Source: Marinobacter sp.
Lineage (GTDB): Bacteria; Pseudomonadota; Gammaproteobacteria; Pseudomonadales; Oleiphilaceae
NCBI RefSeq assembly: GCF_033722195.1
Contig: NZ_JAWVZL010000002.1
Span: 14,410-78,409 of the forward strand
Length of the DNA stretch: 64,000 bases
Direction of reading: 5' to 3'
How positions within the stretch are numbered: position 1 is the first letter of the stretch; each line of letters begins with the position of its first letter. Position numbers and translations under genes: made by a program. Below are positions 1 through 64,000 of this stretch, piece by piece. The notes beneath the pieces were generated by a model. That model saw only the letters and a list, made by a program, of their open reading frames with translations, had not been told where the DNA came from and searched no databases.

Positions 1-2
1 GG

Positions 3-929
3 GCGCTGGACCTGCCCCGGGAAACCCGGGCCTATGTTCCCAAGCTGATTGCCCTGGCGAAGATTTTCGAGAACCCCGAGGCCTACGGCATCACCCTGCC
101 GGAGTTCCCGGATCAGCCCTATTTCGAGGTGGTGGACATCGGCTCACAGATTGATCTGGCCCAGGCGGCTGATCTGGCCGGCGTGGACATCGACGAGATC
201 TACCTGCTGAACCCCTCTTTTAACCGCTGGGCCACCTCACCGGCGGGGCCGCACCGGTTGCTGGTGCCGGTGGCCAATGCCGAGCAGTTCCGGCAGGGCC
301 TGGCCGCCATTGATCCGGATTCCCGGGTGGCCTGGCAGAACTACAAAGTGGTCGCAGGCGACAGCCTCATCCGCATCGCCCGCAAGTTCAATACCACGCC
401 CTCGGTGCTGCAGGAGGTCAACAACATCCGCGGCAACCTGATCCGGGTGGGCGATCAACTGCTGATACCCACCGCCCGCAACGGCAATACCGAGTATGCC
501 CTCAGCGCCTCCCAGCGGCTGGCCCGTAAACAGGCCAGCGGCGGCCGTGGCAGCGACGGCAGCCGGGTGGAACATACCGTTCGCGCCGGCGATACCTTCT
601 GGGACATTGCCCGGGAGCATAAGGTCAGCGTCAGGGAGCTGGCATCCTGGAACGGCATGGCGCCGGGGGACCCGCTGATTCCCGGCAAGGAGCTGGTGGT
701 CTGGTCGAAGGCGCCCACCTACGCCAAGGCTGCCACCAGCCTCCGGGACAAAAAGATGGTGCGAAAATTGGGCTATCGCGTGCGCCGGGGCGACTCCCTG
801 GCGGCCATCGCCAACCGTTTTTCCGTCGCGGTAAGCGACATCGCAAGCTGGAACGACCTCAACACCGCCCGTTATCTGCAGCCAGGACAAAGTCTGGTAC
901 TCTACGTGGATATTCGCACCAGCCCCTGA
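3..929 (+). CDS. mltD: Membrane-bound lytic murein transglycosylase D with LysM repeats, 5'-truncated by window edge
   Basis: Frame open from base 3 (ALDLPRETRAYVPKLIALA, SLT-domain tail); three LysM repeats (YKVVAGDSLIRIA, HTVRAGDTFWDIA, YRVRRGDSLAAIA); precedes yej-fabI as in pseudomonads. Confidence 0.9.
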   Translation, partial: ALDLPRETRAYVPKLIALAKIFENPEAYGITLPEFPDQPYFEVVDIGSQIDLAQAADLAGVDIDEIYLLNPSFNRWATSPAGPHRLLVPVANAEQFRQGLAAIDPDSRVAWQNYKVVAGDSLIRIARKFNTTPSVLQEVNNIRGNLIRVGDQLLIPTARNGNTEYALSASQRLARKQASGGRGSDGSRVEHTVRAGDTFWDIAREHKVSVRELASWNGMAPGDPLIPGKELVVWSKAPTYAKAATSLRDKKMVRKLGYRVRRGDSLAAIANRFSVAVSDIASWNDLNTARYLQPGQSLVLYVDIRTSP

Positions 930-998
930 GGGACCCGGCGTCACGGGGCGGTGAGTTTTGGGAGCGGCTGAAACAATAATCAGAGACAAGCGAGACCC

Positions 999-2825
999 AT
1001 GACTTCAATGCCCGATTTCCGAACCCTTACCTCTGCCGTGGCCGGCGCCATTCTGTCTGTTTCGCTGGTCTCGGCACCCGCCGTGATGGCCCAGGACGAA
1101 ACGGAACCCCGACACGGCATCGCCATGTACGGTGACCCGGCCTATCCCGCAGATTTCGAGCACTTCGCCTACGTCAATCCCGAGGCCCCAAAGGGTGGCA
1201 CCCTGCGTCTGGCGGTGGTGGCCAATGGTTTTGACTCCTTCAACCCGTTCGTGATCCGGGGCGTCGCGGCCGCGGATGTCAGCACCTACGTGTACGACAC
1301 CCTGATGGTGTCCTCCGACGACGAGCCCTTCAGCGCCTATGGTCTGATCGCCGAGTCCATTGAAACACCGGAAGACCGCAGCTACGTGATCTTCAAGCTG
1401 CGGGACGAGGCCCGGTTCCAGGACGGCAAGCCCATCACCGCCGAGGATGTGGCCTTCAGCTTCAAGATCCTCACCACCGAGGGCCACCCGCTGTTCCGCA
1501 ACTATTACGCCGAGGTATCCAAGGTTACGGTGATCGACCCGCAACGGGTGCGGTTCGACTTCGGCGAGACCGACAACCGGGAACTGCCGCTGATCCTGGG
1601 CCAGCTTCCGATCCTGCCAAAACATTACTGGCAGGACCGGGAATTCACCGAAAGCGGTCTGACCCCGCCGGTGGGGAGTGGCCCCTACCGTATTGGTGAT
1701 TTCGAGGCCGGCCGTTCGGTGACCTACCAGCGGGTTGAGGACTACTGGGCGCGGGACCTGGCGGTCAACAAAGGCCGTTACAACTTTGACGCCATTCGCT
1801 ACGAGTACTACACCGATGACACCGTGGCGCTGGAGGCGTTCAAGGCCGGCAACTACGATTTCCGCCTGGAATCTTCCGCCAAGAACTGGGCCACCGCTTA
1901 TACCGGCGAGCAGTTCCATGACGGCCGCGCCACGACCGAGGAACTGGAGCACGACCGGCCGGTAGGTATGCAGGCATTCGTTTTCAACACACGCCGGTCA
2001 CAATTCAAGGACCCCCTGGTACGGCGCGCCATCGCCTATGCGTTTGATTTCGACTGGGCCAATCGCAATCTCTTCTACGGCCAGTACCGGCGCACCGACA
2101 GCTATTTCGAGAACAGTGAACTGGCCTCAAGCGGCCTGCCGGAAGGCGGTGAACTGCGGGTGCTGGAGGCCTTCCGCGACCGGTTACCCGCAGAGGTATT
2201 CACTGAACCCTACACCGTGCCCTCCACCACCGGCGACACCAGCCTGCGGGACAACCTGCGCACCGGCCTTGGGCTGCTGCGCCAGGCAGGCTACGCCATC
2301 AAGGATGGCATCATGGTCAACACCGCCACCGGCGAGCCGCTGACCTTCGAGATCCTGCTGGCGCAGAAGAATTTCGAGCGCATCGTGCTGCCCTTTGCCG
2401 CCAACCTGGAGAAGCTGGGCATCAAGGTGAACGTGCGGCTGATCGACACCAACCAGTACATCCAGCGGGTACGGAGTTTCGACTTCGACATGATCACCCA
2501 GGTGATCCCCCAGTCCGACTCCCCCGGCAACGAGCAGCGGGACTACTGGCACTCCGACAACGTCAACGTCAATGGCTCCCGCAACTACATGGGCGTCAAC
2601 GACCCGGTGGTGGACGAGCTCATCAGCCTGCTGATCCAGGCCACCAGCCGGCAGGAGCTGGTGCACCGGGTACGGGCCCTGGACCGGGTCCTGCTCCATG
2701 GCCACTACGTGGTGCCCCAATGGTTCCTCAACGTGGATCGCATCGCCTACTGGAACAAGCTGGCAAGACCCGAGGTGGTGCCCAAGAACGGTACCGACCT
2801 GAGCAACTGGTGGGCCCGGCCCTGA
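999..2825 (+). CDS. yejA: ABC peptide transporter substrate-binding protein (YejA/NppA type)
   Basis: Signal peptide; HGIAMYGDPAYPADFEHFAYVNPEAPKGG family-5 SBP N-terminus. Confidence 0.9.
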   Translation: MTSMPDFRTLTSAVAGAILSVSLVSAPAVMAQDETEPRHGIAMYGDPAYPADFEHFAYVNPEAPKGGTLRLAVVANGFDSFNPFVIRGVAAADVSTYVYDTLMVSSDDEPFSAYGLIAESIETPEDRSYVIFKLRDEARFQDGKPITAEDVAFSFKILTTEGHPLFRNYYAEVSKVTVIDPQRVRFDFGETDNRELPLILGQLPILPKHYWQDREFTESGLTPPVGSGPYRIGDFEAGRSVTYQRVEDYWARDLAVNKGRYNFDAIRYEYYTDDTVALEAFKAGNYDFRLESSAKNWATAYTGEQFHDGRATTEELEHDRPVGMQAFVFNTRRSQFKDPLVRRAIAYAFDFDWANRNLFYGQYRRTDSYFENSELASSGLPEGGELRVLEAFRDRLPAEVFTEPYTVPSTTGDTSLRDNLRTGLGLLRQAGYAIKDGIMVNTATGEPLTFEILLAQKNFERIVLPFAANLEKLGIKVNVRLIDTNQYIQRVRSFDFDMITQVIPQSDSPGNEQRDYWHSDNVNVNGSRNYMGVNDPVVDELISLLIQATSRQELVHRVRALDRVLLHGHYVVPQWFLNVDRIAYWNKLARPEVVPKNGTDLSNWWARP

Positions 2826-2875
2826 CGCCTTCCCGCAGCTTTTCCGTATCGCAAGCCAGGGAGACCGTCTGATCC

Positions 2876-3952
2876 ATGGGTGGCTACATCCTTCGACGCC
2901 TGCTGCTGATCATTCCCACCTTGATCGGTATCATGCTGCTCAACTTCGTCATTGTGCAGGCGGCGCCCGGCGGCCCCATCGAGCAGCTGATCGCCGAAAT
3001 GGAAGGTCATGGCGGCGGCGCCCTGAGCCGTGCCACCGGCGGTGGTGGCGGTGACGAGGTCGCCACCGGCGAGAGTCGCGGCGAGCGCGGCATACCGCCG
3101 GAGCTGCTGAAGGAACTGGAAGTGATGTACGGTTTCGACAAGCCGGCCCACGAACGCTTCCTGAAGATGCTGGGGGACTACGCCACCTTCGATTTCGGAG
3201 AGTCCTTCTACCGCGACCGCACCGTGGTGGAGCTGATCCTGGACAAGATGCCGGTGTCCATTTCCCTGGGGCTCTGGTCCACCCTGATCATCTACCTGAT
3301 CTCCATACCCCTGGGCATCCGCAAGGCCGTGACCGACGGCAGCCGTTTCGACGTCTGGACCAGTTCGCTGATCGTGGTGGGCTACGCCATACCCGGCTTC
3401 CTGTTTGCCATCCTGCTGATCGTGCTGTTCGCCGGCGGCAGTTACTTCGACATTTTCCCGCTCCGGGGGCTGACCTCGCCGGGCTGGGAGGACATGCCCT
3501 GGTACCAGCAGATCGCCGACTACTTCTGGCATCTGGCGCTACCGGTTACCGCGAATGTGATCGGCGGCTTCGCCACCCTCACCCTGCTCACCAAGAACTC
3601 CTTCCTCGACGAGATCGGCAAGCAGTACGTGGTTACTGCCCGCGCCAAGGGCCTTGAGGAGCGCCAGGTGCTCTATGGCCACGTCTTCCGCAACGCCATG
3701 CTGATTGTTATCGCCAGCCTGCCGGGCGTTCTGGTGGCGCTGTTCTTCACCGGTTCATTGCTGATCGAGGTGATCTTCTCCCTGGATGGCCTCGGCCTGC
3801 TGGGCTTCGAGGCGGCGCTGAACCGGGATTACCCCGTGATCTTCGGCACCCTCTATATTTTCACCCTGATGGGCCTGGTGCTGAAGCTGATCAGCGACAT
3901 CACCTACGTGCTGGTGGATCCCCGTATCGACTTCGAGAGCCGGGAGAGCTGA
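2876..3952 (+). CDS. yejB: Microcin C/peptide ABC permease
   Basis: [16 protein letters not shown]...QAAPGGP start; EAA loop [10 protein letters not shown]. Confidence 0.93.
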
Positions 3953-3953
3953 T

Positions 3954-4982
3954 ATGCGCATGCCGGCACTCTCCCCCATCCAGCAGCGTCGCCTGGCCAA
4001 TTTCCGCGCCAACCGCCGGGGATACTGGTCGCTCTGGCTGTTCCTGGCGCTGTTTGGCCTGTCGCTGATCGCCGAACTGCTGGCCAACGACAAACCCCTG
4101 GTGGTGCAGTATCAGGATCAGCTCTATTTCCCGGTGGTCCAGAGCATCCCGGAGGAAACCTTCGGCGGCTTCCTGCCCACCGAGGCAGACTACCGTGACC
4201 CCTTTATCCGGGAGGAGATCGAGGCCAACGGCTGGATCTTGTGGCCGCCGATCCCGTTCAGCTACGACACCATCAATTACGATCTCGACAAGCCGTCACC
4301 GGCGCCGCCCTCCACCGTCAACTGGCTGGGCACCGACGACCAGGGCCGCGACGTGCTGGCACGAGTGATCTACGGCTTCCGGATCTCGGTGCTGTTCGGT
4401 CTTACCCTGACCATCCTCAGCTGCCTGGTGGGGGTGATCGTCGGCGCCATCCAGGGTTTCTACGGCGGCAAGGTGGACCTGTTCGGCCAGCGCTTCATCG
4501 AGATCTGGTCCGGGCTGCCGGCGCTTTACCTGCTGATCATCCTGTCCAGCATCGTGCAACCCACCTTCTGGCTGCTGCTGGGCATCATGCTGCTGTTCAG
4601 CTGGATGGGCCTGGTGGACGTGGTGCGGGCGGAATTCCTGCGGGCCCGCAACTTCGAATACGTCAAGGCCGCCCGCGCGCTGGGGCTCGGCAACCGCAAG
4701 ATCATGTTCCGCCACATCCTGCCCAACGCCATGGTGGCCACCCTGACCTTTGTGCCCTTTATCCTGACCGGCGCCATCACCGGCCTCACCTCACTGGACT
4801 TCCTGGGCTTCGGCCTGCCCTCCGGCTCGCCCTCCCTGGGCGAGCTGATCGCCCAGGGCAAGACCAACCTGCACGCGCCCTGGCTGGGCATCTCTGCTTT
4901 CGTCAGCCTGGCGGTGATGCTGACACTGCTGGTGTTCGTGGGCGAAGCGGTCCGTGATGCCTTCGACCCGAGGAAGGCCTGA
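3954..4982 (+). CDS. yejE: Peptide ABC permease
   Basis: FRANRRGYWSLWLF, LGTDDQGRDVLAR, EAA loop; coupled to yejB. Confidence 0.93.
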   Translation: MRMPALSPIQQRRLANFRANRRGYWSLWLFLALFGLSLIAELLANDKPLVVQYQDQLYFPVVQSIPEETFGGFLPTEADYRDPFIREEIEANGWILWPPIPFSYDTINYDLDKPSPAPPSTVNWLGTDDQGRDVLARVIYGFRISVLFGLTLTILSCLVGVIVGAIQGFYGGKVDLFGQRFIEIWSGLPALYLLIILSSIVQPTFWLLLGIMLLFSWMGLVDVVRAEFLRARNFEYVKAARALGLGNRKIMFRHILPNAMVATLTFVPFILTGAITGLTSLDFLGFGLPSGSPSLGELIAQGKTNLHAPWLGISAFVSLAVMLTLLVFVGEAVRDAFDPRKA

Positions 4983-4983
4983 C

Positions 4984-6594
4984 ATGAGCAAGCTGCTGAG
5001 CATCGACAACCTCACCATCGCCTTCGGCGCCAACGAGCCGGTGGTGCGGGATGTGTCCCTGAGCCTCGACAAGGGCGAGACCCTGGCCCTGGTGGGGGAA
5101 AGCGGCTCCGGCAAGTCGGTCACGGCGCTGTCGGTGCTGCGGCTGCTGAATGAACGACTGGTGTCCTACCCCAGCGGCAGTATCCGTTATCAGGGCGAAG
5201 ATCTGCTGACAGTCCCGGACAAGCGCCTGCGGCAGATCCGGGGCCGCAGCATCGGCATGATCTTCCAGGAGCCCATGACCTCGCTGAATCCGCTTCACAC
5301 CGTGGAAAAGCAGATCAGCGAAACCCTCGCCCTGCACCGTGGCATGCGCGGTCCGCAGGCCCGCCGGCGGTGCCTGGAGCTACTGGAGCTTGTGGGCATT
5401 GGCGCGCCGGAACAACGTCTGAACAGCTATCCGCACCAGTTGTCAGGTGGCCAGAAACAGCGGGTCATGATTGCCATGGCGCTGGCCAACGAGCCCGACA
5501 TCCTGATTGCCGACGAGCCCACCACCGCGCTGGATGTCACCGTCCAGAAACAGGTGCTGGAGCTGCTGGGCTCTCTGCAGCGCAAGCTGGGCATGGCCAT
5601 CATCCTGATTACCCACGATCTGACCATTGTCCGGCGCTATGCGGATCGGGTCGCGGTGATGGAACGGGGCGTGATCGTGGAACAGGCCGACACCGCCAGC
5701 CTGTTCAGTCAGCCCCGCCACGCGTACACCCGCAAGCTGCTTGACGCGGAGCCGCCCGCCCAGCCGCCGGCGCCGGCCGGCACGCCCGAGGCGCTGCTGG
5801 CAGTTGCCGACCTGAACGTCCGGTTTGTCCTCAAGAAATCCGTGCTGGGCCGAACCCGGCGGGCATTCCACGCGGTTCGCGATGTGGCCTTCCAGGTCGG
5901 ACGGGGCGAAACCCTGGGCATCGTGGGGGAGAGCGGCAGCGGCAAGACCACCATTGGCCATGCGCTGCTCAAGCTCACCGCCAGCGAGGGCCGCATCGAT
6001 TTCCAGGGCGCCCAGCTGGCAGGCCTGAACCAGCGCCAGTTCCGGCCTTTCCGGCGCCGCATCCAGATCGTTTTCCAGGACCCTTTCGGCAGTCTCAGTC
6101 CCCGCATGTCCGTCGCCGAAATCATCCGGGAAGGCCTGGAGATCCATGAGCCCGGCAGCCCCGAGAGCCACGACGCCAAGGTCATCCAGGCCCTGAAGGA
6201 CGTCCAGCTCGACCCGGACACCCGGCACCGCTACCCCCACGAGTTTTCCGGCGGCCAGCGCCAGCGCATCGCCATTGCCCGCGCCCTGGTGCTGCAGCCG
6301 GAGCTGATCCTGCTGGACGAGCCCACCTCGGCGCTGGACCGCACGGTACAGAAACAGGTCATCGAGCTGCTGGCCCAGCTCCAGCAGCGATATCAGCTAA
6401 GCTATATCTTCATCAGCCACGACCTGGCGGTGGTTCGCGCGCTCAGTCACAAGCTGTTGGTGCTCAAGGACGGCCAGGTGGTGGAGTATGGCGACGCCCG
6501 GGAGGTGTTTGAGCGGCCCCGGGCCGACTACACCCGAACGCTGCTCAGTGCCGCCCTGTATTACCAGGACGAACAAGGGGCACCGGGGGCCTGA
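4984..6594 (+). CDS. yejF: Peptide ABC transporter fused double ATPase
   Basis: Two Walker A motifs ([16 protein letters not shown]) and two signature motifs ([16 protein letters not shown]); start taken at ATG 4984. Confidence 0.93.
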
Positions 6595-6684
6595 GCGGGC
6601 CCGGGCTACGACCAATTGAGCGTTACCCGGGCCGGACCGGTTCGGGGATAATGGCGCCAAATCCAGCACAAGGGAGAACGAGAC

Positions 6685-7470
6685 ATGGGATTACTCAGCG
6701 GTAAACGCGCACTGATTGTTGGCGTTGCCAGCAAGCTCTCCATCGCCGCCGGCATCGCCGAGGCTTTCCACCAGGAGGGCGCGGAGCTGGCCTTCACCTA
6801 CCAGAACGAGAAGCTGAAAGGCCGTGTGGAAGGCTTTGCCAAGGACTGGGGCAGCGAACTCACCTTCCCCTGTGACGTGGCCAGCGACGAAGAAATTGAA
6901 AATGTCTTTACCGAACTAAGCAAGCACTGGGACGGCATCGACATCATCGTGCACGCCGTGGGTTTTGCCCCCGGTCACGAACTCAACGGCAACTACGTGG
7001 ACGTCACCACCCGTGAGGGCTTCAAGATTGCCCACGACATCAGTTCCTACAGTTTCGTGGCGCTGGCCAAGGCCGCCAAGCCCATGCTGCGGGAAAACGG
7101 TGCGCTGCTGACCCTGAGCTACCTGGGTGCCGAGAAGGTGCTGCCCAACTACAACGTCATGGGCCTGGCCAAGGCCTCCCTGGAGGCGAATGTGCGCTAC
7201 ATGGCGGTCAGCCTGGGTGGCATGGGCGTGCGGGTCAACGGCATTTCGGCGGGTCCGATCCGCACCCTGGCGGCCTCCGGTATCAAGAGCTTCCGCAAGA
7301 TGCTGGCGGGGAACGAGAAACGCGCACCGCTGGGCCGCAACATCACCATCGAGGACGTGGGCAAGAGTGCCACCTTCCTGTGTTCGGATATGGCCAGCGG
7401 CGTGACCGGCGAGATTCTCTACGTGGACGGCGGCTTCAACATCACCGCCATGGCGGCCCTGGAAGAGTAG
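6685..7470 (+). CDS. fabI: Enoyl-ACP reductase (NADH)
   Basis: [12 protein letters not shown] catalytic motif, [12 protein letters not shown]; SD GGAG upstream. Confidence 0.97.
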
Positions 7471-7495
7471 GACATCCGCCAACGTCAGTGATTCA

Positions 7496-7522
7496 AGGGC
7501 CCCGCATGACGGGGCCTTTTCG
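7496..7522 (+). terminator. Intrinsic terminator after fabI
   Basis: GGCCCCG-catga-CGGGGCC followed by TTTT; lies between convergent genes. Confidence 0.8.
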
Positions 7523-7523
7523 T

Positions 7524-7928
7524 TCAGTCCTGGACCATGGCGCGGGCCATGGCGTCCACCCAGTCGATGTAGCTGCTGTCGTCGGAGGGGATCACCTTCA
7601 GGCCCGAGGCCCAGCGCCCTTCCCTTGGCTCACACCAGATCACATCCACCATCAGCTCGTGGCTGCCGCCGGCGCCGGCCAGGGTAATGGTAACCGGTAG
7701 CAGGGCGCCCACGGGCAAGACTTGGTCGGTGAATACCCGGGCGCCACTCACCGACAGGTCGTGGGTGTGGCATACCAGACGGGCGCCGGGTGCCGGCGGC
7801 TCGCCCGGCTCCGGGGACTCCAACTCGAGAAGAAGCGTGGCCCGTCCGGTCAGCCGGAATTCCGTGCGCTGGTCATGATCAACGCCCAAAGGATCCTCGG
7901 CACCAAAACTGTAATCCTGCTGACTCAT
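7524..7928 (-). CDS. PilZ-domain protein (putative c-di-GMP receptor)
   Basis: QRTEFR (RxxxR) and DLSVSG (DxSxxG) motifs. Confidence 0.8.
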   Translation of the reverse strand: MSQQDYSFGAEDPLGVDHDQRTEFRLTGRATLLLELESPEPGEPPAPGARLVCHTHDLSVSGARVFTDQVLPVGALLPVTITLAGAGGSHELMVDVIWCEPREGRWASGLKVIPSDDSSYIDWVDAMARAMVQD

Positions 7929-7961
7929 AGATGCGTCCCGTTGTTCACCTGTTATTGTTAT

Positions 7962-9815
7962 TCATTGATTCTTGCCCACCCGGAGGCGCCCCACCACCCG
8001 GGTCAGGGTGTCATCGAATTCGGCGGACTGGTTCAACACCCGGATCTCACCCGCCAGCACCCGGTCCACCAGCTCGGACACCTGGAACTCCACCCGGTTG
8101 AGGCCCAGGCGGTCGACGAAGACCAGCTTGCGGGTCGCGTTCAGACGCACCGCCAGCTTCAGTCGCTGCGCCGCCCGGACGTCGCTGGTGCTGTCGGTGA
8201 CGTCCTCCCGCACAATCCAGCCGCCCAGTTTGATGGCGTTCACCAGGGCCTCGGCCTCGGCCCGCCGCGCGGCCTCGAGTCGGCGCTGGGCGTCGGCCTC
8301 GTCCTGCTGGCGCCGGGCCTCGGCTTCGGCCTGCTGGCGCGCCTGCTCCGCCTTCCTGACGGCCTCTTCCTGCTGGCGCTGCAGCTCGGCCTGCTCCTTT
8401 GCCCGGCGCAGCTCTTCGGCCCTGGCTCTGGCCACGGCAGCGGCCTTTTCACGCTGCTGGCGCTGACTGGTGAGCACCCGCGACAGCGCCGACACGGTTT
8501 CACCCAGCACACCGCCAAAACTGTTGAGCTCCGGCAGGCGGCGGTAGGCGCCGCTGTCCAGGCCGGCAGTCAGGTCCGACCAGGGCGTGACCGCCAGTTT
8601 GACGCCAAAGCCGTTGGTCCAGAGCACTTCGCCGGTCTCGGCCAGTAGGCCCAGGAAAAAGCGCCGCTGCTCACCGGCACCCTCGCCTTCCACAAACCAG
8701 TGGCCGGTGAGCCCGGCCAGGCGATCACTGTCCACTTCCGGCTGACCGAGCCACTGGCTGTCGTAGGAGAATGGCCGGGACGGAGAAATGGCCGCCACCA
8801 GGCTAGGCGCCTCGCCCCGAAGGCGTGCCATCAACTCCGCCGTGACAGAGTCCAGAGCCGATTCCGGCAATGGTTTCTGGTGGATGCGGGTCCAGACGTC
8901 ATTGAGCTTGTCGCCAAGCTGCTCACCGACATGATAGAGGCGATCCCGATCCCTGTCGGACAGGGCCGGGTCACCCACCCACACCAGCCACTCCAGCAGC
9001 TTGCCCGCATGGCGCCAGTCGTCGCTGTCGGTGCCGCTGTTCCAGGCCGCCTGGCGCAATAGGGGCATCCAGGTATCCAGGATGAAGATAAGGATGGCTT
9101 CCGGTAACTGGCGACCCTTGAGCGCCCTGCCCACCAACGCCCGGGCCGTGTGTTCGGCCTTGCGCTGGCGGGCGGCGCCACGCTCGGTTTCCAGCAGCCG
9201 CTGGTGCAGCTTGTCGGAACGCTGGCGGCGCTGCTCCGCCTCCCGGTGCCAGTCTGCCGCGAAGCGTTCAAACGGCTCCAGACTGTTCCCCGCAAAACTC
9301 TCACTGACGGCGCGGCCCATGGTGTCGAGCTGATCCAGCAGGGCCCGCGCCGAGCGGCCGCCGGAATCGCTCCAGCCGCGCCAGTCCCCAAGGCTGTCCA
9401 GCCAGGCCCGGATGCTGTCCTCGAAGGACTCGGAGCCACTCGCCGCCATGCGCCAGGCCAGCAGGAAGCGCAGCCGCGCCACCCGCTGCACCAGCACTGG
9501 ATGCAGGCCGGAGGTGCGCAGGAACACGTCCATGATGCGGTCCGCCAGGTAAGCGGCATTGACCTGGCTCACCGTCCAGGTCAGCGACACCGAGCGCAAC
9601 AAGTGGGTTACAGGCTCGTCCCGCTGCTCGTTCCAGCAGGCTTCCAGAAGAGGCCGCCAGTCGGGTACCTCCGCCGTCTCCACCTTGCCGATGGGGTATG
9701 GCAGATCGGGCACCCGCAGGCCCTGGATGATCTCGGCAATCTGCGGACTGACACCGCTGACCGGTTCGTCGGTGGCGAAACGCTTCAGGTTTTGGGACGG
9801 CGATGGGGAGGCCAT
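7962..9815 (-). CDS. DUF1631-family protein with C-terminal coiled coil
   Basis: 617-aa ORF with typical codon bias; Q/E/R/A-rich coil; RLKLAVRLNATRKLVFVDRLG tail typical of DUF1631. Confidence 0.65.
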   Translation of the reverse strand: MASPSPSQNLKRFATDEPVSGVSPQIAEIIQGLRVPDLPYPIGKVETAEVPDWRPLLEACWNEQRDEPVTHLLRSVSLTWTVSQVNAAYLADRIMDVFLRTSGLHPVLVQRVARLRFLLAWRMAASGSESFEDSIRAWLDSLGDWRGWSDSGGRSARALLDQLDTMGRAVSESFAGNSLEPFERFAADWHREAEQRRQRSDKLHQRLLETERGAARQRKAEHTARALVGRALKGRQLPEAILIFILDTWMPLLRQAAWNSGTDSDDWRHAGKLLEWLVWVGDPALSDRDRDRLYHVGEQLGDKLNDVWTRIHQKPLPESALDSVTAELMARLRGEAPSLVAAISPSRPFSYDSQWLGQPEVDSDRLAGLTGHWFVEGEGAGEQRRFFLGLLAETGEVLWTNGFGVKLAVTPWSDLTAGLDSGAYRRLPELNSFGGVLGETVSALSRVLTSQRQQREKAAAVARARAEELRRAKEQAELQRQQEEAVRKAEQARQQAEAEARRQQDEADAQRRLEAARRAEAEALVNAIKLGGWIVREDVTDSTSDVRAAQRLKLAVRLNATRKLVFVDRLGLNRVEFQVSELVDRVLAGEIRVLNQSAEFDDTLTRVVGRLRVGKNQ

Positions 9816-10060
9816 TCGGTGGTAAGAATCCTGATTGGTTGTGACGGTGGATCCGGGGCAGCGAAGTCACCGCTTCGGGCATTGCAGCATGCCCTGTAAG
9901 CCGCGTCCACACTGGCTACGTATCAGTTTGTGGTTTCGTTGCAAAGGCTCAGTAAATGACGCAGTATAACGGCCTCTGCAACCCGCATTCCTTAGCCCGT
10001 CGGGCCCGCCTGGCACCTGCCTCGCAGCCCCGGGAGCCAAGAGTCGAGGATCACAAGAAC

Positions 10061-11134
10061 ATGTCCGGCACCAAACTCGAGAACATCAATGTGGCCAGCC
10101 AGGAGCCGCTCATCACACCGGAAGCGCTCAAGGGCGAAATGCCGCTGTCCGACAAGGCCGCCCAGACGGTCAGCCGTGGCCGCCAGGAAATCTACGACAT
10201 CATGGACGGCAAGGACCACCGCCTGTTCGTGGTGGTGGGCCCCTGCTCCATTCACGACGTCAAGGCGGCCCACGAATACGCGGGCAAGCTCAAGGCCCTG
10301 GCGGACGAGCTCAGCGACACCCTGTGTATCGTGATGCGGGTGTATTTCGAGAAGCCCCGGACCACCATCGGCTGGAAAGGCCTGATCAATGACCCTCACC
10401 TGAACGACTCCTTCGACATCGAACAGGGACTGCACATTGGCCGCCGGCTGTTGCTGGATATCGCTGAACTGGGGCTGCCCACCGCCACCGAGGCGCTGGA
10501 CCCCATCTCCCCCCAGTATCTGCAAGACACCATTTCCTGGTCCGCCATCGGCGCCCGTACCACCGAGTCCCAGACTCACCGGGAAATGAGCAGCGGCCTG
10601 TCCATGGCCATCGGTTTCAAGAACGGCACCGACGGCAGTCTGGATGTGGCCATCAACGCCATGAAATCCGTCTCCCATCCCCACAGCTTCCTGGGTATCG
10701 ACCAGAAGGGCCAAGTGTCCATCGTGCGCACCAAGGGCAACGCCTATGGCCATGTGGTGCTGCGCGGGGGCGGCGGCAAGCCCAACTACGACTCCGTCAA
10801 CGTGGCCCTGTGCGAGCAGGCACTGACCAAGGCCAAGTTGCGGCCCTGCATCATGGTGGACTGCAGCCACGCCAATTCCAGCAAGGACCCGGGCATCCAG
10901 CCGCTGGTGATCCAGGACATTGCCCATCAGATCCTCGAGGGTAATCGTTCGATCCAGGGCCTGATGGTGGAAAGCCACCTGAACTGGGGCAACCAGCCAC
11001 TGACCGAAAACCTGGACGACCTGAAGTACGGCGTGTCCATCACCGACGCCTGCATTGACTGGCCCACCACCGAGAAAGCCCTGCGGGAACTGCGGGACAA
11101 ACTCAAGGACGTGCTGCCCAAGCGCGTGCAGTAA
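10061..11134 (+). CDS. Class I DAHP synthase (AroF/AroG type)
   Basis: VVVGPCSIHD, RVYFEKPRTTIGWKGL, IGARTTESQTHRE; start ATG 10061 after GAGGA. Confidence 0.96.
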   Translation: MSGTKLENINVASQEPLITPEALKGEMPLSDKAAQTVSRGRQEIYDIMDGKDHRLFVVVGPCSIHDVKAAHEYAGKLKALADELSDTLCIVMRVYFEKPRTTIGWKGLINDPHLNDSFDIEQGLHIGRRLLLDIAELGLPTATEALDPISPQYLQDTISWSAIGARTTESQTHREMSSGLSMAIGFKNGTDGSLDVAINAMKSVSHPHSFLGIDQKGQVSIVRTKGNAYGHVVLRGGGGKPNYDSVNVALCEQALTKAKLRPCIMVDCSHANSSKDPGIQPLVIQDIAHQILEGNRSIQGLMVESHLNWGNQPLTENLDDLKYGVSITDACIDWPTTEKALRELRDKLKDVLPKRVQ

Positions 11135-11153
11135 ACGCGCCGGCCTGAAATGC

Positions 11154-11183
11154 AAAACGCCCCGATGACCGGGGCGTTTTTTT
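11154..11183. terminator. Bidirectional intrinsic terminator
   Basis: AAAACGCCCCG-atgac-CGGGGCGTTTTTTT between convergent genes. Confidence 0.88.
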
Positions 11184-11196
11184 ATGGGCCGAAGAG

Positions 11197-13393
<2,197 letters not shown>

Positions 13394-13434
13394 CCTGTCG
13401 AGTTCCTCCAGGCCACCATTGGCCCGGGGCGGCG

Positions 13435-14787
13435 CTAGTCGGTGTCGCCGGAGGGGTAGCGCTGGCGCTCGCTGGCCCGGTTGAGGGCATCAAGGCGGTC
13501 ACGCTTCTCCGCCAGCTTGATCTCCAGACCCCGGGGCGCGGGCCGGTAGTAACGCCGGCCCTGGATGGCTTCCGGCAGGTAGGCCTCGCCGGCGGCAAAG
13601 GCGTCGGGCTCATCGTGGGCGTAGCGGTACTCGTCGCCATGGCCGAGGCTCTTGAGCAGCTTGGTAGGGGCATTGCGCAGGTGCACCGGGACTTCGTAAC
13701 TGGGCTCACGGGCTATACTGGCAACACACTCGTTGTAGGCCTTGTAGACGGCGTTGCTCTTCGGCGCCAGCGCCAGGTAGGTGACGGCCTGGGCCAGGGC
13801 CAGCTCCCCTTCCGGCGACCCCAGCCGCTCCTGGGTCTCCCAGGCATCCAGGCACAGCCGCAGTGCCCGGGGGTCGGCATTGCCGATGTCCTCGCTGGCG
13901 ATCCGCACCAGACGGCGGGCCACGTAGAGCGGGTCGCAGCCGCCATCCAGCATCCGGCACATCCAGTACAGCGAGGCGTCGGCGTCGGAACCCCGCACCG
14001 ATTTGTGCAGCGCCGAGATCTGGTCGTAGAAGACATCACCGCTCTTGTCGAAGCGGCGCAGGCTGGTCTGCAGCACCTGCTCCAGTTGCTGCGGGCTGAT
14101 CCGGGGCCGGCCCTGGTCGTCGGGCTCCGCCAGGTCGGCCCCGACTTCCAGTATATTGAGGGCGCGGCGGGCGTCACCCCCGGCGGCGCGGGCCATGGTG
14201 GCCAGCACCTCGTCATCCACCGCCACTTCCCCCGCCAGGCCTTCGGGCTGCGTCAGTGCCCGGCGCAGCAGCACCCTCAGGTCGTCATCCTCCAGGTTCT
14301 TCAGCACATAGACCCGGGTCCGGGACAGCAGGGCGCTGTTGAGTTCAAAGGAGGGATTTTCGGTGGTGGCGCCGACAAAAATGAAGGTGCCTTCTTCGAT
14401 ATGCGGGAGGAAAGCGTCCTGCTGGCTTTTATTGAAGCGATGAACCTCATCCACAAACAGCAGGGTGCCGCGGCCCTCACCCTGTTTGCGCAACCTGGCC
14501 CGCTCCACCACCTCGCGGATGTCCTTGACTCCGCTCATGACCGCGGACAGTGTCTCGAAGCTGAGCTCACTGAGGTTGGCCAGCAGCCGGGCGAAGGTGG
14601 TCTTACCCACGCCCGGCGGCCCCCACAGGATCATGGAGTGGAGCTGGCCCTGCTCCACGGCGCGGCGCAGAGGTTTGCCAGGCCCCACCCGGTGGGCCTG
14701 GCCGACGTACTCATCCAGGTTCCGGGGTCGCATGCGGGCAGCCAGCGGTGCAAAGCCCGGCTGATCGCTGAACAGGCCCCCCTGCAT
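13435..14787 (-). CDS. rarA: Replication-associated recombination protein A (MgsA)
   Basis: PLAARMRP, WGPPGVGKTT, DEVHRFNKSQQD, SALHKSVRGSD. Confidence 0.96.
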   Translation of the reverse strand: MQGGLFSDQPGFAPLAARMRPRNLDEYVGQAHRVGPGKPLRRAVEQGQLHSMILWGPPGVGKTTFARLLANLSELSFETLSAVMSGVKDIREVVERARLRKQGEGRGTLLFVDEVHRFNKSQQDAFLPHIEEGTFIFVGATTENPSFELNSALLSRTRVYVLKNLEDDDLRVLLRRALTQPEGLAGEVAVDDEVLATMARAAGGDARRALNILEVGADLAEPDDQGRPRISPQQLEQVLQTSLRRFDKSGDVFYDQISALHKSVRGSDADASLYWMCRMLDGGCDPLYVARRLVRIASEDIGNADPRALRLCLDAWETQERLGSPEGELALAQAVTYLALAPKSNAVYKAYNECVASIAREPSYEVPVHLRNAPTKLLKSLGHGDEYRYAHDEPDAFAAGEAYLPEAIQGRRYYRPAPRGLEIKLAEKRDRLDALNRASERQRYPSGDTD

Positions 14788-15434
14788 CAGCCGTTGCCCT
14801 GGATCACGTCCACGTTGTCCGGGTAATCCAGCTCAAAAGCGCTATCCGGAATCTCGGCGTTGATCACCACGTCATCAAAGCTCAGCAGACTGCGCTGCTC
14901 CAGCGAGTCCGACAATCGCATTTCCTGCAGCTCGCCCTGGTAGAAGGTCAGGGTCAGCGACGTGAACAGGGAGTCGGGGTCCCGCGGAACCAGGGTGTAT
15001 TCCACGGTCTTGTCACCAAAGGTGCGGTAGCTGACCTCGTAGGTCTGGGCCAGGTTGTCCACCTGCCCGCTCAGCAGTAGGGCCGGGGTACTGGACACCT
15101 TCTGGTCCATGGCCTGGATGGTCACCTGCTCGAGGTCCGGGTCGTAGACCTTGACCACCTCGCCATCGGCGACGATGTACTGGGCCATGGGCTGCTCGCT
15201 GTGCCAGTAGAACAGCCCGGGGCGCTTGGCCTTCAGGCTGCCCCGGCTTTCCTGCAGCTTGTCGCCCTGGGCGTCCATGACGGTCTGCACGAAGTCGGCC
15301 TGGAAGGTACGGTAGCTGCTGAGCTCGTCCGCCAGTCGGGCGGCCGCCGAATCGTCCTGGGCGACGGCCAGGCCGGCCATCAGCATCAGGGCCAGTGCCA
15401 AGACTCCGTTTTGCATGATTCGCATGAAACCCAT
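14787..15434 (-). CDS. lolA: Outer-membrane lipoprotein chaperone
   Basis: Signal peptide, KRPGLFYW, YDPDLEQVT; position between ftsK and rarA. Confidence 0.94.
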   Translation of the reverse strand: MGFMRIMQNGVLALALMLMAGLAVAQDDSAAARLADELSSYRTFQADFVQTVMDAQGDKLQESRGSLKAKRPGLFYWHSEQPMAQYIVADGEVVKVYDPDLEQVTIQAMDQKVSSTPALLLSGQVDNLAQTYEVSYRTFGDKTVEYTLVPRDPDSLFTSLTLTFYQGELQEMRLSDSLEQRSLLSFDDVVINAEIPDSAFELDYPDNVDVIQGNG

Positions 15435-15470
15435 CCAATGTCTCCTGATTGTTTGCGTCCGGGCGGGACA

Positions 15471-18083
15471 CTAGTCCCGGGGGGGTGGCGGTGCCAGCAC
15501 TTCCCGGGCTCCGTTGTGGCCGGCCGGACTCACCACCCCGGAGGCCTCCATGGCCTCCACCAGGTTGGCGGCACGGTTATAGCCAATCTTGAATTTTCGC
15601 TGCACCGAGGATATCGACACCCGGCGGCCTTCGGTGACGAACGCCACCGCCTCGTCGAACAGGGAGTCGGTTTCATCGCCGCTCCCGCCCTCCGACAGGG
15701 TGGGCACGCCCGGCAGGTTCTCACCCTCGGCGCCGTTTAGAACGTCGTCCACGTACACCGGCTCGCCGCGCTCCTTCCAGGCACTGACCACACGGTGGAC
15801 CTCGTCGTCGTCCACAAAGGCACCATGCACCCGGACCGGCAGGCCGGAGCCCGGCGGCAGGTAGAGCATGTCACCGTGGCCCAGCAGCTGTTCGGCGCCG
15901 CCCTGGTCCAGGACGGTGCGGGAATCGATCTTCGAGGACACCTGGAAGGACATCCGGGTGGGGATGTTGGCCTTGATCAGACCGGTAATCACGTCCACTG
16001 ACGGCCGCTGGGTGGCCAGGATCAGGTGGATACCGGCGGCCCGGGCCTTCTGGGCGATCCGGGCGATCAGCTCCTCCACCTTCTTGCCGACGATCATCAT
16101 CATGTCGGCAAACTCGTCGATGACCACCACGATGAACGGCAGGGTATCCAGCTCCGGGCGGAACTGCTCGTCGTTGTCCAGATATTCGTCCGGTTTCCAG
16201 AACGGGTCCAGCAAAGGCTCGCCCGCCTCGGCGGCATCCTTGACCTTGCGGTTGTAGCCGGCGATGTTGCGCACGCCCAGGTTGGCCATCAAACGGTAAC
16301 GGCGCTCCATCTCGGCGACACACCAGCGCAGGGCGTTGGCGGCCTCCTTCATGTCGGTGACCACCGGCGCCAGCAGGTGGGGAATGCCGTCGTAGATGCT
16401 CAGTTCCAGCATCTTCGGATCCACCATGATGAACCGCACTTCCTCGGGGGTGGACTTGAGCAGCATGCTCAGCAGCATGGCGTTGACGCCCACCGACTTA
16501 CCCGAGCCGGTGGTACCGGCCACCAGCAGGTGGGGCATCTTGGCCAGGTTGGCCACCATCGGGTTGCCGCCGATGTCGTTGCCCAGGGCCATGGTCAGGG
16601 CCGATGACGACTCGGTGAATACCTTGGAACCAAGAACCTCACTCAGGCGCACCATTTCCCGCTCTTCATTGGGAATCTCGATCCCCACCACCGACTTGCC
16701 CGGGATGACTTCCACCACCCGCACGCTGAGCACCGCCAGGGACCGGGCCAGGTCCTTGGCCAGATTGGAGATGCGACTGACCTTCACCCCCGGCGCCGGC
16801 TTGATCTCGAAACGGGTAATCACCGGTCCCGGATTGACCTCCACTACTTCCACCGACACCCCGAAATCCGCCAGCTTCTCTTCCAGCAGGCGGGACATGT
16901 GCTCCAGGGATTCCTCGGAGTAGCCCTTGTCCTTGTTGCGCTGGTCCGGCGGGTCAAGCAGCGAGATTGGCGGTATCGGGCTTTCCACGTCGTCGAACAG
17001 GGACGGCTGCTTCTCGCCCTTGGGCTTGTTCGGCTCTTCGCGCTTGAACGGGGAAATCTTCAGGGCCTTGGCGACGGTTGCGGGCGTCGTGCGCGGACCG
17101 CTTCGCTCGGCGACCGGCCGTGTCGGGGAGTCGTCCGCGGTCATGGACTCCACCGGGTCCTCGCCGGCGGTTTCCCGGGACGAGAAACTCTCCAGCCGGG
17201 CGGGATCACTTAGCTGGCCCAGCAGGCCATCCAGACCGGGCTCACGCCGCGGCGCGGCGTCCACACCCGTGCCCTTGCGACCCAGGCCCAGCAGGCGCTT
17301 CCACCAGGGCCGGTGGGGTTCGTCATCGCTGGCCCGGTCGTTGACAATGGGCGGCTCGGCCGACGCGGCTTTTGCGGGGGATTCGGCCTCCTTGCGTTTG
17401 CCGGCCGCCCTGCCCGCGCTCTCGCCCTCATCGATCTTGTCATTGCCCTGGAAGAGATCCCGCAGGGCGTTGCCAAAGCGCAGGGTCAGTGCGCCGACCC
17501 GGTCCATCAGCCGCAACCAGGACAACCCGAGGGTAACGGTCAGGGCGAACAGGAAGATGGCCACCAGCAGCAGCGTGGTGGCCGGAAGATTGAAGAAGCG
17601 CACCATGGCGTCCGACACCGCCAGCCCCAGGACGCCGCCGGAGGTGGCCTCGAGGCCGAACACCGAGTACAGCGACAGCAGGCTGGTGGCGGACAGCAGG
17701 ATCAGCAGGAAGCCGCAGAAGCGCACCATGAACAGGGGCCAGTGCAGGTCCAGGGGCTGATGCCGCAACCGGATCAGCATCACGGCGTAAGCCGCCACCA
17801 TGACCGGGAACAGATAGGCCACGTGCCCGAAGAAGTCCCGCAACAGGCTGGCGATCCAGGCTCCGGTGCGACCGGCGTAGTTGCTCACGTGGGTTTCGTG
17901 GCCGATGCTGGCCCAGCCCGGATCGGCGGGGCTGAAGGTCACGAGCGCCATGGTGAGATAGATAGCCAGGGCGATCAGGGCAATAATCGCGCCCTCACGA
18001 GCGCCCTCCGCCATCAGGCGGCGGAAACGCTCCTGCTTTTCAGTCATTTCCGGTGTGGAAACCGCTTTCTTGGACTCGGCCAT
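15471..18083 (-). CDS. ftsK: DNA translocase FtsK
   Basis: N-terminal TMs, [30 protein letters not shown], gamma domain [14 protein letters not shown]. Confidence 0.97.
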
Positions 18084-18134
18084 GGATGCTCAGACTGTTC
18101 CGTTACTGTTTGCTGCCACGCCTGGGACCCGAAC

Positions 18135-19358
18135 TCAGCCGGGCAGAGCCGCCAGGCCACGCTTGAGATCCGTCTTCAGATCGTCCAGCGACTCGATGCC
18201 CACCGATATCCGGATCAGGTCGTCGGTGATGCCTGCCCGCTGCTTGTCCTCCGGTGACAGCCGGCCATGGGTGGTGCTGCCGGGATGGGTGATGGTGGTT
18301 TTGACATCCCCGAGGTTGGCGGTGATGGAAATCATGCGGGTGGCATCAATGAACGCCCAGGCGGCGTCTTTGCCACCGGCCACGGTAAACGACAGCACGC
18401 CACCGAATCCACTCTGCTGGCGAGCCGCCAGGGCATGCTGGGGATGGTCCCCCAGGCCGGCGTAGAAGACCCTGGTCACCCCGGCCTGCTGTACCAGCCA
18501 CCGGGCCAACTCTAGCGCATTCTCGCAGTGGGCGCGCATACGGATTGGTAAGGTTTCCAGGCCCTTGAGAAAGACCCAGGCATTGAACGGACTCAGGCTC
18601 GGGCCCGCTGACCGCAGGAAGCCGTAGACCTCCTCCATCGGCTTGTCGGAGCCCACCACCACGCCGCCGAGGCAGCGGCCCTGGCCATCCAGGTACTTGG
18701 TGGCGGAGTGGATAACGATATCGGCACCGAATTCGAAGGGGCGCTGAAGTACCGGTGTGCAGAAACAGTTGTCCACCACGAACAGGGCATCGTTTGAGTG
18801 GGCCAGATCCGCCAGGGCCGACATGTCCGCCACCTCACACAGCGGGTTGGACGGCGTCTCGATGAACAGCAGTCGGGTTTCCGGGCGCATGGCGCTCTGC
18901 CACTCGGCCATGTCGGTGAGACTGACAAAGGTGGTCTCCAGGCCGAACTTGGCCAGGTATTTCTGGAACAGCACATTGGTGGTGCCGAATACGCCCCGGG
19001 AGCAGACCACGTGGTCACCGGCCTTCAGCAGCGCCATGCAGGTGGCCAGGATGGCCGCCATGCCGGAAGCCGTAGCGACCGCCCGTTCACCGCCCTCCAT
19101 GGCCGCAATCCGGCGCTCGAAGGCCTGCACCGTGGGGTTGGTGAAGCGGGAGTAGATGTTGCCGGGCTCGTCACCGCCGAACCGGGCCGCCGCCTGGGCG
19201 GCGCTGCCATAGACAAAGCTGGAGGTGGGGAAAATGGCGTCGCCGTGCTCCAGCTGCTCGGTACGTATCTGCCCTGCTCGGACAGCCAGTGTGTCCACGG
19301 AGACGCCCTCAAGGTCCGACTCGGGGATGGACACATGTTCTTCACGTCGCAGGGTCAT
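18135..19358 (-). CDS. metZ: O-succinylhomoserine sulfhydrylase
   Basis: YSRFTNPT, HSATKYLDGQGR PLP motif; follows purF. Confidence 0.95.
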   Translation of the reverse strand: MTLRREEHVSIPESDLEGVSVDTLAVRAGQIRTEQLEHGDAIFPTSSFVYGSAAQAAARFGGDEPGNIYSRFTNPTVQAFERRIAAMEGGERAVATASGMAAILATCMALLKAGDHVVCSRGVFGTTNVLFQKYLAKFGLETTFVSLTDMAEWQSAMRPETRLLFIETPSNPLCEVADMSALADLAHSNDALFVVDNCFCTPVLQRPFEFGADIVIHSATKYLDGQGRCLGGVVVGSDKPMEEVYGFLRSAGPSLSPFNAWVFLKGLETLPIRMRAHCENALELARWLVQQAGVTRVFYAGLGDHPQHALAARQQSGFGGVLSFTVAGGKDAAWAFIDATRMISITANLGDVKTTITHPGSTTHGRLSPEDKQRAGITDDLIRISVGIESLDDLKTDLKRGLAALPG

Positions 19359-19369
19359 ACCGCTTCGCC

Positions 19370-20890
19370 TCAGTCTTCGTCGTTGTACAGATCAATGATG
19401 CCGTTGTCGGAATCACCGATGTTAGCGCGAGCCTGGCTTTCATCGCTACGCTGCTGCTCCAGACGCTCCAGGTAGGCCTGGTCGATGTCCCCGGTGACAT
19501 AGTCGCCATCGAACACCGAGCACTCCCAGCGCTCGATCTCCGGATTGACGTCGTTGACGCAGGCGATCAGGTCTTCCAGATCCTGGTACAGCAGCCAGTC
19601 GGCGCCGATGAGTTCACGGATTTCCTCGATGCTGCGGCCATGGGCGATCAGTTCGCTGGCCGCCGGCATGTCGATGCCATAGACATTCGGGTAGCGCACC
19701 GGCGGCGCGGCCGAGGCGAAATACACCTTGCGGGCGCCGGCGTCCCGGGCCATCTGTACGATTTCCTTGCAGGTGGTGCCGCGAACGATGGAATCGTCCA
19801 CCAGCATCACGTTCTTGCCCTTGAACTCCAGGTCGATGGGGTTCAGCTTCTGGCGCACGGATTTCTTGCGCAGCTTCTGGCCCGGCATGATGAAGGTGCG
19901 ACCGATGTACCGGTTCTTGATGAATCCCTCGCGGAACTTCACACCCAGGCGATGGGCCATCTGCATGGCGGAGGTGCGGCTGGTATCCGGAATGGGCATC
20001 ACCACATCGATGTCGTGATCCGGATTCTCCCGCAGGACCTTGTCCGCCAGGGTCTCACCCATCCGCAGCCGGGCCTTGTAGACCGACACCTTGTCTATGA
20101 TGGAGTCCGGCCGGGCGAAATACACGTGCTCGAAAATACACGGAATCAGGCGGTGTTCCCTGGCGCACTGGCGGGTATACAGAGTGCCGTCGGTTTCGAT
20201 GTAAACCGCCTCGCCCGGCTCGATGTCTCGCACCAGGGTAAAACCTGCGGCGCTCAGTGCCACGCTCTCGGAGGCAATCATGTATTCCTTGCCCTCCGAG
20301 GTCTCCCGCACACCGTAACAGGCCGGGCGGATGCCGTTGGGGTCACGGAAGCCGACAATGCCGTAGCCGGTGATCATGGCAATGACGGCATAGGCACCAC
20401 GGCAGCGCTCGTGGACAGCACTGACCGCGGAAAAGATCTCTTCCTTGGTGGGGTCGAGCTTGCCCAGCTTCTGGAGTTCGTGGGCGAAGACGTTCAGCAG
20501 CACCTCGGAATCGGAATTGGTGTTGATGTGGCGCAGGTCGGTGCGGAACAGGTCACGGCTGAGTTCATCGGCGTTGGTCAGGTTGCCGTTGTGGGCCAGG
20601 GTGATGCCGTAGGGGCTGTTGACGTAGAACGGCTGGGCCTCGGCGGAGCTGGAGCTGCCGGCGGTGGGATAGCGGACATGGCCGATACCGACGTTGCCCA
20701 CCAGCCTGCGCATGTGACGAGTGCGGAATACGTCCCGTACCAGCCCGTTGTCCTTGCGGAGAAAGAACCGGTCGTCCTGGAATGTCACGATACCCGCCGC
20801 ATCCTGGCCACGGTGCTGCAGGACGGTCAGGGCGTCATACAACGTCTGGTTTACGTTGGTGGTACTGACAATTCCGGCTATTCCACACAT
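19370..20890 (-). CDS. purF: Amidophosphoribosyltransferase
   Basis: MCGIAG N-terminal nucleophile start at 20890; [10 protein letters not shown]; [11 protein letters not shown]. Confidence 0.98.
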
Positions 20891-20925
20891 GTGTGCTGAC
20901 TTCTCCAAAGCATTAGAACAGGAAA

Positions 20926-21474
20926 TTAACGGGTGACAGCCTCGGGCACCGCGAGTTCGGTCCCGTTGGTCTCGGCAGCCGGCCCCAGGTAGCGGCCAAA
21001 CTCATCACCAAGCGTACGTCTGGACCAGTCCTCCACCACCGCAAGGCGGTCAATCATGATGGAGGTTCGCCACCAGGTATCCTCCGACAGGGGGGTATAG
21101 CGGGTAAAAGCGATGGCCACAATCACCACCACCAGCCCCCGCAGGAGCCCGAACCCCATACCGAGTACCCGGTCGGTGGCGGTCAGTCCGGTTGCCCGGA
21201 CCAGGTGGCCGATCATGTTGTTGATGATGGCCCCGATGATCAGCGTTCCGAAAAACAGAATAGCAAAAGCCGCAACCAGACGAACCATGGGAGTTTCCAC
21301 AGTAGTCTCCAGCAGCGACTGCATCTGGGGGTGAAAGGTGCGGGCGATGATGAAGGCGCCGACCCAGGACACCAGCGACAGGGCTTCCTTGACGAACCCG
21401 CGCTTGAGGCTGATCAGCGTCGAAACGGCGATCAATGCGATGATGACCCAATCAATCCAGATCAACGCGTTCAT
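20926..21474 (-). CDS. cvpA: Colicin V production protein
   Basis: [10 protein letters not shown]...[21 protein letters not shown]; upstream of purF. Confidence 0.93.
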
Positions 21475-21558
21475 GTGCAACCCGGCCACCAAAATGAAGC
21501 GCGAATTCTATCAGGAATCTCCACCGCACCAAACCGCAAAAACCGAAGCAGGGCAAGG

Positions 21559-22230
21559 TTATTCGCCGGCGGTCACCAGGCCGTTGAGACCAAAGCCCGC
21601 GTCCAGTTCACGCTTGGCTTTCTCCGCCGCTGCCTTGTCCACATAGGGGCCCACAAAGACCCGGGTGAAGGTGGTGCCGCCCTGCTCTACCCGCTGCAGG
21701 TGGGAGTCGTAACCCTTCTCGCGCACCTTGTCCCGCAGCCTGCGGGCGTTGTCGGCATTGCCGAAGCTGCCCAGCTGCACGACCCAGGCGCCCTCCAGGG
21801 AGCGGCTGAACTCCTCGGTTTCGGGCGCGGGCTCGGCAGCAGGCGCGGCAGGCTCCTGAGAGGCCTGGGTTTGAGTTTGAGTTTGAGTTTGGGCCGGGGT
21901 CTGGGTCTGAGACTGGGCCTGAGGCTGTGGTTCAGACTCCGGCGCCGCGGGTTCGGCTTCACCGGCGAGCTGTTCCGGCGCGGGCTGTGCCCGGTCGGGG
22001 CTGGCCGTGGGTTCGGAAGCCGGCGCCGAGGGCTCCTCAAGACGATAGCTGGGTGCCTCGGCATCGACCTTGGGGGGTGCCTGGACCTCCGGGAAAGGCG
22101 GCTCCTCGGGAATGTCGATCATGCGGGATGAGCGCTCGGTGTGGGGCTCGTCGAACAACATGGGCACAAAGATAACCGCCAGGGAAATCAGCACCAGCGC
22201 TCCGATTACCCTTTGTTTGAGTCCATCCAC
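21559..22230 (-). CDS. dedD: SPOR-domain cell division protein DedD
   Basis: GTG start after GGGGAG; LKQRVIGALVL TM; C-terminal SPOR WVVQLGSF...RVFVGPY; folC-dedD-cvpA order. Confidence 0.85.
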   Translation of the reverse strand: MDGLKQRVIGALVLISLAVIFVPMLFDEPHTERSSRMIDIPEEPPFPEVQAPPKVDAEAPSYRLEEPSAPASEPTASPDRAQPAPEQLAGEAEPAAPESEPQPQAQSQTQTPAQTQTQTQTQASQEPAAPAAEPAPETEEFSRSLEGAWVVQLGSFGNADNARRLRDKVREKGYDSHLQRVEQGGTTFTRVFVGPYVDKAAAEKAKRELDAGFGLNGLVTAGE

Positions 22231-22345
22231 GTATTTTTCACTCCCCCGTCTGACTGTCTTGTGGCGCAAGCGTTGACGGCGCCAAACCGGATACTAACCG
22301 GGGCGACACCATAACTCAAAACCCCGTGGGAACCATGACCGATAT

Positions 22346-23641
22346 TTAAGAACGGTCCGATGCCAGCAGATACTCACGGGCTTCCGCCACCGTATAGAAG
22401 GACCCGAAAACCACCACCAGGTCATCCTCGGCAGCCCGCGCCAGGGCCTCCTCCAGGGCTTCGGTGACGGTGCTGTGACAACTGGGAGGGCAGGATTGCA
22501 GCACCGGTGCCAGGCGCTGGTCCAGTTCGGTCACCGTGAGCCCCCTGGGCACCGCCAGACCCGCCAGGTACCAGTGGTCCACCACGCCGGTAAGGGCGTG
22601 AATGACCGCGCTGGCATCCTTGTCCGCCAGGCAGCCATAGACACCATGCACCCGGCGCTCCTTGAGGCTGGTCAGCTTGCCGGCAAGCCAGCGGGCGGCG
22701 TGGGGGTTGTGTCCCACATCCAGGTAGATGGCAGGGGCGTCGCCGAAACGCTCGAAGCGACCCGGCACGCGGACCCGCTCCAGGGCCCGATGGATGGTCT
22801 CGTCGCTCAGCGCCGGTTCCAGCCAGAGCGCACCACGGACCGCGGCTGCCACGCTGGTGAGCGGCAACGGCAGGGTCGGCAGCGGCACCACGCGCTGGAG
22901 CTCCGCGATGGCCACTGCCCTGCCCTGGTCCTGGAGCTGGTAGTCCTCTCCAAAGCGCCAGAGTCGGACATTCTGGGCCTGGGCCTGTTGCAGCACCGAC
23001 CGGGGCGGGTCCTCATCGGCGTATATAGCCGCCACCGAGGGCCGCAGGATGCCCGCCTTCTCGAAGCCGATGCTCTCCCGGTCGCCACCCAGCCAGGCGA
23101 CATGGTCTATGTCCACCGACGTGATGATGGCCAGGTCCGGATCCAGGGTATTGACGGCATCGAGGCGACCGCCCATCCCCACTTCCAGGACCCAGTCTTC
23201 CAGGCCCTTAGCGGCCATCACCAGAAACGCCGCCAGCGTACCGAACTCAAAATAGGTCAGTGACGTGTTGCCGCGAGCAGCCTCTATATGCTCGAAGGCC
23301 TCCACCAGGGTCTGATCAGACACTTCCTGGCCATTGATGCGGACACGCTCGTTGTAGCGGCTCAGGTGCGGTGAGGTGTAGGCACCTACCCGCCGGCCGG
23401 AGGCCATCAGCAGGGCTTCCAGGCAGGCCACGGTACTGCCCTTGCCGTTGGTTCCGGCCACGGTGATGATCCGGGCCCTAGGCCGGCCCGGCATGAGCTT
23501 ACGTAACACCAGCAGGACCCGGTCAAGACCCAGGTCGATTTCAGAGGGGTGCAGGGCTTCAAGGTAGGTCAGCCACTGCTCGAGGGAAGCGGCGGTTCCG
23601 GGCCGGGCCGGAGCCGCCCGGGACTTACTGGGCTGCGACAT
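22346..23641 (-). CDS. folC: Dihydrofolate/folylpolyglutamate synthase
   Basis: [38 protein letters not shown]. Confidence 0.96.
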
Positions 23642-24551
23642 CGTTTTCCGGCTTCTCGGAGACCTCGAACTCGATCGGCGCCTCCTGCTCTGGCTTGTCC
23701 ATGCCGGTGAACTTGGCCAGCAGCGCAGCGATGCGCTCCCGCATCTTGTGGCGATGCAGGATCATGTCCACTGCCCCGTGCTCCAGCAGGAATTCACTGC
23801 GCTGGAAGCCTTCCGGCAGCTTTTCACGTACGGTCTGCTCGATAACCCGAGGGCCGGCAAAGCCGATCAGGGCATAGGGCTCGGCGATATTGAGATCCCC
23901 CAGCATGGCCAGACTGGCGGACACGCCGCCAAAGACCGGATCGGTCAGCACGGAAATATAGGGTATACCCTCCTGCTTGAGCCGCTCGAGGACGGCGGCG
24001 GTCTTGGCCATCTGCATCAGCGACAGGATCGCTTCCTGCATGCGGGCACCACCACTGGCGGAGAAACAGACCAAAGGGATACGCTCCTCCAAGGCCACAT
24101 TGGCCGCCTGGACGAACTTTTCGCCCACCACCTGGCCCATGGAACCGCCGAGGAAGTTGAACTCGAAGGCACAGGCTACCAGGGGGACGCCCAGGGTGCG
24201 GCCGCGCATGGCCACGAGGGCATCCTTCTCACCGGTGGCCTTCTGGTTTGCCACCAACCGGTCCTTGTAGCGCTTGGTGTCCTTGAACTTGAGACGGTCC
24301 CAGGGTTCCAGGTCGGCACCGATCTCTTCCCGGCCGTCGGCATCGAGGAAGATATCAAGCCGGCGACGGGCGGTTACCCGCAGGTGATGCTGGCACTTGG
24401 GACAGACATCCAGGTTCTTGTCCAGCTCGGGCTTGTAGAGAAACGCGCCGCACTTGGGGCATTTTTTCCAGAGCCCCTCCGGCACACCGGTACGCTGCTT
24501 GGATTCCGAGCGGATTTTGCTCGGCATGATCTTGTCCAGCCAGTTGCTCAT
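23625..24551 (-). CDS. accD: Acetyl-CoA carboxylase carboxyltransferase beta
   Basis: LWKKCPKC...VCPKC zinc finger, [14 protein letters not shown]. Confidence 0.97.
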
Positions 24552-24603
24552 GGTGTCATCCTGTCCTTGAAGGCTTGCTGTTCCGGGCCGCTGGAGGTCC
24601 CCA

Positions 24604-25416
24604 TCAGGAGGTCAGACCGTCCAGCGCCTCACGCATCGGGTGCAGCAGATCCGTCAGGGCACGCTTGAGCTGCCCGGAATCGGTCTGATTGTTGGCTATT
24701 GTATCCACCAGCACACTGCCAACAATTACACCATCGGATACCTTGCCCACAGCGGCGGCGGTGCTGGCGTCGCGGATGCCGAAACCCACCGCCACCGGCA
24801 GGGCCGTCAGCTTGTGGATATGCTCGACCCGACTGGCCACTTCTTCCACGTTGATGCCCTGGGCTCCGGTGATCCCCTTGAAGGAAACATAGTACACATA
24901 GCCGGAAGAGTGCTCACTGATTGACCGGATCCGGTCATCGGTGGTGGTGGGCGACAGCAGGAAGATGGCGTCCAGGCCCCGGGCGGTGAACAGGGGTGCA
25001 ACTTCGTCGGCCTCTTCCGGTGGCAGGTCCACGGTCAGTACGCCGTCCACGCCGGCATCTTTGGCGGCATCGGCGAAGGCCTCGTAGCCCATACACTCCA
25101 TCGGGTTGAGGTATCCCATCAGCACCACCGGGGTACGGCTGTCGCTTTCCCGAAAGGTCTTCACCATGCCAAGCACCTGGCGCAGGGAGGTGCCGTGCAC
25201 CAGGGCCCGTTCACAGGCCAGCTGGATCACCGGGCCGTCCGCCATGGGATCGGAGAAGGGAACCCCAAGCTCGATAATATCGGCGCCGGCGTCGACGAGC
25301 GTGTGCATCAGTTCTACAGTCTGATCCGGCGCGGGATCGCCGGCGGTAATGTACGGGATAAGCGCCTTGCGCCCCTGCTCCTTCAATGCCTGCAGCACAC
25401 CCTCAATGCGACTCAT
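24604..25416 (-). CDS. trpA: Tryptophan synthase alpha chain
   Basis: [18 protein letters not shown]; start MSRIEG at 25416. Confidence 0.97.
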
Positions 25417-25436
25417 GCCCTCTCCTCTGTGCAAAT

Positions 25437-26657
25437 TTAAAGGTCGATACCGTCCATCTTGGCGACGGTGTTGATGTCCTTGTCGCCGCGGCCGGAGACG
25501 TTGATGACTATCATCTTGTCCTTGTCCATCTCGCCGGCCAGCTTGATGGCGTAGGACACCGCATGGGCGGTCTCCAGCGCCGGCATGATGCCCTCGACAC
25601 GGGTCAGTTGGTGGAAGCCTTCCATCGCCTCGTCATCCGTGACCGAAACGTACTTGGCGCGGCCTATGTCCTTCAACCAGCTGTGTTCGGGGCCAACGCC
25701 CGGGTAGTCCAGACCGGCGCTGACGGAGTGGGTACCGGCGATCTGGCCGTTCTCGTCTTCCATCAGGTAGGTGCGGTTGCCGTGCAGCACGCCCGGGCGC
25801 CCGGCGGACAGGGGTGCGGCATGCTTGCCGGTATCAATGCCAAGACCACCGGCCTCGACACCGTAGAGTTCCACACTTTCATCGGTGAGGAATGGATAGA
25901 ACATGCCGATGGCGTTGGAGCCACCACCGACGCAGGCTACCAGGGCATCCGGCAGCTTGCCGGCCTGGCGCAGGGATTGTTCCCGGGTCTCGCGGCCAAT
26001 GACCGACTGGAAGTCCCTCACCAGCAATGGATAGGGGTGCGGACCGGCGACGGTGCCGATAATGTAGAAGGTGTCGTCAACGTTGGTGACCCAGTCCCGC
26101 ATGGCGTCGTTCATGGCGTCTTTCAGGGTGCGGGTGCCGCTGGTGACGGAATGCACCTGGGCTCCCAGCAGCTTCATGCGGTAGACGTTCAGGGACTGGC
26201 GCTGGACATCCTCCGCGCCCATGAAGATATGGCATTCCAGGCCCAGGCGGGCGCAGACGGTGGCGGTCGCCACGCCGTGCTGCCCGGCGCCGGTCTCGGC
26301 GATGATGCGTTTCTTGCCCAGGAAGCTGGCCAGCAGCGCCTGGCCAATGGTGTTGTTCACCTTGTGGGCGCCGGTGTGGTTCAGATCCTCCCGCTTCAGC
26401 CAGATCTGGGCGCCACCGGCTTTCCTGGTGAGGCGCTCGGCAAAATAGAGCGGGCTCGGGCGGCCGACGTAATCCGCCAGGTCCTTGTCGAACTGGGCCT
26501 GGAACTCCGGGTCCTTCTTGAGACGCAGGTACTCGCGCTCAAGGGTCATCAGGGAGTCCATCTGGGTTTCCGAGACAAAGCGACCGCCGTAGGCACCAAA
26601 ATGGCCGCGAGTGTCCGGAAGCATGGCAAGCATATCGTCAGTCAGTTTAATCGACAC
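25437..26657 (-). CDS. trpB: Tryptophan synthase beta chain
   Basis: [36 protein letters not shown]. Confidence 0.98.
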
Positions 26658-27282
26658 GGTGAACCTCTCTCAGGAATTCGTTCATTCGGGACACGTCTTT
26701 GATGCCTTTTCTGGCGTCGGGTCCGGTCTGCTCGACCCCGCCGCTGACATCCACCGCCCAGGGCCTCACCTGCTCGATTGCGCGCGCTACGTTAGCAGAG
26801 TTCAGGCCACCGGCCAATATAAGCGGCAGCGGGCGGGTTGCGGGGATCAGCGACCAGTCGAAGCCCTGGCCGGTGCCACCGTAAAGCTGGGGATCGTAGG
26901 CATCCACCAGCAACCCAGACGCATTATGGTAAGCCCGGAAAGCCGCTTCAATGTCGGCCTGGCGCTGCACCCGCACCGCCTTGATCCAGCGCTGATGGAA
27001 GCTCTGGCAGAATTCCGGCGTCTCATCGCCGTGAAACTGCAGAAGATCCAGCGGAACCGCGGCCTGGACCTGCCGCACACGAGCTTCGGTGGGGTTCACG
27101 AACAGCCCCACCACACTCACAAAGGACGGTATGGCGCGGGCAATCCGGGCGGCCTGTTGCAGATCCACCGCCCGCGGGCTGGCCTCGTAGAACACCAGGC
27201 CGATGGCGTCAGCGCCTGCGGCAGCCGCGGCCTGGCCGTGCGCTTCGGTGGTAATGCCACAGATCTTGGTACGAGTGGTCAT
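26647..27282 (-). CDS. trpF: Phosphoribosylanthranilate isomerase
   Basis: [29 protein letters not shown]. Confidence 0.96.
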
Positions 27283-28169
27283 GGGTTTTTGCTCACTTTG
27301 CTGTCAGCCGCGCCGGCAATCGCCGGCTCAAACCAGGCCCGGGTAAATGCGGGGCCAGGCCGGCTCGGCGGCAGTCCATAGCCTTCCGGGTAGCCCACAT
27401 CCACCAGATACAGACCAAAGGGTGGCGCGGTCACACCCGCCAGAGTCCGGTCACGGGCCTCCAGTATGTCACGAATCCAGGCTTCGGGTCGCTCGCCACT
27501 ACCCACCGCCATCAGGGCTCCGGCCATATTCCGCACCATGTGGTGCAGGAACGCATTGGCCTGGACATCGATGACCACGTAATCACCGTGGCGAGATACC
27601 GTTATCCGGTGCAGGTTGCGGTTCGGGGTGCGGGACTGGCAGCCAGCGGCGCGAAAGGATGAGAAATCCTGCTCACCACAGAGCACCTGGGCGGCCCGGT
27701 GCATGCGCTGCGCATCCAGCGGTCGGTAGGTCCAGGACACCTGGTTGCGGAGAATGGCCGGCCGCACAGGGTGGTTGTAGAGGATGTAGCGGTAGCGGCG
27801 ATAGCTGGCGCTGAAACGGGCGTGGAAGCTGTCGTCCACGTTGCCGGCCCAATGCACCGACACAGCACCGGACATGGCGGTATTGATCCCCATCACCCAG
27901 GAGCGCAGGTTGCGCACCGAGGGCGTGTCGAAGTGCACTACCTGGTAGCTGGCGTGAACCCCGGCATCGGTGCGGCCAGCGCACACCAGTTCCACCGGAT
28001 GGTCAGCCACCCGTGCCACGGCCCGTGCCAGCATGGCTTCCACCGAGGGCACACCGGACTTCTGCAGCTGCCAGCCGTGAAAGGCGGCGCCGTCATACTC
28101 GAAGATCAGCGCGACACGGCCATTGCCGATGGCGTTGTCGGTGGTCAGTTCCTGCGGGGTTGCGAACAC
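27279..28169 (-). CDS. truA: tRNA pseudouridine(38-40) synthase
   Basis: [32 protein letters not shown]. Confidence 0.96.
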
Positions 28170-28194
28170 GGAAATTACCGGTCAGTAGTGCCAG

Positions 28195-28235
28195 ACAAAG
28201 AAAAGCGCCGGTGTCCTGCTCGGACCACCGGCGCT
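28195..28235 (-). terminator. Intrinsic terminator-like hairpin between fimV and truA
   Basis: AGCGCCGGTG...CACCGGCGCT stem followed on minus strand by TTTTCTTT. Confidence 0.65.
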
Positions 28236-28264
28236 GCTCTTACAGGGTTGGCAATTATACCCGA

Positions 28265-31200
28265 TCAGGACAGATTTTTAAGCATGTCCCGGGCTTCGTT
28301 CTTCTGGGCCTCGTCGCCTTCCAGGGCTACTTCTTCCAGGATGTCCCGGGCACCGTCCGCGTCACCCATCTCGATGTAAGCGCGGGCCAGGTCCAGCTTG
28401 GTAGCGGCTTCATCGGTACCGGACAGGAAATCGAAGTCGTCTTCGTCACCCAGGTCGGACTCATCGATGTCGCGGCTTTCAGGCTTGCCGGCCTTGGGCG
28501 CTTCCGCTTCCGGTTCCTCGGACTTCTCGGGCTCGATCACCGGTGCCTCATCGGCCTCGGGCTCCTTATCCTTGGCTGGCTCCTCGCTTTCCTCGAGCGT
28601 GTCTTCCAGGTCCAGCTCCTCGTCGAGGGAAGGCTCTTCCTCCTCGCCGGGCTTGCCGGATTCGCGATCCGCCACTTCTTCCATCAGTGCCAGATCCTCG
28701 TCGGAAACATCCAGCTCCAGGTCTTCCAGGGTATTGTCGGCCAGGGTCTCGCCCTCGGCCTCATCCTCGCCGGCCACTTTCTCAAGCTCGGCATCCAGCT
28801 CATCGAGGAAGGACTCATCCAGGCTGCCGTCGTCGGAGGTCACCAGGGCCTCCTCCTCGTCCAGAGGGGTTTCCTTGCGGTCGACCTCGTCACCCGTCTC
28901 GACATTGTCGATGCCGGCCTCGTCCAGTTCCAGCGACGCGAATTCGTCCTCCAGGTCCAGTTCCTTCTCGGTGACCGCCTTCTCCTCAGGCGCCTCATCG
29001 GTCTCGGCCAGTTCGTCGGCTTCGTCCAGGGTGGTGTCGGTCTCGAAGTCGATGCTGTAGTCGTCTTCCCCGGAGTCCTTCTCCAGTTCCCGGCTCAGAC
29101 TCTCGAGGTCTTCGTCGGACACCTCCTCGGCTTCCTCCACCTCGGATTCGTCCTTGGCATCGAGAACCGACAGGTCATAGTTGATGGCCTGGTCGTCCTT
29201 GCGCTCTTCGGTGTCTTCGCCCTCAAGCAGAGACTCTTCGTCCAGCTGCAGGTCGTCGAACTCGTCGGACCCTTCGTCCCGCTTTTCCTCGCCCTTCGGC
29301 TCGTCCTTGCTGGCTTCGGACTCCTCGAAGCCGGCGAAACCCTCACTCAGGAAGGCGTCTTCGCCCTCGAACCGATCCTCGGACTTCGCGGACTCCCGCT
29401 CGCTTTCCGCTTCAGGACTGCCCGAACGAAGCTGGGATTCCAGGTCGTCGATGCTGGGCATGGCCTCGGCTTCTTCCAGGCGCGCACGCAGGGCTTCCGC
29501 TTCGGCGGTGGCGTCGGCATCTTCCAGGGCTTCAAGCTCTCCCAACTGCTTTTCGAAGGCGTCCCGGTCCTGGCTGTCGGCATAGACGCCCAGCAGCTTC
29601 AGGCGCAGGTCGGTGCGGCTCGGCTCCCGGGAAATGGCGTTTTCCAGGGCCTGGGCGGCCTGATCAAGACGACCGTAGGCAATGTAGACGTCGGCATCCG
29701 CCAGCGGGTCAGCGCCCTCGGGGGTCTTGCCGGTGTCTTCCTCGTCCAGGGTCAGATCAAAATGATCGGTCTCACCTTCGGTCTCACTGTTGAGCTGCTC
29801 GTAGAAAGCTTTCTCCCGATTGGCGTTGCGACGGGCCAGCAAGAGCAACAACAGCAACAGCACGATCAGACCGCCACCGAGACCCACCTGATACAGGGGG
29901 TTGGACTTGATCTGATCGATCAGGTCACCCGGAAAACCCTTGGCCTTGGGCTCGGATTCTGCCGGGGCCGGAGCCTCCGCGGGCTTCTCTTCTGCCACTG
30001 GCGCAGCAGCTGCTTCCGGCTCCGCCCGTGCGTCAGTCATCGCCGGTGCATCTGCCTCGGGCGCTTCTGCCCCCTCGCCGGTCCCGGCCGGCGCGTCGGC
30101 TTCGGGCTGATCGGGTTGTACCGGTGCCTCTTCTCCGGGCGCCATCTCGGCCTGCTCGCCATCCATCGCCGGCTCGGGCTCTGCGGCGGGTTCCTGGGTG
30201 GCGGTGGCATCGGCGTCTACAGCGACCGGAACATCCTCAGCCGCGTCCGCAGCTTCCGGTGCCGGCGGGGCATCCTCGGCGGTAACCTGGGGCTCCTGGT
30301 CCACTCCGGCCTGCTGCATTTCGGCCAGTTGGCTGTTCTTCAGTTCAATCAGGCGCTGCAGGGTCTCCACCTGCTCCTGCATATCCTGGAGACGGGACGA
30401 CAACTCCTCATTCTCGCGCCGGGCGCGATCGAGCTCTTCCAGCGCTACGGCCTGGCCGGCATCGGCCGTGCCGGCGCCGGTACCGGTACCACCGGCAGAA
30501 GCGCCGTCGTCGGTACCGAGGGGCTGAGCGTCGTCGGCGGCAATCAGGCGCAGCTCATCGCCGGCGGGTGCCGGTGCTGCCGCGCCAGCAGCGCCCTCGC
30601 CTGGCCTGGCTTCGGTAGCGTCCACCACCCGGCGCTGGTCCTGGATGGCCTGGTTCTGGGCCCTGACCTGACGGTTGGCTTCGGCCTGGCTGCGCTGCTG
30701 AATCTGGTCCAGGGACGGAATACGCAGGACTTCACCGCGCTTGAGGCGGTTGATGTTGTTGTCCAGGAAGGCGTCGGGGTTGAGGTCCTGGATGGCCAGC
30801 ATCACCTGCTGGGTGCTGACATCCGCACTGGGCTTGACTGAGGACGCAATACCCCAGAGCGTGTCGGACGGCCCCGTCGGACCAAAGGTGTTGGCGGCAC
30901 GGCCGGTGGTTACTGTCTGCCGGGTGGGCTGCTGTGTCCGCGTGGGCTGCTGGGTCCGGGCGGGTTCGGTGCGTGCGGCCGGGGCGGACGGGGCCTGAAC
31001 CTGCTCTGCCAGGCCCGAGCGCTCGGCGTATACCGGCGGATCCAGCAGTACCGAGTACTCCCTCAGCAGCCGGCCGCTGGGCCAGGTCAGCTCAACCAGG
31101 AAGTTCAGGTAGGGTTCGCGCACCGGCTCGCGGGAGGTGACATTCACCACCAGCTGGCCGTTGGGCGCGCGCTCCACATTGAACCGGAGATTGGTAAGGA

Positions 31201-31426
31201 AAAAGGCCCGGGGAATACCGAGTCTTTCATAACTTTGCGGCGAAGCGAGTTCGACGATGATGTTTTCGGGATCGACGCCGTCTGTCTGCCGCAACGCAAT
31301 GTCTGCGTCCAGCGGCTCGTTCAGAAACGACTGAATTTCAACTTCACCCAACCCCAACGCCTGAGCGACACCAGAGCCAAGCCCTCCCGCAAGAGCCAGG
31401 GCAACCGCAAGCTTGCGTACCTTCAT
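28265..31426 (-). CDS. fimV: FimV/HubP polar landmark protein
   Basis: AQALGLGEVEIQSFLNEPL N-terminus, LysM (DTLWGIA), TM, very acidic linker, C-terminal ATKLDLARAYIEMGD. Confidence 0.94.
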   Translation of the reverse strand: MKVRKLAVALALAGGLGSGVAQALGLGEVEIQSFLNEPLDADIALRQTDGVDPENIIVELASPQSYERLGIPRAFFLTNLRFNVERAPNGQLVVNVTSREPVREPYLNFLVELTWPSGRLLREYSVLLDPPVYAERSGLAEQVQAPSAPAARTEPARTQQPTRTQQPTRQTVTTGRAANTFGPTGPSDTLWGIASSVKPSADVSTQQVMLAIQDLNPDAFLDNNINRLKRGEVLRIPSLDQIQQRSQAEANRQVRAQNQAIQDQRRVVDATEARPGEGAAGAAAPAPAGDELRLIAADDAQPLGTDDGASAGGTGTGAGTADAGQAVALEELDRARRENEELSSRLQDMQEQVETLQRLIELKNSQLAEMQQAGVDQEPQVTAEDAPPAPEAADAAEDVPVAVDADATATQEPAAEPEPAMDGEQAEMAPGEEAPVQPDQPEADAPAGTGEGAEAPEADAPAMTDARAEPEAAAAPVAEEKPAEAPAPAESEPKAKGFPGDLIDQIKSNPLYQVGLGGGLIVLLLLLLLLARRNANREKAFYEQLNSETEGETDHFDLTLDEEDTGKTPEGADPLADADVYIAYGRLDQAAQALENAISREPSRTDLRLKLLGVYADSQDRDAFEKQLGELEALEDADATAEAEALRARLEEAEAMPSIDDLESQLRSGSPEAESERESAKSEDRFEGEDAFLSEGFAGFEESEASKDEPKGEEKRDEGSDEFDDLQLDEESLLEGEDTEERKDDQAINYDLSVLDAKDESEVEEAEEVSDEDLESLSRELEKDSGEDDYSIDFETDTTLDEADELAETDEAPEEKAVTEKELDLEDEFASLELDEAGIDNVETGDEVDRKETPLDEEEALVTSDDGSLDESFLDELDAELEKVAGEDEAEGETLADNTLEDLELDVSDEDLALMEEVADRESGKPGEEEEPSLDEELDLEDTLEESEEPAKDKEPEADEAPVIEPEKSEEPEAEAPKAGKPESRDIDESDLGDEDDFDFLSGTDEAATKLDLARAYIEMGDADGARDILEEVALEGDEAQKNEARDMLKNLS

Positions 31427-31734
31427 GCTTTTTCCTTACCAGTCTCCGTTATTCGTTACTGCTTTTTCAAACAGAATCGGACGAGGTTGGATGACTTGTC
31501 ATTGTTCATTTCATCGAAACGATTTTCTAGTTTTTATATGTAGGGTCGTGTTACCGACCCGAACCACCGCATTACAATCCCGCAAGTATTGTTGATAAAT
31601 GCAGTTTTATCAATCAATCAGAATCACTCGTTGTACCAGTGGTTCACAAAGCCGCCGGAACTGTCTGTCGTTACTGGCCACCCTTGGCAGAGTCTAGTCC
31701 AAGGCTGACGGGAAGGTGAACAAATCGACCCGGT

Positions 31735-31775
31735 AAAATAACAGGGGCGGAGGCTGAAAACAGCCTCCGCCCCTG
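31735..31775 (-). terminator. Intrinsic terminator after asd
   Basis: Perfect 15-bp stem CAGGGGCGGAGGCTG-aaaa-CAGCCTCCGCCCCTG, then TTATTTT on minus strand. Confidence 0.8.
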
Positions 31776-31810
31776 ACCGCCTGGTAAAAACCGGACGCAG
31801 TTGGCAGTTC

Positions 31811-32926
31811 CTAGCGCTCCTGCAGGATGCGCAGCATCCGGCGCAGCGGCTCGGCGGCGCCCCACAGCAGCTGGTCGCCCACGGTGAACGCGGAGATGTA
31901 CTCCGGACCCATGGCCAGCTTACGGATACGGCCGATGGGCACACTCAGGGTGCCGGTCACCTTGGTGGGGGTGAGCTCGTCCATGCTGGCCTGGCGTTCA
32001 TTGGGAACCACTTTGACCCAATCGTTACCCTTGGCCAGGATGCCCTCGATTTCCTTGACCGACAGATCCTTGCGCAGCTTGATGGTCAGCGCCTGGCTGT
32101 GGCTGCGCATCGCGCCGATTCGGACGCAGATACCATCGATGGGAATGGGATTGCCGGTGCGACCCAGGATCTTGTTGGTCTCAACCCCGGCTTTCCACTC
32201 TTCCTTGCTCTGGCCACTGTCCAGCTGCTTGTCGATGAACGGTATCAGGCTGCCCGCCAGGGGCACGCCGAAATGTTCGGTGGGGAACTCCGGCGAGCGC
32301 ATGGTCTCGGTCACCTGGCGATCGATCTGCAGGATCGCGGACGACGGGTCCGCCAGCAAATCGGCCACCTTGTTGTTGAGGGTTCCCATCTGGCTGAGCA
32401 GTTCGCGCATATTCTGCGCGCCGGAACCGGACGCCGCCTGGTAGGTCATCGGCGACACCCACTCGATCAGGTCCTGCTCCAGCAGGCCACCGAGGGCCAG
32501 CATCATCAGGCTGACGGTGCAATTGCCACCGATGTAGTCCTTGATGCCTTCATCCAGGGCCTTGTCGATAACCTTGCGGTTGACCGGATCCAGCACGATC
32601 ACCGAGTGATCCGCCATACGCAGCGTGGATGCGGCGTCAATCCAGTAACCCTGCCAGCCGGCTTCCCGCAGTTTGCCGTAGACCTCACCGGTGTAGTCGC
32701 CGCCCTGACAGGTGACGATCACGTCCATTTCCTGGAGTGCTTCCAGGTCGAAGGCGTCCTTCAATGGAGGTACGTCCGCCTTGCCTACGTCCGGTGCGGC
32801 CTGGCCGGCCTGTGACGTGGAGAAAAACACCGGATTGATGTCGGCGAAATCGTTCTCTTCCTGCATGCGCTGCATGAGGACCGAGCCCACCATGCCGCGC
32901 CATCCAATTAGTCCAACTCGCTTCAT
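31811..32926 (-). CDS. asd: Aspartate-semialdehyde dehydrogenase
   Basis: [36 protein letters not shown]. Confidence 0.97.
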
Positions 32927-33065
32927 GTGCGACCTTTGAACCTCGTTTTATGCCCGCCCTGAACCTATGTCGCCGGTTCCGGACAGGATGAGTGATCCCG
33001 CGGTGGCGGCATCGTGCCACCGTCGGGTCGAAAAAAGCGGATTGCCTTGCGTGTCGCGCTACGGC

Positions 33066-34139
33066 TCAGAGCGCCGCCAGCACCGCGTTACCCATCTCCT
33101 CGGTGCCAACCTTGCGGCCATCGGCCGACAGGATGTCGGCGGTACGCAGGCCCTGGTCCAGCACCTTGCTGACTGCCGCTTCGATGGCCTGGGCGGCGGC
33201 TTCCGCGTTCAGGCTGTAGCGCAGCATCATGGCGACCGACAGGATGGTCGCCAGCGGATTGGCGATGCCCTGGCCCGCTATATCCGGTGCGGAGCCATGG
33301 CAGGGCTCATACATTCCCTGCTTTTCCGCGTTCATGGACGCGGAAGGCAGCATGCCAATGGAGCCGGTCAGCATCGCCGCTTCGTCGGATAGAATATCAC
33401 CAAACATGTTGCCGGTCACAATGACGTCGAACTGTTTCGGCGCCCGCACCAGCTGCATGGCGGCATTGTCCACGTACATGTGGCTGAGCTGGACGTCCGG
33501 GTACTCCTTGGCCAGGTCGCTCATGATTTCCCGCCACAGCACTGTCACTTCCAGCACGTTGGCCTTGTCCACGGAACAGAGTTTGCCATTGCGCTGCTGG
33601 GCGGCCTCGAAGGCCACACGGCCGATTCGGCGGATCTCCGACTCGCTGTAGACATAGGTGTTGAAGCCCTGGCGCTCACCACTGTCCAGGGTCCGGACAC
33701 CGCGAGGCTGACCGAAGTAGATGCCGCCGGTCAGCTCACGGACGATGAGGATATCCAGGCCGGACACCACCTCGGGCTTGAGCGAAGAAGCCGAGGCCAG
33801 TTGCGGATAGAGAATCGCGGGGCGCAGGTTGGCGAACAGCTGCAGGCCGGAGCGCAGGCCCAGCAGGCCCTTTTCCGGGCGCAGCGCCATTTCCAGACCG
33901 TCCCATTTCGGACCGCCCACCGCACCCAGCAGGATGGCGTCGGCTTTCTGGGCCAGCTCCATGGTCTCCTCCGGCAGTGGTACGCCGGTGGTGTCGATGG
34001 CGGCACCACCCACCAGACCGTGCTCGAAGCTCAGATCCAGTTTGAAATCCTCATTGACCTTGCATAGGACCTTTTCGGCCTCGGTGACGATTTCCGGGCC
34101 AATTCCATCGCCCGGCAACAGCAATACTGATCGACTCAT
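33066..34139 (-). CDS. leuB: 3-isopropylmalate dehydrogenase
   Basis: [31 protein letters not shown]. Confidence 0.97.
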
Positions 34140-34184
34140 CGTATTTTCCTATCAAATGCTTGATTCATTGTAAGGGTATCCAGA

Positions 34185-34292
34185 AAGCAGCTGGGCAGGT
34201 CTTTCCAAAACCGTCCGGAGCCAGGGATGGCGTAGGCCGAGCGTACATGGACGTATTTACAGCGTGTTTTGGAAAGACCTGCCCAGCTGCTT
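34185..34292. mobile_element. MITE/REP-like element: perfect 27-bp terminal inverted repeats around a 54-bp core
   Basis: AAGCAGCTGGGCAGGTCTTTCCAAAAC (34185-34211) and its exact reverse complement (34266-34292); mobility is inferred. Confidence 0.7.
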
Positions 34293-34304
34293 GTGCACCT
34301 AAAG

Positions 34305-34955
34305 CTATGGGCTGGGTGCGTTAAACAGCCAGGGCGCGGCCTGGCGGCGCTTGGCCTCGTAGTCCTGGATGGCGTCGGCGTCTTCCAGGGTGACGCCGAT
34401 ATCATCGAGACCGTTCAGCAGACAGTGGCGGCGGAAATCGTCCACCTCGAAACTGAAGGACTCGCCGGAGGGCGTGGTCACGGTTTTGGCTTCCAGGTCC
34501 ACCGCCAGCTTGTAACCCTCCTCACCCTCGCATTCCTGAAACAGGCGATCCACCACATCTTCAGGCAGAACAACGGGTAACAGGCCATTCTTGAAGCAGT
34601 TGTTGTAGAAGATATCGGCAAAACTGGGGGCTACGATCACCCGGAAACCGAAATCCTCAAGCGCCCAGGGGGCGTGCTCCCGGGAAGAACCACAGCCGAA
34701 GTTGCGGCGGGCCAGCAGCACGCTGGCGTTGCGGTAGCGGGCCTGGTTGAGCACGAAGTCCGGGTTCTCCGGACGCTGGCTGCAGTCCTGGTCCGGCTTG
34801 CCCTCGTCCAGGTAGCGCAACTCGTCGAACAGATTGGGGCCAAACCCGGTTCGCTTGATGGATTTCAGAAACTGCTTGGGGATGATCATGTCCGTGTCCA
34901 CATTGGACCGGTCAAGAGGTGCCACCACCCCGGTGTGAGTCTGCAATGCTCTCAT
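34305..34955 (-). CDS. leuD: 3-isopropylmalate dehydratase small subunit
   Basis: [28 protein letters not shown]. Confidence 0.97.
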
Positions 34956-34974
34956 GATGCTCTCCTCAAGCCGC

Positions 34975-36393
34975 TCAGTGGCTCAGTTCGCTGATGTCGG
35001 TGAAGTGGCCGGCGATGGCGGCGGCCGCGGCCATGGCGGGGCTGACCAGGTGGGTACGGCCACCAAAGCCCTGCCGACCCTCGAAGTTGCGGTTGGAGGT
35101 GGAGGCGCAGTGCTCACCCTGCCCCAGCTTGTCGGCGTTCATGGCCAGGCACATGGAGCAGCCCGGGTCGCGCCATTCCAGGCCCGCCTCCAGGAAAATC
35201 TTGTCCAGGCCCTCCTGCTCGGCCTGGGCCTTCACAAGACCGGAGCCCGGGACCACCATCGCCTGCTTGAGAGTCGGGGAGACCTTCTTGCCCTTCACCA
35301 CCGCTGCCGCCTGGCGCAGGTCCTCGATGCGGGAATTGGTACAGGAGCCGATGAACACCCGGTCCAGGCGGATCTGGGAAATCGGTGTATTGGGCGCCAG
35401 GCCCATGTATTTCAGGGCCCGCACGATGCCTTCGCGCTTGATGGGGTCGGCTTCCTGCTCCGGGTCCGGCACCTTGCCATCCACACCCACCACCATTTCC
35501 GGCGAGGTGCCCCAGGTCACCTGCGGCTTGATCTCCGCCGCGTCCAGTTCCACCACCTTGTCGAAAACCGCGTCGTCGTCACTGTGCAGGGTACGCCAGT
35601 AGGCCACCGCCTGGTCCCATTGCTCGCCCTTAGGGGCAAACGGGCGGCCGCGGACGTAGTCGATGGTGGTGTCGTCCACCGCCACCATGCCCACTCGAGC
35701 ACCGGCCTCGATGGCCATGTTGCAAATGGTCATGCGGGCTTCCATGGACAGCTTGCGGATGGCCTCACCACCGAATTCGATGGCGCAGCCGGTGCCGCCG
35801 GCGGTGCCGATCTTGCCGATGATGGCCAGCACCACGTCCTTGCCGGTGACGCTGGGAGCCAGGGTGCCGTTCACCTTCACCAGCATATTCTTCATTTTCT
35901 TTTGCACCAGGCACTGGGTCGCCAGCACGTGCTCGACTTCCGAGGTGCCGATGCCGTGGGCCAGGGTTCCAAAGGCGCCGTGGGTGGAGGTATGGGAGTC
36001 ACCGCAGACAATGGTCATGCCCGGCAGGGTGGCGCCCTGCTCCGGCCCGATGACGTGAACGATGCCCTGGCGCTGGTCCTTGATCTTGAACTCCAGGATG
36101 CCGAACTCGTCGCAGTTCTTGTCAAGGGTCTCGACCTGGATCCGGGACACCGGATCCACGATGCCCTCGATGCCCCGCGCCCGGTCGGTAGTCGGCACGT
36201 TATGGTCTGGCGTGGCCAGGTTGGCATCCAGCCGCCAGGGTTTACGGTTGGCCAGACGCAGCCCCTCGAACGCCTGCGGTGAGGTGACCTCGTGCAGCAG
36301 GTGCCGGTCGATGTAGATCAGGGCGGAACCGTCGTCCCGTTGCTTGACCAGATGGTCATCCCACAGTTTGTCGTACAGGGTCTTACCAGCCAT
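34975..36393 (-). CDS. leuC: 3-isopropylmalate dehydratase large subunit
   Basis: [12 protein letters not shown] start at 36393; HEVTSPQAF; FIGSCTN; GCSMCLAMN. Confidence 0.97.
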
Positions 36394-36568
36394 GACAGCC
36401 TCCAGTGGCGCTCTCTCAGGTACTCTCTCGGTTATTACCTCAGGCACTCTCGCAGGGCTCCCTTACGCTCAAGCGTTCCTGTCCCCGGCGATGAGTCGAA
36501 GGAAGAATTCATTAGTCTATGGTAACGCGGCCCGACCCATAACCTCAATTCATGTTTATTATAAATAC

Positions 36569-36585
36569 CATTCCATACTAGAATG
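36569..36585. promoter_or_regulatory. Putative LysR-type box in leuC/LysR divergent promoter
   Basis: CATTC-N7-GAATG dyad matching T-N11-A; overlaps a TAGAAT -10-like hexamer. Confidence 0.5.
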
Positions 36586-36616
36586 CTGGCAATTATCCAT
36601 TCATGCAGGTGCCGTC

Positions 36617-37483
36617 ATGGAAACCCAGACCCTGGCCGCTTTTATCGCCGTGGTGGACGAAGGCTCCTTCTCCGCCGCCGCTGACGCCCTCAACCTGACC
36701 CAGCCGGCCATCAGCAAGCGCATTGCCACCCTGGAGCAGCAGTTCAACGCACCCATCATCGACCGCTCCCAGCGCAAACTGGCCCTGACCGACGCCGGTC
36801 AGCGGCTGCTTCCACACGCCCGCCGGATCCTGGACGAGTTCCACAACGCCCGTCTGGCGCTGTCGCCGGCCAATGATGAGGTCCAGGGCCAGCTGTCGCT
36901 CATTGCCAGCCACCACATCGGCCTCCATCACCTGCCGGCCTGGCTGCGCCGGCTCAACCGCGACTACCCGGACATCCACCTGGGGCTGCAGTTCATGGAT
37001 TCCGAGAGCGCCTTCGACCGCATGCGCAAACGCAGCGCCGAGCTGGCCTTCGTCACCCTCAACGACGCCATGGACCACAGTTTCGAGGTTCATGCCCGCT
37101 GGGATGACCCCATGGCCTTCGTGGCCGGCCGGGATCATCCGCTGGCGCGACTGGAGCATCCCACCCTGGCGGACCTTGCGGGCTTCAGCGCCCTGCTGCC
37201 CGACCCTGGCACCGCCACCTACCGCGCCATCAGCCGGCTGTTCCTGGAGGCGGACCTGGCCCTGCGCCCGGAAATGCCCACCAACTACCTGGAAACCATC
37301 AAGATGATGACCAGCGTCGGGCTGGGCTGGAGTGTGCTGCCCCGAAGCATGCTGGATCAGTCCCTGACGGAACTGACCGTACCCGCACGGGTCAGCCGGG
37401 TGCTGGGGGCCGTGGGATTGCGCGGTAGAGCCCTGTCGCCGCCGGCACGGGCGCTGCTGGCCATCGTCAACGAAAGGCCGTGA
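36617..37483 (+). CDS. LysR-family regulator divergent from leuC
   Basis: METQTLAAF...GSFSAAADALNLTQPAISKRI HTH; start ATG 36617. Confidence 0.93.
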   Translation: METQTLAAFIAVVDEGSFSAAADALNLTQPAISKRIATLEQQFNAPIIDRSQRKLALTDAGQRLLPHARRILDEFHNARLALSPANDEVQGQLSLIASHHIGLHHLPAWLRRLNRDYPDIHLGLQFMDSESAFDRMRKRSAELAFVTLNDAMDHSFEVHARWDDPMAFVAGRDHPLARLEHPTLADLAGFSALLPDPGTATYRAISRLFLEADLALRPEMPTNYLETIKMMTSVGLGWSVLPRSMLDQSLTELTVPARVSRVLGAVGLRGRALSPPARALLAIVNERP

Positions 37484-37493
37484 CAGAGAGACC

Positions 37494-38639
37494 CTAATCC
37501 TCCGGCTGGGGCGGCGGTCGCAGCCACAGCCAGGCCACCACGAAAGCCACGGCCATGGCGCCGGCCGAGGCCCAGAAGGCCGGCGAGGTGCCGGATGCAT
37601 CCACGATGAACCCCGACATCCAGGCCCCGATGGCACCGCCCGCGCCGAACGTCAGGCCGCTGTAGAGCGCCTGACCCTGGCCGTGGTGGCGCTCGCCGAA
37701 ATAGCCCTGGATGTAGTGCACGGAGATGGCGTGAAGGGCGCCGTAAGAGGCGGCGTGCAGGCACTGGGCGATGATCAGCAGCAGCAGGACATGGGACACC
37801 TCGGCAATCATCACCCAGCGCACCAGCGTCAGGAGTACCGCGGTGAGGGCAATCTGGCGGATGCTGAAACGCCGGAACACATGGTGCATCACCAGGAACA
37901 GCAGGATCTCCGCCAGTACCCCCAGGGACCACAACAGGCCGATGGCCAGCTTGTCGTAGCCCAGTTTCTCCAGGTGAATACTGAAAAAGGTGTAGTAGGC
38001 GCCGTGGGAGACCTGCAGCAGGATGTTCATGGCGAAGAAGGACAGCACCGCCGGGTCCTTCAGGATGGCCTGCAGACTGCCGCGGATATGGGGTTGGCGC
38101 TTGGGCGCACGCTCCGCCGGCACCAGCATGGACGAGGCCACAATGCCGGCAAACAGCGGCAGCAGCAGCCAGGGCAGCAGGTGGATGGGCAGCGTATCCA
38201 GCAGCCAGCCGATGACCGCCACCGACACGATAAAGCCCACCGAGCCCCAGAGGCGGACCTTGCCGTAACGGGTCCGGTCCCGTCCCAGGCCCTGCAGGGT
38301 GATGACCTCGTAGAGGGGCAGCACTGCGTTCCAGAAGAAGGTGAACGCCAGCATGACCAGCAGCAGGCCGTAGAAACCGGTGTCGAGGAAAACCCCGAGA
38401 AAACACACGGCGCCGGCGACAGCCCCGAAACGAACCAGCCTCACCCGCCGACCGGTTCGGTCCCCCAGCCAGCCCCAGAGATTGGGAGCCACCACCTTGG
38501 TGAGCTGGATGGTGGCCATCAGGGTGGCGATCTGCAGGTAACTGAAGCCCCGGTTCTCCAGGTACAGCGACCAGTAGGGCAGCAAGGCCCCCAGCAGGGC
38601 AAAGAACCAGAAATAGAGGTTGGACAGTCGCCAGTAGAT
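37494..38639 (-). CDS. MFS transporter (MFS_1-like/HcaT-like); start uncertain
   Basis: Multiple TM segments, WGWLGDRTGRR motif A; hydrophobic helix YWRLSNLYFWFFALLGALL continues upstream of the TTG at 38585. Confidence 0.8.
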   Translation of the reverse strand: MYWRLSNLYFWFFALLGALLPYWSLYLENRGFSYLQIATLMATIQLTKVVAPNLWGWLGDRTGRRVRLVRFGAVAGAVCFLGVFLDTGFYGLLLVMLAFTFFWNAVLPLYEVITLQGLGRDRTRYGKVRLWGSVGFIVSVAVIGWLLDTLPIHLLPWLLLPLFAGIVASSMLVPAERAPKRQPHIRGSLQAILKDPAVLSFFAMNILLQVSHGAYYTFFSIHLEKLGYDKLAIGLLWSLGVLAEILLFLVMHHVFRRFSIRQIALTAVLLTLVRWVMIAEVSHVLLLLIIAQCLHAASYGALHAISVHYIQGYFGERHHGQGQALYSGLTFGAGGAIGAWMSGFIVDASGTSPAFWASAGAMAVAFVVAWLWLRPPPQPED

Positions 38640-38660
38640 AGCGGTTACCTGCAGGTCCGG

Positions 38661-39761
38661 TTAGCGGGAGCGTTTCTCGATGTCGGGCGTGGTCACAGTC
38701 ACGTCGGCATTCTGGCCCCGGTGCCGCAGGTAATGATCCATCAGCACCAGCGCCATCATGGCCTCCGCGATGGGGGTGGCCCGGATACCCACACAGGGGT
38801 CATGGCGGCCGGTGGTGATCACCTCCACCGGTTCACCTTTGGAGTTGATGCTCCGGCCCGGCAGCCGCAGGCTGGAGGTGGGCTTCAGCGCGATGCTGGC
38901 CAGGATCGCCTGACCGGTGGAGATACCTCCCAGCACGCCCCCGGCGTGATTGGACAGGAACCCTTCCGGGGTCAGCTCATCCCGGTGCTCGGTGCCCTTC
39001 TGGGCGACGCAGTCAAAGCCCGCGCCTATCTCCACACCCTTGACCGCATTGATGCTCATCAGGGCGTGGGCCAGGTCGGCGTCGAGGCGGTCGAACACCG
39101 GCTCCCCCAGCCCCGGCGGCACGTTCTCCGCCACCACATTGATGCGGGCACCCACCGAATTGCCCTCCTTGCGCAGGGCGTCCATGTAGTCCTCCAGCTC
39201 CCTCACCTTGTCGGCGTCCGGGCAGAAGAAGGGGTTCTGATGCACCTGGGACCAGTCCAGTTTGTCCACCACCACCGGCCCCAGCTGCGCCAGGTACCCG
39301 CGAATCTCCACACCCAGCCGCTCCCGCAGGAACTTGCGGGCCACGGCGCCAGCGGCTACCCGCATGGCGGTCTCCCGGGCCGAGGAACGGCCGCCGCCGC
39401 GATAGTCCCGGAAACCGTACTTGTGCATGTAGGTGTAATCGGCGTGGGCCGGGCGGAACTGGTCTGCGATCTTGGAGTAGTCCTTGGAGCGCTGGTCGGT
39501 ATTCTCGATCAGCAGGCCGATGGGGGTGCCGGTGGTCTTGCCCTCGAAGACCCCCGAGAGGATGCGCACCTCATCCGCTTCCCGGCGCTGGGTGGTATGG
39601 CGGGAGGTACCCGGCTTGCGGCGATCCAGATCCCCCTGCAGATCGGCCTCGGACAGCTCAAGCCCTGGCGGGCAACCGTCAATGATGCAGCCCAGAGCTG
39701 CGCCATGGCTCTCGCCGAAGGTGGTTACCGTGAAGAGCTTACCGAAGCTGTTTCCAGACAT
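38661..39761 (-). CDS. aroC: Chorismate synthase
   Basis: [34 protein letters not shown]. Confidence 0.98.
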
Positions 39762-39796
39762 ATCAATATCTTACTTTGGTTATTTAAGGTGAATAA

Positions 39797-40702
39797 TCAG
39801 TTCTTCGAAGCCTGCCACCGGGTCAGGTCCTCGGCACTCAACAGGAAAACACCGTCGCCGCCCTGTTCAAATTCCAGCCAGATAAAAGGCAGATCCGGGT
39901 AGGCCGCCTCCAGCGCGGGCCAGCTGTTACCCACTTCGACAATCAGCAGGCCACCCGGGTTCAGGTGGTCGGCGGCACCGGCCAGTATCCGGTGGGCGAT
40001 ATCCAGGCCGTCGTCGCCGGCCGCCAGGCCCAGTACCGGCTCATGGCGGAACTCTTCCGGCATGGCCGCCAGATCGGCGGCATCCACATAGGGCGGATTG
40101 CTGAGGATGAGGTCGTAGCGGCCTTCGATGGCGTTGAAGACATCGGAAGCCACCGCCCTCACCCGGTTACCCAGCTCGTGCATGGCGATGTTGGCCTGCG
40201 CCACTGCCAGGGCATCGGTGGAGATGTCGGCCAGATCCACCTCGGCATCCTCGAACACGGTCGCGGCGGCAATACCGATACAGCCACTGCCGGTACACAG
40301 ATCCAGAATCCGGTTGACCGGCTGGTCGCTGAGCCAGGGCTGGACGCCGGCCTCGAGTATCTCGGCAAAGGGCGAGCGCGGCACCAGCACGCGCTCGTCC
40401 ACCATGAACGGCAGCCCCATGAACCAGGCCTCGCCCAGCAGGTAAGCCACTGGAATCCGGTCATTGATACGACGATCGATCCGCTCCAGGATCATCTTGC
40501 GCTCACCCCGGGTGAGCCGGGCATCCAGGAACAGAGTATTGTTCTCCAGTGGGAGATGCAGGCTGCGCATCACCAGTTGTACCGCCTCGTCCCAGACGTT
40601 GTCGGTGCCGTGACCGTAAAAGAGCTCGGAGCTGGCGAACCGCGAGGTGGCGTATCGCAGCAGGTCCCGAATGCTCAACAGATCGTCTATGGGCTGGCTC
40701 AC
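39797..40702 (-). CDS. prmB: Ribosomal protein L3 N5-glutamine methyltransferase
   Basis: [34 protein letters not shown]; upstream of aroC. Confidence 0.95.
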
Positions 40703-40785
40703 GTCGCCGCTTCCTCTGGTGTTGCAAATGGATTCGTGACCCGTCAGAAGCCTGTGGCAGGCGGCCGCCCGGGTCCGGGTGCAGG

Positions 40786-40791
40786 ATTATA
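40786..40791 (-). promoter_or_regulatory. Putative -10 box for prmB-aroC
   Basis: TATAAT on minus strand ~85 nt upstream of the prmB GTG. Confidence 0.45.
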
Positions 40792-40850
40792 CGCCGAACC
40801 GGGGCGATTCTGCAGCCGTAGCGGCGAATGCGTGATACCGGCGGTGGTAT

Positions 40851-42164
40851 TCAGGTGGCCAGGGGGCCGGAGCTGCTTTCGTCGCGCTCGTAGCGGTCCA
40901 GGGCCGCGGACATCCGGTCCCGCCCGAGCTGAATCAGCTCCGGCGCCTTGTGATAGTCGTAGGTGCGGCAGGCGTTCTTGGGCAGATTCACCAACAGATC
41001 CGGCGGATACCCGGCAATCTTGTACTGCACCAGGGCACTCTGCATGGTCTCGATGGTCAGGTTCATGATGTCGAACTTGCCGATGCCCAACCGGTCCCAG
41101 GCGATGGTTTCCGGCTCGTCGCTGCCCTCCTCCTGATCTTCCCTGGCAGCCTCCTTGTCGACCTGTTGCTTGCGGGCGGCAGCGGCAATCTTGTCCTGGG
41201 GCGCGACGCTGTCGGTATCTCCAGCCTCGCTGTCGCGGCGGCTGACGAACGACCTGACCATATCCCAGTCGAACCAGCGGGAGGCCTTGTCGCGCATCTT
41301 TTCCACCCATTCCTCCAGATCGGAGTCCGGCTCCTCTTCAAAGGCAGCGTCCGGCAGGCGGCTGCGGCGCTCGTCTTCGCCACTGAGGTTGACCGCCACG
41401 ATAAGATCCGCATGGGAGGAAATGGTGGGGATGATCGGCAGAGGGTTCAGCAGCGCCCCGTCCACCAGCACCCGGCCGTTGAGCACGACCGGCGTGACCA
41501 CGCCGGGAATGGCCACCGAGGCCCGGATGGCCTGGTGCAGCGGGCCCTCCTGGAACCAGATTTCCTTGTGGGCCAGCAGGTCCGTCGCCACGGCTGTGTA
41601 GGACAGGGGCAGGTCCTCGATACGGGTGTCCCCGAGCATGTCCCGCACCACGGAGAAGATCTTCTCACCGCGGATGGCACCGGGAGAGGACAGGGACACA
41701 TCCAGCAGTTTGAGCACGTCGAACTGGCCGAGGCCGGTGACCCAGTCCTTGTAATCCTTCATCTTGCCGGCGGCAAACACACCGCCAATGAGAGCACCCA
41801 TGGAGCATCCGGAAATGGCGGTGATCTCGTAACCCCGCTCCACCAGCACCTCGATGGCGCCGATGTGGGCATAACCCCGGGCGCCACCACTGCCCAGGGT
41901 CAGAGCGACGGTGGTCTTGTGGTCCTTGGGGGTCTTCCGAAGTGACGAGGCGGTCTCGGGCGCGCGGGTGGTCACAGGCTTGCCAGCGCCGGAGCGGGTT
42001 TCCAGGGGCGTACCCTCGGCTGTCTCGCTGTCCGCCGCCTGGCTCTCGTTATCGTTCTCGCCCTGGCTTTCGGTCTTGCTCTCGGTCTTGTTTTCGGTCT
42101 TGCTTTCGCCCTTGGGAGCGTCCGTGCCGCTGCCCTCGCGGTTCTTGTCCGGGTCTTTGCTCAT
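40851..42164 (-). CDS. Patatin-like phospholipase (RssA-like)
   Basis: GSGGARG, GCSMG (GxSxG), VDGA; low-complexity N-terminus. Confidence 0.9.
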   Translation of the reverse strand: MSKDPDKNREGSGTDAPKGESKTENKTESKTESQGENDNESQAADSETAEGTPLETRSGAGKPVTTRAPETASSLRKTPKDHKTTVALTLGSGGARGYAHIGAIEVLVERGYEITAISGCSMGALIGGVFAAGKMKDYKDWVTGLGQFDVLKLLDVSLSSPGAIRGEKIFSVVRDMLGDTRIEDLPLSYTAVATDLLAHKEIWFQEGPLHQAIRASVAIPGVVTPVVLNGRVLVDGALLNPLPIIPTISSHADLIVAVNLSGEDERRSRLPDAAFEEEPDSDLEEWVEKMRDKASRWFDWDMVRSFVSRRDSEAGDTDSVAPQDKIAAAARKQQVDKEAAREDQEEGSDEPETIAWDRLGIGKFDIMNLTIETMQSALVQYKIAGYPPDLLVNLPKNACRTYDYHKAPELIQLGRDRMSAALDRYERDESSSGPLAT

Positions 42165-42201
42165 GCGATGGCTCCTTGCGATGGTAAGGCTCTAAGGCGG
42201 A

Positions 42202-43116
42202 TCAGGGCTGGCTGACGACCTTCACCTCAATCCGGTTGCCCTGGCGGGAGGGATCTTCAAATCGCACCGCCGGGCCGATGATCACCGGTACGATCTGCTC
42301 CCGGCTGACCCCGCTCTTGCCCAAAAGTGTGGCCAGGGAGTCGGCCGCCTGGCGGGCCCTGTCCATGGCATCGGCCAGGCTCTGGTCGTCGCCCAGCACC
42401 GTGTAACTGTTCAGCAGCACCTGGCTGCCGGGTTCCGCTGACCATTCCTGCAGCTGCCGGCGGGCAGCCGCATCGTAATCGAACTGGAAAGTCACGCCGC
42501 CACTCCAGGACACGATAACCGGGCCACGAATCCGGGCCGAACCCGTGCTGAAGCCGGGCACCACTGCATCCGGTCCGGTGGTGAGCTGCTCCACCCAGAC
42601 GTACTCCCGCTGATTGCCGCGGGTGACGGTATACACCAGCACCAGATGCAAAACGCCGTCAGTGTCCTTGTAGGCCGCCGCCAGGTAATCCTGATTGATG
42701 TCACGGCCGTAGAGCCGGGCCTCGTTGAAGATCTGGTTGGCCCAGACATTACTGCGGCCACAGTCCCGGCCGGTGCAGCGGAACAGGATGACCGCATTGC
42801 GCTCGTCCAGCTGGTCCAGGTAATACTTGCGGGCGGCGGACCGGCTGGCGTCACGGTTCACCTGCAGCAGTTGCCCGACACCCTCTACCGCGGGGCGGAT
42901 GATGGATTCGGAGCGGATTTCATCATTCACTTCCCGCACCGGACTGAGCAGAATGCGGTGGGATGAGGACTGGATCGGCCGCTCCAACTCGAGAGAAGCA
43001 CGCTCATAGGGCTCAATGGGAGCGGCCATGGCTACCGTGGTGCCAATAACCAGCAGAAAAAGGGCCCCAAGAAAGCTCCGCCCATAGCGGGTCAGCTGAT
43101 GCCTAGCCTTTGTCAC
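42202..43116 (-). CDS. Exported DUF4892-like protein
   Basis: Signal peptide; FRCTGRDCGRSNVWAN motif. Confidence 0.7.
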   Translation of the reverse strand: MTKARHQLTRYGRSFLGALFLLVIGTTVAMAAPIEPYERASLELERPIQSSSHRILLSPVREVNDEIRSESIIRPAVEGVGQLLQVNRDASRSAARKYYLDQLDERNAVILFRCTGRDCGRSNVWANQIFNEARLYGRDINQDYLAAAYKDTDGVLHLVLVYTVTRGNQREYVWVEQLTTGPDAVVPGFSTGSARIRGPVIVSWSGGVTFQFDYDAAARRQLQEWSAEPGSQVLLNSYTVLGDDQSLADAMDRARQAADSLATLLGKSGVSREQIVPVIIGPAVRFEDPSRQGNRIEVKVVSQP

Positions 43117-44017
43117 TGAGAAACTCCCCTACCGCGTCGGCCACCGGGCGCGTATCGCCATCCAGGTGACAGTGATGAGAGCCGGCCACTGTTATCTCGG
43201 TGAGACGGTGAACGGCGTCCAGCCGGCGCTGCCAACGTTCCCGGGTGCCCAACAGACCGCCCTCCGCACGCACCAGCAGGGTCGGCGCCTGGACCCCCTC
43301 AAGAAAAGCCATGGCCTGGTCATCGTTGTACATCATCAGGGAGGGATGCCGCAGCCTTGGGTCGGTGCGCCATTGGTAGCCTTGTGCGGTTTCCCTCAGG
43401 TTGCGGCCTACCAGCTGGGCCGCCGCTTCCGGCGACAGCGGGCTGAGGCCACCGGCGCGGGCGGTGGCGGCTTCTTCCCGGGTGCGATAACCGGCACTGC
43501 TGCCGGAGCCCGCCAGGCGCTTGATAATCCCCCGCCGGAGCTGACTGACGGCCTCGTTTGAGGCCTTGGTGATCGGCCCGAGGCTGTCGATGACCACCAG
43601 CTTGCGCACTTTCTCCGGGAAGGCCGCGGCGTACATCATGCAGACAATACCGCCGAGAGAATGCCCCACCAGATCCACTGGTCCCTCGAAGCCTGTTTCC
43701 AGCACTTCCGCCAGGTCCGCTACGTAATCCGCCAGCAGGTACCCCTGCCCGGCCGGCCGGTGGCCGGAATGACCGTGGCCTGCCATATCCAGGGCGTAAA
43801 CGTCGGTGGCCTCAGCCAGTGCGGGCGCCAGGCGAGAGAATGAAAGGCAGTTATCAAGCCAGCCGTGGAGCATGACCACCGGGGGTCGTTGCGGCTCACG
43901 CTGCTCCGCCGGCCAGTGCACGCCAGCGATGGTCAGGTGACGAAGCGGCCAGCGCATTTCCTGGTAGCCGGTGTCCTCGGGGCTCACGGGGGATACTGCC
44001 AGGGAGTCGTTCATCAA
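43103..44017 (-). CDS. Alpha/beta hydrolase
   Basis: LHGWLDN, DMAGHGHS, GHSLGG nucleophile elbow, GSHHCH. Confidence 0.92.
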   Translation of the reverse strand: MMNDSLAVSPVSPEDTGYQEMRWPLRHLTIAGVHWPAEQREPQRPPVVMLHGWLDNCLSFSRLAPALAEATDVYALDMAGHGHSGHRPAGQGYLLADYVADLAEVLETGFEGPVDLVGHSLGGIVCMMYAAAFPEKVRKLVVIDSLGPITKASNEAVSQLRRGIIKRLAGSGSSAGYRTREEAATARAGGLSPLSPEAAAQLVGRNLRETAQGYQWRTDPRLRHPSLMMYNDDQAMAFLEGVQAPTLLVRAEGGLLGTRERWQRRLDAVHRLTEITVAGSHHCHLDGDTRPVADAVGEFLSDKG

Positions 44018-44029
44018 ACCGGTGGTGCC

Positions 44030-44380
44030 TTACATGGTGTGGGTGGGGCGATCGGAGCTGAGCGCGCCCGCCAGGTAGGACTCGATCTTGTGACGGGCAG
44101 ATTCGTCATCGCCGGTGAACTGGACACCAATGCCCGCGGCCCGGTTGCCCTGGGCGCCCTTGGGGGTTATCCAGATCACCTTGCCCGCCACCGGCAGCTT
44201 TTCCGGCTCATCCATCAGGTTCAGCAGGAGGAAAACCTCATCGCCGAGCTGGTACTGCTTCTGGGTGGGAATGAACAGGCCACCCTGACGGATATAGGGC
44301 ATGTAAGCGGCGTAGAGTACCGCCTTGTCCTTGATGGTCAGGGTCAGAATGCCACTGCGAGCGCCAAAGCCAGGCCCCAT
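44030..44380 (-). CDS. pilZ: Type IV pilus assembly PilZ
   Basis: LYAAYMPYIRQGGLFIPT...GIGVQF...SDRPTHTM; downstream of holB. Confidence 0.93.
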   Translation of the reverse strand: MGPGFGARSGILTLTIKDKAVLYAAYMPYIRQGGLFIPTQKQYQLGDEVFLLLNLMDEPEKLPVAGKVIWITPKGAQGNRAAGIGVQFTGDDESARHKIESYLAGALSSDRPTHTM

Positions 44381-44470
44381 AGCCTTATCCTTACGTTAAA
44401 CGGTTGCTGGTAACATGCTTCAATCATAGCAGGCGGTATCCCGCCCCGCCCAGACACTGGTGCCATAAAA

Positions 44471-45520
44471 CTAACCGGCCCGGCGCTGCCGTCTGGGCAT
44501 CAACGCCTGCCATTCGATCAGCAGTCGCTCCGCCTCCAGTTCCGGACTGGCGTTGTAGACCAGTGCTGACCGGCTCTCGCGGATGGAATCCAATAACTGG
44601 TGCGCCCGCCAGGGCGGGTTCGTCCGCGCCAGGAAAGCCAGCATCTCGGCGGCATCCTCATCTCTGGCGCTGCCGCCGGCACCCAGTCGGGCAAGGTCCG
44701 CGGCCCAGAGCTCCATCAGCCAGAGCGTGGGTTCCGCCCCCAGGGTCTTGAAGGGCTTGGCGGCCTCCCCGACGGTCACCTCGGATTTCATGAACCGGCG
44801 AAACAGGGACAGGGCCTCCTCCCGCATGGCCAGATAGTCACCTGCCAGGTAGTCCAGCGCCAGCCGTGGCGCAAAGCGTGCCATCGCCAGCGCTTTCCGG
44901 CAGCTGTCTTCGTCGGCTACGGCGCCGCCCTGGCTCTCAAGCTGGGCGGACAGCCACCGGGCCGCCTCATCAGGTCCGGGGGTGGCGATGGTGAGCGCCT
45001 GGCACCGGGAGCGCAGGGTTGGCAGGATCGGCCGGCCGGTCTCCTGAAGCAGGAGCAGCACCACATCGGCACTGGGCTCCTCCAGGGTCTTGAGCAGCGC
45101 GTTGGCGGCATTGATGTTGAGCTGGTCCGCCCGGTCAATCACGATCAGCTTGCGCCGGGCCACCTGGGGCGAAGCCACCGCGAAGGCGGACAGGGCTCGG
45201 ACCTGGTCCACCTTGATCATCCGTGACTTCTCGGGGGCGTAGATGCGGATATCTGGATGGGTGCCCGCCTGTACCAGTTCGCACTGTTTGCAGCCGCCAC
45301 AGGGCCGGTAATCCGGCGTGGTGGTCCGCTCGCACACCAGGCTATGAGCTAGCCGGTCGGCAAATGCCCGCTTGCCCACGCCCTGCTCGCCGCCGATCAG
45401 CAGCGCGTGGGGCAGCTGGCCCGCATCAAGGCGCCCGGCCACGAACGACCAGGGCCGCTCATGCCAGCTCATGGGCAGTAACTGCCGGGTGTCCTGGGCT
45501 TCGGGTTCGGATGTCGGCAA
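44471..45520 (-). CDS. holB: DNA polymerase III delta' subunit
   Basis: PHALL, CGGCKQC, HPD, AANALLKTLEEP, PTLRSRCQ. Confidence 0.93.
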   Translation of the reverse strand: MPTSEPEAQDTRQLLPMSWHERPWSFVAGRLDAGQLPHALLIGGEQGVGKRAFADRLAHSLVCERTTTPDYRPCGGCKQCELVQAGTHPDIRIYAPEKSRMIKVDQVRALSAFAVASPQVARRKLIVIDRADQLNINAANALLKTLEEPSADVVLLLLQETGRPILPTLRSRCQALTIATPGPDEAARWLSAQLESQGGAVADEDSCRKALAMARFAPRLALDYLAGDYLAMREEALSLFRRFMKSEVTVGEAAKPFKTLGAEPTLWLMELWAADLARLGAGGSARDEDAAEMLAFLARTNPPWRAHQLLDSIRESRSALVYNASPELEAERLLIEWQALMPRRQRRAG

Positions 45521-45526
45521 GTGCGT

Positions 45527-47584
45527 CTAACCTGTCTGTATGCGTGGGATGCGGCCGGCTTCCGGCCGCTTGCGGCCAAGTTCCCGGCGGGTCGCCTTCA
45601 GCAGGCGCCTCAGCAGGGAGATCTGTGGCCGGGCGGGCCGGGCCGACGGCTTATAGTAATGATTGTTGACCTGGGCGGCAAAAGCGAGCAACGGCTTTTC
45701 CGCCGCGGGGAACCGCATCATCGCCCGCCGTGCCGTCTGGTCCGGCGTCTGCCCCGGCTCAACCGGCACACCATGCCGGGCCAGCAGCCTCTGCCACTGC
45801 AGCAGCAGCCGCTGCACCGGATCGGCCGGGCGGTTTGCCCGCTGGCGCAGCAGGGTAATCAAACCCGCCAGCGCCAGTGCGGCCGACACCAGGCCGGCGG
45901 TGACATACCCCAGCTCCCTCATCGACAGGTCGCCCGGCAGGTTCGACATCAGGGACCGCTGGGTCTGGCCCTGGTAGCCCACGACCCAGCGGGTCCAGTG
46001 ATAGTTGAGCTGGTCCAGGCGCAGGCTGGCCCACTGTACCAGCGCCAGGTCGCCGTAACGCTGCGGTGAGGTCCAGTCGTTCTCGAGGAACGAGCCCTCC
46101 TCCGCCACCGCTTCCCGCAGCCCGGACTCGATCCGCTGGGGCGCAATGGCTGCCGTGGGATCGATGCGCGCCCAGCCCCGTTCCGGCAGCCAGGCCTCGA
46201 CCCAGGCGTGGGCGTCATACTGGCGCACGATCAGGTATTCGTCGTCCACACCGGCCTCGCCGCCCTGGTAACCCACCACCACCCGTGCCGGAATACCGGC
46301 GGAACGGAGCAGGAAGGTCATGGCGCCGGCATAGTGGGCACAGAAACCCCGGCGAACGTCGAACAGCAGGGCGTCGATGCCGTCCTCCAGCATCACCGGC
46401 GGGCGCAGGGTGTAGAAGTAGGCCTCCGTGCGCAGGCGGCCCAGGAAGGTCAGGACCAGCTCCTCCGGCCCGTTGCTCTGCTGGCGCAGTTCCCGGGCCA
46501 GGGCTCGGGTGCGGCGGTTGCCCTCGGCCGGCAGCTGCAGGTAGCGCTGACGCTCACGGTTCGACAGGCCGGCGGTGTCGTCGGCATTGTCGTTCGCCGT
46601 CAGGGCCAGGCGGTAGCGCACCGTGGTGTCCGCCGGCCGGCGGAACCGGAACAGACCGCCCTCCACCGCCTCCAGGTTGTCGGAAACCGCCTGTGAGTCG
46701 TCCAGGGCAAAAGCCCAGCGCTGGTTGGTGGGGTCCAGCAGCACTTCATATTGGTCAGGCAGGAGATCGCCGGCGCCACCGTCCAAGTTGATGCGCCCTG
46801 GCGGACGATACGGCAAGGGGTCGCCCTGGCGCCAGGTATCGCCGTCGTAACGATCGAGGATCAGGCCACGCCAGTAGCGCTCCCGCTGAGGCGGCATGAT
46901 GCCGCCGAAGGTGACCCGGAAGGCGCGCTCGCTGCTCTGGGCCAGGTTGGAGATGGAGCCGGGACTCATGGTGTCGCTGATGCCGGTCTGGCCCTGGCCG
47001 CTGACCAGCGGTACGCTCCAGAGCGGCCCCATGCGTGGAAAGAACACGAACAGCAGCACCACGATGGGCAGGGTTTTCACCAGCATCAGCCCCAGGCGTC
47101 GCAAGCCGGACAAACCAGGGCTGCGCAGCTGAGGCGCGTTGAGCACCTGCAGGCCGATGAACAGCAGGGTGACGCCGGCCAGGTTCACCAGGGTCCAGCC
47201 GATGCCCTGCTGGAACAGGAAGTTCACCGTGGCCAGGTAGATCAGGATGAAAAACAGCACGTAGAAATCCCGGGAAGTGCGGGTTTCCAGCCATTTCAGC
47301 CCCACCGCCAGCACGAAGAAGGACGCTGCGGTATCCACCGAGAAGCGCGCATTCACCGTCAGCACGTAGATGCCCACCATGGTCAGCATGATGGTGGTGC
47401 GCAGCAGGCGCCCGGGCAGGCGCAGGCGTCCGCGCTGGGCGAGCCAGCGCCAGCCCGCCAGCAGCGCGCAGACCGCCATCAGCCAGACCGGCAGCCGGTC
47501 CCACTGGGGCAGCACCAGAATGCCGAAGGCCACGATCAGCCAGATCAGTGCCCGTTGCGGCAGGTCGTCCCGATGGCCGGTCAT
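45527..47584 (-). CDS. tgpA: DUF3488/transglutaminase membrane protein
   Basis: N-terminal TMs; GFCAHYA (Cys), DAHAWVEAW (His), IDPT (Asp) triad. Confidence 0.88.
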   Translation of the reverse strand: MTGHRDDLPQRALIWLIVAFGILVLPQWDRLPVWLMAVCALLAGWRWLAQRGRLRLPGRLLRTTIMLTMVGIYVLTVNARFSVDTAASFFVLAVGLKWLETRTSRDFYVLFFILIYLATVNFLFQQGIGWTLVNLAGVTLLFIGLQVLNAPQLRSPGLSGLRRLGLMLVKTLPIVVLLFVFFPRMGPLWSVPLVSGQGQTGISDTMSPGSISNLAQSSERAFRVTFGGIMPPQRERYWRGLILDRYDGDTWRQGDPLPYRPPGRINLDGGAGDLLPDQYEVLLDPTNQRWAFALDDSQAVSDNLEAVEGGLFRFRRPADTTVRYRLALTANDNADDTAGLSNRERQRYLQLPAEGNRRTRALARELRQQSNGPEELVLTFLGRLRTEAYFYTLRPPVMLEDGIDALLFDVRRGFCAHYAGAMTFLLRSAGIPARVVVGYQGGEAGVDDEYLIVRQYDAHAWVEAWLPERGWARIDPTAAIAPQRIESGLREAVAEEGSFLENDWTSPQRYGDLALVQWASLRLDQLNYHWTRWVVGYQGQTQRSLMSNLPGDLSMRELGYVTAGLVSAALALAGLITLLRQRANRPADPVQRLLLQWQRLLARHGVPVEPGQTPDQTARRAMMRFPAAEKPLLAFAAQVNNHYYKPSARPARPQISLLRRLLKATRRELGRKRPEAGRIPRIQTG

Positions 47585-48585
47585 GCCGCCGCCTCCCGGG
47601 TCGCCGGCGCGGCGCGATCATCCGTCGAGTCCGGCCCCTGCAGCCCAAACAGCGCCAGCGCCCGCAGGCAGCGGCGAACATGGACGTCGCCCTGGTCCGG
47701 CTCGATCACCTGCCCCGGCAACCGCAGCCCGAACAGATGCCCGGCTTGCTGGCGCTCCAGCACCTGGGCACAGAGATAGCTCAGCCGCAGCTCGGTGTCG
47801 GCGCCGGCGAATGCCTGGTAGTCCAGCCATTGCGGACTGCCCTGCTCACCCTCCCAGTCCGCAATCACCATTTCGCCGGTGCGGGCATAGCGCTTCCACT
47901 GCACCCGCTGCACCAGGTCTCCCTCCCGCCAGGGCCGGATTTCGGCATGATCGTGGCCGTGGGGGTCGGCCTGCTGCGCCGATTCCTCGCCGGCGACCGT
48001 CGGAGCGGCCACCTGGGGCGGTGTCAGCGGGCGCGGGTAGACAATGGCACGGCCGGCAGGCCGCATCCAGGACCAGGCCATCAGCAGGCCAAAGGGAAAG
48101 CGGGTTTCCACCCGCAGCCGCTCGATCCCCTGCCAGCCCCGCCGGGGCGCCGGCACCAGCACCGTCAGGTCGGCGGTTTCACCTTTGTCCAGGCTCTGGG
48201 GCGGGAGATCACCGTGGGGCAGCGACAGCTCGATGGCCACGGCATCGTTGTCGGGACTGGCGGCCCGGAACACGAAGGCCACGGACTGGCCGGCAAAGCC
48301 CTCGCCGGGGCGCACCAGGGTCAGTTCGAAGCCGTTGAGGTTACGGTGAGTCTGGTGCATGGCCGCCACAAACACCGCCCCCAGCATGAATGTCAGCAGG
48401 AAAATCAGGCTGTTCTGGTAGTTGATGCCGGTGATCAGCATGATCAGCAGCAGTGCCCCGAACAGCACCCCGGCGCCGGCGGGCAGGATGAAGATATTAC
48501 GCTGCTCGAAGCGCTGACGATCCGTGGGGGGAATGCGGCGATTCACCCAGTCCGCCCAGCGGCGTTTGAAGACTGCAAACATCAA
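47581..48585 (-). CDS. DUF58-domain protein
   Basis: GINYQNSL, ETRFPFGL, IRPWREGD...VQWKRYAR; overlaps the tgpA start. Confidence 0.88.
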   Translation of the reverse strand: MMFAVFKRRWADWVNRRIPPTDRQRFEQRNIFILPAGAGVLFGALLLIMLITGINYQNSLIFLLTFMLGAVFVAAMHQTHRNLNGFELTLVRPGEGFAGQSVAFVFRAASPDNDAVAIELSLPHGDLPPQSLDKGETADLTVLVPAPRRGWQGIERLRVETRFPFGLLMAWSWMRPAGRAIVYPRPLTPPQVAAPTVAGEESAQQADPHGHDHAEIRPWREGDLVQRVQWKRYARTGEMVIADWEGEQGSPQWLDYQAFAGADTELRLSYLCAQVLERQQAGHLFGLRLPGQVIEPDQGDVHVRRCLRALALFGLQGPDSTDDRAAPATREAAA

Positions 48586-48740
48586 GGGTTCCAGGGTCAG
48601 GCGGATCGGAACGGAAAATAACGGGCTGGCGGCCGAAGACGGTCACAAATCCACCAAAAGCAGCTTGAACTGTGGCCAGTCACACCAAATACTCTACCAG
48701 AGATCACTCTGTGCGTACCCTTATCCGATCGAGGTCTTTC

Positions 48741-49355
48741 ATGATACGTCGCAACCGCCTTTTCGTCGCACTGGCCGGTACTCTTACCCTGCCGGCATAC
48801 GCCGGGGTGCAGTCGCTGACCTCGGAGGAGATGGTGGACACCTACGTGCGGGACTCCGCCATCATCATCGTGCCCCGGGAGCAGCAGAAGCCGGCGGAGG
48901 AACGCCAGCGCATCATCCGATCCCTGACCATCTCCCCCGGTGAGCCGGTGGTGAAGGAGTCCGAGGAGCAGGCCTTCCTGGATGCCCTGCGGGATTCCGA
49001 AGAGGAAGGCCGGGAGCAGGCCCTGGAGGAAGCCCGGGAGGAGTTCGTCCGGCGCGCCATCCTGCTGCCGCAGGAGGAAGTGGCCCGGGCCCAGCCCACC
49101 GCAAGCTTTATCCCGACGGTGTCTCCCATCATCTTTGGCCAGCAGGCCGAAATCCCGGATGAGCCTTTCACCCAGACCTTTCTTAATGACCAGCTCAGCA
49201 TCGGCTTTGACGGCCAGAACGTGAACTTCTCCATCGGCAACCCGCCGGGTATCGACCAGATCCAGGTCCCCAGGGGCATCAACGAAGGCCCGATCCAGCT
49301 GACACCACGAGCCGGCGGCGGCTTTGACCTGTCCATCGCGGTGCCGGAGCGCTGA
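48741..49355 (+). CDS. Secreted hypothetical protein
   Basis: GAGGT SD, ATG 48741, signal peptide (...TLPAYA|G), own terminator; no family recognised. Confidence 0.75.
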   Translation: MIRRNRLFVALAGTLTLPAYAGVQSLTSEEMVDTYVRDSAIIIVPREQQKPAEERQRIIRSLTISPGEPVVKESEEQAFLDALRDSEEEGREQALEEAREEFVRRAILLPQEEVARAQPTASFIPTVSPIIFGQQAEIPDEPFTQTFLNDQLSIGFDGQNVNFSIGNPPGIDQIQVPRGINEGPIQLTPRAGGGFDLSIAVPER

Positions 49356-49384
49356 ACCGGATCGCCTGAAACCCAAACCCGAAG

Positions 49385-49410
49385 AGACCCGCCTAGGCGG
49401 GTCTTTTTTT
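49385..49410 (+). terminator. Intrinsic terminator of 48741-49355
   Basis: AGACCCGCCTAGGCGGGTCT palindrome followed by a T run. Confidence 0.85.
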
Positions 49411-49431
49411 GATATCGATTTTTCTGGCCAC

Positions 49432-49458
49432 AAAAAAACGCCCCGCTGGGCGGGGCGT
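49432..49458 (-). terminator. Intrinsic terminator of the DUF6160 gene
   Basis: A7-CGCCCCGC-tgg-GCGGGGCG; U-tract on minus strand. Confidence 0.85.
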
Positions 49459-49483
49459 CTTCAACACTGGGATCGCGGGTCGA

Positions 49484-50326
49484 TTAGTGACCGTAGATCT
49501 TCATGTTGGTCTGGGTGATGGCCAGGTTGTCCATGGAGATCACACCGATGGAAGTGCCACCGATCTCGGTTGCGCCGATGCTGATGTCAGCAATGAACTC
49601 GGGCACGCCGATTTCCAGGGCTTCGCCGGAAGCGGAGCCAGCTACACCAGTAGCTTTGCCGATGGTCAACTGGGCGTAGGCGAAACCAGCTGCGATGTAT
49701 GGGCTACCACCCACACCGCCAGCATCCGCGTACGTTGCGCCGAAGGTGTTAGCGCCGGTAACGGTCAGGTCACGGATGCCAATACCCAGGAAGTCCACGT
49801 CCATGTCCATGTCAGTGATATTGAAGGCAAGATCAGTGATCATGGTGTCGGTTGCGGTATCGACGCGCAGCTTGATGTCAGCCAGCAGACCGGTGATGCC
49901 GATGTTGGAAGCCAGCAGGGTGCTTTCGCTGCCGTCAGCAGCTACCAGAGAAGCGGTCTCAACGCCTACTGCAAAATCTACCGGGCCACCGGATACGCTG
50001 TTAACGTCGATCACTGCGTCGCCGTCAGCTTCCACGTCGATGTCGATCTTCAGGTCGTCCAGCAGGCCACTAACGCCGCTCACGTTGCCGTCAGCGTCAG
50101 TCTCAATGGCGCCGCCACCGATATGGATACCAGACACTACGAAGTTACCTTCGTCAGTGTACGTGAAGCTCCCGATATCAACTTTGGTTTCCAGCTCGAT
50201 GGTAACACCGGCCTGACCGGTGACGTTACCCATGGAGGTGTCGTCGAGGGCTTTCAGGTCCGCCTGGGCGGCGAAGGGTACGGCAGCAACCGCAGTTGCC
50301 AGAGCAAGTTTCTTCAGGCCTTTCAT
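49484..50326 (-). CDS. DUF6160-family (FilA-like) secreted beta-rich protein
   Basis: AAGGAG SD; MKGLKKLALATAVAA...AQADLKALDDTSMGNVTGQAGVTIEL...YTDEG; C-terminal IGVISMDNL...IYGH. Confidence 0.82.
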   Translation of the reverse strand: MKGLKKLALATAVAAVPFAAQADLKALDDTSMGNVTGQAGVTIELETKVDIGSFTYTDEGNFVVSGIHIGGGAIETDADGNVSGVSGLLDDLKIDIDVEADGDAVIDVNSVSGGPVDFAVGVETASLVAADGSESTLLASNIGITGLLADIKLRVDTATDTMITDLAFNITDMDMDVDFLGIGIRDLTVTGANTFGATYADAGGVGGSPYIAAGFAYAQLTIGKATGVAGSASGEALEIGVPEFIADISIGATEIGGTSIGVISMDNLAITQTNMKIYGH

Positions 50327-50435
50327 ATTGTTCTCCTTAACGGAATTTGTTGTTTTCCAAGTGCGGCGTGTTTTGTTTTGTATCCGCACGGTTAAAGAGT
50401 AGGCGCTTGTGTAACCGGGTTCCGTGATTACCTTC

Positions 50436-50465
50436 ACAGTACTTGATAATCCGTTTGTCCGACAA
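50436..50465 (-). promoter_or_regulatory. Putative sigma70 promoter of the DUF6160 gene
   Basis: TTGTCG-N18-TACTGT on minus strand. Confidence 0.4.
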
Positions 50466-50466
50466 C

Positions 50467-51048
50467 CTAAGAATCTTGTCGAGTGGTCCTTGGTTCCTGT
50501 TTCTTGAATACGAAGATTGAAGGCTTAGACTCGACGGCGACGGGCTTACCAACCTTTATCTTTCCATTATCAAGCGAGTATGGCGTTACCTGCGCCAGGG
50601 TTGGCCCAAAAATGTGCTCCATCTCAGCCACTACAACAAATTCGGCATTGGAATCCTTATCGGGATTCGGAGCCACATAAACCAGACAGGTGGCGCCAAT
50701 CCCGCCGTTCTTCACCAGAACCCGAAGACTGCGGCGCATCACCTCGAGAGCAACATTGGGGGGAAAGGTTTCCACTTTATCAATTCTAACGACCCGGATT
50801 TCGCTCTTGCGGTCAGCCACTACCGCAAACGCTTTTATCGCCTCGCCATCCTCTAAACGCTCTGACGCATTCGCCATGGCCTTTCTGTACATTGCTTCAA
50901 ATTGCTGCTGAGTAAACTCCCGGACACCCTCTTCCGTAAACTCCCCCCTCTCCTGTGCAACCGCGGTAGCGGCAAATATGACAACCAACAGCACGGCGAG
51001 AAGTGTCTGAACAGAGAAAAAGACGGACCTGCTATTCGTCATTGACAT
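50467..51048 (-). CDS. Secreted hypothetical protein, lower GC
   Basis: AAAGGA SD, signal peptide (...AATAVA|QE); ~50% GC in hand-counted lines versus ~65-70% in flanking genes. Confidence 0.75.
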   Translation of the reverse strand: MSMTNSRSVFFSVQTLLAVLLVVIFAATAVAQERGEFTEEGVREFTQQQFEAMYRKAMANASERLEDGEAIKAFAVVADRKSEIRVVRIDKVETFPPNVALEVMRRSLRVLVKNGGIGATCLVYVAPNPDKDSNAEFVVVAEMEHIFGPTLAQVTPYSLDNGKIKVGKPVAVESKPSIFVFKKQEPRTTRQDS

Positions 51049-51174
51049 GCTTAGCTTCCTTTTATAAGTGCTCGCCTCCTCTGATGGGCGGCGTGACCTC
51101 AAATATCGCCGCTGTTTGGAGTATCATGACGGCAGTCTCACCACCGCCCGGTGCTCCCCAGCAACAGGTATCAC

Positions 51175-52518
51175 GTGCAATCATCCCTGAAAGAATTTTC
51201 CGTTTCTGCCGAACATCTGGCACTTTGGCTTGACCATCTGGCCCTGGAGCCGGGCTTCTGCCTGCTGCATCGCCCGGATGGCTCGGTGGTGGTCACCGCC
51301 TGGCCGCAGCGGCAGTGGCGGATTCCTGCCGCACCCGACCCCAGGCTATGGGACCAACTGGTGGCGGAGTGGGAGGCTGCGGAGCGCCTGCTGAGGGAGA
51401 GTCACCGGAAGTCGGTCGATGCCGGCCTGTTCAGCGCCGGTCTGGTGGGCGCAATGGATTACGAGGCGGGCATCCATACCGTACCGGGGTTTCGCAGCAA
51501 CCGAATGCTGGCTTCAGACCAGGCCCTGGGCTGGGTTGGCCTGTTCTGGTGGGGGCTGACCATTGGATCCGACGGTCGCGGTGCTCATGGCGTCATCCAC
51601 CCCCACTGCCCGCGGGCAACCCTGGACCGGCTGGCGCCCATGCTGCGCGGTGAGGCCCCCGTTGCCCTGCCCGGCCAGCCATTCCGCATGGAGCAGGCCT
51701 TCCAGCCGGGCCAGAGTCCCACCGATTACGCCGACGGCGTCGAACAGGTGCTGGCCTACATCAACGCCGGCGATTGCTACCAGGTCAACCTGTCACAACG
51801 CTTTGATGGTCGCTTCTCGGGCCGGCCCTTTGATGCCTTCAAGGCTTTGCACGCGGCCATCCCCGTGCCCCACGCCGCCTTTATCAACGCCGGCGATCAC
51901 CAGATCCTGTCCATCTCACCGGAACGCCTGATGCGCATTCGCGACAATGAGGTGGAGAGCAAGCCCATCAAGGGCACCCGCCCCCGCGGTGTCACCGCTG
52001 CAGAGGATGCCGCCCTGAGGCAGGACCTGGAGACCAGCGCCAAGGACCGGGCCGAGAACCTGATGATCGTGGACCTGATCCGCAACGACCTGTCCCGGGT
52101 CTGCCAGCCCCACACCGTGGCGGTGCCGAAGCTCTTCGAGATTGAGAGCTACCAGAACGTGCACCAGTTGGTGAGCACCGTCACCGGTCAGCTCAGGCCC
52201 GATGTGGCGGCAATGATCGCACTGCTGTCCACATTTCCCGGGGGCTCCATCACCGGCGCCCCGAAGCGGCGGGCCATGGAGATCATCGACGAGCTGGAGC
52301 CCCATCTCCGGGGCCCCTATTGTGGCAGCGTGTTCTACCTGCAGTCGGACGGCACCCTGGACAGCAACATCGCCATCCGCACCCTGGTGACAGAAGCAGA
52401 CGGCAGGATTTCCTGCTGGGGCGGCTGCGGCATCGTGGCCGATTCCGATCCCAGGGCGGAGTATGAGGAATCCATCACCAAAGTGGGACGGCTGATGCGG
52501 ACTCTGGAGGAGCTTTGA
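51175..52518 (+). CDS. pabB: Aminodeoxychorismate synthase component I
   Basis: GDCYQVNL, SKPIKGTRPR, ENLMIVDLIRND, FPGGSITGAPK; start uncertain (GTG 51151 or 51175). Confidence 0.92.
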   Translation: MQSSLKEFSVSAEHLALWLDHLALEPGFCLLHRPDGSVVVTAWPQRQWRIPAAPDPRLWDQLVAEWEAAERLLRESHRKSVDAGLFSAGLVGAMDYEAGIHTVPGFRSNRMLASDQALGWVGLFWWGLTIGSDGRGAHGVIHPHCPRATLDRLAPMLRGEAPVALPGQPFRMEQAFQPGQSPTDYADGVEQVLAYINAGDCYQVNLSQRFDGRFSGRPFDAFKALHAAIPVPHAAFINAGDHQILSISPERLMRIRDNEVESKPIKGTRPRGVTAAEDAALRQDLETSAKDRAENLMIVDLIRNDLSRVCQPHTVAVPKLFEIESYQNVHQLVSTVTGQLRPDVAAMIALLSTFPGGSITGAPKRRAMEIIDELEPHLRGPYCGSVFYLQSDGTLDSNIAIRTLVTEADGRISCWGGCGIVADSDPRAEYEESITKVGRLMRTLEEL

Positions 52519-52531
52519 CTCGGGGTGAGAC

Positions 52532-52573
52532 GAACACGGGGTCAGAAAAAGACTGTCTCCTGACCCCGTTTTC
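52532..52573. repeat. REP-like palindrome GGGGTCAG...CTGACCCC between convergent pabB and thrH
   Basis: ACGGGGTCAG (52536-45) / CTGACCCCGT (52560-69), extendable to 14 bp with one mismatch. Confidence 0.6.
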
Positions 52574-52588
52574 AGACGCCGCTCTGTG

Positions 52589-53197
52589 TCAGAAGCGGTT
52601 GCTGAGTTCCAGGAACTTGGCTTTCAGATCATCGAAGGTGTGCACGGCGGGGAACTGGGGGAATTCGTCGATCACGTTCTGGGGCGCATGGAACAGAATG
52701 CCCGCCTCGGCCTGCTTGAGCATGGTGGTGTCGTTGTAGGAGTCGCCGGCGGCGATCACCCGGTAGTTCAGCAGCTGGAAAGCCCGCACGGACTGGCGTT
52801 TGGGGTCCTTCTGGCGGATCAGGTAGTCGGTGATGCGGCCCTGGTCGTTGACTTCCAGCTTGTGGCACAGCAGCGTCGGATGGCCCAGCTTGGCCATCAG
52901 GGGCATGGCGAACTCATAGAAGGTGTCCGACAGGATCACCACCTGGAACCGCTCCCGAAGCCAGTCCAGGAATTCGGCGGCACCCGGCAGCGGATTCAGC
53001 TCGCCGATGACTTCCTGGATCGCCGGCAGGCCATAGCCGTGCTCGTCCAGTAGCCGCAGGCGCTGCTGCATCAGCACGTCGTAGTCGGGGATGTCGCGGG
53101 TGGTGGCCTTCAGTGCCTCAATACCGGTTTTCTCCGCAAATGCGATCCAGATTTCCGGGATCAGTACTCCTTCAAGATCGAGGCAAGCGAGTTCCAC
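52589..53197 (-). CDS. thrH: Phosphoserine phosphatase/homoserine phosphotransferase
   Basis: CLDLEGVLIPEIW HAD motif, ILSDTFYEF, AAGDSYNDTTML. Confidence 0.95.
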   Translation of the reverse strand: MELACLDLEGVLIPEIWIAFAEKTGIEALKATTRDIPDYDVLMQQRLRLLDEHGYGLPAIQEVIGELNPLPGAAEFLDWLRERFQVVILSDTFYEFAMPLMAKLGHPTLLCHKLEVNDQGRITDYLIRQKDPKRQSVRAFQLLNYRVIAAGDSYNDTTMLKQAEAGILFHAPQNVIDEFPQFPAVHTFDDLKAKFLELSNRF

Positions 53198-53419
53198 GGA
53201 CGTCTCCTAATTCTGGGTTGGATGGGGGCCGGCAGTCTTACTGCCACTGGGCCCAGTCGAAAGACCGCCTATGATATGAAAAAGCGCCGCAAAATGCATC
53301 GCGGACCGATCCTGCCCTTATGACGCGCCTCCGGCATAACGATATGCGCGCATCGTTCTTCAGAGTCGGCCGCCACAATGGTAGATTTGTGCCCAAATTC
53401 CCGATGAATCCGGACCCTT

Positions 53420-54142
53420 ATGAACGACATCCAGCAGTTGCAGCAGGACCTGGAGGGCCAGTCGCCCCGGGCCATCATCAAGGCCGCCCTGGCCCGCTAC
53501 GATAACATCGCCATCTCCTTCAGCGGTGCCGAGGATGTGGCGCTGATCGAGCTGGCCCACAAGCTGACCGATAATCTTCAGGTATTCACCCTGGACACCG
53601 GCCGCCTGCATGCGGAGACCTACGATTTCATCGAGCGTGTCCGCAAGCACTACGGCATCCGGATCCAGGTGATGGCGCCGGACGCCGGCGAGTTGGAAGC
53701 GCTGGTGTCAGAGAAAGGCCTGTTCAGCTTCTACGAGGACGGTCACTCCGAGTGCTGCGGCATCCGCAAGGTCAACCCCCTGCGTCGCAAACTGGCCAGC
53801 GTGGATGCGTGGATCACCGGCCAGCGCAAGGACCAGAGCCCGGGCACCCGCAACGAGGTGCCGGTGGTGCAGCGGGACGATGCCTTCTCCACTGACGAGC
53901 GCACCCTGGTCAAATTCAACCCGCTGGCCAACTGGACCTCAAAGGAAGTCTGGGACTACATCCGCATGACCGAGGCGCCCTACAACCAGCTCCACGAAAA
54001 GGGTTTTGTCAGCATCGGCTGCCAGCCCTGCACCCGGCCGGTGCTGCCCGGCCAGCATGAGCGCGAAGGCCGCTGGTGGTGGGAGGAAGCCACCCAGAAG
54101 GAATGCGGCCTGCATGCCGGCAATGTGATCGCCAAGGTCTGA
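53420..54142 (+). CDS. cysH: APS reductase ([4Fe-4S] type)
   Basis: SFSGAED, LDTGRLH, ECCGIRK, CQPCT, KECGLH. Confidence 0.93.
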
Positions 54143-54155
54143 AGGGGGGAACTCG

Positions 54156-54269
54156 CCCCCTCTCCCCAACCCCTCTCCCGCCAGGGGAGAGGGGCTAAGC
54201 CAGGGCGCGAGTCATTAAGGTTTTGGCCTCCCCTCTCCCCTCGTGGGAGAGGGGCCGGGGGAGAGGGGG
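54156..54269. repeat. Inverted doublet of CCCCTCTCCC/GGGAGAGGGG REP-like units
   Basis: Unit 1 (54156-54194) is nearly identical to the reverse complement of unit 2 (54230-54269); 35-nt spacer. Confidence 0.8.
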
Positions 54270-54270
54270 T

Positions 54271-55314
<1,044 letters not shown>

Positions 55315-55548
55315 TCATTTATAGAATAGCGGGTGCCTGATATTCCAGTGTAGACCAAAACCCCGACAATCAAGTGACAGCGCTTGACTTCAGCGCCTCA
55401 AAGCACACAATCCCAGATCTGAGGGCCCGAACATCACCCACAGCGCCCGTCAGTCGGGCCCGGGATGTCCGATTAGATCCGCTGCCTGCCCCAGCTGCTA
55501 CGCTGGTGAAGGGCAACGGCCATTTTGCCATTGCAACCCAGTCCGCCC

Positions 55549-58260
55549 ATGCTCCTGACCACCAAGTTTCTCCGCCCAGCGCCCGACCCCCGCTCCATCG
55601 AACGGGACCGGCTGTTGCGTATTCTGGCACCGCGGCCGGCCAAGCGGCTGAATCTGGTGGTGGCCCCGGCGGGCTTCGGTAAGACCACGCTGGTGAACCA
55701 GTGGTGTGAACAGGAGGCACAGCGCAGTGACGGCCGCAGCTGCGCCTGGCTCGCCCTGGACGAGCACGACGACGAGCCGCGCCGGTTCTGGCAGTACCTG
55801 GCAGGCGCCTTTGCCCACGCCGGACTCGGTGGCCTGGAGGAGTGCCGGAACCTGCTCAACAACGTGTCGGTTCAGGAACTGGAAGGCGCCACCACCGCCC
55901 TGATCAACGCCCTGGTGGCCGAAGGCCGGCCCCGGGCCCTGGTGCTGGACGACTACCACCTGATCCGGGACCCCCGGATTCACCGTCAGCTCAGCTTTTT
56001 CATCGATTACCTGCCCCCCAACCTGGTGGTGTTCATTGCCTCCCGGGTGGAGCCCGAGCTGCCGGTCGCCCGCTGGCGGGTGCGGCAATGGCTGGACGAG
56101 ATTCACCCCCAGCTGCTGGCCTTCTCCGAAAAGGAGTGCCAGCGCTTTTTCGAGGAAACCATGGCGCTGCCCCTCTCGCCCGAGGAGGCCCACCGTATCT
56201 GGCAGACCACCGAGGGCTGGGTGGCGGCCATGCAGCTGGCGGCGCTGTCCGGACAGAAGGACGGCGAGGCAGTGGCGCGCAATCAGCCGCCCATCGCCGT
56301 CAGCAATCGCCAGATCAACGATTACGTGTTGAGCGAAATACTGGACAAACAGACCCCGGAGATTCGCGAGTTCCTGCTGGATACCGCCGGCGTTACCCGG
56401 CTCTGCGCCTCCCTGGCCAATGCCATGCGGGAGCGGGACGACTCCCAGGCCCTGCTGGAGAACCTGACCCGCCATAACCTGTTTCTGATTCCGCTGGACA
56501 CCCGCCAGGACTGGTTCCGCTACCACGACCTGTTCCGGGACGCCCTCCTCCAGCGCGCCCGGCAGTCCGACCCGCAGCGGCTGGAAGACCTGCAGAACCG
56601 CGCCATCGACTGGCTGCTGGCCCATGACCACATCCAGGAGGCCATTGCCCAGATCGTCCAGCACCAGGACTGGCCGCGGCTGTCCCGGGTGCTGGAGCTG
56701 CACGGCAACAACCTCATTCACGGCGGCTTCCACCTGCCGGTGCTGGACTGGCTGGAGACCCTGCCGGTGGGTGAGATCGAAGACAATCCCCGGCTCCAGA
56801 TGCTGCGGGTGTGGGCACTGTTCTTTGCCAACCGGGTCAGCCAGATCGAGGCCCAGCTCAGCCACCTGGAGGATGTGCTGGATCAGCGCGTCGCCGACTC
56901 CCATCCGGACGCCGACGGGGCTTTGGGTCTGCAGAGCGAAATCGCCCTGATGCGCTCCTACCTGGCGCGCTCACGCAGCGATTACGACAGCGCCCAGAAC
57001 CTAACCAACCAGGTACTGCGGGACATCGACCACACCCGCATCCCGTTGAAATCGGTGACCTACTACGGCCTGGGCCTGGACGACTATGGCCGGGGCGAGC
57101 TGGGCGCCGCCGAGAGTGCCCTGCAGTCCGCCGTCAGCCACGGCCAGCGGGAACACAAGCCGTCCACGGTACTGTCCAGCGGCGGCCTGCTGGCCTGGAT
57201 CCAGTTCAACCGGGGCGACATCGAGCTGGCCCTGCGCACCTGCACCGAGGTCCGGGACTGGATCGACCAGCATTACAACGACCCCACCCAGCCACGCCTG
57301 ATCTCATGCTGGCAGAACGCCACCCTGGTGGAGATCCACCGGGAGCGTAACCAGCCGGAGCTGGCGGAATCCTACCTGACCCCGCTGCTGAGCCACGTCG
57401 AGAAAGGCACCGAGCCGGGCCAGCACGTGATCATCCAGTACGTCCGGGCCCACCTCGCCTTCAGCCAGGGTGACCATCAGCTCGCCTTGGCCGCCCTGGA
57501 GGACGCCGAAGCGGTCGCCCGTCAACGCCGCGAGGACATCGTCTTCGAGCCCCCCAGTTGCGCTGCCCTGCGGGCCCGCTGCTACCTGGCCATGGGTGAG
57601 CTGGAGCGCGCCCGGCAGTGGCTGGCCACCGAACAGGCCGGCGAATTCCGAAATCCCCTCAACCGGGAACAGACCAGCATCAGCGCGGCCCGGGTCCATC
57701 TGGCCTCGGGCGAGCCGGAGGCCGCCATCCGACTGCTTGAACCCATGCGCATCAGCACGGAACGGGACCAGCACTACCGTCATCTGATTGAAGTTCAGGT
57801 GCTCTACGCCGAGGCTCTGGACCGGCGTGGCGCGACCCGGGAAGCCACCAGCCAGATGGTCACCGCTCTCAAGCGTGCCGCCAGGGCCGGGTTCCTGAGG
57901 ATGTTTGCGGAGGAAAGCCCGCGGGTGCAGGCCCTGATCCTCGCGCTCGCCAATCCGGACCTGCCCCAGCAGTGGTTTGGCCGGCTGCGGACCATGCTGG
58001 CGGCAAGCAAGCCGGTCACGCCGGAAAGGGCCACCACGGTGGCGCCACATCCGGGGTCGGCGCTGGTCGAGCCCCTGAGTCAGCGTGAACAGGAGGTGCT
58101 GGCGCTGATCAACGAAGGCCTGTCCAACAAGGACATTGCCCGGCGCATGGACGTCGCCGCCACCACCGTGAAGGCCCACATCCGCAACCTCTATGGCAAA
58201 CTGGACGTCAGCCGCCGCACCGAGGCCCTGGCGCGGGCCCGGCAGCTGAAATTGCTCTAG
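55549..58260 (+). CDS. MalT-family (STAND ATPase + LuxR HTH) transcriptional activator
   Basis: MLLTTKFLRP, APAGFGKTT, LDDYH, WFRYHDLF, C-terminal LSQREQEVL...NKDIA...VKAHIRNLYGKL. Confidence 0.92.
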   Translation: MLLTTKFLRPAPDPRSIERDRLLRILAPRPAKRLNLVVAPAGFGKTTLVNQWCEQEAQRSDGRSCAWLALDEHDDEPRRFWQYLAGAFAHAGLGGLEECRNLLNNVSVQELEGATTALINALVAEGRPRALVLDDYHLIRDPRIHRQLSFFIDYLPPNLVVFIASRVEPELPVARWRVRQWLDEIHPQLLAFSEKECQRFFEETMALPLSPEEAHRIWQTTEGWVAAMQLAALSGQKDGEAVARNQPPIAVSNRQINDYVLSEILDKQTPEIREFLLDTAGVTRLCASLANAMRERDDSQALLENLTRHNLFLIPLDTRQDWFRYHDLFRDALLQRARQSDPQRLEDLQNRAIDWLLAHDHIQEAIAQIVQHQDWPRLSRVLELHGNNLIHGGFHLPVLDWLETLPVGEIEDNPRLQMLRVWALFFANRVSQIEAQLSHLEDVLDQRVADSHPDADGALGLQSEIALMRSYLARSRSDYDSAQNLTNQVLRDIDHTRIPLKSVTYYGLGLDDYGRGELGAAESALQSAVSHGQREHKPSTVLSSGGLLAWIQFNRGDIELALRTCTEVRDWIDQHYNDPTQPRLISCWQNATLVEIHRERNQPELAESYLTPLLSHVEKGTEPGQHVIIQYVRAHLAFSQGDHQLALAALEDAEAVARQRREDIVFEPPSCAALRARCYLAMGELERARQWLATEQAGEFRNPLNREQTSISAARVHLASGEPEAAIRLLEPMRISTERDQHYRHLIEVQVLYAEALDRRGATREATSQMVTALKRAARAGFLRMFAEESPRVQALILALANPDLPQQWFGRLRTMLAASKPVTPERATTVAPHPGSALVEPLSQREQEVLALINEGLSNKDIARRMDVAATTVKAHIRNLYGKLDVSRRTEALARARQLKLL

Positions 58261-58367
58261 AAACCTGCATATTTTTGAGAGCCGGGTCACATTTTCTGTG
58301 ACTTTTTTGACGTCACTACGCCCTTTGGACGATCCGGATACGCCCCCTACTCCCCTAAGATGGTTTC

Positions 58368-58504
58368 AACGATGAGGCAACCGCCTTGTCAGGAATTTGA
58401 AACTTCAGGCCTTCAGATTCCATGTTGCGTTCTCAGCGCCAGGGTTCCTCCAAGTCGAGACCCTGTTTGAAAGGTGCCACTGCTCAGGTTGGCGCCTTTT
58501 TTTT
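58368..58504 (+). ncRNA. Candidate small regulatory RNA downstream of the MalT-family gene
   Basis: TAAGAT -10 candidate at 58356-61; internal hairpins; plus-strand terminator with T8; no SD-led ORF. Inference only. Confidence 0.5.
58470..58504 (+). terminator. Intrinsic terminator, plus-strand polarity
   Basis: AAAGGTGCCA...TGGCGCCTTT followed by T8 (58497-58504). Confidence 0.85.
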
Positions 58505-58541
58505 CGCCCGCAGAAAACCGGGAGGTCAGGCGGCGAGTGCT

Positions 58542-60704
58542 TCAGCGCTCGATGATGCGCCGGAAGGGTGGCAGGGAATCCAGCAGCAACTGACCGTAGC
58601 GGCGGCTGACGATACGGCGGTCCAGTATGGTGACCCGGCCGGTATCCTGCTCGGTGCGCAGCAATCGACCTACCGCCTGCACCAGCTTAATGGAGGCGTC
58701 CGGAACCGCGATCTCCATGAAGGGGTTGCCGCCGCGGCTGGTCACCCACTCCGCCAGGCTGGCGTCGATTGGGTCGTCAGGCACCGAGAACGGCAGCCGG
58801 GTGATCACCACGTGGTCCAGGTAACGACCCGGCAGGTCGATACCCTCGGCAAAACTGGCCACACCGAACAGCACACTGGGCCGGCCGGCGTCGATCCGCT
58901 CGCAGTGCTGGCGAAGTACTTCGCCCTTGGCCATGTCGTCCTGGGTCAGGATCAGGTCCGGGTAGTCCGGCGCCAGCCGGTCCCGAACCGCATTCATCTG
59001 GCGGCGGGCGGTGAACAGCACCAGGGTCGCCTTGTCACTGGCCCAGAGATCCGGCAGGCGTTTCACCAGGGCCTCGGTAAAGGCCTCGCTGTCGGTGGGC
59101 AGGGCTGCCATGCCCGGCACCTCGATGGTGGCCATATCGGCGTAGCGGAAGGAACTGGGCACCACCAGGAAACGGCTGGCGTCCGGCAGTCCGGCGCGGG
59201 ACTGCAGGCGGTCAAAGCGGCCCAGGGCGGTCAGGGTGGCACTCGTGAGGATGGCGCCGTAAACCCGCGACCAGAGCCGGGTGTAAAGCAGATTGTCCGC
59301 CAGCACCGGGCTACTGAACAGGGTGATGTCCTCGGCGTGGTCCCAGCGCTGCCGCACCGCCCAGCGGGCCGGCGGCGGCCCCCACTGTTTGCGGCCCTCG
59401 CCCTCCTCCGGCAGCCGCTTCTCGGACCAGGCGACCCACAGCCGCAGCTGGTCCTCGGCTCGGGCATGGAAACTGCCCATGACCGGGAACCAGGCCTCGG
59501 CGGTGGGCCGGTCCACGTCGTTCTCCCGTTTGTCGTCAAAGGCCTTCTGCAACTCGTCCACCAGCACACCCAGCTGGCGTACCAGGGCCGCGGTAGCCAG
59601 CTGTGCGGCCCCGGCCAGCTCCGCCAGTGCCTCCGGAAGCTCGCCCTCGGGATAGCGCCACTGGGCGGAACGGCGCTCATCGCTGAACTCCCAGTCGGTG
59701 TTCTGCTCGGCCTCGTCATAGACCTGGTCCAGCACCCCGTCCAGCTCCCGGGCGCAGGCACTGATCTTGTCCACGGTCTTGGCGGCGATGGTGCCTGGCG
59801 TGAGGAACGGCGGAATCTTGCTCAGCGCCTGGGACAGCTGCTTGAGCCACTGCCGGGTGCTGTTCAGTGGCACCGAGGCGGCGAAGTGATTGAGGGCCTT
59901 GTCCGGCAGGTGATGGGCCTCGTCGAAGATGAACAGGGCGTTCTCCGGCTCCGGCAGGATGGCGCCGCCACCGAGGGCCAGGTCCGCCAACACCAGATCG
60001 TGGTTGGCCACGATCACGTCGGCATCTTCCAGGCCCTTGCGGGCATCAAAGAAGGCGCAGCTGTCGAAGTAGGCACAGTGTCGGTTGGTGCACTGGCGGT
60101 GGTCGGTGGTGACCTGGCGCCAGATGTCGTCGGGTATCTGGCTGGGCCAGTGGTCCCGGTCGCCATCCCATTCCTGGCTGCCGTAGCGGCCCAGCATGTC
60201 CTCGAAGAATTCCCGGGTGCCGGGCTCTTCGTCCCGGGGCTCGTCCAGGATGAACAGCGGCATGCTCTCGCTGTCACCGGCGCCCTCGTCCTGCAACCGG
60301 CCCTCCAGCCGGGACAGGCAGAGGTAACGGCCGCGACCCTTGGCCAGGGTCCAGCTGAAATCCAGATTGCTGTGCTTTCTCAGATCCGGCAGGTCCTTGT
60401 GCACGATCTGGTCCTGCAGTGCCACGGTGGCGGTGGAAATCACCAGCTTCTTGCCCAGGGCCCTGGCCACGGGAATGGCGGCAATCAGATAGGCCAGGGT
60501 CTTGCCGGTCCCGGTGCCCGCCTCCACCACGCAGGCGGCCGGGGGTGAGGTTCGCTCGCCGTCATTGGCGGTGATATCGCCCATGTATCGGGCGATCTCG
60601 GCAATCATCAGACGCTGGCCATAGCGGGCACGTACGCCCTTGCCCGCCAGTACGTCCCGGTAGGCCTGCTGAATGGCCTGCTTGACGTCCTCGGTCAGGG
60701 CCAT
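58542..60704 (-). CDS. dinG: ATP-dependent Fe-S helicase DinG
   Basis: EAGTGTGKTLAY, Fe-S cysteines (CLSR; CTNRHC...C), DEAHHL, SFAEGIDLPG, QAVGRLLR. Confidence 0.94.
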   Translation of the reverse strand: MALTEDVKQAIQQAYRDVLAGKGVRARYGQRLMIAEIARYMGDITANDGERTSPPAACVVEAGTGTGKTLAYLIAAIPVARALGKKLVISTATVALQDQIVHKDLPDLRKHSNLDFSWTLAKGRGRYLCLSRLEGRLQDEGAGDSESMPLFILDEPRDEEPGTREFFEDMLGRYGSQEWDGDRDHWPSQIPDDIWRQVTTDHRQCTNRHCAYFDSCAFFDARKGLEDADVIVANHDLVLADLALGGGAILPEPENALFIFDEAHHLPDKALNHFAASVPLNSTRQWLKQLSQALSKIPPFLTPGTIAAKTVDKISACARELDGVLDQVYDEAEQNTDWEFSDERRSAQWRYPEGELPEALAELAGAAQLATAALVRQLGVLVDELQKAFDDKRENDVDRPTAEAWFPVMGSFHARAEDQLRLWVAWSEKRLPEEGEGRKQWGPPPARWAVRQRWDHAEDITLFSSPVLADNLLYTRLWSRVYGAILTSATLTALGRFDRLQSRAGLPDASRFLVVPSSFRYADMATIEVPGMAALPTDSEAFTEALVKRLPDLWASDKATLVLFTARRQMNAVRDRLAPDYPDLILTQDDMAKGEVLRQHCERIDAGRPSVLFGVASFAEGIDLPGRYLDHVVITRLPFSVPDDPIDASLAEWVTSRGGNPFMEIAVPDASIKLVQAVGRLLRTEQDTGRVTILDRRIVSRRYGQLLLDSLPPFRRIIER

Positions 60705-61420
60705 CAGCGGGGGCTTATCCAGTTGCGCACCACGCCCACCCGGAACCGCTGGCCGTCCAGGCTCAACACCACACCGTCCACCGTGATCTGCTCCACCAGG
60801 ATGCCGGCAAAGCGCTCACCCGGACGCAGGTAATTGTCGTTGATCATCACCCGGCGCGCGGACGGATCCGAAGCGTAAACGTGGCTGCTGAAGATCAGCG
60901 TCGGTATGCGGCGCTGGAAGCTCATCGGCATTTCCACCAGGTGCGGCACCCGGCCCTCGCCAAAACCCGCCTCGGGTTCGGTGACAGGCGTGGCAGTACC
61001 GGCGGATTTCCAGGACGGCACAATGACGGTGGGCTTCTCGGGCGCGACCTCCGGAGCGGGCACCTCGGCTTCACCGCTGGCCGCTACTGCGGATTCCGTG
61101 GGTTCGGGTTCGCTCGTGACAGGCGTAGCCGGCGCGACCGGAGCCGCAGCGGGTGCCACAGGCACCGGCTCGACCGCCGGCGTAACGGCAGCCGCGGTGC
61201 TGGCCGAAGAAGCCGGCTGGGAGGTCTCGGGCCAGCCCTGCCAGAACACCAGGGCCACGACCACGGCATTGAGAATCAGCCCCAGCCCCACCCATCCCAT
61301 GACGGGAATGCCACGGGAGCGGGGTTTGTGAATCAGCTGCACCTGCTGGCCCAGGTCCGGGACCCGGCCCTGGTTGCGCTCGCTCTCGGACTTTCTCAGG
61401 GCATCGAGAATGTAGGACAT
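60704..61420 (-). CDS. exeB: General secretion pathway protein B (ExeB/GspB)
   Basis: MSYILDALRKSESER, single TM, Pro/Ala linker, IFSSHVYASDPSARRVMIND. Confidence 0.88.
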   Translation of the reverse strand: MSYILDALRKSESERNQGRVPDLGQQVQLIHKPRSRGIPVMGWVGLGLILNAVVVALVFWQGWPETSQPASSASTAAAVTPAVEPVPVAPAAAPVAPATPVTSEPEPTESAVAASGEAEVPAPEVAPEKPTVIVPSWKSAGTATPVTEPEAGFGEGRVPHLVEMPMSFQRRIPTLIFSSHVYASDPSARRVMINDNYLRPGERFAGILVEQITVDGVVLSLDGQRFRVGVVRNWISPR

Positions 61421-63162
61421 CAGTTCTGCCCTCCGCGACTGAGCAGGTCGGGCACACCGGGGTTCAGGTCATCGTTGAGTTGGATCAGCGTCATGGCGCC
61501 GGCAATGCCGTCCACTGTCAGGCCCTTGCGCTCCTGGTACCAGCGCACCTGGTCCGCCAGGGAGAGTGCCTCCACACGGCTGCGCTCCTCCGGATCCCGG
61601 GCGTGCAGGCCGATCGCCTGCATCAGCTGGGCGCTGAGCCAGACGGCCTCGGTATCGGAGGCGCCGCTGCCGGACCCGGGCGCCAGGTAGGGCGGCAGGC
61701 GCCAGAGAATGGAATAGTCCCCGAGCCAGAAACGCTCGATGTCATCCTTGCGGACCTGGCGCTCACCGGCGGCTGTAGCCAGGGTTACGATCTCCCCGTC
61801 CACACCCAGCAGGGTGACGTGACGGTTTTCGCCGCTCAGTTCCCTCAGCTCCAGGATGGCGGGCCTGTTCAGACGCTCCATACTGCGCCAGCTGCCCTGG
61901 CGGTGCAGGCATCGCAGGCCCTGCTGATCGGCAAAATCGCAGGCGATGGGCTGCCGCGCGGCACTGTAATCCAGGCCCCAGGCGGCAAACAGCGCGCGGT
62001 AGGCGTCACCGGAGTTCAGGGCGGAGCTGGCGGGATCAAAGGCCGGCAGGGCGTCGAACGGGTTTTCCGGGCTGATAGCCGGCTGCGTCAGGGCAACCTC
62101 TGCCGTCACCGTCGGCGGTGTGGGCAAAGGCTCCGGCTCAGCGACCGGCACTGGCGATGGCGTCGGTTCCGGGGCGGCGGTCGGGGCGGCTGCGCGCTCC
62201 ACCTCCCCGGACAGGGGTACGTCCAGGGTGCCGGCGTCCACCTTCAGCGGTGAGTGTTCAAGCCAGCTCCAGGTCAGCACAATGGCCACCAATACGGAGG
62301 CAGCCAGGCTGGCGTAACGCTGGAACGGCGTCAGCGCAGGCCGCTTGCCGCCACCGAAGGGTCCGCGCACCTCTTTCGCCGCGGTTCTGATGTGTCTGGC
62401 CTCAACGCGATGCTCGCCGGCGGCATAGGCGCCCAGCAGGGCACGGTCGCTGATCAGATTGATCAGCCGGGGCACACCACCGCTGAGCCTGTGCAGGCTG
62501 CGCACGGCATTCGGGCTGAACAGGTCCGCGCGCTGGCCTGCCACGCTCAGGCGATACCTGAGATAGGCTGGGAGCTCGCTGCGCTCAATAGCGTCCAGGT
62601 GATAGCGCGCCGTCACCCGCTGTGCGAGCTGGCGCAGCTCCGGACGGGCCAGGATGTCCTGGAGCTCGGGCTGACCCAGCAGCACAATCTGAAGCAGTTT
62701 CTTCTCGGCGGTTTCCAGGTTGGTTAGCAGGCGCAGTTGCTCCAGTACCTCTGCCGACAGGTTCTGGGCTTCGTCGATCATCAACACCTTGTGGCGGCCG
62801 GCGGCGTGGGCCGCGAGCAGATCGGCGTTGATCAGGTCGATCAGGCGCTTGATGCTGGAGCCGGCGGGGTGCCGGATGCCCAGCTCGTCGCAGATGCTGG
62901 AAAGCAGCTCCCGGGCCGACAGCTTGGGGTTGAGAATCAGCGCGATATCAACATGGGCCGGGACATTCTCGATGAAACAGCGGCTGACGGTGGTCTTGCC
63001 GGTGCCCACCTCACCGGTAATCACGATGAAGCCGCCCTGGCCCTGGATGCCGTACATCAGATGGGCCAGGGCTTCCTTATGGCGCTCACTCAGGTAAAGG
63101 TAGCGGGGATCGGGCGCGATCGAGAACGGCGGCTCTCGAAAGCCGAAAAAGTCGTAATACAT
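61420..63162 (-). CDS. exeA: ExeA/GspA AAA+ protein with peptidoglycan-binding domain
   Basis: MYYDFFGFREPPFSIAPDPRYLY start at 63162; GEVGTGKTT; IDEAQNL; C-terminal YQERKGLTVDGIAG. Confidence 0.92.
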   Translation of the reverse strand: MYYDFFGFREPPFSIAPDPRYLYLSERHKEALAHLMYGIQGQGGFIVITGEVGTGKTTVSRCFIENVPAHVDIALILNPKLSARELLSSICDELGIRHPAGSSIKRLIDLINADLLAAHAAGRHKVLMIDEAQNLSAEVLEQLRLLTNLETAEKKLLQIVLLGQPELQDILARPELRQLAQRVTARYHLDAIERSELPAYLRYRLSVAGQRADLFSPNAVRSLHRLSGGVPRLINLISDRALLGAYAAGEHRVEARHIRTAAKEVRGPFGGGKRPALTPFQRYASLAASVLVAIVLTWSWLEHSPLKVDAGTLDVPLSGEVERAAAPTAAPEPTPSPVPVAEPEPLPTPPTVTAEVALTQPAISPENPFDALPAFDPASSALNSGDAYRALFAAWGLDYSAARQPIACDFADQQGLRCLHRQGSWRSMERLNRPAILELRELSGENRHVTLLGVDGEIVTLATAAGERQVRKDDIERFWLGDYSILWRLPPYLAPGSGSGASDTEAVWLSAQLMQAIGLHARDPEERSRVEALSLADQVRWYQERKGLTVDGIAGAMTLIQLNDDLNPGVPDLLSRGGQN

Positions 63163-63263
63163 GGGAGTCCAGTCAGGTGCCAGCCGGGGACCACAATCAT
63201 ACCGCCCGGGTCTTGTGACTGTCACCACCGGATCCGGTCGGATTATGGCCTGTCCCCGGGAGG

Positions 63264-64000
63264 CTAGAAATCTTCCAGCATCAGCTCGTCGTTGTTGTCG
63301 TCGGCGAAGGGGTCGTAAGTGGTTTCGCCGTCGTTGACCAGGTACTCGCGGCGCTGGAGATAGGCATTGCGGACAAAGGTGTAGCTGTCGCCGGAAATGA
63401 AACTCTCCGCCGGAATCAGATCGGCGCGGCGGTCCACCACCTGCAGGGCCCGGGCGTAATACACCTCGGGGCTCTCCGCCAGGTCCCACAGTGACGGCAG
63501 CACCGCCATGTCCACCCCCATCCCGCCGGCGTCCCGGATGGTGGAAGGGCCCAGGAAGGGCAGCATCAGGTAGGGGCCGGTGCCGCTGCCCCAGTAACCC
63601 AGGGTCTGGCCGAAATCCTCGGGCCGTTCCGGCAGGCCGAAGTAGCTGCCCACGTCGATCAGCCCTCCCAGTCCGAACACCGTGTTGTAGGTGAACCGGC
63701 CAGCCGCCACCACCGCCGACTCTCCCTTCAGCTGGAACAGGCTGTTGTTGAAATTATTTAGTTCGGAAAGGTTGTTGAAGAAGTTGGTGATAGCGTGGTC
63801 CGCCAGGTCCGGCACCACCGCGCGGTAGCCCTGGGCCACCGGCTTCAGGAACCAGGTGTCAACGAACTGGTTGAAACTGAAAACCTTCCGGTTCCAGTCT
63901 TCCCAGGGGTCGACCTTCTCGCTGTAGGTGGGGCCATCGGCCGCCGCCTTGTACTCCTGTGGCCCGCTCTGGGTGAACTGGGCCATGGCATGCTGCGGCA
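63264..64000 (-). CDS. mlaA: MlaA/VacJ family protein, 5'-truncated by window edge
   Basis: DPWEDWNRKVFSFN, NTVFGLGGLIDV, EDFGQTLGYWG, LPFLGPST; frame open to the window edge. Confidence 0.92.
   Translation of the reverse strand, partial: PQHAMAQFTQSGPQEYKAAADGPTYSEKVDPWEDWNRKVFSFNQFVDTWFLKPVAQGYRAVVPDLADHAITNFFNNLSELNNFNNSLFQLKGESAVVAAGRFTYNTVFGLGGLIDVGSYFGLPERPEDFGQTLGYWGSGTGPYLMLPFLGPSTIRDAGGMGVDMAVLPSLWDLAESPEVYYARALQVVDRRADLIPAESFISGDSYTFVRNAYLQRREYLVNDGETTYDPFADDNNDELMLEDF

Follow-up and report, generated by a model that had tools for sequence, protein, structure and literature searches.

Between a MalT-like regulator gene and dinG in Marinobacter sp. there is very probably a previously undescribed, strongly conserved small RNA (sRNA) gene with its own predicted promoter and terminator. 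The stretch 58368–58504 on the plus strand of the window (the whole 64,000-nucleotide piece of DNA analysed) is very probably transcribed independently, as a non-coding RNA of ~137 nt. Taken as a whole, the explanation favoured here is a stand-alone base-pairing sRNA with an intrinsic terminator, made from a regulator-driven promoter and repressing a DUF6160 mRNA, and this is considered probable. An earlier note on this DNA had suggested an activator-sRNA module with an RNA of ~135 nt, and had placed the sRNA at 58314–58504. The module is supported by a regulator gene directly upstream in 108 of 109 loci and by five covarying helices; the interval stands in part, with RNA predicted from about 58368 and 58314–58361 re-assigned to promoter DNA. 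All of the sequence features listed in the note are present where it had put them.

In the proposed circuit, the regulator encoded directly upstream would bind an invariant element at -52 to -23, comprising TACGCCC repeats and GGACGA, and so activate the sRNA promoter, with a CRP/Vfr-type site at about -84 acting as co-activator in most lineages. The invariant UUCAGGCC loop of the RNA would nucleate pairing with codons 2–5 (AAGGCCUGAA) of the DUF6160 mRNA, and a CU-rich single strand would pair with the Shine-Dalgarno (SD) region of the same message. Jointly, these pairings would cover the ribosome-binding site, repressing translation.

Locus and conservation

The gene order in the window is cysB-regulator-sRNA-dinG, with dinG convergent to the regulator and sRNA, and its stop codon at 58542–58544. 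The regulator gene ends at 58260, as had been noted, closing an ORF of 911 aa. The predicted 5′ end of the sRNA was set 7 nt past the -10 element, and the 3′ end at the T8 run. Alignment of the spacer across relatives, suggested in the earlier note as a check, revealed that its 281 nt are kept in both length and sequence over 45 syntenic loci. The covariance model R1 matches the window at 58362–58503 (75.1 bits, E=3.7e-21), and finds exactly one full-length plus-strand copy in 48 of 49 protein-anchored Marinobacter-group loci (37–164 bits), and one copy in 38 of 80 metagenome loci, the low-GC relatives carrying more divergent copies. The 48 genome loci were gathered by protein similarity, not by DNA. 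The metagenome loci were picked by an exact match to the upstream activating sequence (UAS), which inflates the apparent invariance of the UAS beyond the 48 protein-anchored loci. Mean pairwise identity is 0.73 in the RNA and 0.98 in the UAS 20-mer, with values of 0.61–0.70 in the flanking regulator coding DNA and 0.15–0.44 in the variable parts of the spacer.

The fold of the single sequence barely beats that of shuffles (z = -1.96), a marginal difference, so the window alone proves little. In the R1 alignment, 94.4% of cells are paired, double (compensatory) changes occur in 21 of 40 pairs, and five helices are supported; none of 500 shuffles was as good, and controls slid along the alignment were 33–52% paired. 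The suggested Rfam search assigned the candidate to no known family: with Rfam 15 at the gathering threshold the window is without a match (best E-value 6), and a typical member, L017, has Thr_leader as its best hit, at 17 bits. Over the window spacer, the typical member, five divergent loci and the whole window, the sole sub-threshold match was to Spot_42, from one divergent member.

RNA elements

Stem-loop 1 (SL1), GAUGAGGC-AACC-GCCUUGUC at 58371–58390 (plus strand), has an 8-bp stem that takes in the small AGGC-aacc-GCCT hairpin noticed previously near the 5′ end. In this first helix 97% of cells are paired and two pairs are compensatory, though SL1 is missing from the most divergent low-GC members. 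SL2 (58392–58421, plus strand), formed from a 10-bp stem and a 10-nt loop (ACUUCAGGCC, 58402–58411), is the sole RNA element universal to the family. Its universal loop element is UUCAGGCC, and the candidate seed CUUCAGGCCUU occupies 58403–58413. When 27 representative variants were folded, CAGGCC lay within the SL2 loop in every one and was wholly unpaired in 26, on stems that are unrelated across variants (e.g. AAGCAAAAA/UUUUUGUUU, AACACGA/UUGUGUU and GAAGAC/GUUUUC).

A pyrimidine-rich linker (AUGUU) and a short SL3 (GCGUU-CUC-AGCGC) follow at 58422–58439 on the plus strand, the helix of SL3 being paired in 94% of cells. Elsewhere in the family the linker reads UUUCUUGUUCC or UUUCUCCU, and in nearly all members a CU-rich stretch lies directly 3′ of SL2, matching the unpaired pyrimidine-rich stretch described before. 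The conserved single-stranded parts of the sRNA are this linker and the SL2 loop. SL4 (58440–58465, plus strand) is the CAGGGU...ACCCUG hairpin, which the earlier note had read as presenting an anti-SD seed, TTCCTCC. The stem holds up, with compensatory changes in four of its six pairs; the UUCCUCC of the loop (58445–58451) is specific to the window and unconserved in any relative. Because most relatives have GAAA or some short variable sequence in the SL4 loop, the anti-SD is not a feature of the family, and its choice as seed was mistaken: the conserved candidate combines the UUCAGGCC loop of the hairpin before it with the CU-rich linker.

The RNA would end at a Rho-independent terminator (58469–58504, plus strand; dG -16.9 kcal/mol), a GC-rich hairpin followed by U8 (58497–58504). 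Compensatory changes are found in 9 of the 11 pairs of its stem, and the T-run is on the plus strand in 48/48 loci; no U-tract follows the hairpin on the minus strand. A scanner for consensus promoters and terminators reported nothing over 57500–59500, missing the terminator hairpin. Features looked for as marks of the Hfq type were a 3′ hairpin whose U-tail has 6 or more residues, a U-rich site within the RNA beside a hairpin, and (ARN)n in the 5′ UTR of the target. The sRNA has the U8 tail and the CU/U-rich linker past SL2, and DUF6160 leaders carry AACAACAAA-type runs, features that suggest an Hfq-dependent base-pairing sRNA.

The DUF6160 mRNA as candidate target

The putative target gene (49484–50326, minus strand) encodes a secreted protein of 280 aa of the DUF6160 family (Pfam DUF6160, 1.5e-34), with the signal peptide MKGLKKLALATAVAAVPFA and a weak likeness to NCBIfam pilus_FilA (33 bits, against a cutoff of 220). 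Its synteny with the sRNA, at a distance of about 8 kb, is shared by M. nauticus and 15 metagenome loci. In a search with the protein the best 120 matches were all from Marinobacter, and no homologue was found in the plasmid collection.

The candidate site (50312–50338, minus strand) spans the SD AAGGAG (50333–50338), the start codon (50324–50326) and, over codons 2–5, AAGGCCUGAAG (50312–50322), an 11-nt perfect complement of sRNA positions 58403–58413; in the proposed pairing the target-side partner of UUCAGGCC is GGCCUGAA. Seven GGCCTGAA sites occur in the window, and only that of DUF6160 is at a start codon. The site was found post hoc. Among 17 distinct DUF6160 genes from module-bearing loci, ATGAAAGGCCTGAA is nucleotide-identical in 16, although the proteins are only 32–81% identical. 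Synonymous sites are frozen only in codons 2–4, with Leu9, Ala12, Ala15 and Ala22 each using four codons, and the freezing holds even in L094, from a genome of 39% GC; the L094 DUF6160 paralogue is without the target site. A bipartite duplex, loop plus SD, has the correct antiparallel geometry in 17/17 sRNA-target pairs, the CU-rich linker being able to pair with the DUF6160 SD. At the edge of the duplex, the target has G opposite an sRNA C in 8 of the 10 loci with C, and never G where the sRNA has A. On these patterns the DUF6160 mRNA is the predicted target, and repression is the proposed sign of regulation.

It is unlikely that the sRNA instead mainly binds or titrates a protein through its UUCAGGCC loop, or acts on targets other than DUF6160, with the DUF6160 match being coincidental or a protein-binding or translation signal common to both. 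Protein-recognition hairpins, too, are typified by an invariant loop whose stem covaries freely, and the Marinobacter direct repeat CUUCAG-GC-CUUCAG could be a bipartite protein site. Nor does duplex energy alone single out DUF6160, its raw value ranking 658 of 25,578 windows, which is not discriminating in so GC-rich a window; the top non-self match was a (GTTTGA)n coding repeat at about 21860–21900. Such a reading does not account for synonymous freezing that, within the first 25 codons, is confined exactly to the complementary 10–11 nt, in genomes of 39%–62% GC, or for a loop and CU-rich stretch running antiparallel to codons 2–5 and the SD. In addition, the DUF6160 gene stays physically linked to the sRNA and the regulator in different genera, and the GGA found in CsrA/RsmA sites is absent from the loop.

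Promoter region

Upstream of the RNA, the UAS 20-mer CTACGCCCTTTGGACGATCC (58316–58335, about -52 to -33) holds a first TACGCCC box (box1, 58317–58323) and GGACGA (58327–58332, centred at about -38.5). It is identical in 46 of the 48 protein-anchored loci, the other two having one mismatch each, and starts 40 bp before the -10 in 44/48. Identity drops from 0.98 in the UAS to 0.44 in the 24 nt before it and 0.15 in its other neighbour. With as many as three mismatches allowed, the UAS occurs only once in the 64-kb window, and no further copy of it or of the loop motif was found elsewhere in the window. A direct repeat, box2 (TACGCCC, 58339–58345, about -29 to -23), lies 22 bp past box1, and is TACGCCC or TAAGCCC in all module loci; many relatives (L091, L098, L012 and L025) have a third TACGCCC 10–11 bp before box1. 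For a class II activator, a site placed as box2 is, between -35 and -10, would be unusual.

The -10 candidate TAAGAT (58356–58361, plus strand; TATTAT or TATGAT in the family) conforms to T-A-n-n-A-T in nearly all 48 loci. As the earlier note had it, the -35 is poor, with no -35-like hexamer 16–19 bp before TAAGAT. The -10 is kept at a fixed distance from the UAS. The 9 nt past the -10 are variable, with the conserved RNA structure starting thereafter. From this arrangement, a TAnnAT -10 without a -35, an activator-dependent promoter is proposed, starting transcription near 58368. Promoters for sigma-54, sigma-32, FliA and ECF factors were rejected on inspection since their spacing rules are unmet and the conserved TAnnAT is preferred, as was a class II CRP promoter with the 20-mer inside the RNA, whose spacing does not fit the conserved TAnnAT.

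Promoters activated by MalT in E. coli have no -35, with a box core GGA(T/G)GA near -37.5/-38.5 over the -35 region and direct-repeat boxes upstream. The GGACGA here matches only 5/6 of that core, at about -38.5; the repeat unit differs from the E. coli MalT box, being TACGCCC at 11- and 22-bp spacing. The regulator may bind the UAS and its repeats.

Further upstream is a CRP/Vfr-like box (TGAGA-GCCGGG-TCACA, 58276–58291; family consensus TGTGA-N6-TCACA), its centre about -84.5 from the predicted start and its left half degenerate in the window. At least 8 of 10 half-site positions match in 48/48 loci, with the centre exactly 72 bp before the -10 start in 43 of these. The N6 is unconserved and the flanks fit the AAA/TTT of the CRP consensus; low-GC relatives lack the box.

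The regulator and its linkage to the sRNA

The regulator (55525–58260, plus strand; 911 aa) has the STAND ATPase, TPR and LuxR-type helix-turn-helix (HTH) of the MalT family (Pfam TPR_MalT, GerE and AAA_16), and its N-terminal 415 aa align with the E. coli MalT structure 8bob (E=7e-57). The NCBIfam MalT equivalog aligns over 1–896 of its 903 positions at 468 bits against a cutoff of 537, so the protein is a MalT homologue and not demonstrably a maltose regulator; it is a paralogue, unlinked to any mal genes. Mean identity is 78% in the HTH versus about 60% for the remainder of the protein, and the recognition helix, (T/A)TVKAHIRNLYGK, does not vary, even among orthologues at only 42% overall identity.

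The regulator gene is directly 5′ of the sRNA in 48/48 genome loci and 60/61 metagenome module loci, at 42–77% identity. In L045 an abhydrolase gene replaces dinG downstream, with the sRNA still beside the regulator. The one sRNA without an adjoining regulator, in L156, has UAS, -10 and sRNA all present, and adjoins a 208-aa ORF/DUF58/TgpA cluster, the same cluster that flanks the DUF6160 gene in the window. An Oleiphilus MAG (L040) encodes an orthologue-like regulator with the same HTH, and has neither UAS nor sRNA within 4 kb. L063 carries a second sRNA copy, 0.8 kb off the regulator and beyond another ORF, with its own UAS variant.

Public RNA runs provided no sequence from the window. The L017 homologue appears in them as Logan assembled contigs of 0.3–67 kb, with flat depth and spanning whole genes, and one metatranscriptome contig (X1, covering 6687–6992 of L017) takes in the regulator 3′ end and the spacer and stops just beyond the terminator, which leaves room for read-through from the regulator. 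The RNA could accordingly be real and yet derive from the regulator mRNA, as its processed or terminated 3′ UTR, with the 20-mer a part of the RNA or a processing signal; besides X1, in most loci the stretch from the regulator stop to the conserved block contains no convincing terminator, and in low-GC relatives that stop is only 5–25 nt from the 20-mer. This is nevertheless judged decidedly unlikely. A TAnnAT fixed 40 bp from the 20-mer, then about 9 variable nt, is the pattern of a promoter and start site, and neither covariation nor the potential to form a hairpin is seen in the 20-mer and TACGCCC repeats, the repeats having instead the 11-/22-bp periodicity of protein-binding DNA. L156 keeps the UAS, -10 and sRNA in the absence of an upstream regulator gene, the second L063 copy lies away from the regulator with a UAS variant of its own, and in the window a hairpin and T6 stand between the regulator and the element. 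A stand-alone gene, transcribed from its own promoter, is therefore preferred.

Comparison with known systems

SgrR-SgrS, GcvA-GcvB, OxyR-OxyS, VqmA-VqmR and, in Pseudomonas, NrsZ downstream of ntrBC are modules in which a transcription factor and an sRNA are neighbours. As in these, a regulator gene here sits beside a short, intrinsically terminated sRNA whose activator-dependent promoter is predicted to be the regulator's direct output, and which is predicted to act post-transcriptionally on few mRNAs. It differs from them in having a 911-aa STAND/MalT-type ATPase in place of LysR, SgrR or PAS-LuxR types, in a tandem downstream rather than divergent sRNA, and in the lack of any sequence or structural likeness to their sRNAs (no Rfam match).

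RybB, MicA and MicC are sRNAs that repress envelope proteins and pair within the first five codons. The pairing predicted here, on the message of a protein with a signal peptide, similarly covers codons 2–5 and the SD, where duplexes block 30S binding. In contrast to the unstructured 5′ end used by those sRNAs, the seed is in a hairpin loop, implying kissing-type nucleation, and control is proposed to come from a MalT-like regulator and CRP, not sigma-E.

Literature searches on Marinobacter sRNAs, MalT/LuxR-linked sRNAs and DUF6160 gave nothing relevant except Vsr217 of Vibrio, a MalT-dependent sRNA derived from the malK 5′ UTR, with a MalT box in the promoter and fbp as a target (PMC8265627). 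As its expression depends on MalT, activators of this type can drive regulatory RNAs (PMC8265627). Vsr217 is a maltose-regulon RNA released by cleavage of an mRNA leader, whereas the present RNA would be a stand-alone gene with another sequence and another predicted target.

The likeness to Spot 42 (RF00021) extends to a short, here predicted, Hfq-type sRNA with an intrinsic terminator, a link to CRP and a UUUCAGRCCUUU-like stretch. That the family is a diverged branch of Spot 42 (spf), the CRP-controlled sRNA of Enterobacteria and Vibrionaceae, is very improbable. A divergent member, L098 (10920–11029), aligns full-length to Rfam Spot_42 with E=5e-4 in a 251-nt search and shares AGAGGUAA...UUUCAG(G/A)CCUUU...AUUG, and the sRNA promoter has a CRP-type box; its 29.5 bits are, however, far under the gathering threshold of 80, and neither the window nor a typical Marinobacter member matches Spot_42 even at E<=10. 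Structure around the common motif also differs, UCAGGCC being in a hairpin loop here and UCAG a bulge in a long stem in the Spot_42 model. In synteny and CRP-site geometry the two part again: spf lies in a polA-spf-yihA context (polA-spf-yihA/engB synteny) and is repressed by CRP, as against a regulator/dinG context and a CRP box at activating distance.

Coding potential

Across the 48 loci, no conserved ORF was found on either strand. Plus-strand ORFs of at least 20 codons are absent from 29/48 loci and in differing frames in the remainder, and the minus-strand ORFs over the sRNA are in three different frames. Small proteins, namely a 36-aa ORF at 58360–58470 and the minus-strand ORFs, were rejected as their frames are not kept among loci. 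That there is no RNA gene at all, just conserved DNA elements (regulator and CRP operators with a bidirectional terminator) or a small protein, is barely credible: the upstream third of the spacer does look clearly like DNA-binding sequence, and terminator hairpins are palindromic and matched on both strands, but operators leave compensatory changes in four internal helices unexplained, the T-run is always on the plus strand with no U-tract past the hairpin on the minus strand, the element persists without dinG in L045 and L156, and neither strand has an in-frame conserved ORF.

Significance

Marinobacter serves as a model genus in work on hydrocarbon degradation, on biofilms that form on hydrophobic substrates and on association with algae, and no characterised sRNA from it was found in the literature searches. 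The locus offers a compact and testable circuit, in which a sensor (a MalT paralogue away from maltose genes), an operator near-invariant in the protein-anchored loci, and a structured sRNA with a loop seed come together with a single strongly predicted target, DUF6160, beside the DUF58/TgpA transglutaminase cluster. A more extended reading is put forward tentatively, as somewhat less than an even prospect: the sRNA may be the principal, perhaps the only, direct output of the MalT-type STAND ATPase, its invariant loop seed shutting off translation of a CRP-activated surface or secreted protein of the DUF6160 family. This would constitute an incoherent feed-forward arrangement, with CRP activating both and the sRNA repressing the target, kept with frozen operator and target site across Marinobacter and allied genera of 38%–62% GC. 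If borne out, the circuit at this locus would give a first functional handle on DUF6160 proteins and the orphan MalT paralogue, and large STAND/LAL regulators could be shown to signal through RNA. As at least 100 loci are already known, the family could also enter Rfam and genome annotation.

Conservation of the regulator–dinG spacer

A 281-nt spacer (58261–58541) lies between two convergent genes, a plus-strand regulator of 911 aa (55525–58260) and a minus-strand DinG of 720 aa (58542–60704; 846-bit profile match). The Pfam domains of the regulator, AAA_16, TPR_MalT and GerE, give it the MalT architecture; the NCBIfam MalT equivalog model aligns with it end to end at 468 bits, under the cutoff of 537, and the E. 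coli MalT structure 8bob matches its N-terminal 415 residues (E=7e-57). Further upstream is the LysR gene cysB (54271–55314, minus strand; 583 bits), the last of four genes (pabB-like chorismate-binding, HAD phosphatase, cysH for PAPS reductase, and cysB; 51151–55314) between the DUF6160 cluster and the regulator, an order also kept in M. nauticus.

An earlier note placed an unannotated sRNA in this spacer, and sequence inspection located every feature it listed: a TAAGAT −10 candidate (58356–61, plus strand), an AGGC/GCCT hairpin, a CAGGGT/ACCCTG hairpin carrying TTCCTCC, and a GC-rich hairpin whose T8 tail ends at 58504. From 58368 to 58504, the predicted RNA folds into four hairpins, SL1–SL4, and a terminator (−53.1 kcal/mol; terminator alone −16.9 kcal/mol). 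In a single-sequence test the spacer fold barely beats shuffled sequence (z = −1.96) and a simple scanner for promoters and terminators gave no prediction in the spacer region; the case for an sRNA therefore rests on comparison.

Using the regulator protein as query, 48 loci were gathered from species-representative genomes (regulator identity 44–74%), comprising Marinobacter, one Tamilnaduibacter and one Oleiphilus MAG. The regulator and convergent dinG are in the same order in 44, and the spacer spans 228–314 nt, with a single outlier at 561 nt. Its alignment across Marinobacter, suggested in the earlier note as a check, revealed conservation in which near-invariant blocks alternate with variable ones. 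Mean pairwise identity is 0.15 directly after the regulator stop, 0.71 in a 16-nt CRP-like box, 0.44 in the following 24 nt, 0.98 in a 20-mer (CTACGCCCTTTGGACGATCC, 58316–58335), 0.85 in the −10 hexamer and 0.73 over the ~140-nt RNA; in regulator coding DNA it is 0.61–0.70.

Promoter architecture

At the position of 58356–61, 41 of the 48 loci read TATTAT or TATGAT, and nearly all keep T-A-n-n-A-T. The next 9 nt vary freely before SL1 starts, as would be expected of a −10 preceding a TSS region. A search at 16–19 bp found no −35-like hexamer. The 20-mer, a putative upstream activating element (UAS), is identical in 46/48 loci, and its start lies exactly 40 bp before the −10 in 44/48; this invariance is not circular, because the loci were ascertained through the protein. 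It contains TACGCCC (58317–23), with a second copy 22 bp later (58339–45) and, in many relatives, a third 10–11 bp earlier; judged by their spacing, these are helically phased direct repeats.

A TGTGA-N6-TCACA box flanked by CRP-like sequence lies further upstream, its centre 72 bp from the −10 start in 43/48 loci; if transcription begins 7 nt past the −10, this corresponds to about −84.5. The window's copy has a degenerate left half-site (TGAGA). The same predicted TSS puts the centre of GGACGA, part of the 20-mer, at about −38.5. E. coli MalT-dependent promoters are without a −35, carry a MalT box with a GGA(T/G)GA core at −37.5/−38.5 with direct-repeat boxes upstream of it, and in several cases require CRP. 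The parallel with the predicted sRNA promoter is a lead only. In this window alone, the CRP-like box also lends its right half to a GGTCACA-TTTTC-TGTGACC-like hairpin followed by T6 (58285–58309, plus strand; −7.9 kcal/mol) directly after the regulator stop, which may be a weak terminator of the regulator gene.

A structured RNA outside known families

A covariance model, R1, with five helices (SL1–SL4 and the terminator) was built from 34 typical sequences. It has exactly one full-length plus-strand match in 48 of 49 sources, the Oleiphilus MAG alone having none, and scores 75.1 bits (E=3.7e-21) in the window at 58362–58503; minus-strand matches involve only the palindromic terminator. In the R1 alignment, which was fitted to the model and is hence biased toward the structure, standard pairs make up 94.4% of cells, and both sides have changed in 21 of 40 pairs. 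None of 500 shuffles equalled this pairing and covariation, and sliding the 3′ partners by 1–3 columns lowered pairing to 33–52%. SL1, SL2 and the terminator also emerged from MAFFT/RNAalifold, which is independent of R1, and 10 of their pairs were compensatory. Every member has the T-run on the plus strand. Plus-strand ORFs of at least 20 codons are absent from 29 of the 48 loci and lie in differing frames in the remainder, minus-strand ORFs fall in three different frames, and no ORF is conserved on either strand.

The R1 matches, covariation, plus-strand T-run and lack of a conserved ORF uphold the proposed sRNA. With regard to expression, a search of RNA runs found none that contains the window, and 23 contain the homologue at one comparison locus, L017, as assembled contigs; in the eight compared with the locus the flanking genes are covered, with flat depth. 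One low-coverage metatranscriptome contig joins the regulator 3′ end to the region just past the terminator, and the sRNA region may therefore be transcribed by read-through from the regulator. A genuine stand-alone sRNA gene is very probable.

SL1, SL3 and SL4 are missing or replaced in divergent members, and the anti-SD TTCCTCC loop to which the earlier note drew attention is present in the window but unique to it. Universal is a hairpin with the loop (N)UUCAGGCC, minimally UCAGGCC, followed by a CU-rich single strand and the terminator. Among 108 loci with the sRNA module, the 40-mer surrounding CAGGCC takes 63 distinct forms, and in all 27 representative variants folded CAGGCC is in the loop. 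The SL2 stem varies (GGAAUUCUGAA/UUCAGAUUUC, AAGCAAAAA/UUUUUGUUU, AAAACACGA/UUGUGUUUU, GAGAAGAC/GUUUUCUU, CUUGAGA/UUUCAGG), and an invariant loop over a covarying stem marks this hairpin as the putative functional centre of the sRNA.

Rfam searches with the window spacer, with a typical member and with all 64 kb of the window gave no matching family, and literature searches found no described Marinobacter sRNA. The nearest Rfam family, Spot 42, reached 29.5 bits against a threshold of 80 in one divergent member only, differs in synteny and structure, and was rejected. We class the predicted sRNA as a new family of a known kind, outside Rfam, functionally resembling modules of a transcription factor and an adjacent sRNA such as SgrR-SgrS, GcvA-GcvB, OxyR-OxyS, VqmA-VqmR and NrsZ. 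Vsr217 of Vibrio, a MalT-dependent sRNA, provides a precedent for MalT-driven sRNA expression (PMC8265627).

Linkage to the regulator

A single metagenome scan with the 20-mer core TACGCCYTTTGGACGAT returned 120 stretches; 59 of them fall within unrelated coding DNA and are attributable to chance, and 61 have the second repeat box and the −10. A MalT homologue, 42–77% identical to the window's protein, is immediately upstream in 60 of these 61. Several of the module loci belong to clearly distinct lineages, some of low locus GC (0.38–0.42; L063, L094, L137, L119, L156) and others at 0.58–0.62 (L091, L098/L116, L118, L167). Named relatives of the L098 regulator include ‘Halomonadaceae bacterium KBTZ08’, ‘Marinobacteraceae bacterium’, Mangrovitalea, Oleiphilaceae and Tamilnaduibacter; the L098 metagenome contig, which has a divergent module copy, also carries group II intron domains at 1075–1347 (minus strand; Rfam group-II-D1D4-3, 100.9 bits; D1D4-1, 50.1 bits). 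In L045 an alpha/beta hydrolase replaces dinG downstream and the sRNA remains with the regulator.

Across all regulators, conservation peaks in the C-terminal HTH (78% identity versus ~60% elsewhere), whose recognition helix, (T/A)TVKAHIRNLYGK, does not vary even where overall identity falls to 42%; this fits an invariant operator. We lean towards direct activation of the sRNA by the adjacent MalT paralogue. There are three exceptions to the simple arrangement. L156 has the UAS and sRNA without an adjacent regulator, the sRNA adjoining the DUF58/TgpA part of a cluster similar to the window's DUF6160 cluster. The Oleiphilus MAG, L040, encodes a regulator orthologue (3983–6718, plus strand) with the same invariant recognition helix, and has neither UAS nor sRNA within 4 kb of it; an AhpC/TSA gene follows after 63 nt. 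The low-GC L063 has two tandem sRNA copies (5438–5579 and 6246–6388, minus strand), the second following a small ORF, with its own CRP-like box and a variant UAS, TAAGCCCTTTGGGTGAT ... TAAGCCCC ... TAATAT.

DUF6160 mRNA as a candidate target

The motif GGCCTGAA occurs seven times in the window, once as the antisense of the sRNA gene itself and once at the translation start of a minus-strand gene (ATG at 50326), reading AAGGAGAACAAUAUGAAAGGCCUGAAGAAA. There, 11 nt of the sRNA overlapping the SL2 loop (58403–58413, CUUCAGGCCUU) are complementary to codons 2–5 of the mRNA (AAGGCCUGAAG). The product of this gene (49484–50326) has 280 aa and a signal peptide; it belongs to DUF6160 (Pfam 1.5e-34) and matches NCBIfam pilus_FilA only weakly (33 bits, under the 220 cutoff). 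The gene is part of a minus-strand cluster (45527–51102) of a TgpA-type transglutaminase (45527–47584), DUF58 (47581–48585), a 278-aa ORF, DUF6160 and a 211-aa ORF that has no Pfam match.

A DUF6160 homologue is found ~8 kb from the sRNA in M. nauticus and in every sufficiently long module-bearing metagenome locus except L119, where upstream gene order differs. The proteins are 32–81% identical to that of the window, with the start ATGAAAGGCCTGAA identical in 16 of 17 distinct genes. Codons 2–4 (AAA GGC CTG) are invariant, whereas equally conserved later residues vary in codon: Leu9 is CTG, CTT, CTC or TTA, and Ala12, Ala15 and Ala22 each use four codons. L094 (39% GC), where neighbouring leucines are TTA, also keeps the frozen start; its third DUF6160 paralogue (MKCLRK) lacks the target site.

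When the sRNA and target of the same locus were paired in silico, the predicted interaction was bipartite and in the correct antiparallel order, the loop pairing with codons 2–5 and the CU-rich linker with the SD; in the window, a lineage-specific linker, CAUGUUG, could pair with CAAUAUG, start codon included. At the 5′ edge of the duplex, sRNA C accompanies target G in 8/10 loci and, where the sRNA has A, the target is never G, a co-variation that is suggestive of pairing by a statistic that ignores phylogeny. The site was identified post hoc, and by raw duplex energy it ranks 658 of 25,578 windows, in GC-rich sequence; a (GTTTGA)n low-complexity repeat in a coding region (21860–21900) forms the strongest of the spurious duplexes with this hairpin of the sRNA. 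DUF6160 mRNA is a reasonably probable direct target and, from the duplex position, we infer repression, as by sRNAs that repress envelope proteins through pairing within the first five codons.

In all DUF6160 genes a TTAAAT or TACTCT −10 is preceded, at class II distance, by a TGTGA-N6-TCACG box, and the leader is (AAN)n-rich. In the window the CRP-like box TGTGAAGGTAATCACG (50423–50438, minus strand) is 21 nt upstream of the TACTCT −10 (50396–50401), in class II geometry; in 17 other loci, box and leader accompany a TTAAAT −10. CRP may thus drive the DUF6160 target as well as the sRNA.

Follow-up and report, generated by a model that had tools for sequence, protein, structure and literature searches.

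The SgrR-SgrS, OxyR-OxyS and GcvA-GcvB pairs of enterobacteria each consist of a transcription factor gene and an adjoining sRNA gene that is presumably activated by the factor. The Marinobacter locus analysed here resembles SgrR-SgrS-type pairs in its adjacent regulator, in a short conserved seed directed at target start regions and in a Rho-independent terminator. Unlike in these pairs, the regulator is a 903-aa MalT-family STAND ATPase and not a protein of the solute-binding-domain, LysR or OxyR type, and the regulator and sRNA genes lie in tandem instead of divergently. Moreover, the sRNA has no sequence similarity to those of the enterobacterial pairs or to other known sRNAs, and its predicted targets encode FilA-like secreted proteins.

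Promoters controlled by MalT and CRP combine direct-repeat boxes with a CRP site, the MalT box being GGGGA(T/G)GAGG. As at the E. coli promoters malPp and malEp/malKp, we found a full-length MalT-like regulator, direct-repeat boxes over the −35 position and an upstream CRP-type palindrome. The locus differs from the E. coli MalT regulon in that its boxes, TACGCCC and GGACGAT, are not the MalT box, that the gene presumed to be regulated is a non-coding RNA and that no maltose genes lie nearby.

With respect to its targets, the predicted RNA recalls the 'five-codon window' repression of the RybB/OmrA type, with an accessible seed of 10-11 nt matching positions +5 to +16 and a site shared by paralogous targets. 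Here, however, the seed lies in a hairpin loop and not at the 5′ end, and there is a second, fast-evolving anti-SD site; together, both would clamp the mRNA from the SD to codon 5. Spot 42 (spf) also has a CRP-type site at its promoter, and its U-rich motif, UUUCAGACCUUUU, has a counterpart in UUUCAGGCCUUU of the Marinobacter sRNA. We rejected identity with Spot 42, as there was no match to the Rfam Spot_42 family even at E up to 10 and as architecture, neighbours and taxa differ; the resemblance is taken to be coincidental.

The predicted sRNA gene and its promoter

The window, by which we mean the whole stretch of 64,000 nucleotides that was analysed, contains a 281-bp spacer between the gene of the MalT-family regulator (55549-58260, +) and a convergent gene encoding a DinG-like helicase (58542-60704, −). 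An 18-nt stretch within this spacer had been proposed, in a sequence-only reading, as the seed of an sRNA pairing with fabI. The features of the locus and of the two mRNAs under discussion are as follows.

55549-58260, +, gene of a MalT-family (STAND/LAL) regulator of 903 aa, with the Pfam domains AAA_16, TPR_MalT and GerE
58276-58291, +, CRP/Vfr-like palindrome TGAGA-N6-TCACA, a conserved column block in the genus alignment, of presumed function
58316-58345, +, activator-type promoter box with CTACGCCCTTTGGACGATCC (58316-58335) and a second TACGCCC 22 bp after the first; overlaps the −35 position
58356-58361, +, −10 hexamer TAAGAT (family consensus TAnnnT), predicted start at ~58368
~58368-58504, +, putative sRNA gene of ~137-142 nt (~140 nt), both ends predicted
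58371-58390, +, stem-loop 1 (GAUGAGGC/GCCUUGUC) of the MFE fold
58392-58421, +, hairpin 2, with arms 58392-58401 and 58412-58421 and a stem backed by covariation
58402-58411, +, loop of hairpin 2, ACUUCAGGCC, invariant, the conserved seed
58417-58434, +, the 18-nt stretch ATTCCATGTTGCGTTCTC, which runs from the 3′ arm of hairpin 2 across a 5-nt linker (AUGUU) into the 5′ half of a small hairpin
58427-58439, +, the small hairpin, its 5′ half within 58417-58434
58440-58465, +, stem-loop 3 (CAGGGU/ACCCUG) of the MFE fold, present in most relatives
58470-58504, +, intrinsic terminator with the stem GGUGCCA/UGGCGCC (58473-58496), a 10-nt loop and a run of 8 U
49484-50326, −, gene of a DUF6160/FilA-like secreted protein of 280 aa (Pfam PF19657, 1.5e-34)
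50311-50342, −, predicted target site GGAGAACAAUAUGAAAGGCCUGAAG in the DUF6160 mRNA, from the SD through codon 5
6674-6691, +, fabI SD-to-start stretch GAGAACGAGACATGGGAT, which pairs with 58417-58434

Of 37 congeners, 31 share the intergenic region; a first sample of 24 other families yielded no instance of it. When public genomes were scanned for the invariant 17-mer TACGCCCTTTGGACGAT, the same element turned up in Marinobacter, Halospina, Salicola, Halovibrio, Tamilnaduibacter and Vreelandella utahensis, and further in a Halomonadaceae isolate, Hahella and MAGs of Oleiphilus/Oleiphilaceae; chance matches in unrelated phyla lacked the rest of the element. Across ~90 loci from Marinobacter and the other genera, the promoter box, the −10 hexamer, the helices and the terminator could be aligned, and the terminator hairpin with its T-run was kept in all relatives aligned.

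The promoter box is invariant in 81 aligned loci from several genera, as are positions T43, A44 and T48 of the −10 hexamer. In these 81 loci the box and the −10 fall between the stop codon of the regulator and the RNA, which argues for independent transcription of the sRNA. A pattern scan detected no good −35 hexamer or sigma-70 consensus promoter at the sRNA promoter. In fact, the scan reported neither sigma-70 promoters nor terminators at this locus; it missed the terminator because the loop comprises 10 nt and the scanner accepts at most 8 nt. Centred ~84 bp upstream of the predicted start lies the near-perfect CRP/Vfr-like palindrome, which reads TGTGA-N6-TCACA in most relatives and was found in other genera too. 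Its position beside a MalT-like activator, as at the E. coli mal promoters, suggests a catabolite input. In the source genome the promoter box occurs only once: no other site was found with up to 3 mismatches of its 16-nt core or up to 4 of the 20-mer, so that this genome-wide search gave no further copies as a sign of a regulon.

Evidence for a conserved RNA structure came from the alignment. The fold has a z-score of −2.7, and 86.5% of the cells in the helices are paired, compared to 33-56% when the partners are slid. Changes on both sides of a pair were counted in 39 cells versus 13 in shuffles, and none of 500 shuffles reached the observed value; in helix 1, four of the seven pairs show such changes among 81 sequences. 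Within the loop of hairpin 2, AGGCCTT is invariant in all 81 aligned loci. In the structural ensemble the loop stays unpaired; only 1.4 kcal/mol is needed to open 58402-58412. The part downstream of it, with 58417-58434, is a variable, CU-rich anti-SD/anti-AUG tail.

Taken together, the promoter box, the −10 hexamer, the covarying helices, the terminator and the conservation bear out the earlier suggestion of an sRNA gene at 58417-58434, and we are highly confident that ~58368-58504 is a genuine one. A small ORF starting at ATG 58422 was rejected, as the frame is merely the antisense shadow of the helicase gene and the ATG reads CTT in relatives. Rfam gave no match in the window at gathering scores, and a permissive search of 58200-58600 returned only chance-level matches with E above 6. 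The literature that we searched held nothing relevant on a Marinobacter sRNA, on DUF6160 or on MalT plus sRNA. Absent from both Rfam and this literature, the RNA appears to be a new trans-acting base-pairing sRNA.

The regulator gene directly upstream does encode a MalT-type protein, as had been surmised from the sequence (AAA_16; TPR_MalT, 4.2e-41; GerE, 4.4e-18). The NCBIfam MalT model matches it over its full length with 468 bits, below the cut-off of 537, and by this equivalog cut-off it is a member of the MalT family and not a MalT orthologue. Based on adjacency and co-occurrence, we presume that it activates the sRNA promoter.

DUF6160/FilA-like mRNAs as predicted targets

The DUF6160 protein encoded at 49484-50326 shows a weak full-length match to the NCBIfam model pilus_FilA ('putative pilus system protein FilA') and has a signal peptide-like N-terminus; a sequence search of the PDB with this protein gave no match. 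A type II secretion gene of the T2SSB (GspB-like) family is located at 60704-61420 (−), just past the helicase gene and near this FilA-like islet.

Codons 2-5 (AUGAAAGGCCUGAAG) of the DUF6160 mRNA are the predicted pairing partner of the invariant loop ACUUCAGGCCU (58402-58412); the site lies at +5 to +16 as AAGGCCUGAAG in a gene starting with M-K-G-L-K. For this 11-bp pairing we calculated a hybrid energy of −18.5 kcal/mol and a net energy of −13.8 kcal/mol. Targets were ranked genome-wide with an IntaRNA-like scan, in which RNAduplex was applied to sliding windows and the opening energies of both RNAs were included; the 3059 genes were called with a simple codon-bias caller and are not a curated annotation, so that all ranks are approximate. 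Two DUF6160 paralogues, 49484-50326 (−) and one on contig C98, ranked 4 and 15 of 3059, both matched by the invariant loop. Judged by hybrid energy only, both genes rank modestly in the GC-rich source genome (21-30 of 3059); the case rests on conservation and not on energy. A heterologous consensus sRNA ranked the two DUF6160 genes 43 and 16 of 3059.

When the sRNA of each genome was paired with its own DUF6160 mRNA, the register +5 to +16 gave net energies of −11 to −16 kcal/mol in 22 of 23 genomes and −7.8 kcal/mol in the remaining one (G016). In addition, the tail pairs with the DUF6160 SD and AUG, with a 2-nt bulge. In the source species, the tail CAUGUUG-CG-UUCUC fits GGAGAA-CAAUAUG of DUF6160, whereas in M. 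salexigens the tail variant GUAAAGCG pairs with AGCUUUA; as an example from a paralogue, the tail UCUCUUGUUCC pairs with GGAACAAGA. Two-site duplexes over the SD, the AUG and codons 2-5 reached −28.2 to −28.9 kcal/mol in the source species and −24 to −31 kcal/mol in 22 of the 23 genomes.

The target site does not vary even at synonymous positions, and this extends to other genera. The DNA sequence ATGAAAGGCCTGAA(G/A) was present in 22 loci that had been selected by the encoded protein, and in 27 in all. Codons 2-4 (AAA GGC CTG) are invariant in all 27 loci, while the later Leu and Ala codons vary. The same start, AUGAAAGGCCUGAA, opens DUF6160 genes in Halospina, Salicola, Vreelandella, Hahella and Oleiphilaceae, AT-rich genomes included. 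In Oleiphilus, CTG is changed to TTG in the target and the pair is kept as a G-U wobble. The MKSLK paralogue class of other species, which has an AGC codon, carries a one-base mismatch in the site.

These data suggest that the DUF6160 mRNAs are probably conserved targets of the sRNA. In the sequence-only reading, the DUF6160 start region was said to match only in part; it turned out to be the conserved predicted partner through another part of the RNA, the loop.

Other DUF6160-domain proteins are encoded in the source genome, which has at least seven matches to the domain, including C98:1650-2468, C35:16078-16320 and C111:5380-5595, and among them proteins of ~850 aa. The complete site for the sRNA is confined to the MKGLK class of ~280 aa. 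Just upstream of the DUF6160 SD (window positions 50327-50366, −; leaders L181-L210) we observed the (AAN)n runs AAAACAACAAA and GAUAACAAUAAG. They look like Hfq distal-face or Crc/Hfq sites, which suggests a further layer of translational control.

The fabI duplex and other readings of the element

The duplex with fabI was read correctly from the letters: 58417-58434 pairs antiparallel with 6674-6691 through 15 Watson-Crick pairs, two G-U pairs and one mismatch (G/A), and position 6685 is the start of the ATG of the FabI enoyl-ACP reductase (Pfam adh_short_C2, 2.6e-89; NCBIfam FabI models). The anti-SD/anti-start-codon character ascribed to the stretch was likewise confirmed, as it pairs with the SD and AUG of both fabI and DUF6160. 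We asked how probable it is that the sRNA of the source species truly represses fabI over the SD and AUG, as a recent, lineage-specific target that would couple the MalT-like signal to fatty-acid synthesis.

Several observations speak for such a target. The duplex is near-perfect over 19-20 nt and covers both the SD and the AUG, and RNAduplex gave −22.8 kcal/mol for the two 18-mers and −26.5 to −26.8 kcal/mol for the extended segments (sRNA 58415-58435 versus fabI −10 to +9). In the source species, the hybrid energies of fabI and DUF6160 are −27.8 and −28.9 kcal/mol, and the cofold ddG of fabI (−16.8) is comparable to that of the conserved target (−15.5). In the scan with accessibility, fabI ranked 18 of 3059 with a net energy of −11.6 kcal/mol. 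Furthermore, fabI holds the only site on both strands of the 3.54-Mb genome with up to 3 mismatches of the perfect complement of the 18-mer, where ~2.4 such sites are expected for a random 18-mer.

Other calculations on the same duplex point the other way. The free RNA holds 13 of the 18 nt in base pairs, which belong to hairpin 2 (3′ arm) and to the small hairpin, and opening 58415-58435 costs ~10.5 kcal/mol. On hybrid energy alone, fabI fell to rank 303 of 3059, or to 50 of 3059 in a second scan (39-nt seed segment versus −22 to +20). We also counted ungapped matches of any part of the sRNA to the region −35 to +20 of 3026 start regions, requiring at least 17 of 18 pairs and at least 15 Watson-Crick pairs, a threshold set after the fact at the observed level. 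Two genes qualified genome-wide, one of them fabI, which favours it as a target. Among 400 dinucleotide shuffles of the sRNA, the mean was 0.56 qualifying genes per genome; the probability of at least one in the genome was 0.42, which speaks against fabI, and that of at least one among the 52 genes of the window was 0.0075, which speaks for it. The fabI match is unusual within the window and unremarkable genome-wide. More generally, any anti-SD/anti-AUG sequence will find a good partner among a few thousand start regions.

What decides against fabI is the comparison with relatives, for which fabI start regions were taken from 29 congeners. In 19 congeners, the species' own sRNA and own fabI gave net energies of 0 to −8 kcal/mol in differing registers. 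Five further species with the most similar seeds or the closest FabI (M. salicampi, M. mangrovi, M. halodurans and strains BGYM27 and QJJ-212) gave −2.9 to −6.4 kcal/mol. The pairing was thus found in none of the 24 other Marinobacter species, the closest relatives included, and no compensatory changes were seen among the relatives compared. The consensus sRNA of the family, scored against the source genome, ranked fabI 1269 of 3059. In the genus, the tail has the consensus UUUCUUGUUCCGCGUUGUUUCGACG, while the source species reads UUCCAUGUUGCGU----UCUCAGCG; the anti-AUG 'CAU' and the anti-SD 'UUCUC' are both peculiar to the source species. The fabI seed lies where the RNA varies most, and two Marinobacter species have deleted it (loci L006 of G019 and L029 of G021). 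Their shortened sRNAs of 92-93 nt have neither the small hairpin nor stem-loop 3, and that of G021 has also lost the CU-rich tail; hairpin 2 and the terminator are retained. This indicates that the part with 58417-58434 is dispensable.

With a pairing confined to the source species, a partly buried seed and ranks that vary from 18 to 303 of 3059 with the scan, the proposal of fabI as a meaningful target is not supported. Lack of conservation is one of the outcomes that the sequence-only reading itself had named as refuting its proposal. The lipid- or alkane-sensing role that had been attributed to the regulator fared no better, as nothing found in the analysis links it to lipids or alkanes. 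We consider fabI an unlikely target even in the source species. Most likely, the duplex is a by-product of an anti-start-region sequence and not a conserved link to fatty-acid synthesis; the fabI start region (GGAGAACGAGACAUGG; GGAGAAC...AUG) resembles that of DUF6160, which explains the cross-match. Upstream of the GATAAT −10 of fabI (window positions 6612-6630), we observed a conserved element, AATTGAGCGTTAC, in nearly all Marinobacter (loci L031-L060). A fatty-acid regulator of the FabR, DesT or FadR type might bind there.

The element may also not be a base-pairing sRNA at all, its complementarities being incidental: it could be a protein-binding RNA, such as a sponge of the CsrA/RsmA type, or the 3′ UTR and terminator of the MalT-like gene. 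In line with this, the loop contains CAGG, and the element follows the regulator gene directly on the same strand. A mere 3′ UTR is at odds with the invariant box and −10 that separate the regulator stop codon from the RNA. CsrA binds ANGGA sites, several of which are exposed in hairpin loops in sRNAs of the RsmY/RsmZ type. The loop found here has AGGCC and not ANGGA, and there is just one such loop. A CsrA/RsmA-sequestering sRNA was rejected on these grounds, the fold having the single conserved loop and no repeated GGA loops. Incidental complementarity is hard to reconcile with an 11-nt match between two elements that are independently invariant across families, for which the chance expectation is ~1e-4, nor with the wobble by which loop and target co-vary in Oleiphilus. 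We therefore give this reading little credence.

Finally, activation of DUF6160 translation by remodelling of a structured leader, or an action mainly on mRNA stability, seems very improbable, as in all genomes the predicted duplex takes in SD, AUG and the first five codons, the classical footprint of repression, and no anti-antisense arrangement was seen.

Co-inheritance and proposed model

The distribution of the three genes agrees with DUF6160 being the partner of the sRNA. Six congeners lack the sRNA, and the same six are the only ones with no DUF6160 homologue. In a sample of 401 genomes of the order, a covariance model built on the region from the box to the hairpin detected the sRNA in 11 genomes, representing 10 of 12 Marinobacter and one sister genus. 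DUF6160 was present in 52 genomes of this sample, including all 11 with the sRNA, and absent from the two Marinobacter without it. At the level of genera, DUF6160 was recorded in 24 of the 157 in the order, and a genome often has 5-12 copies. Most of the 24 genera gave no match to the sRNA model; they may have a divergent sRNA or none.

An orthologue of the regulator adjoins the sRNA in the genomes that have it, with one exception, and is absent from eight congeners that lack the sRNA. The identity of these orthologues is 58-72% within the genus, 55% in Halospina, 44% in Oleiphilus and 34% in Hahella. In the exceptional genome, G064 (87%-complete assembly; C19:14420-14540, L247), the sRNA is present, and regulator and DUF6160 were undetected. 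This is probably due to assembly fragmentation; otherwise the genome would contradict the co-occurrence. The sRNA always has one DUF6160 copy at a distance of ~8 kb. As regulator, sRNA and this copy fall within ~8 kb, the co-occurrence could in part reflect linkage in a single island. Distant DUF6160 paralogues vanish too where the sRNA is absent.

We propose the following model, to which we assign a probability of roughly two in three. The MalT-like protein would bind the TACGCCC repeats and activate the sRNA promoter, possibly with an input from CRP/Vfr. The invariant loop would pair with codons 2-5 of the DUF6160 mRNA, and the CU-rich single strand that follows it, 58417-58434 included, would pair with the SD and AUG. 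This two-site pairing would occlude the ribosome-binding site and repress translation of the DUF6160/FilA-like proteins, and the tail, which varies between species, would track the local DUF6160 leader. Hfq probably takes part, as suggested by the (AAN)n runs in the leaders and by the U-tail of the terminator. In this model the fabI duplex is a by-product.

A bolder version, which we regard as a long shot, takes the sRNA to be the entire output of a MalT-family STAND regulator whose only strong genomic site is the sRNA promoter. The sRNA would clamp FilA-like paralogues in several gammaproteobacterial genera, and in the source lineage a second seed would have captured the essential fabI, tying the control of envelope fibres to fatty-acid synthesis.

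At the strength of the main model, the locus offers a testable module of three parts: a sensor of the MalT family, a dedicated sRNA whose 10-nt loop seed is invariant, and uncharacterised DUF6160/FilA-like secreted proteins. These parts are co-inherited in Marinobacter and in related genera that are halophilic or oil-associated. The module would provide a first functional handle on DUF6160. Moreover, it would illustrate how, in an sRNA with two pairing sites, one seed can be frozen while the other drifts with the leader of its target.
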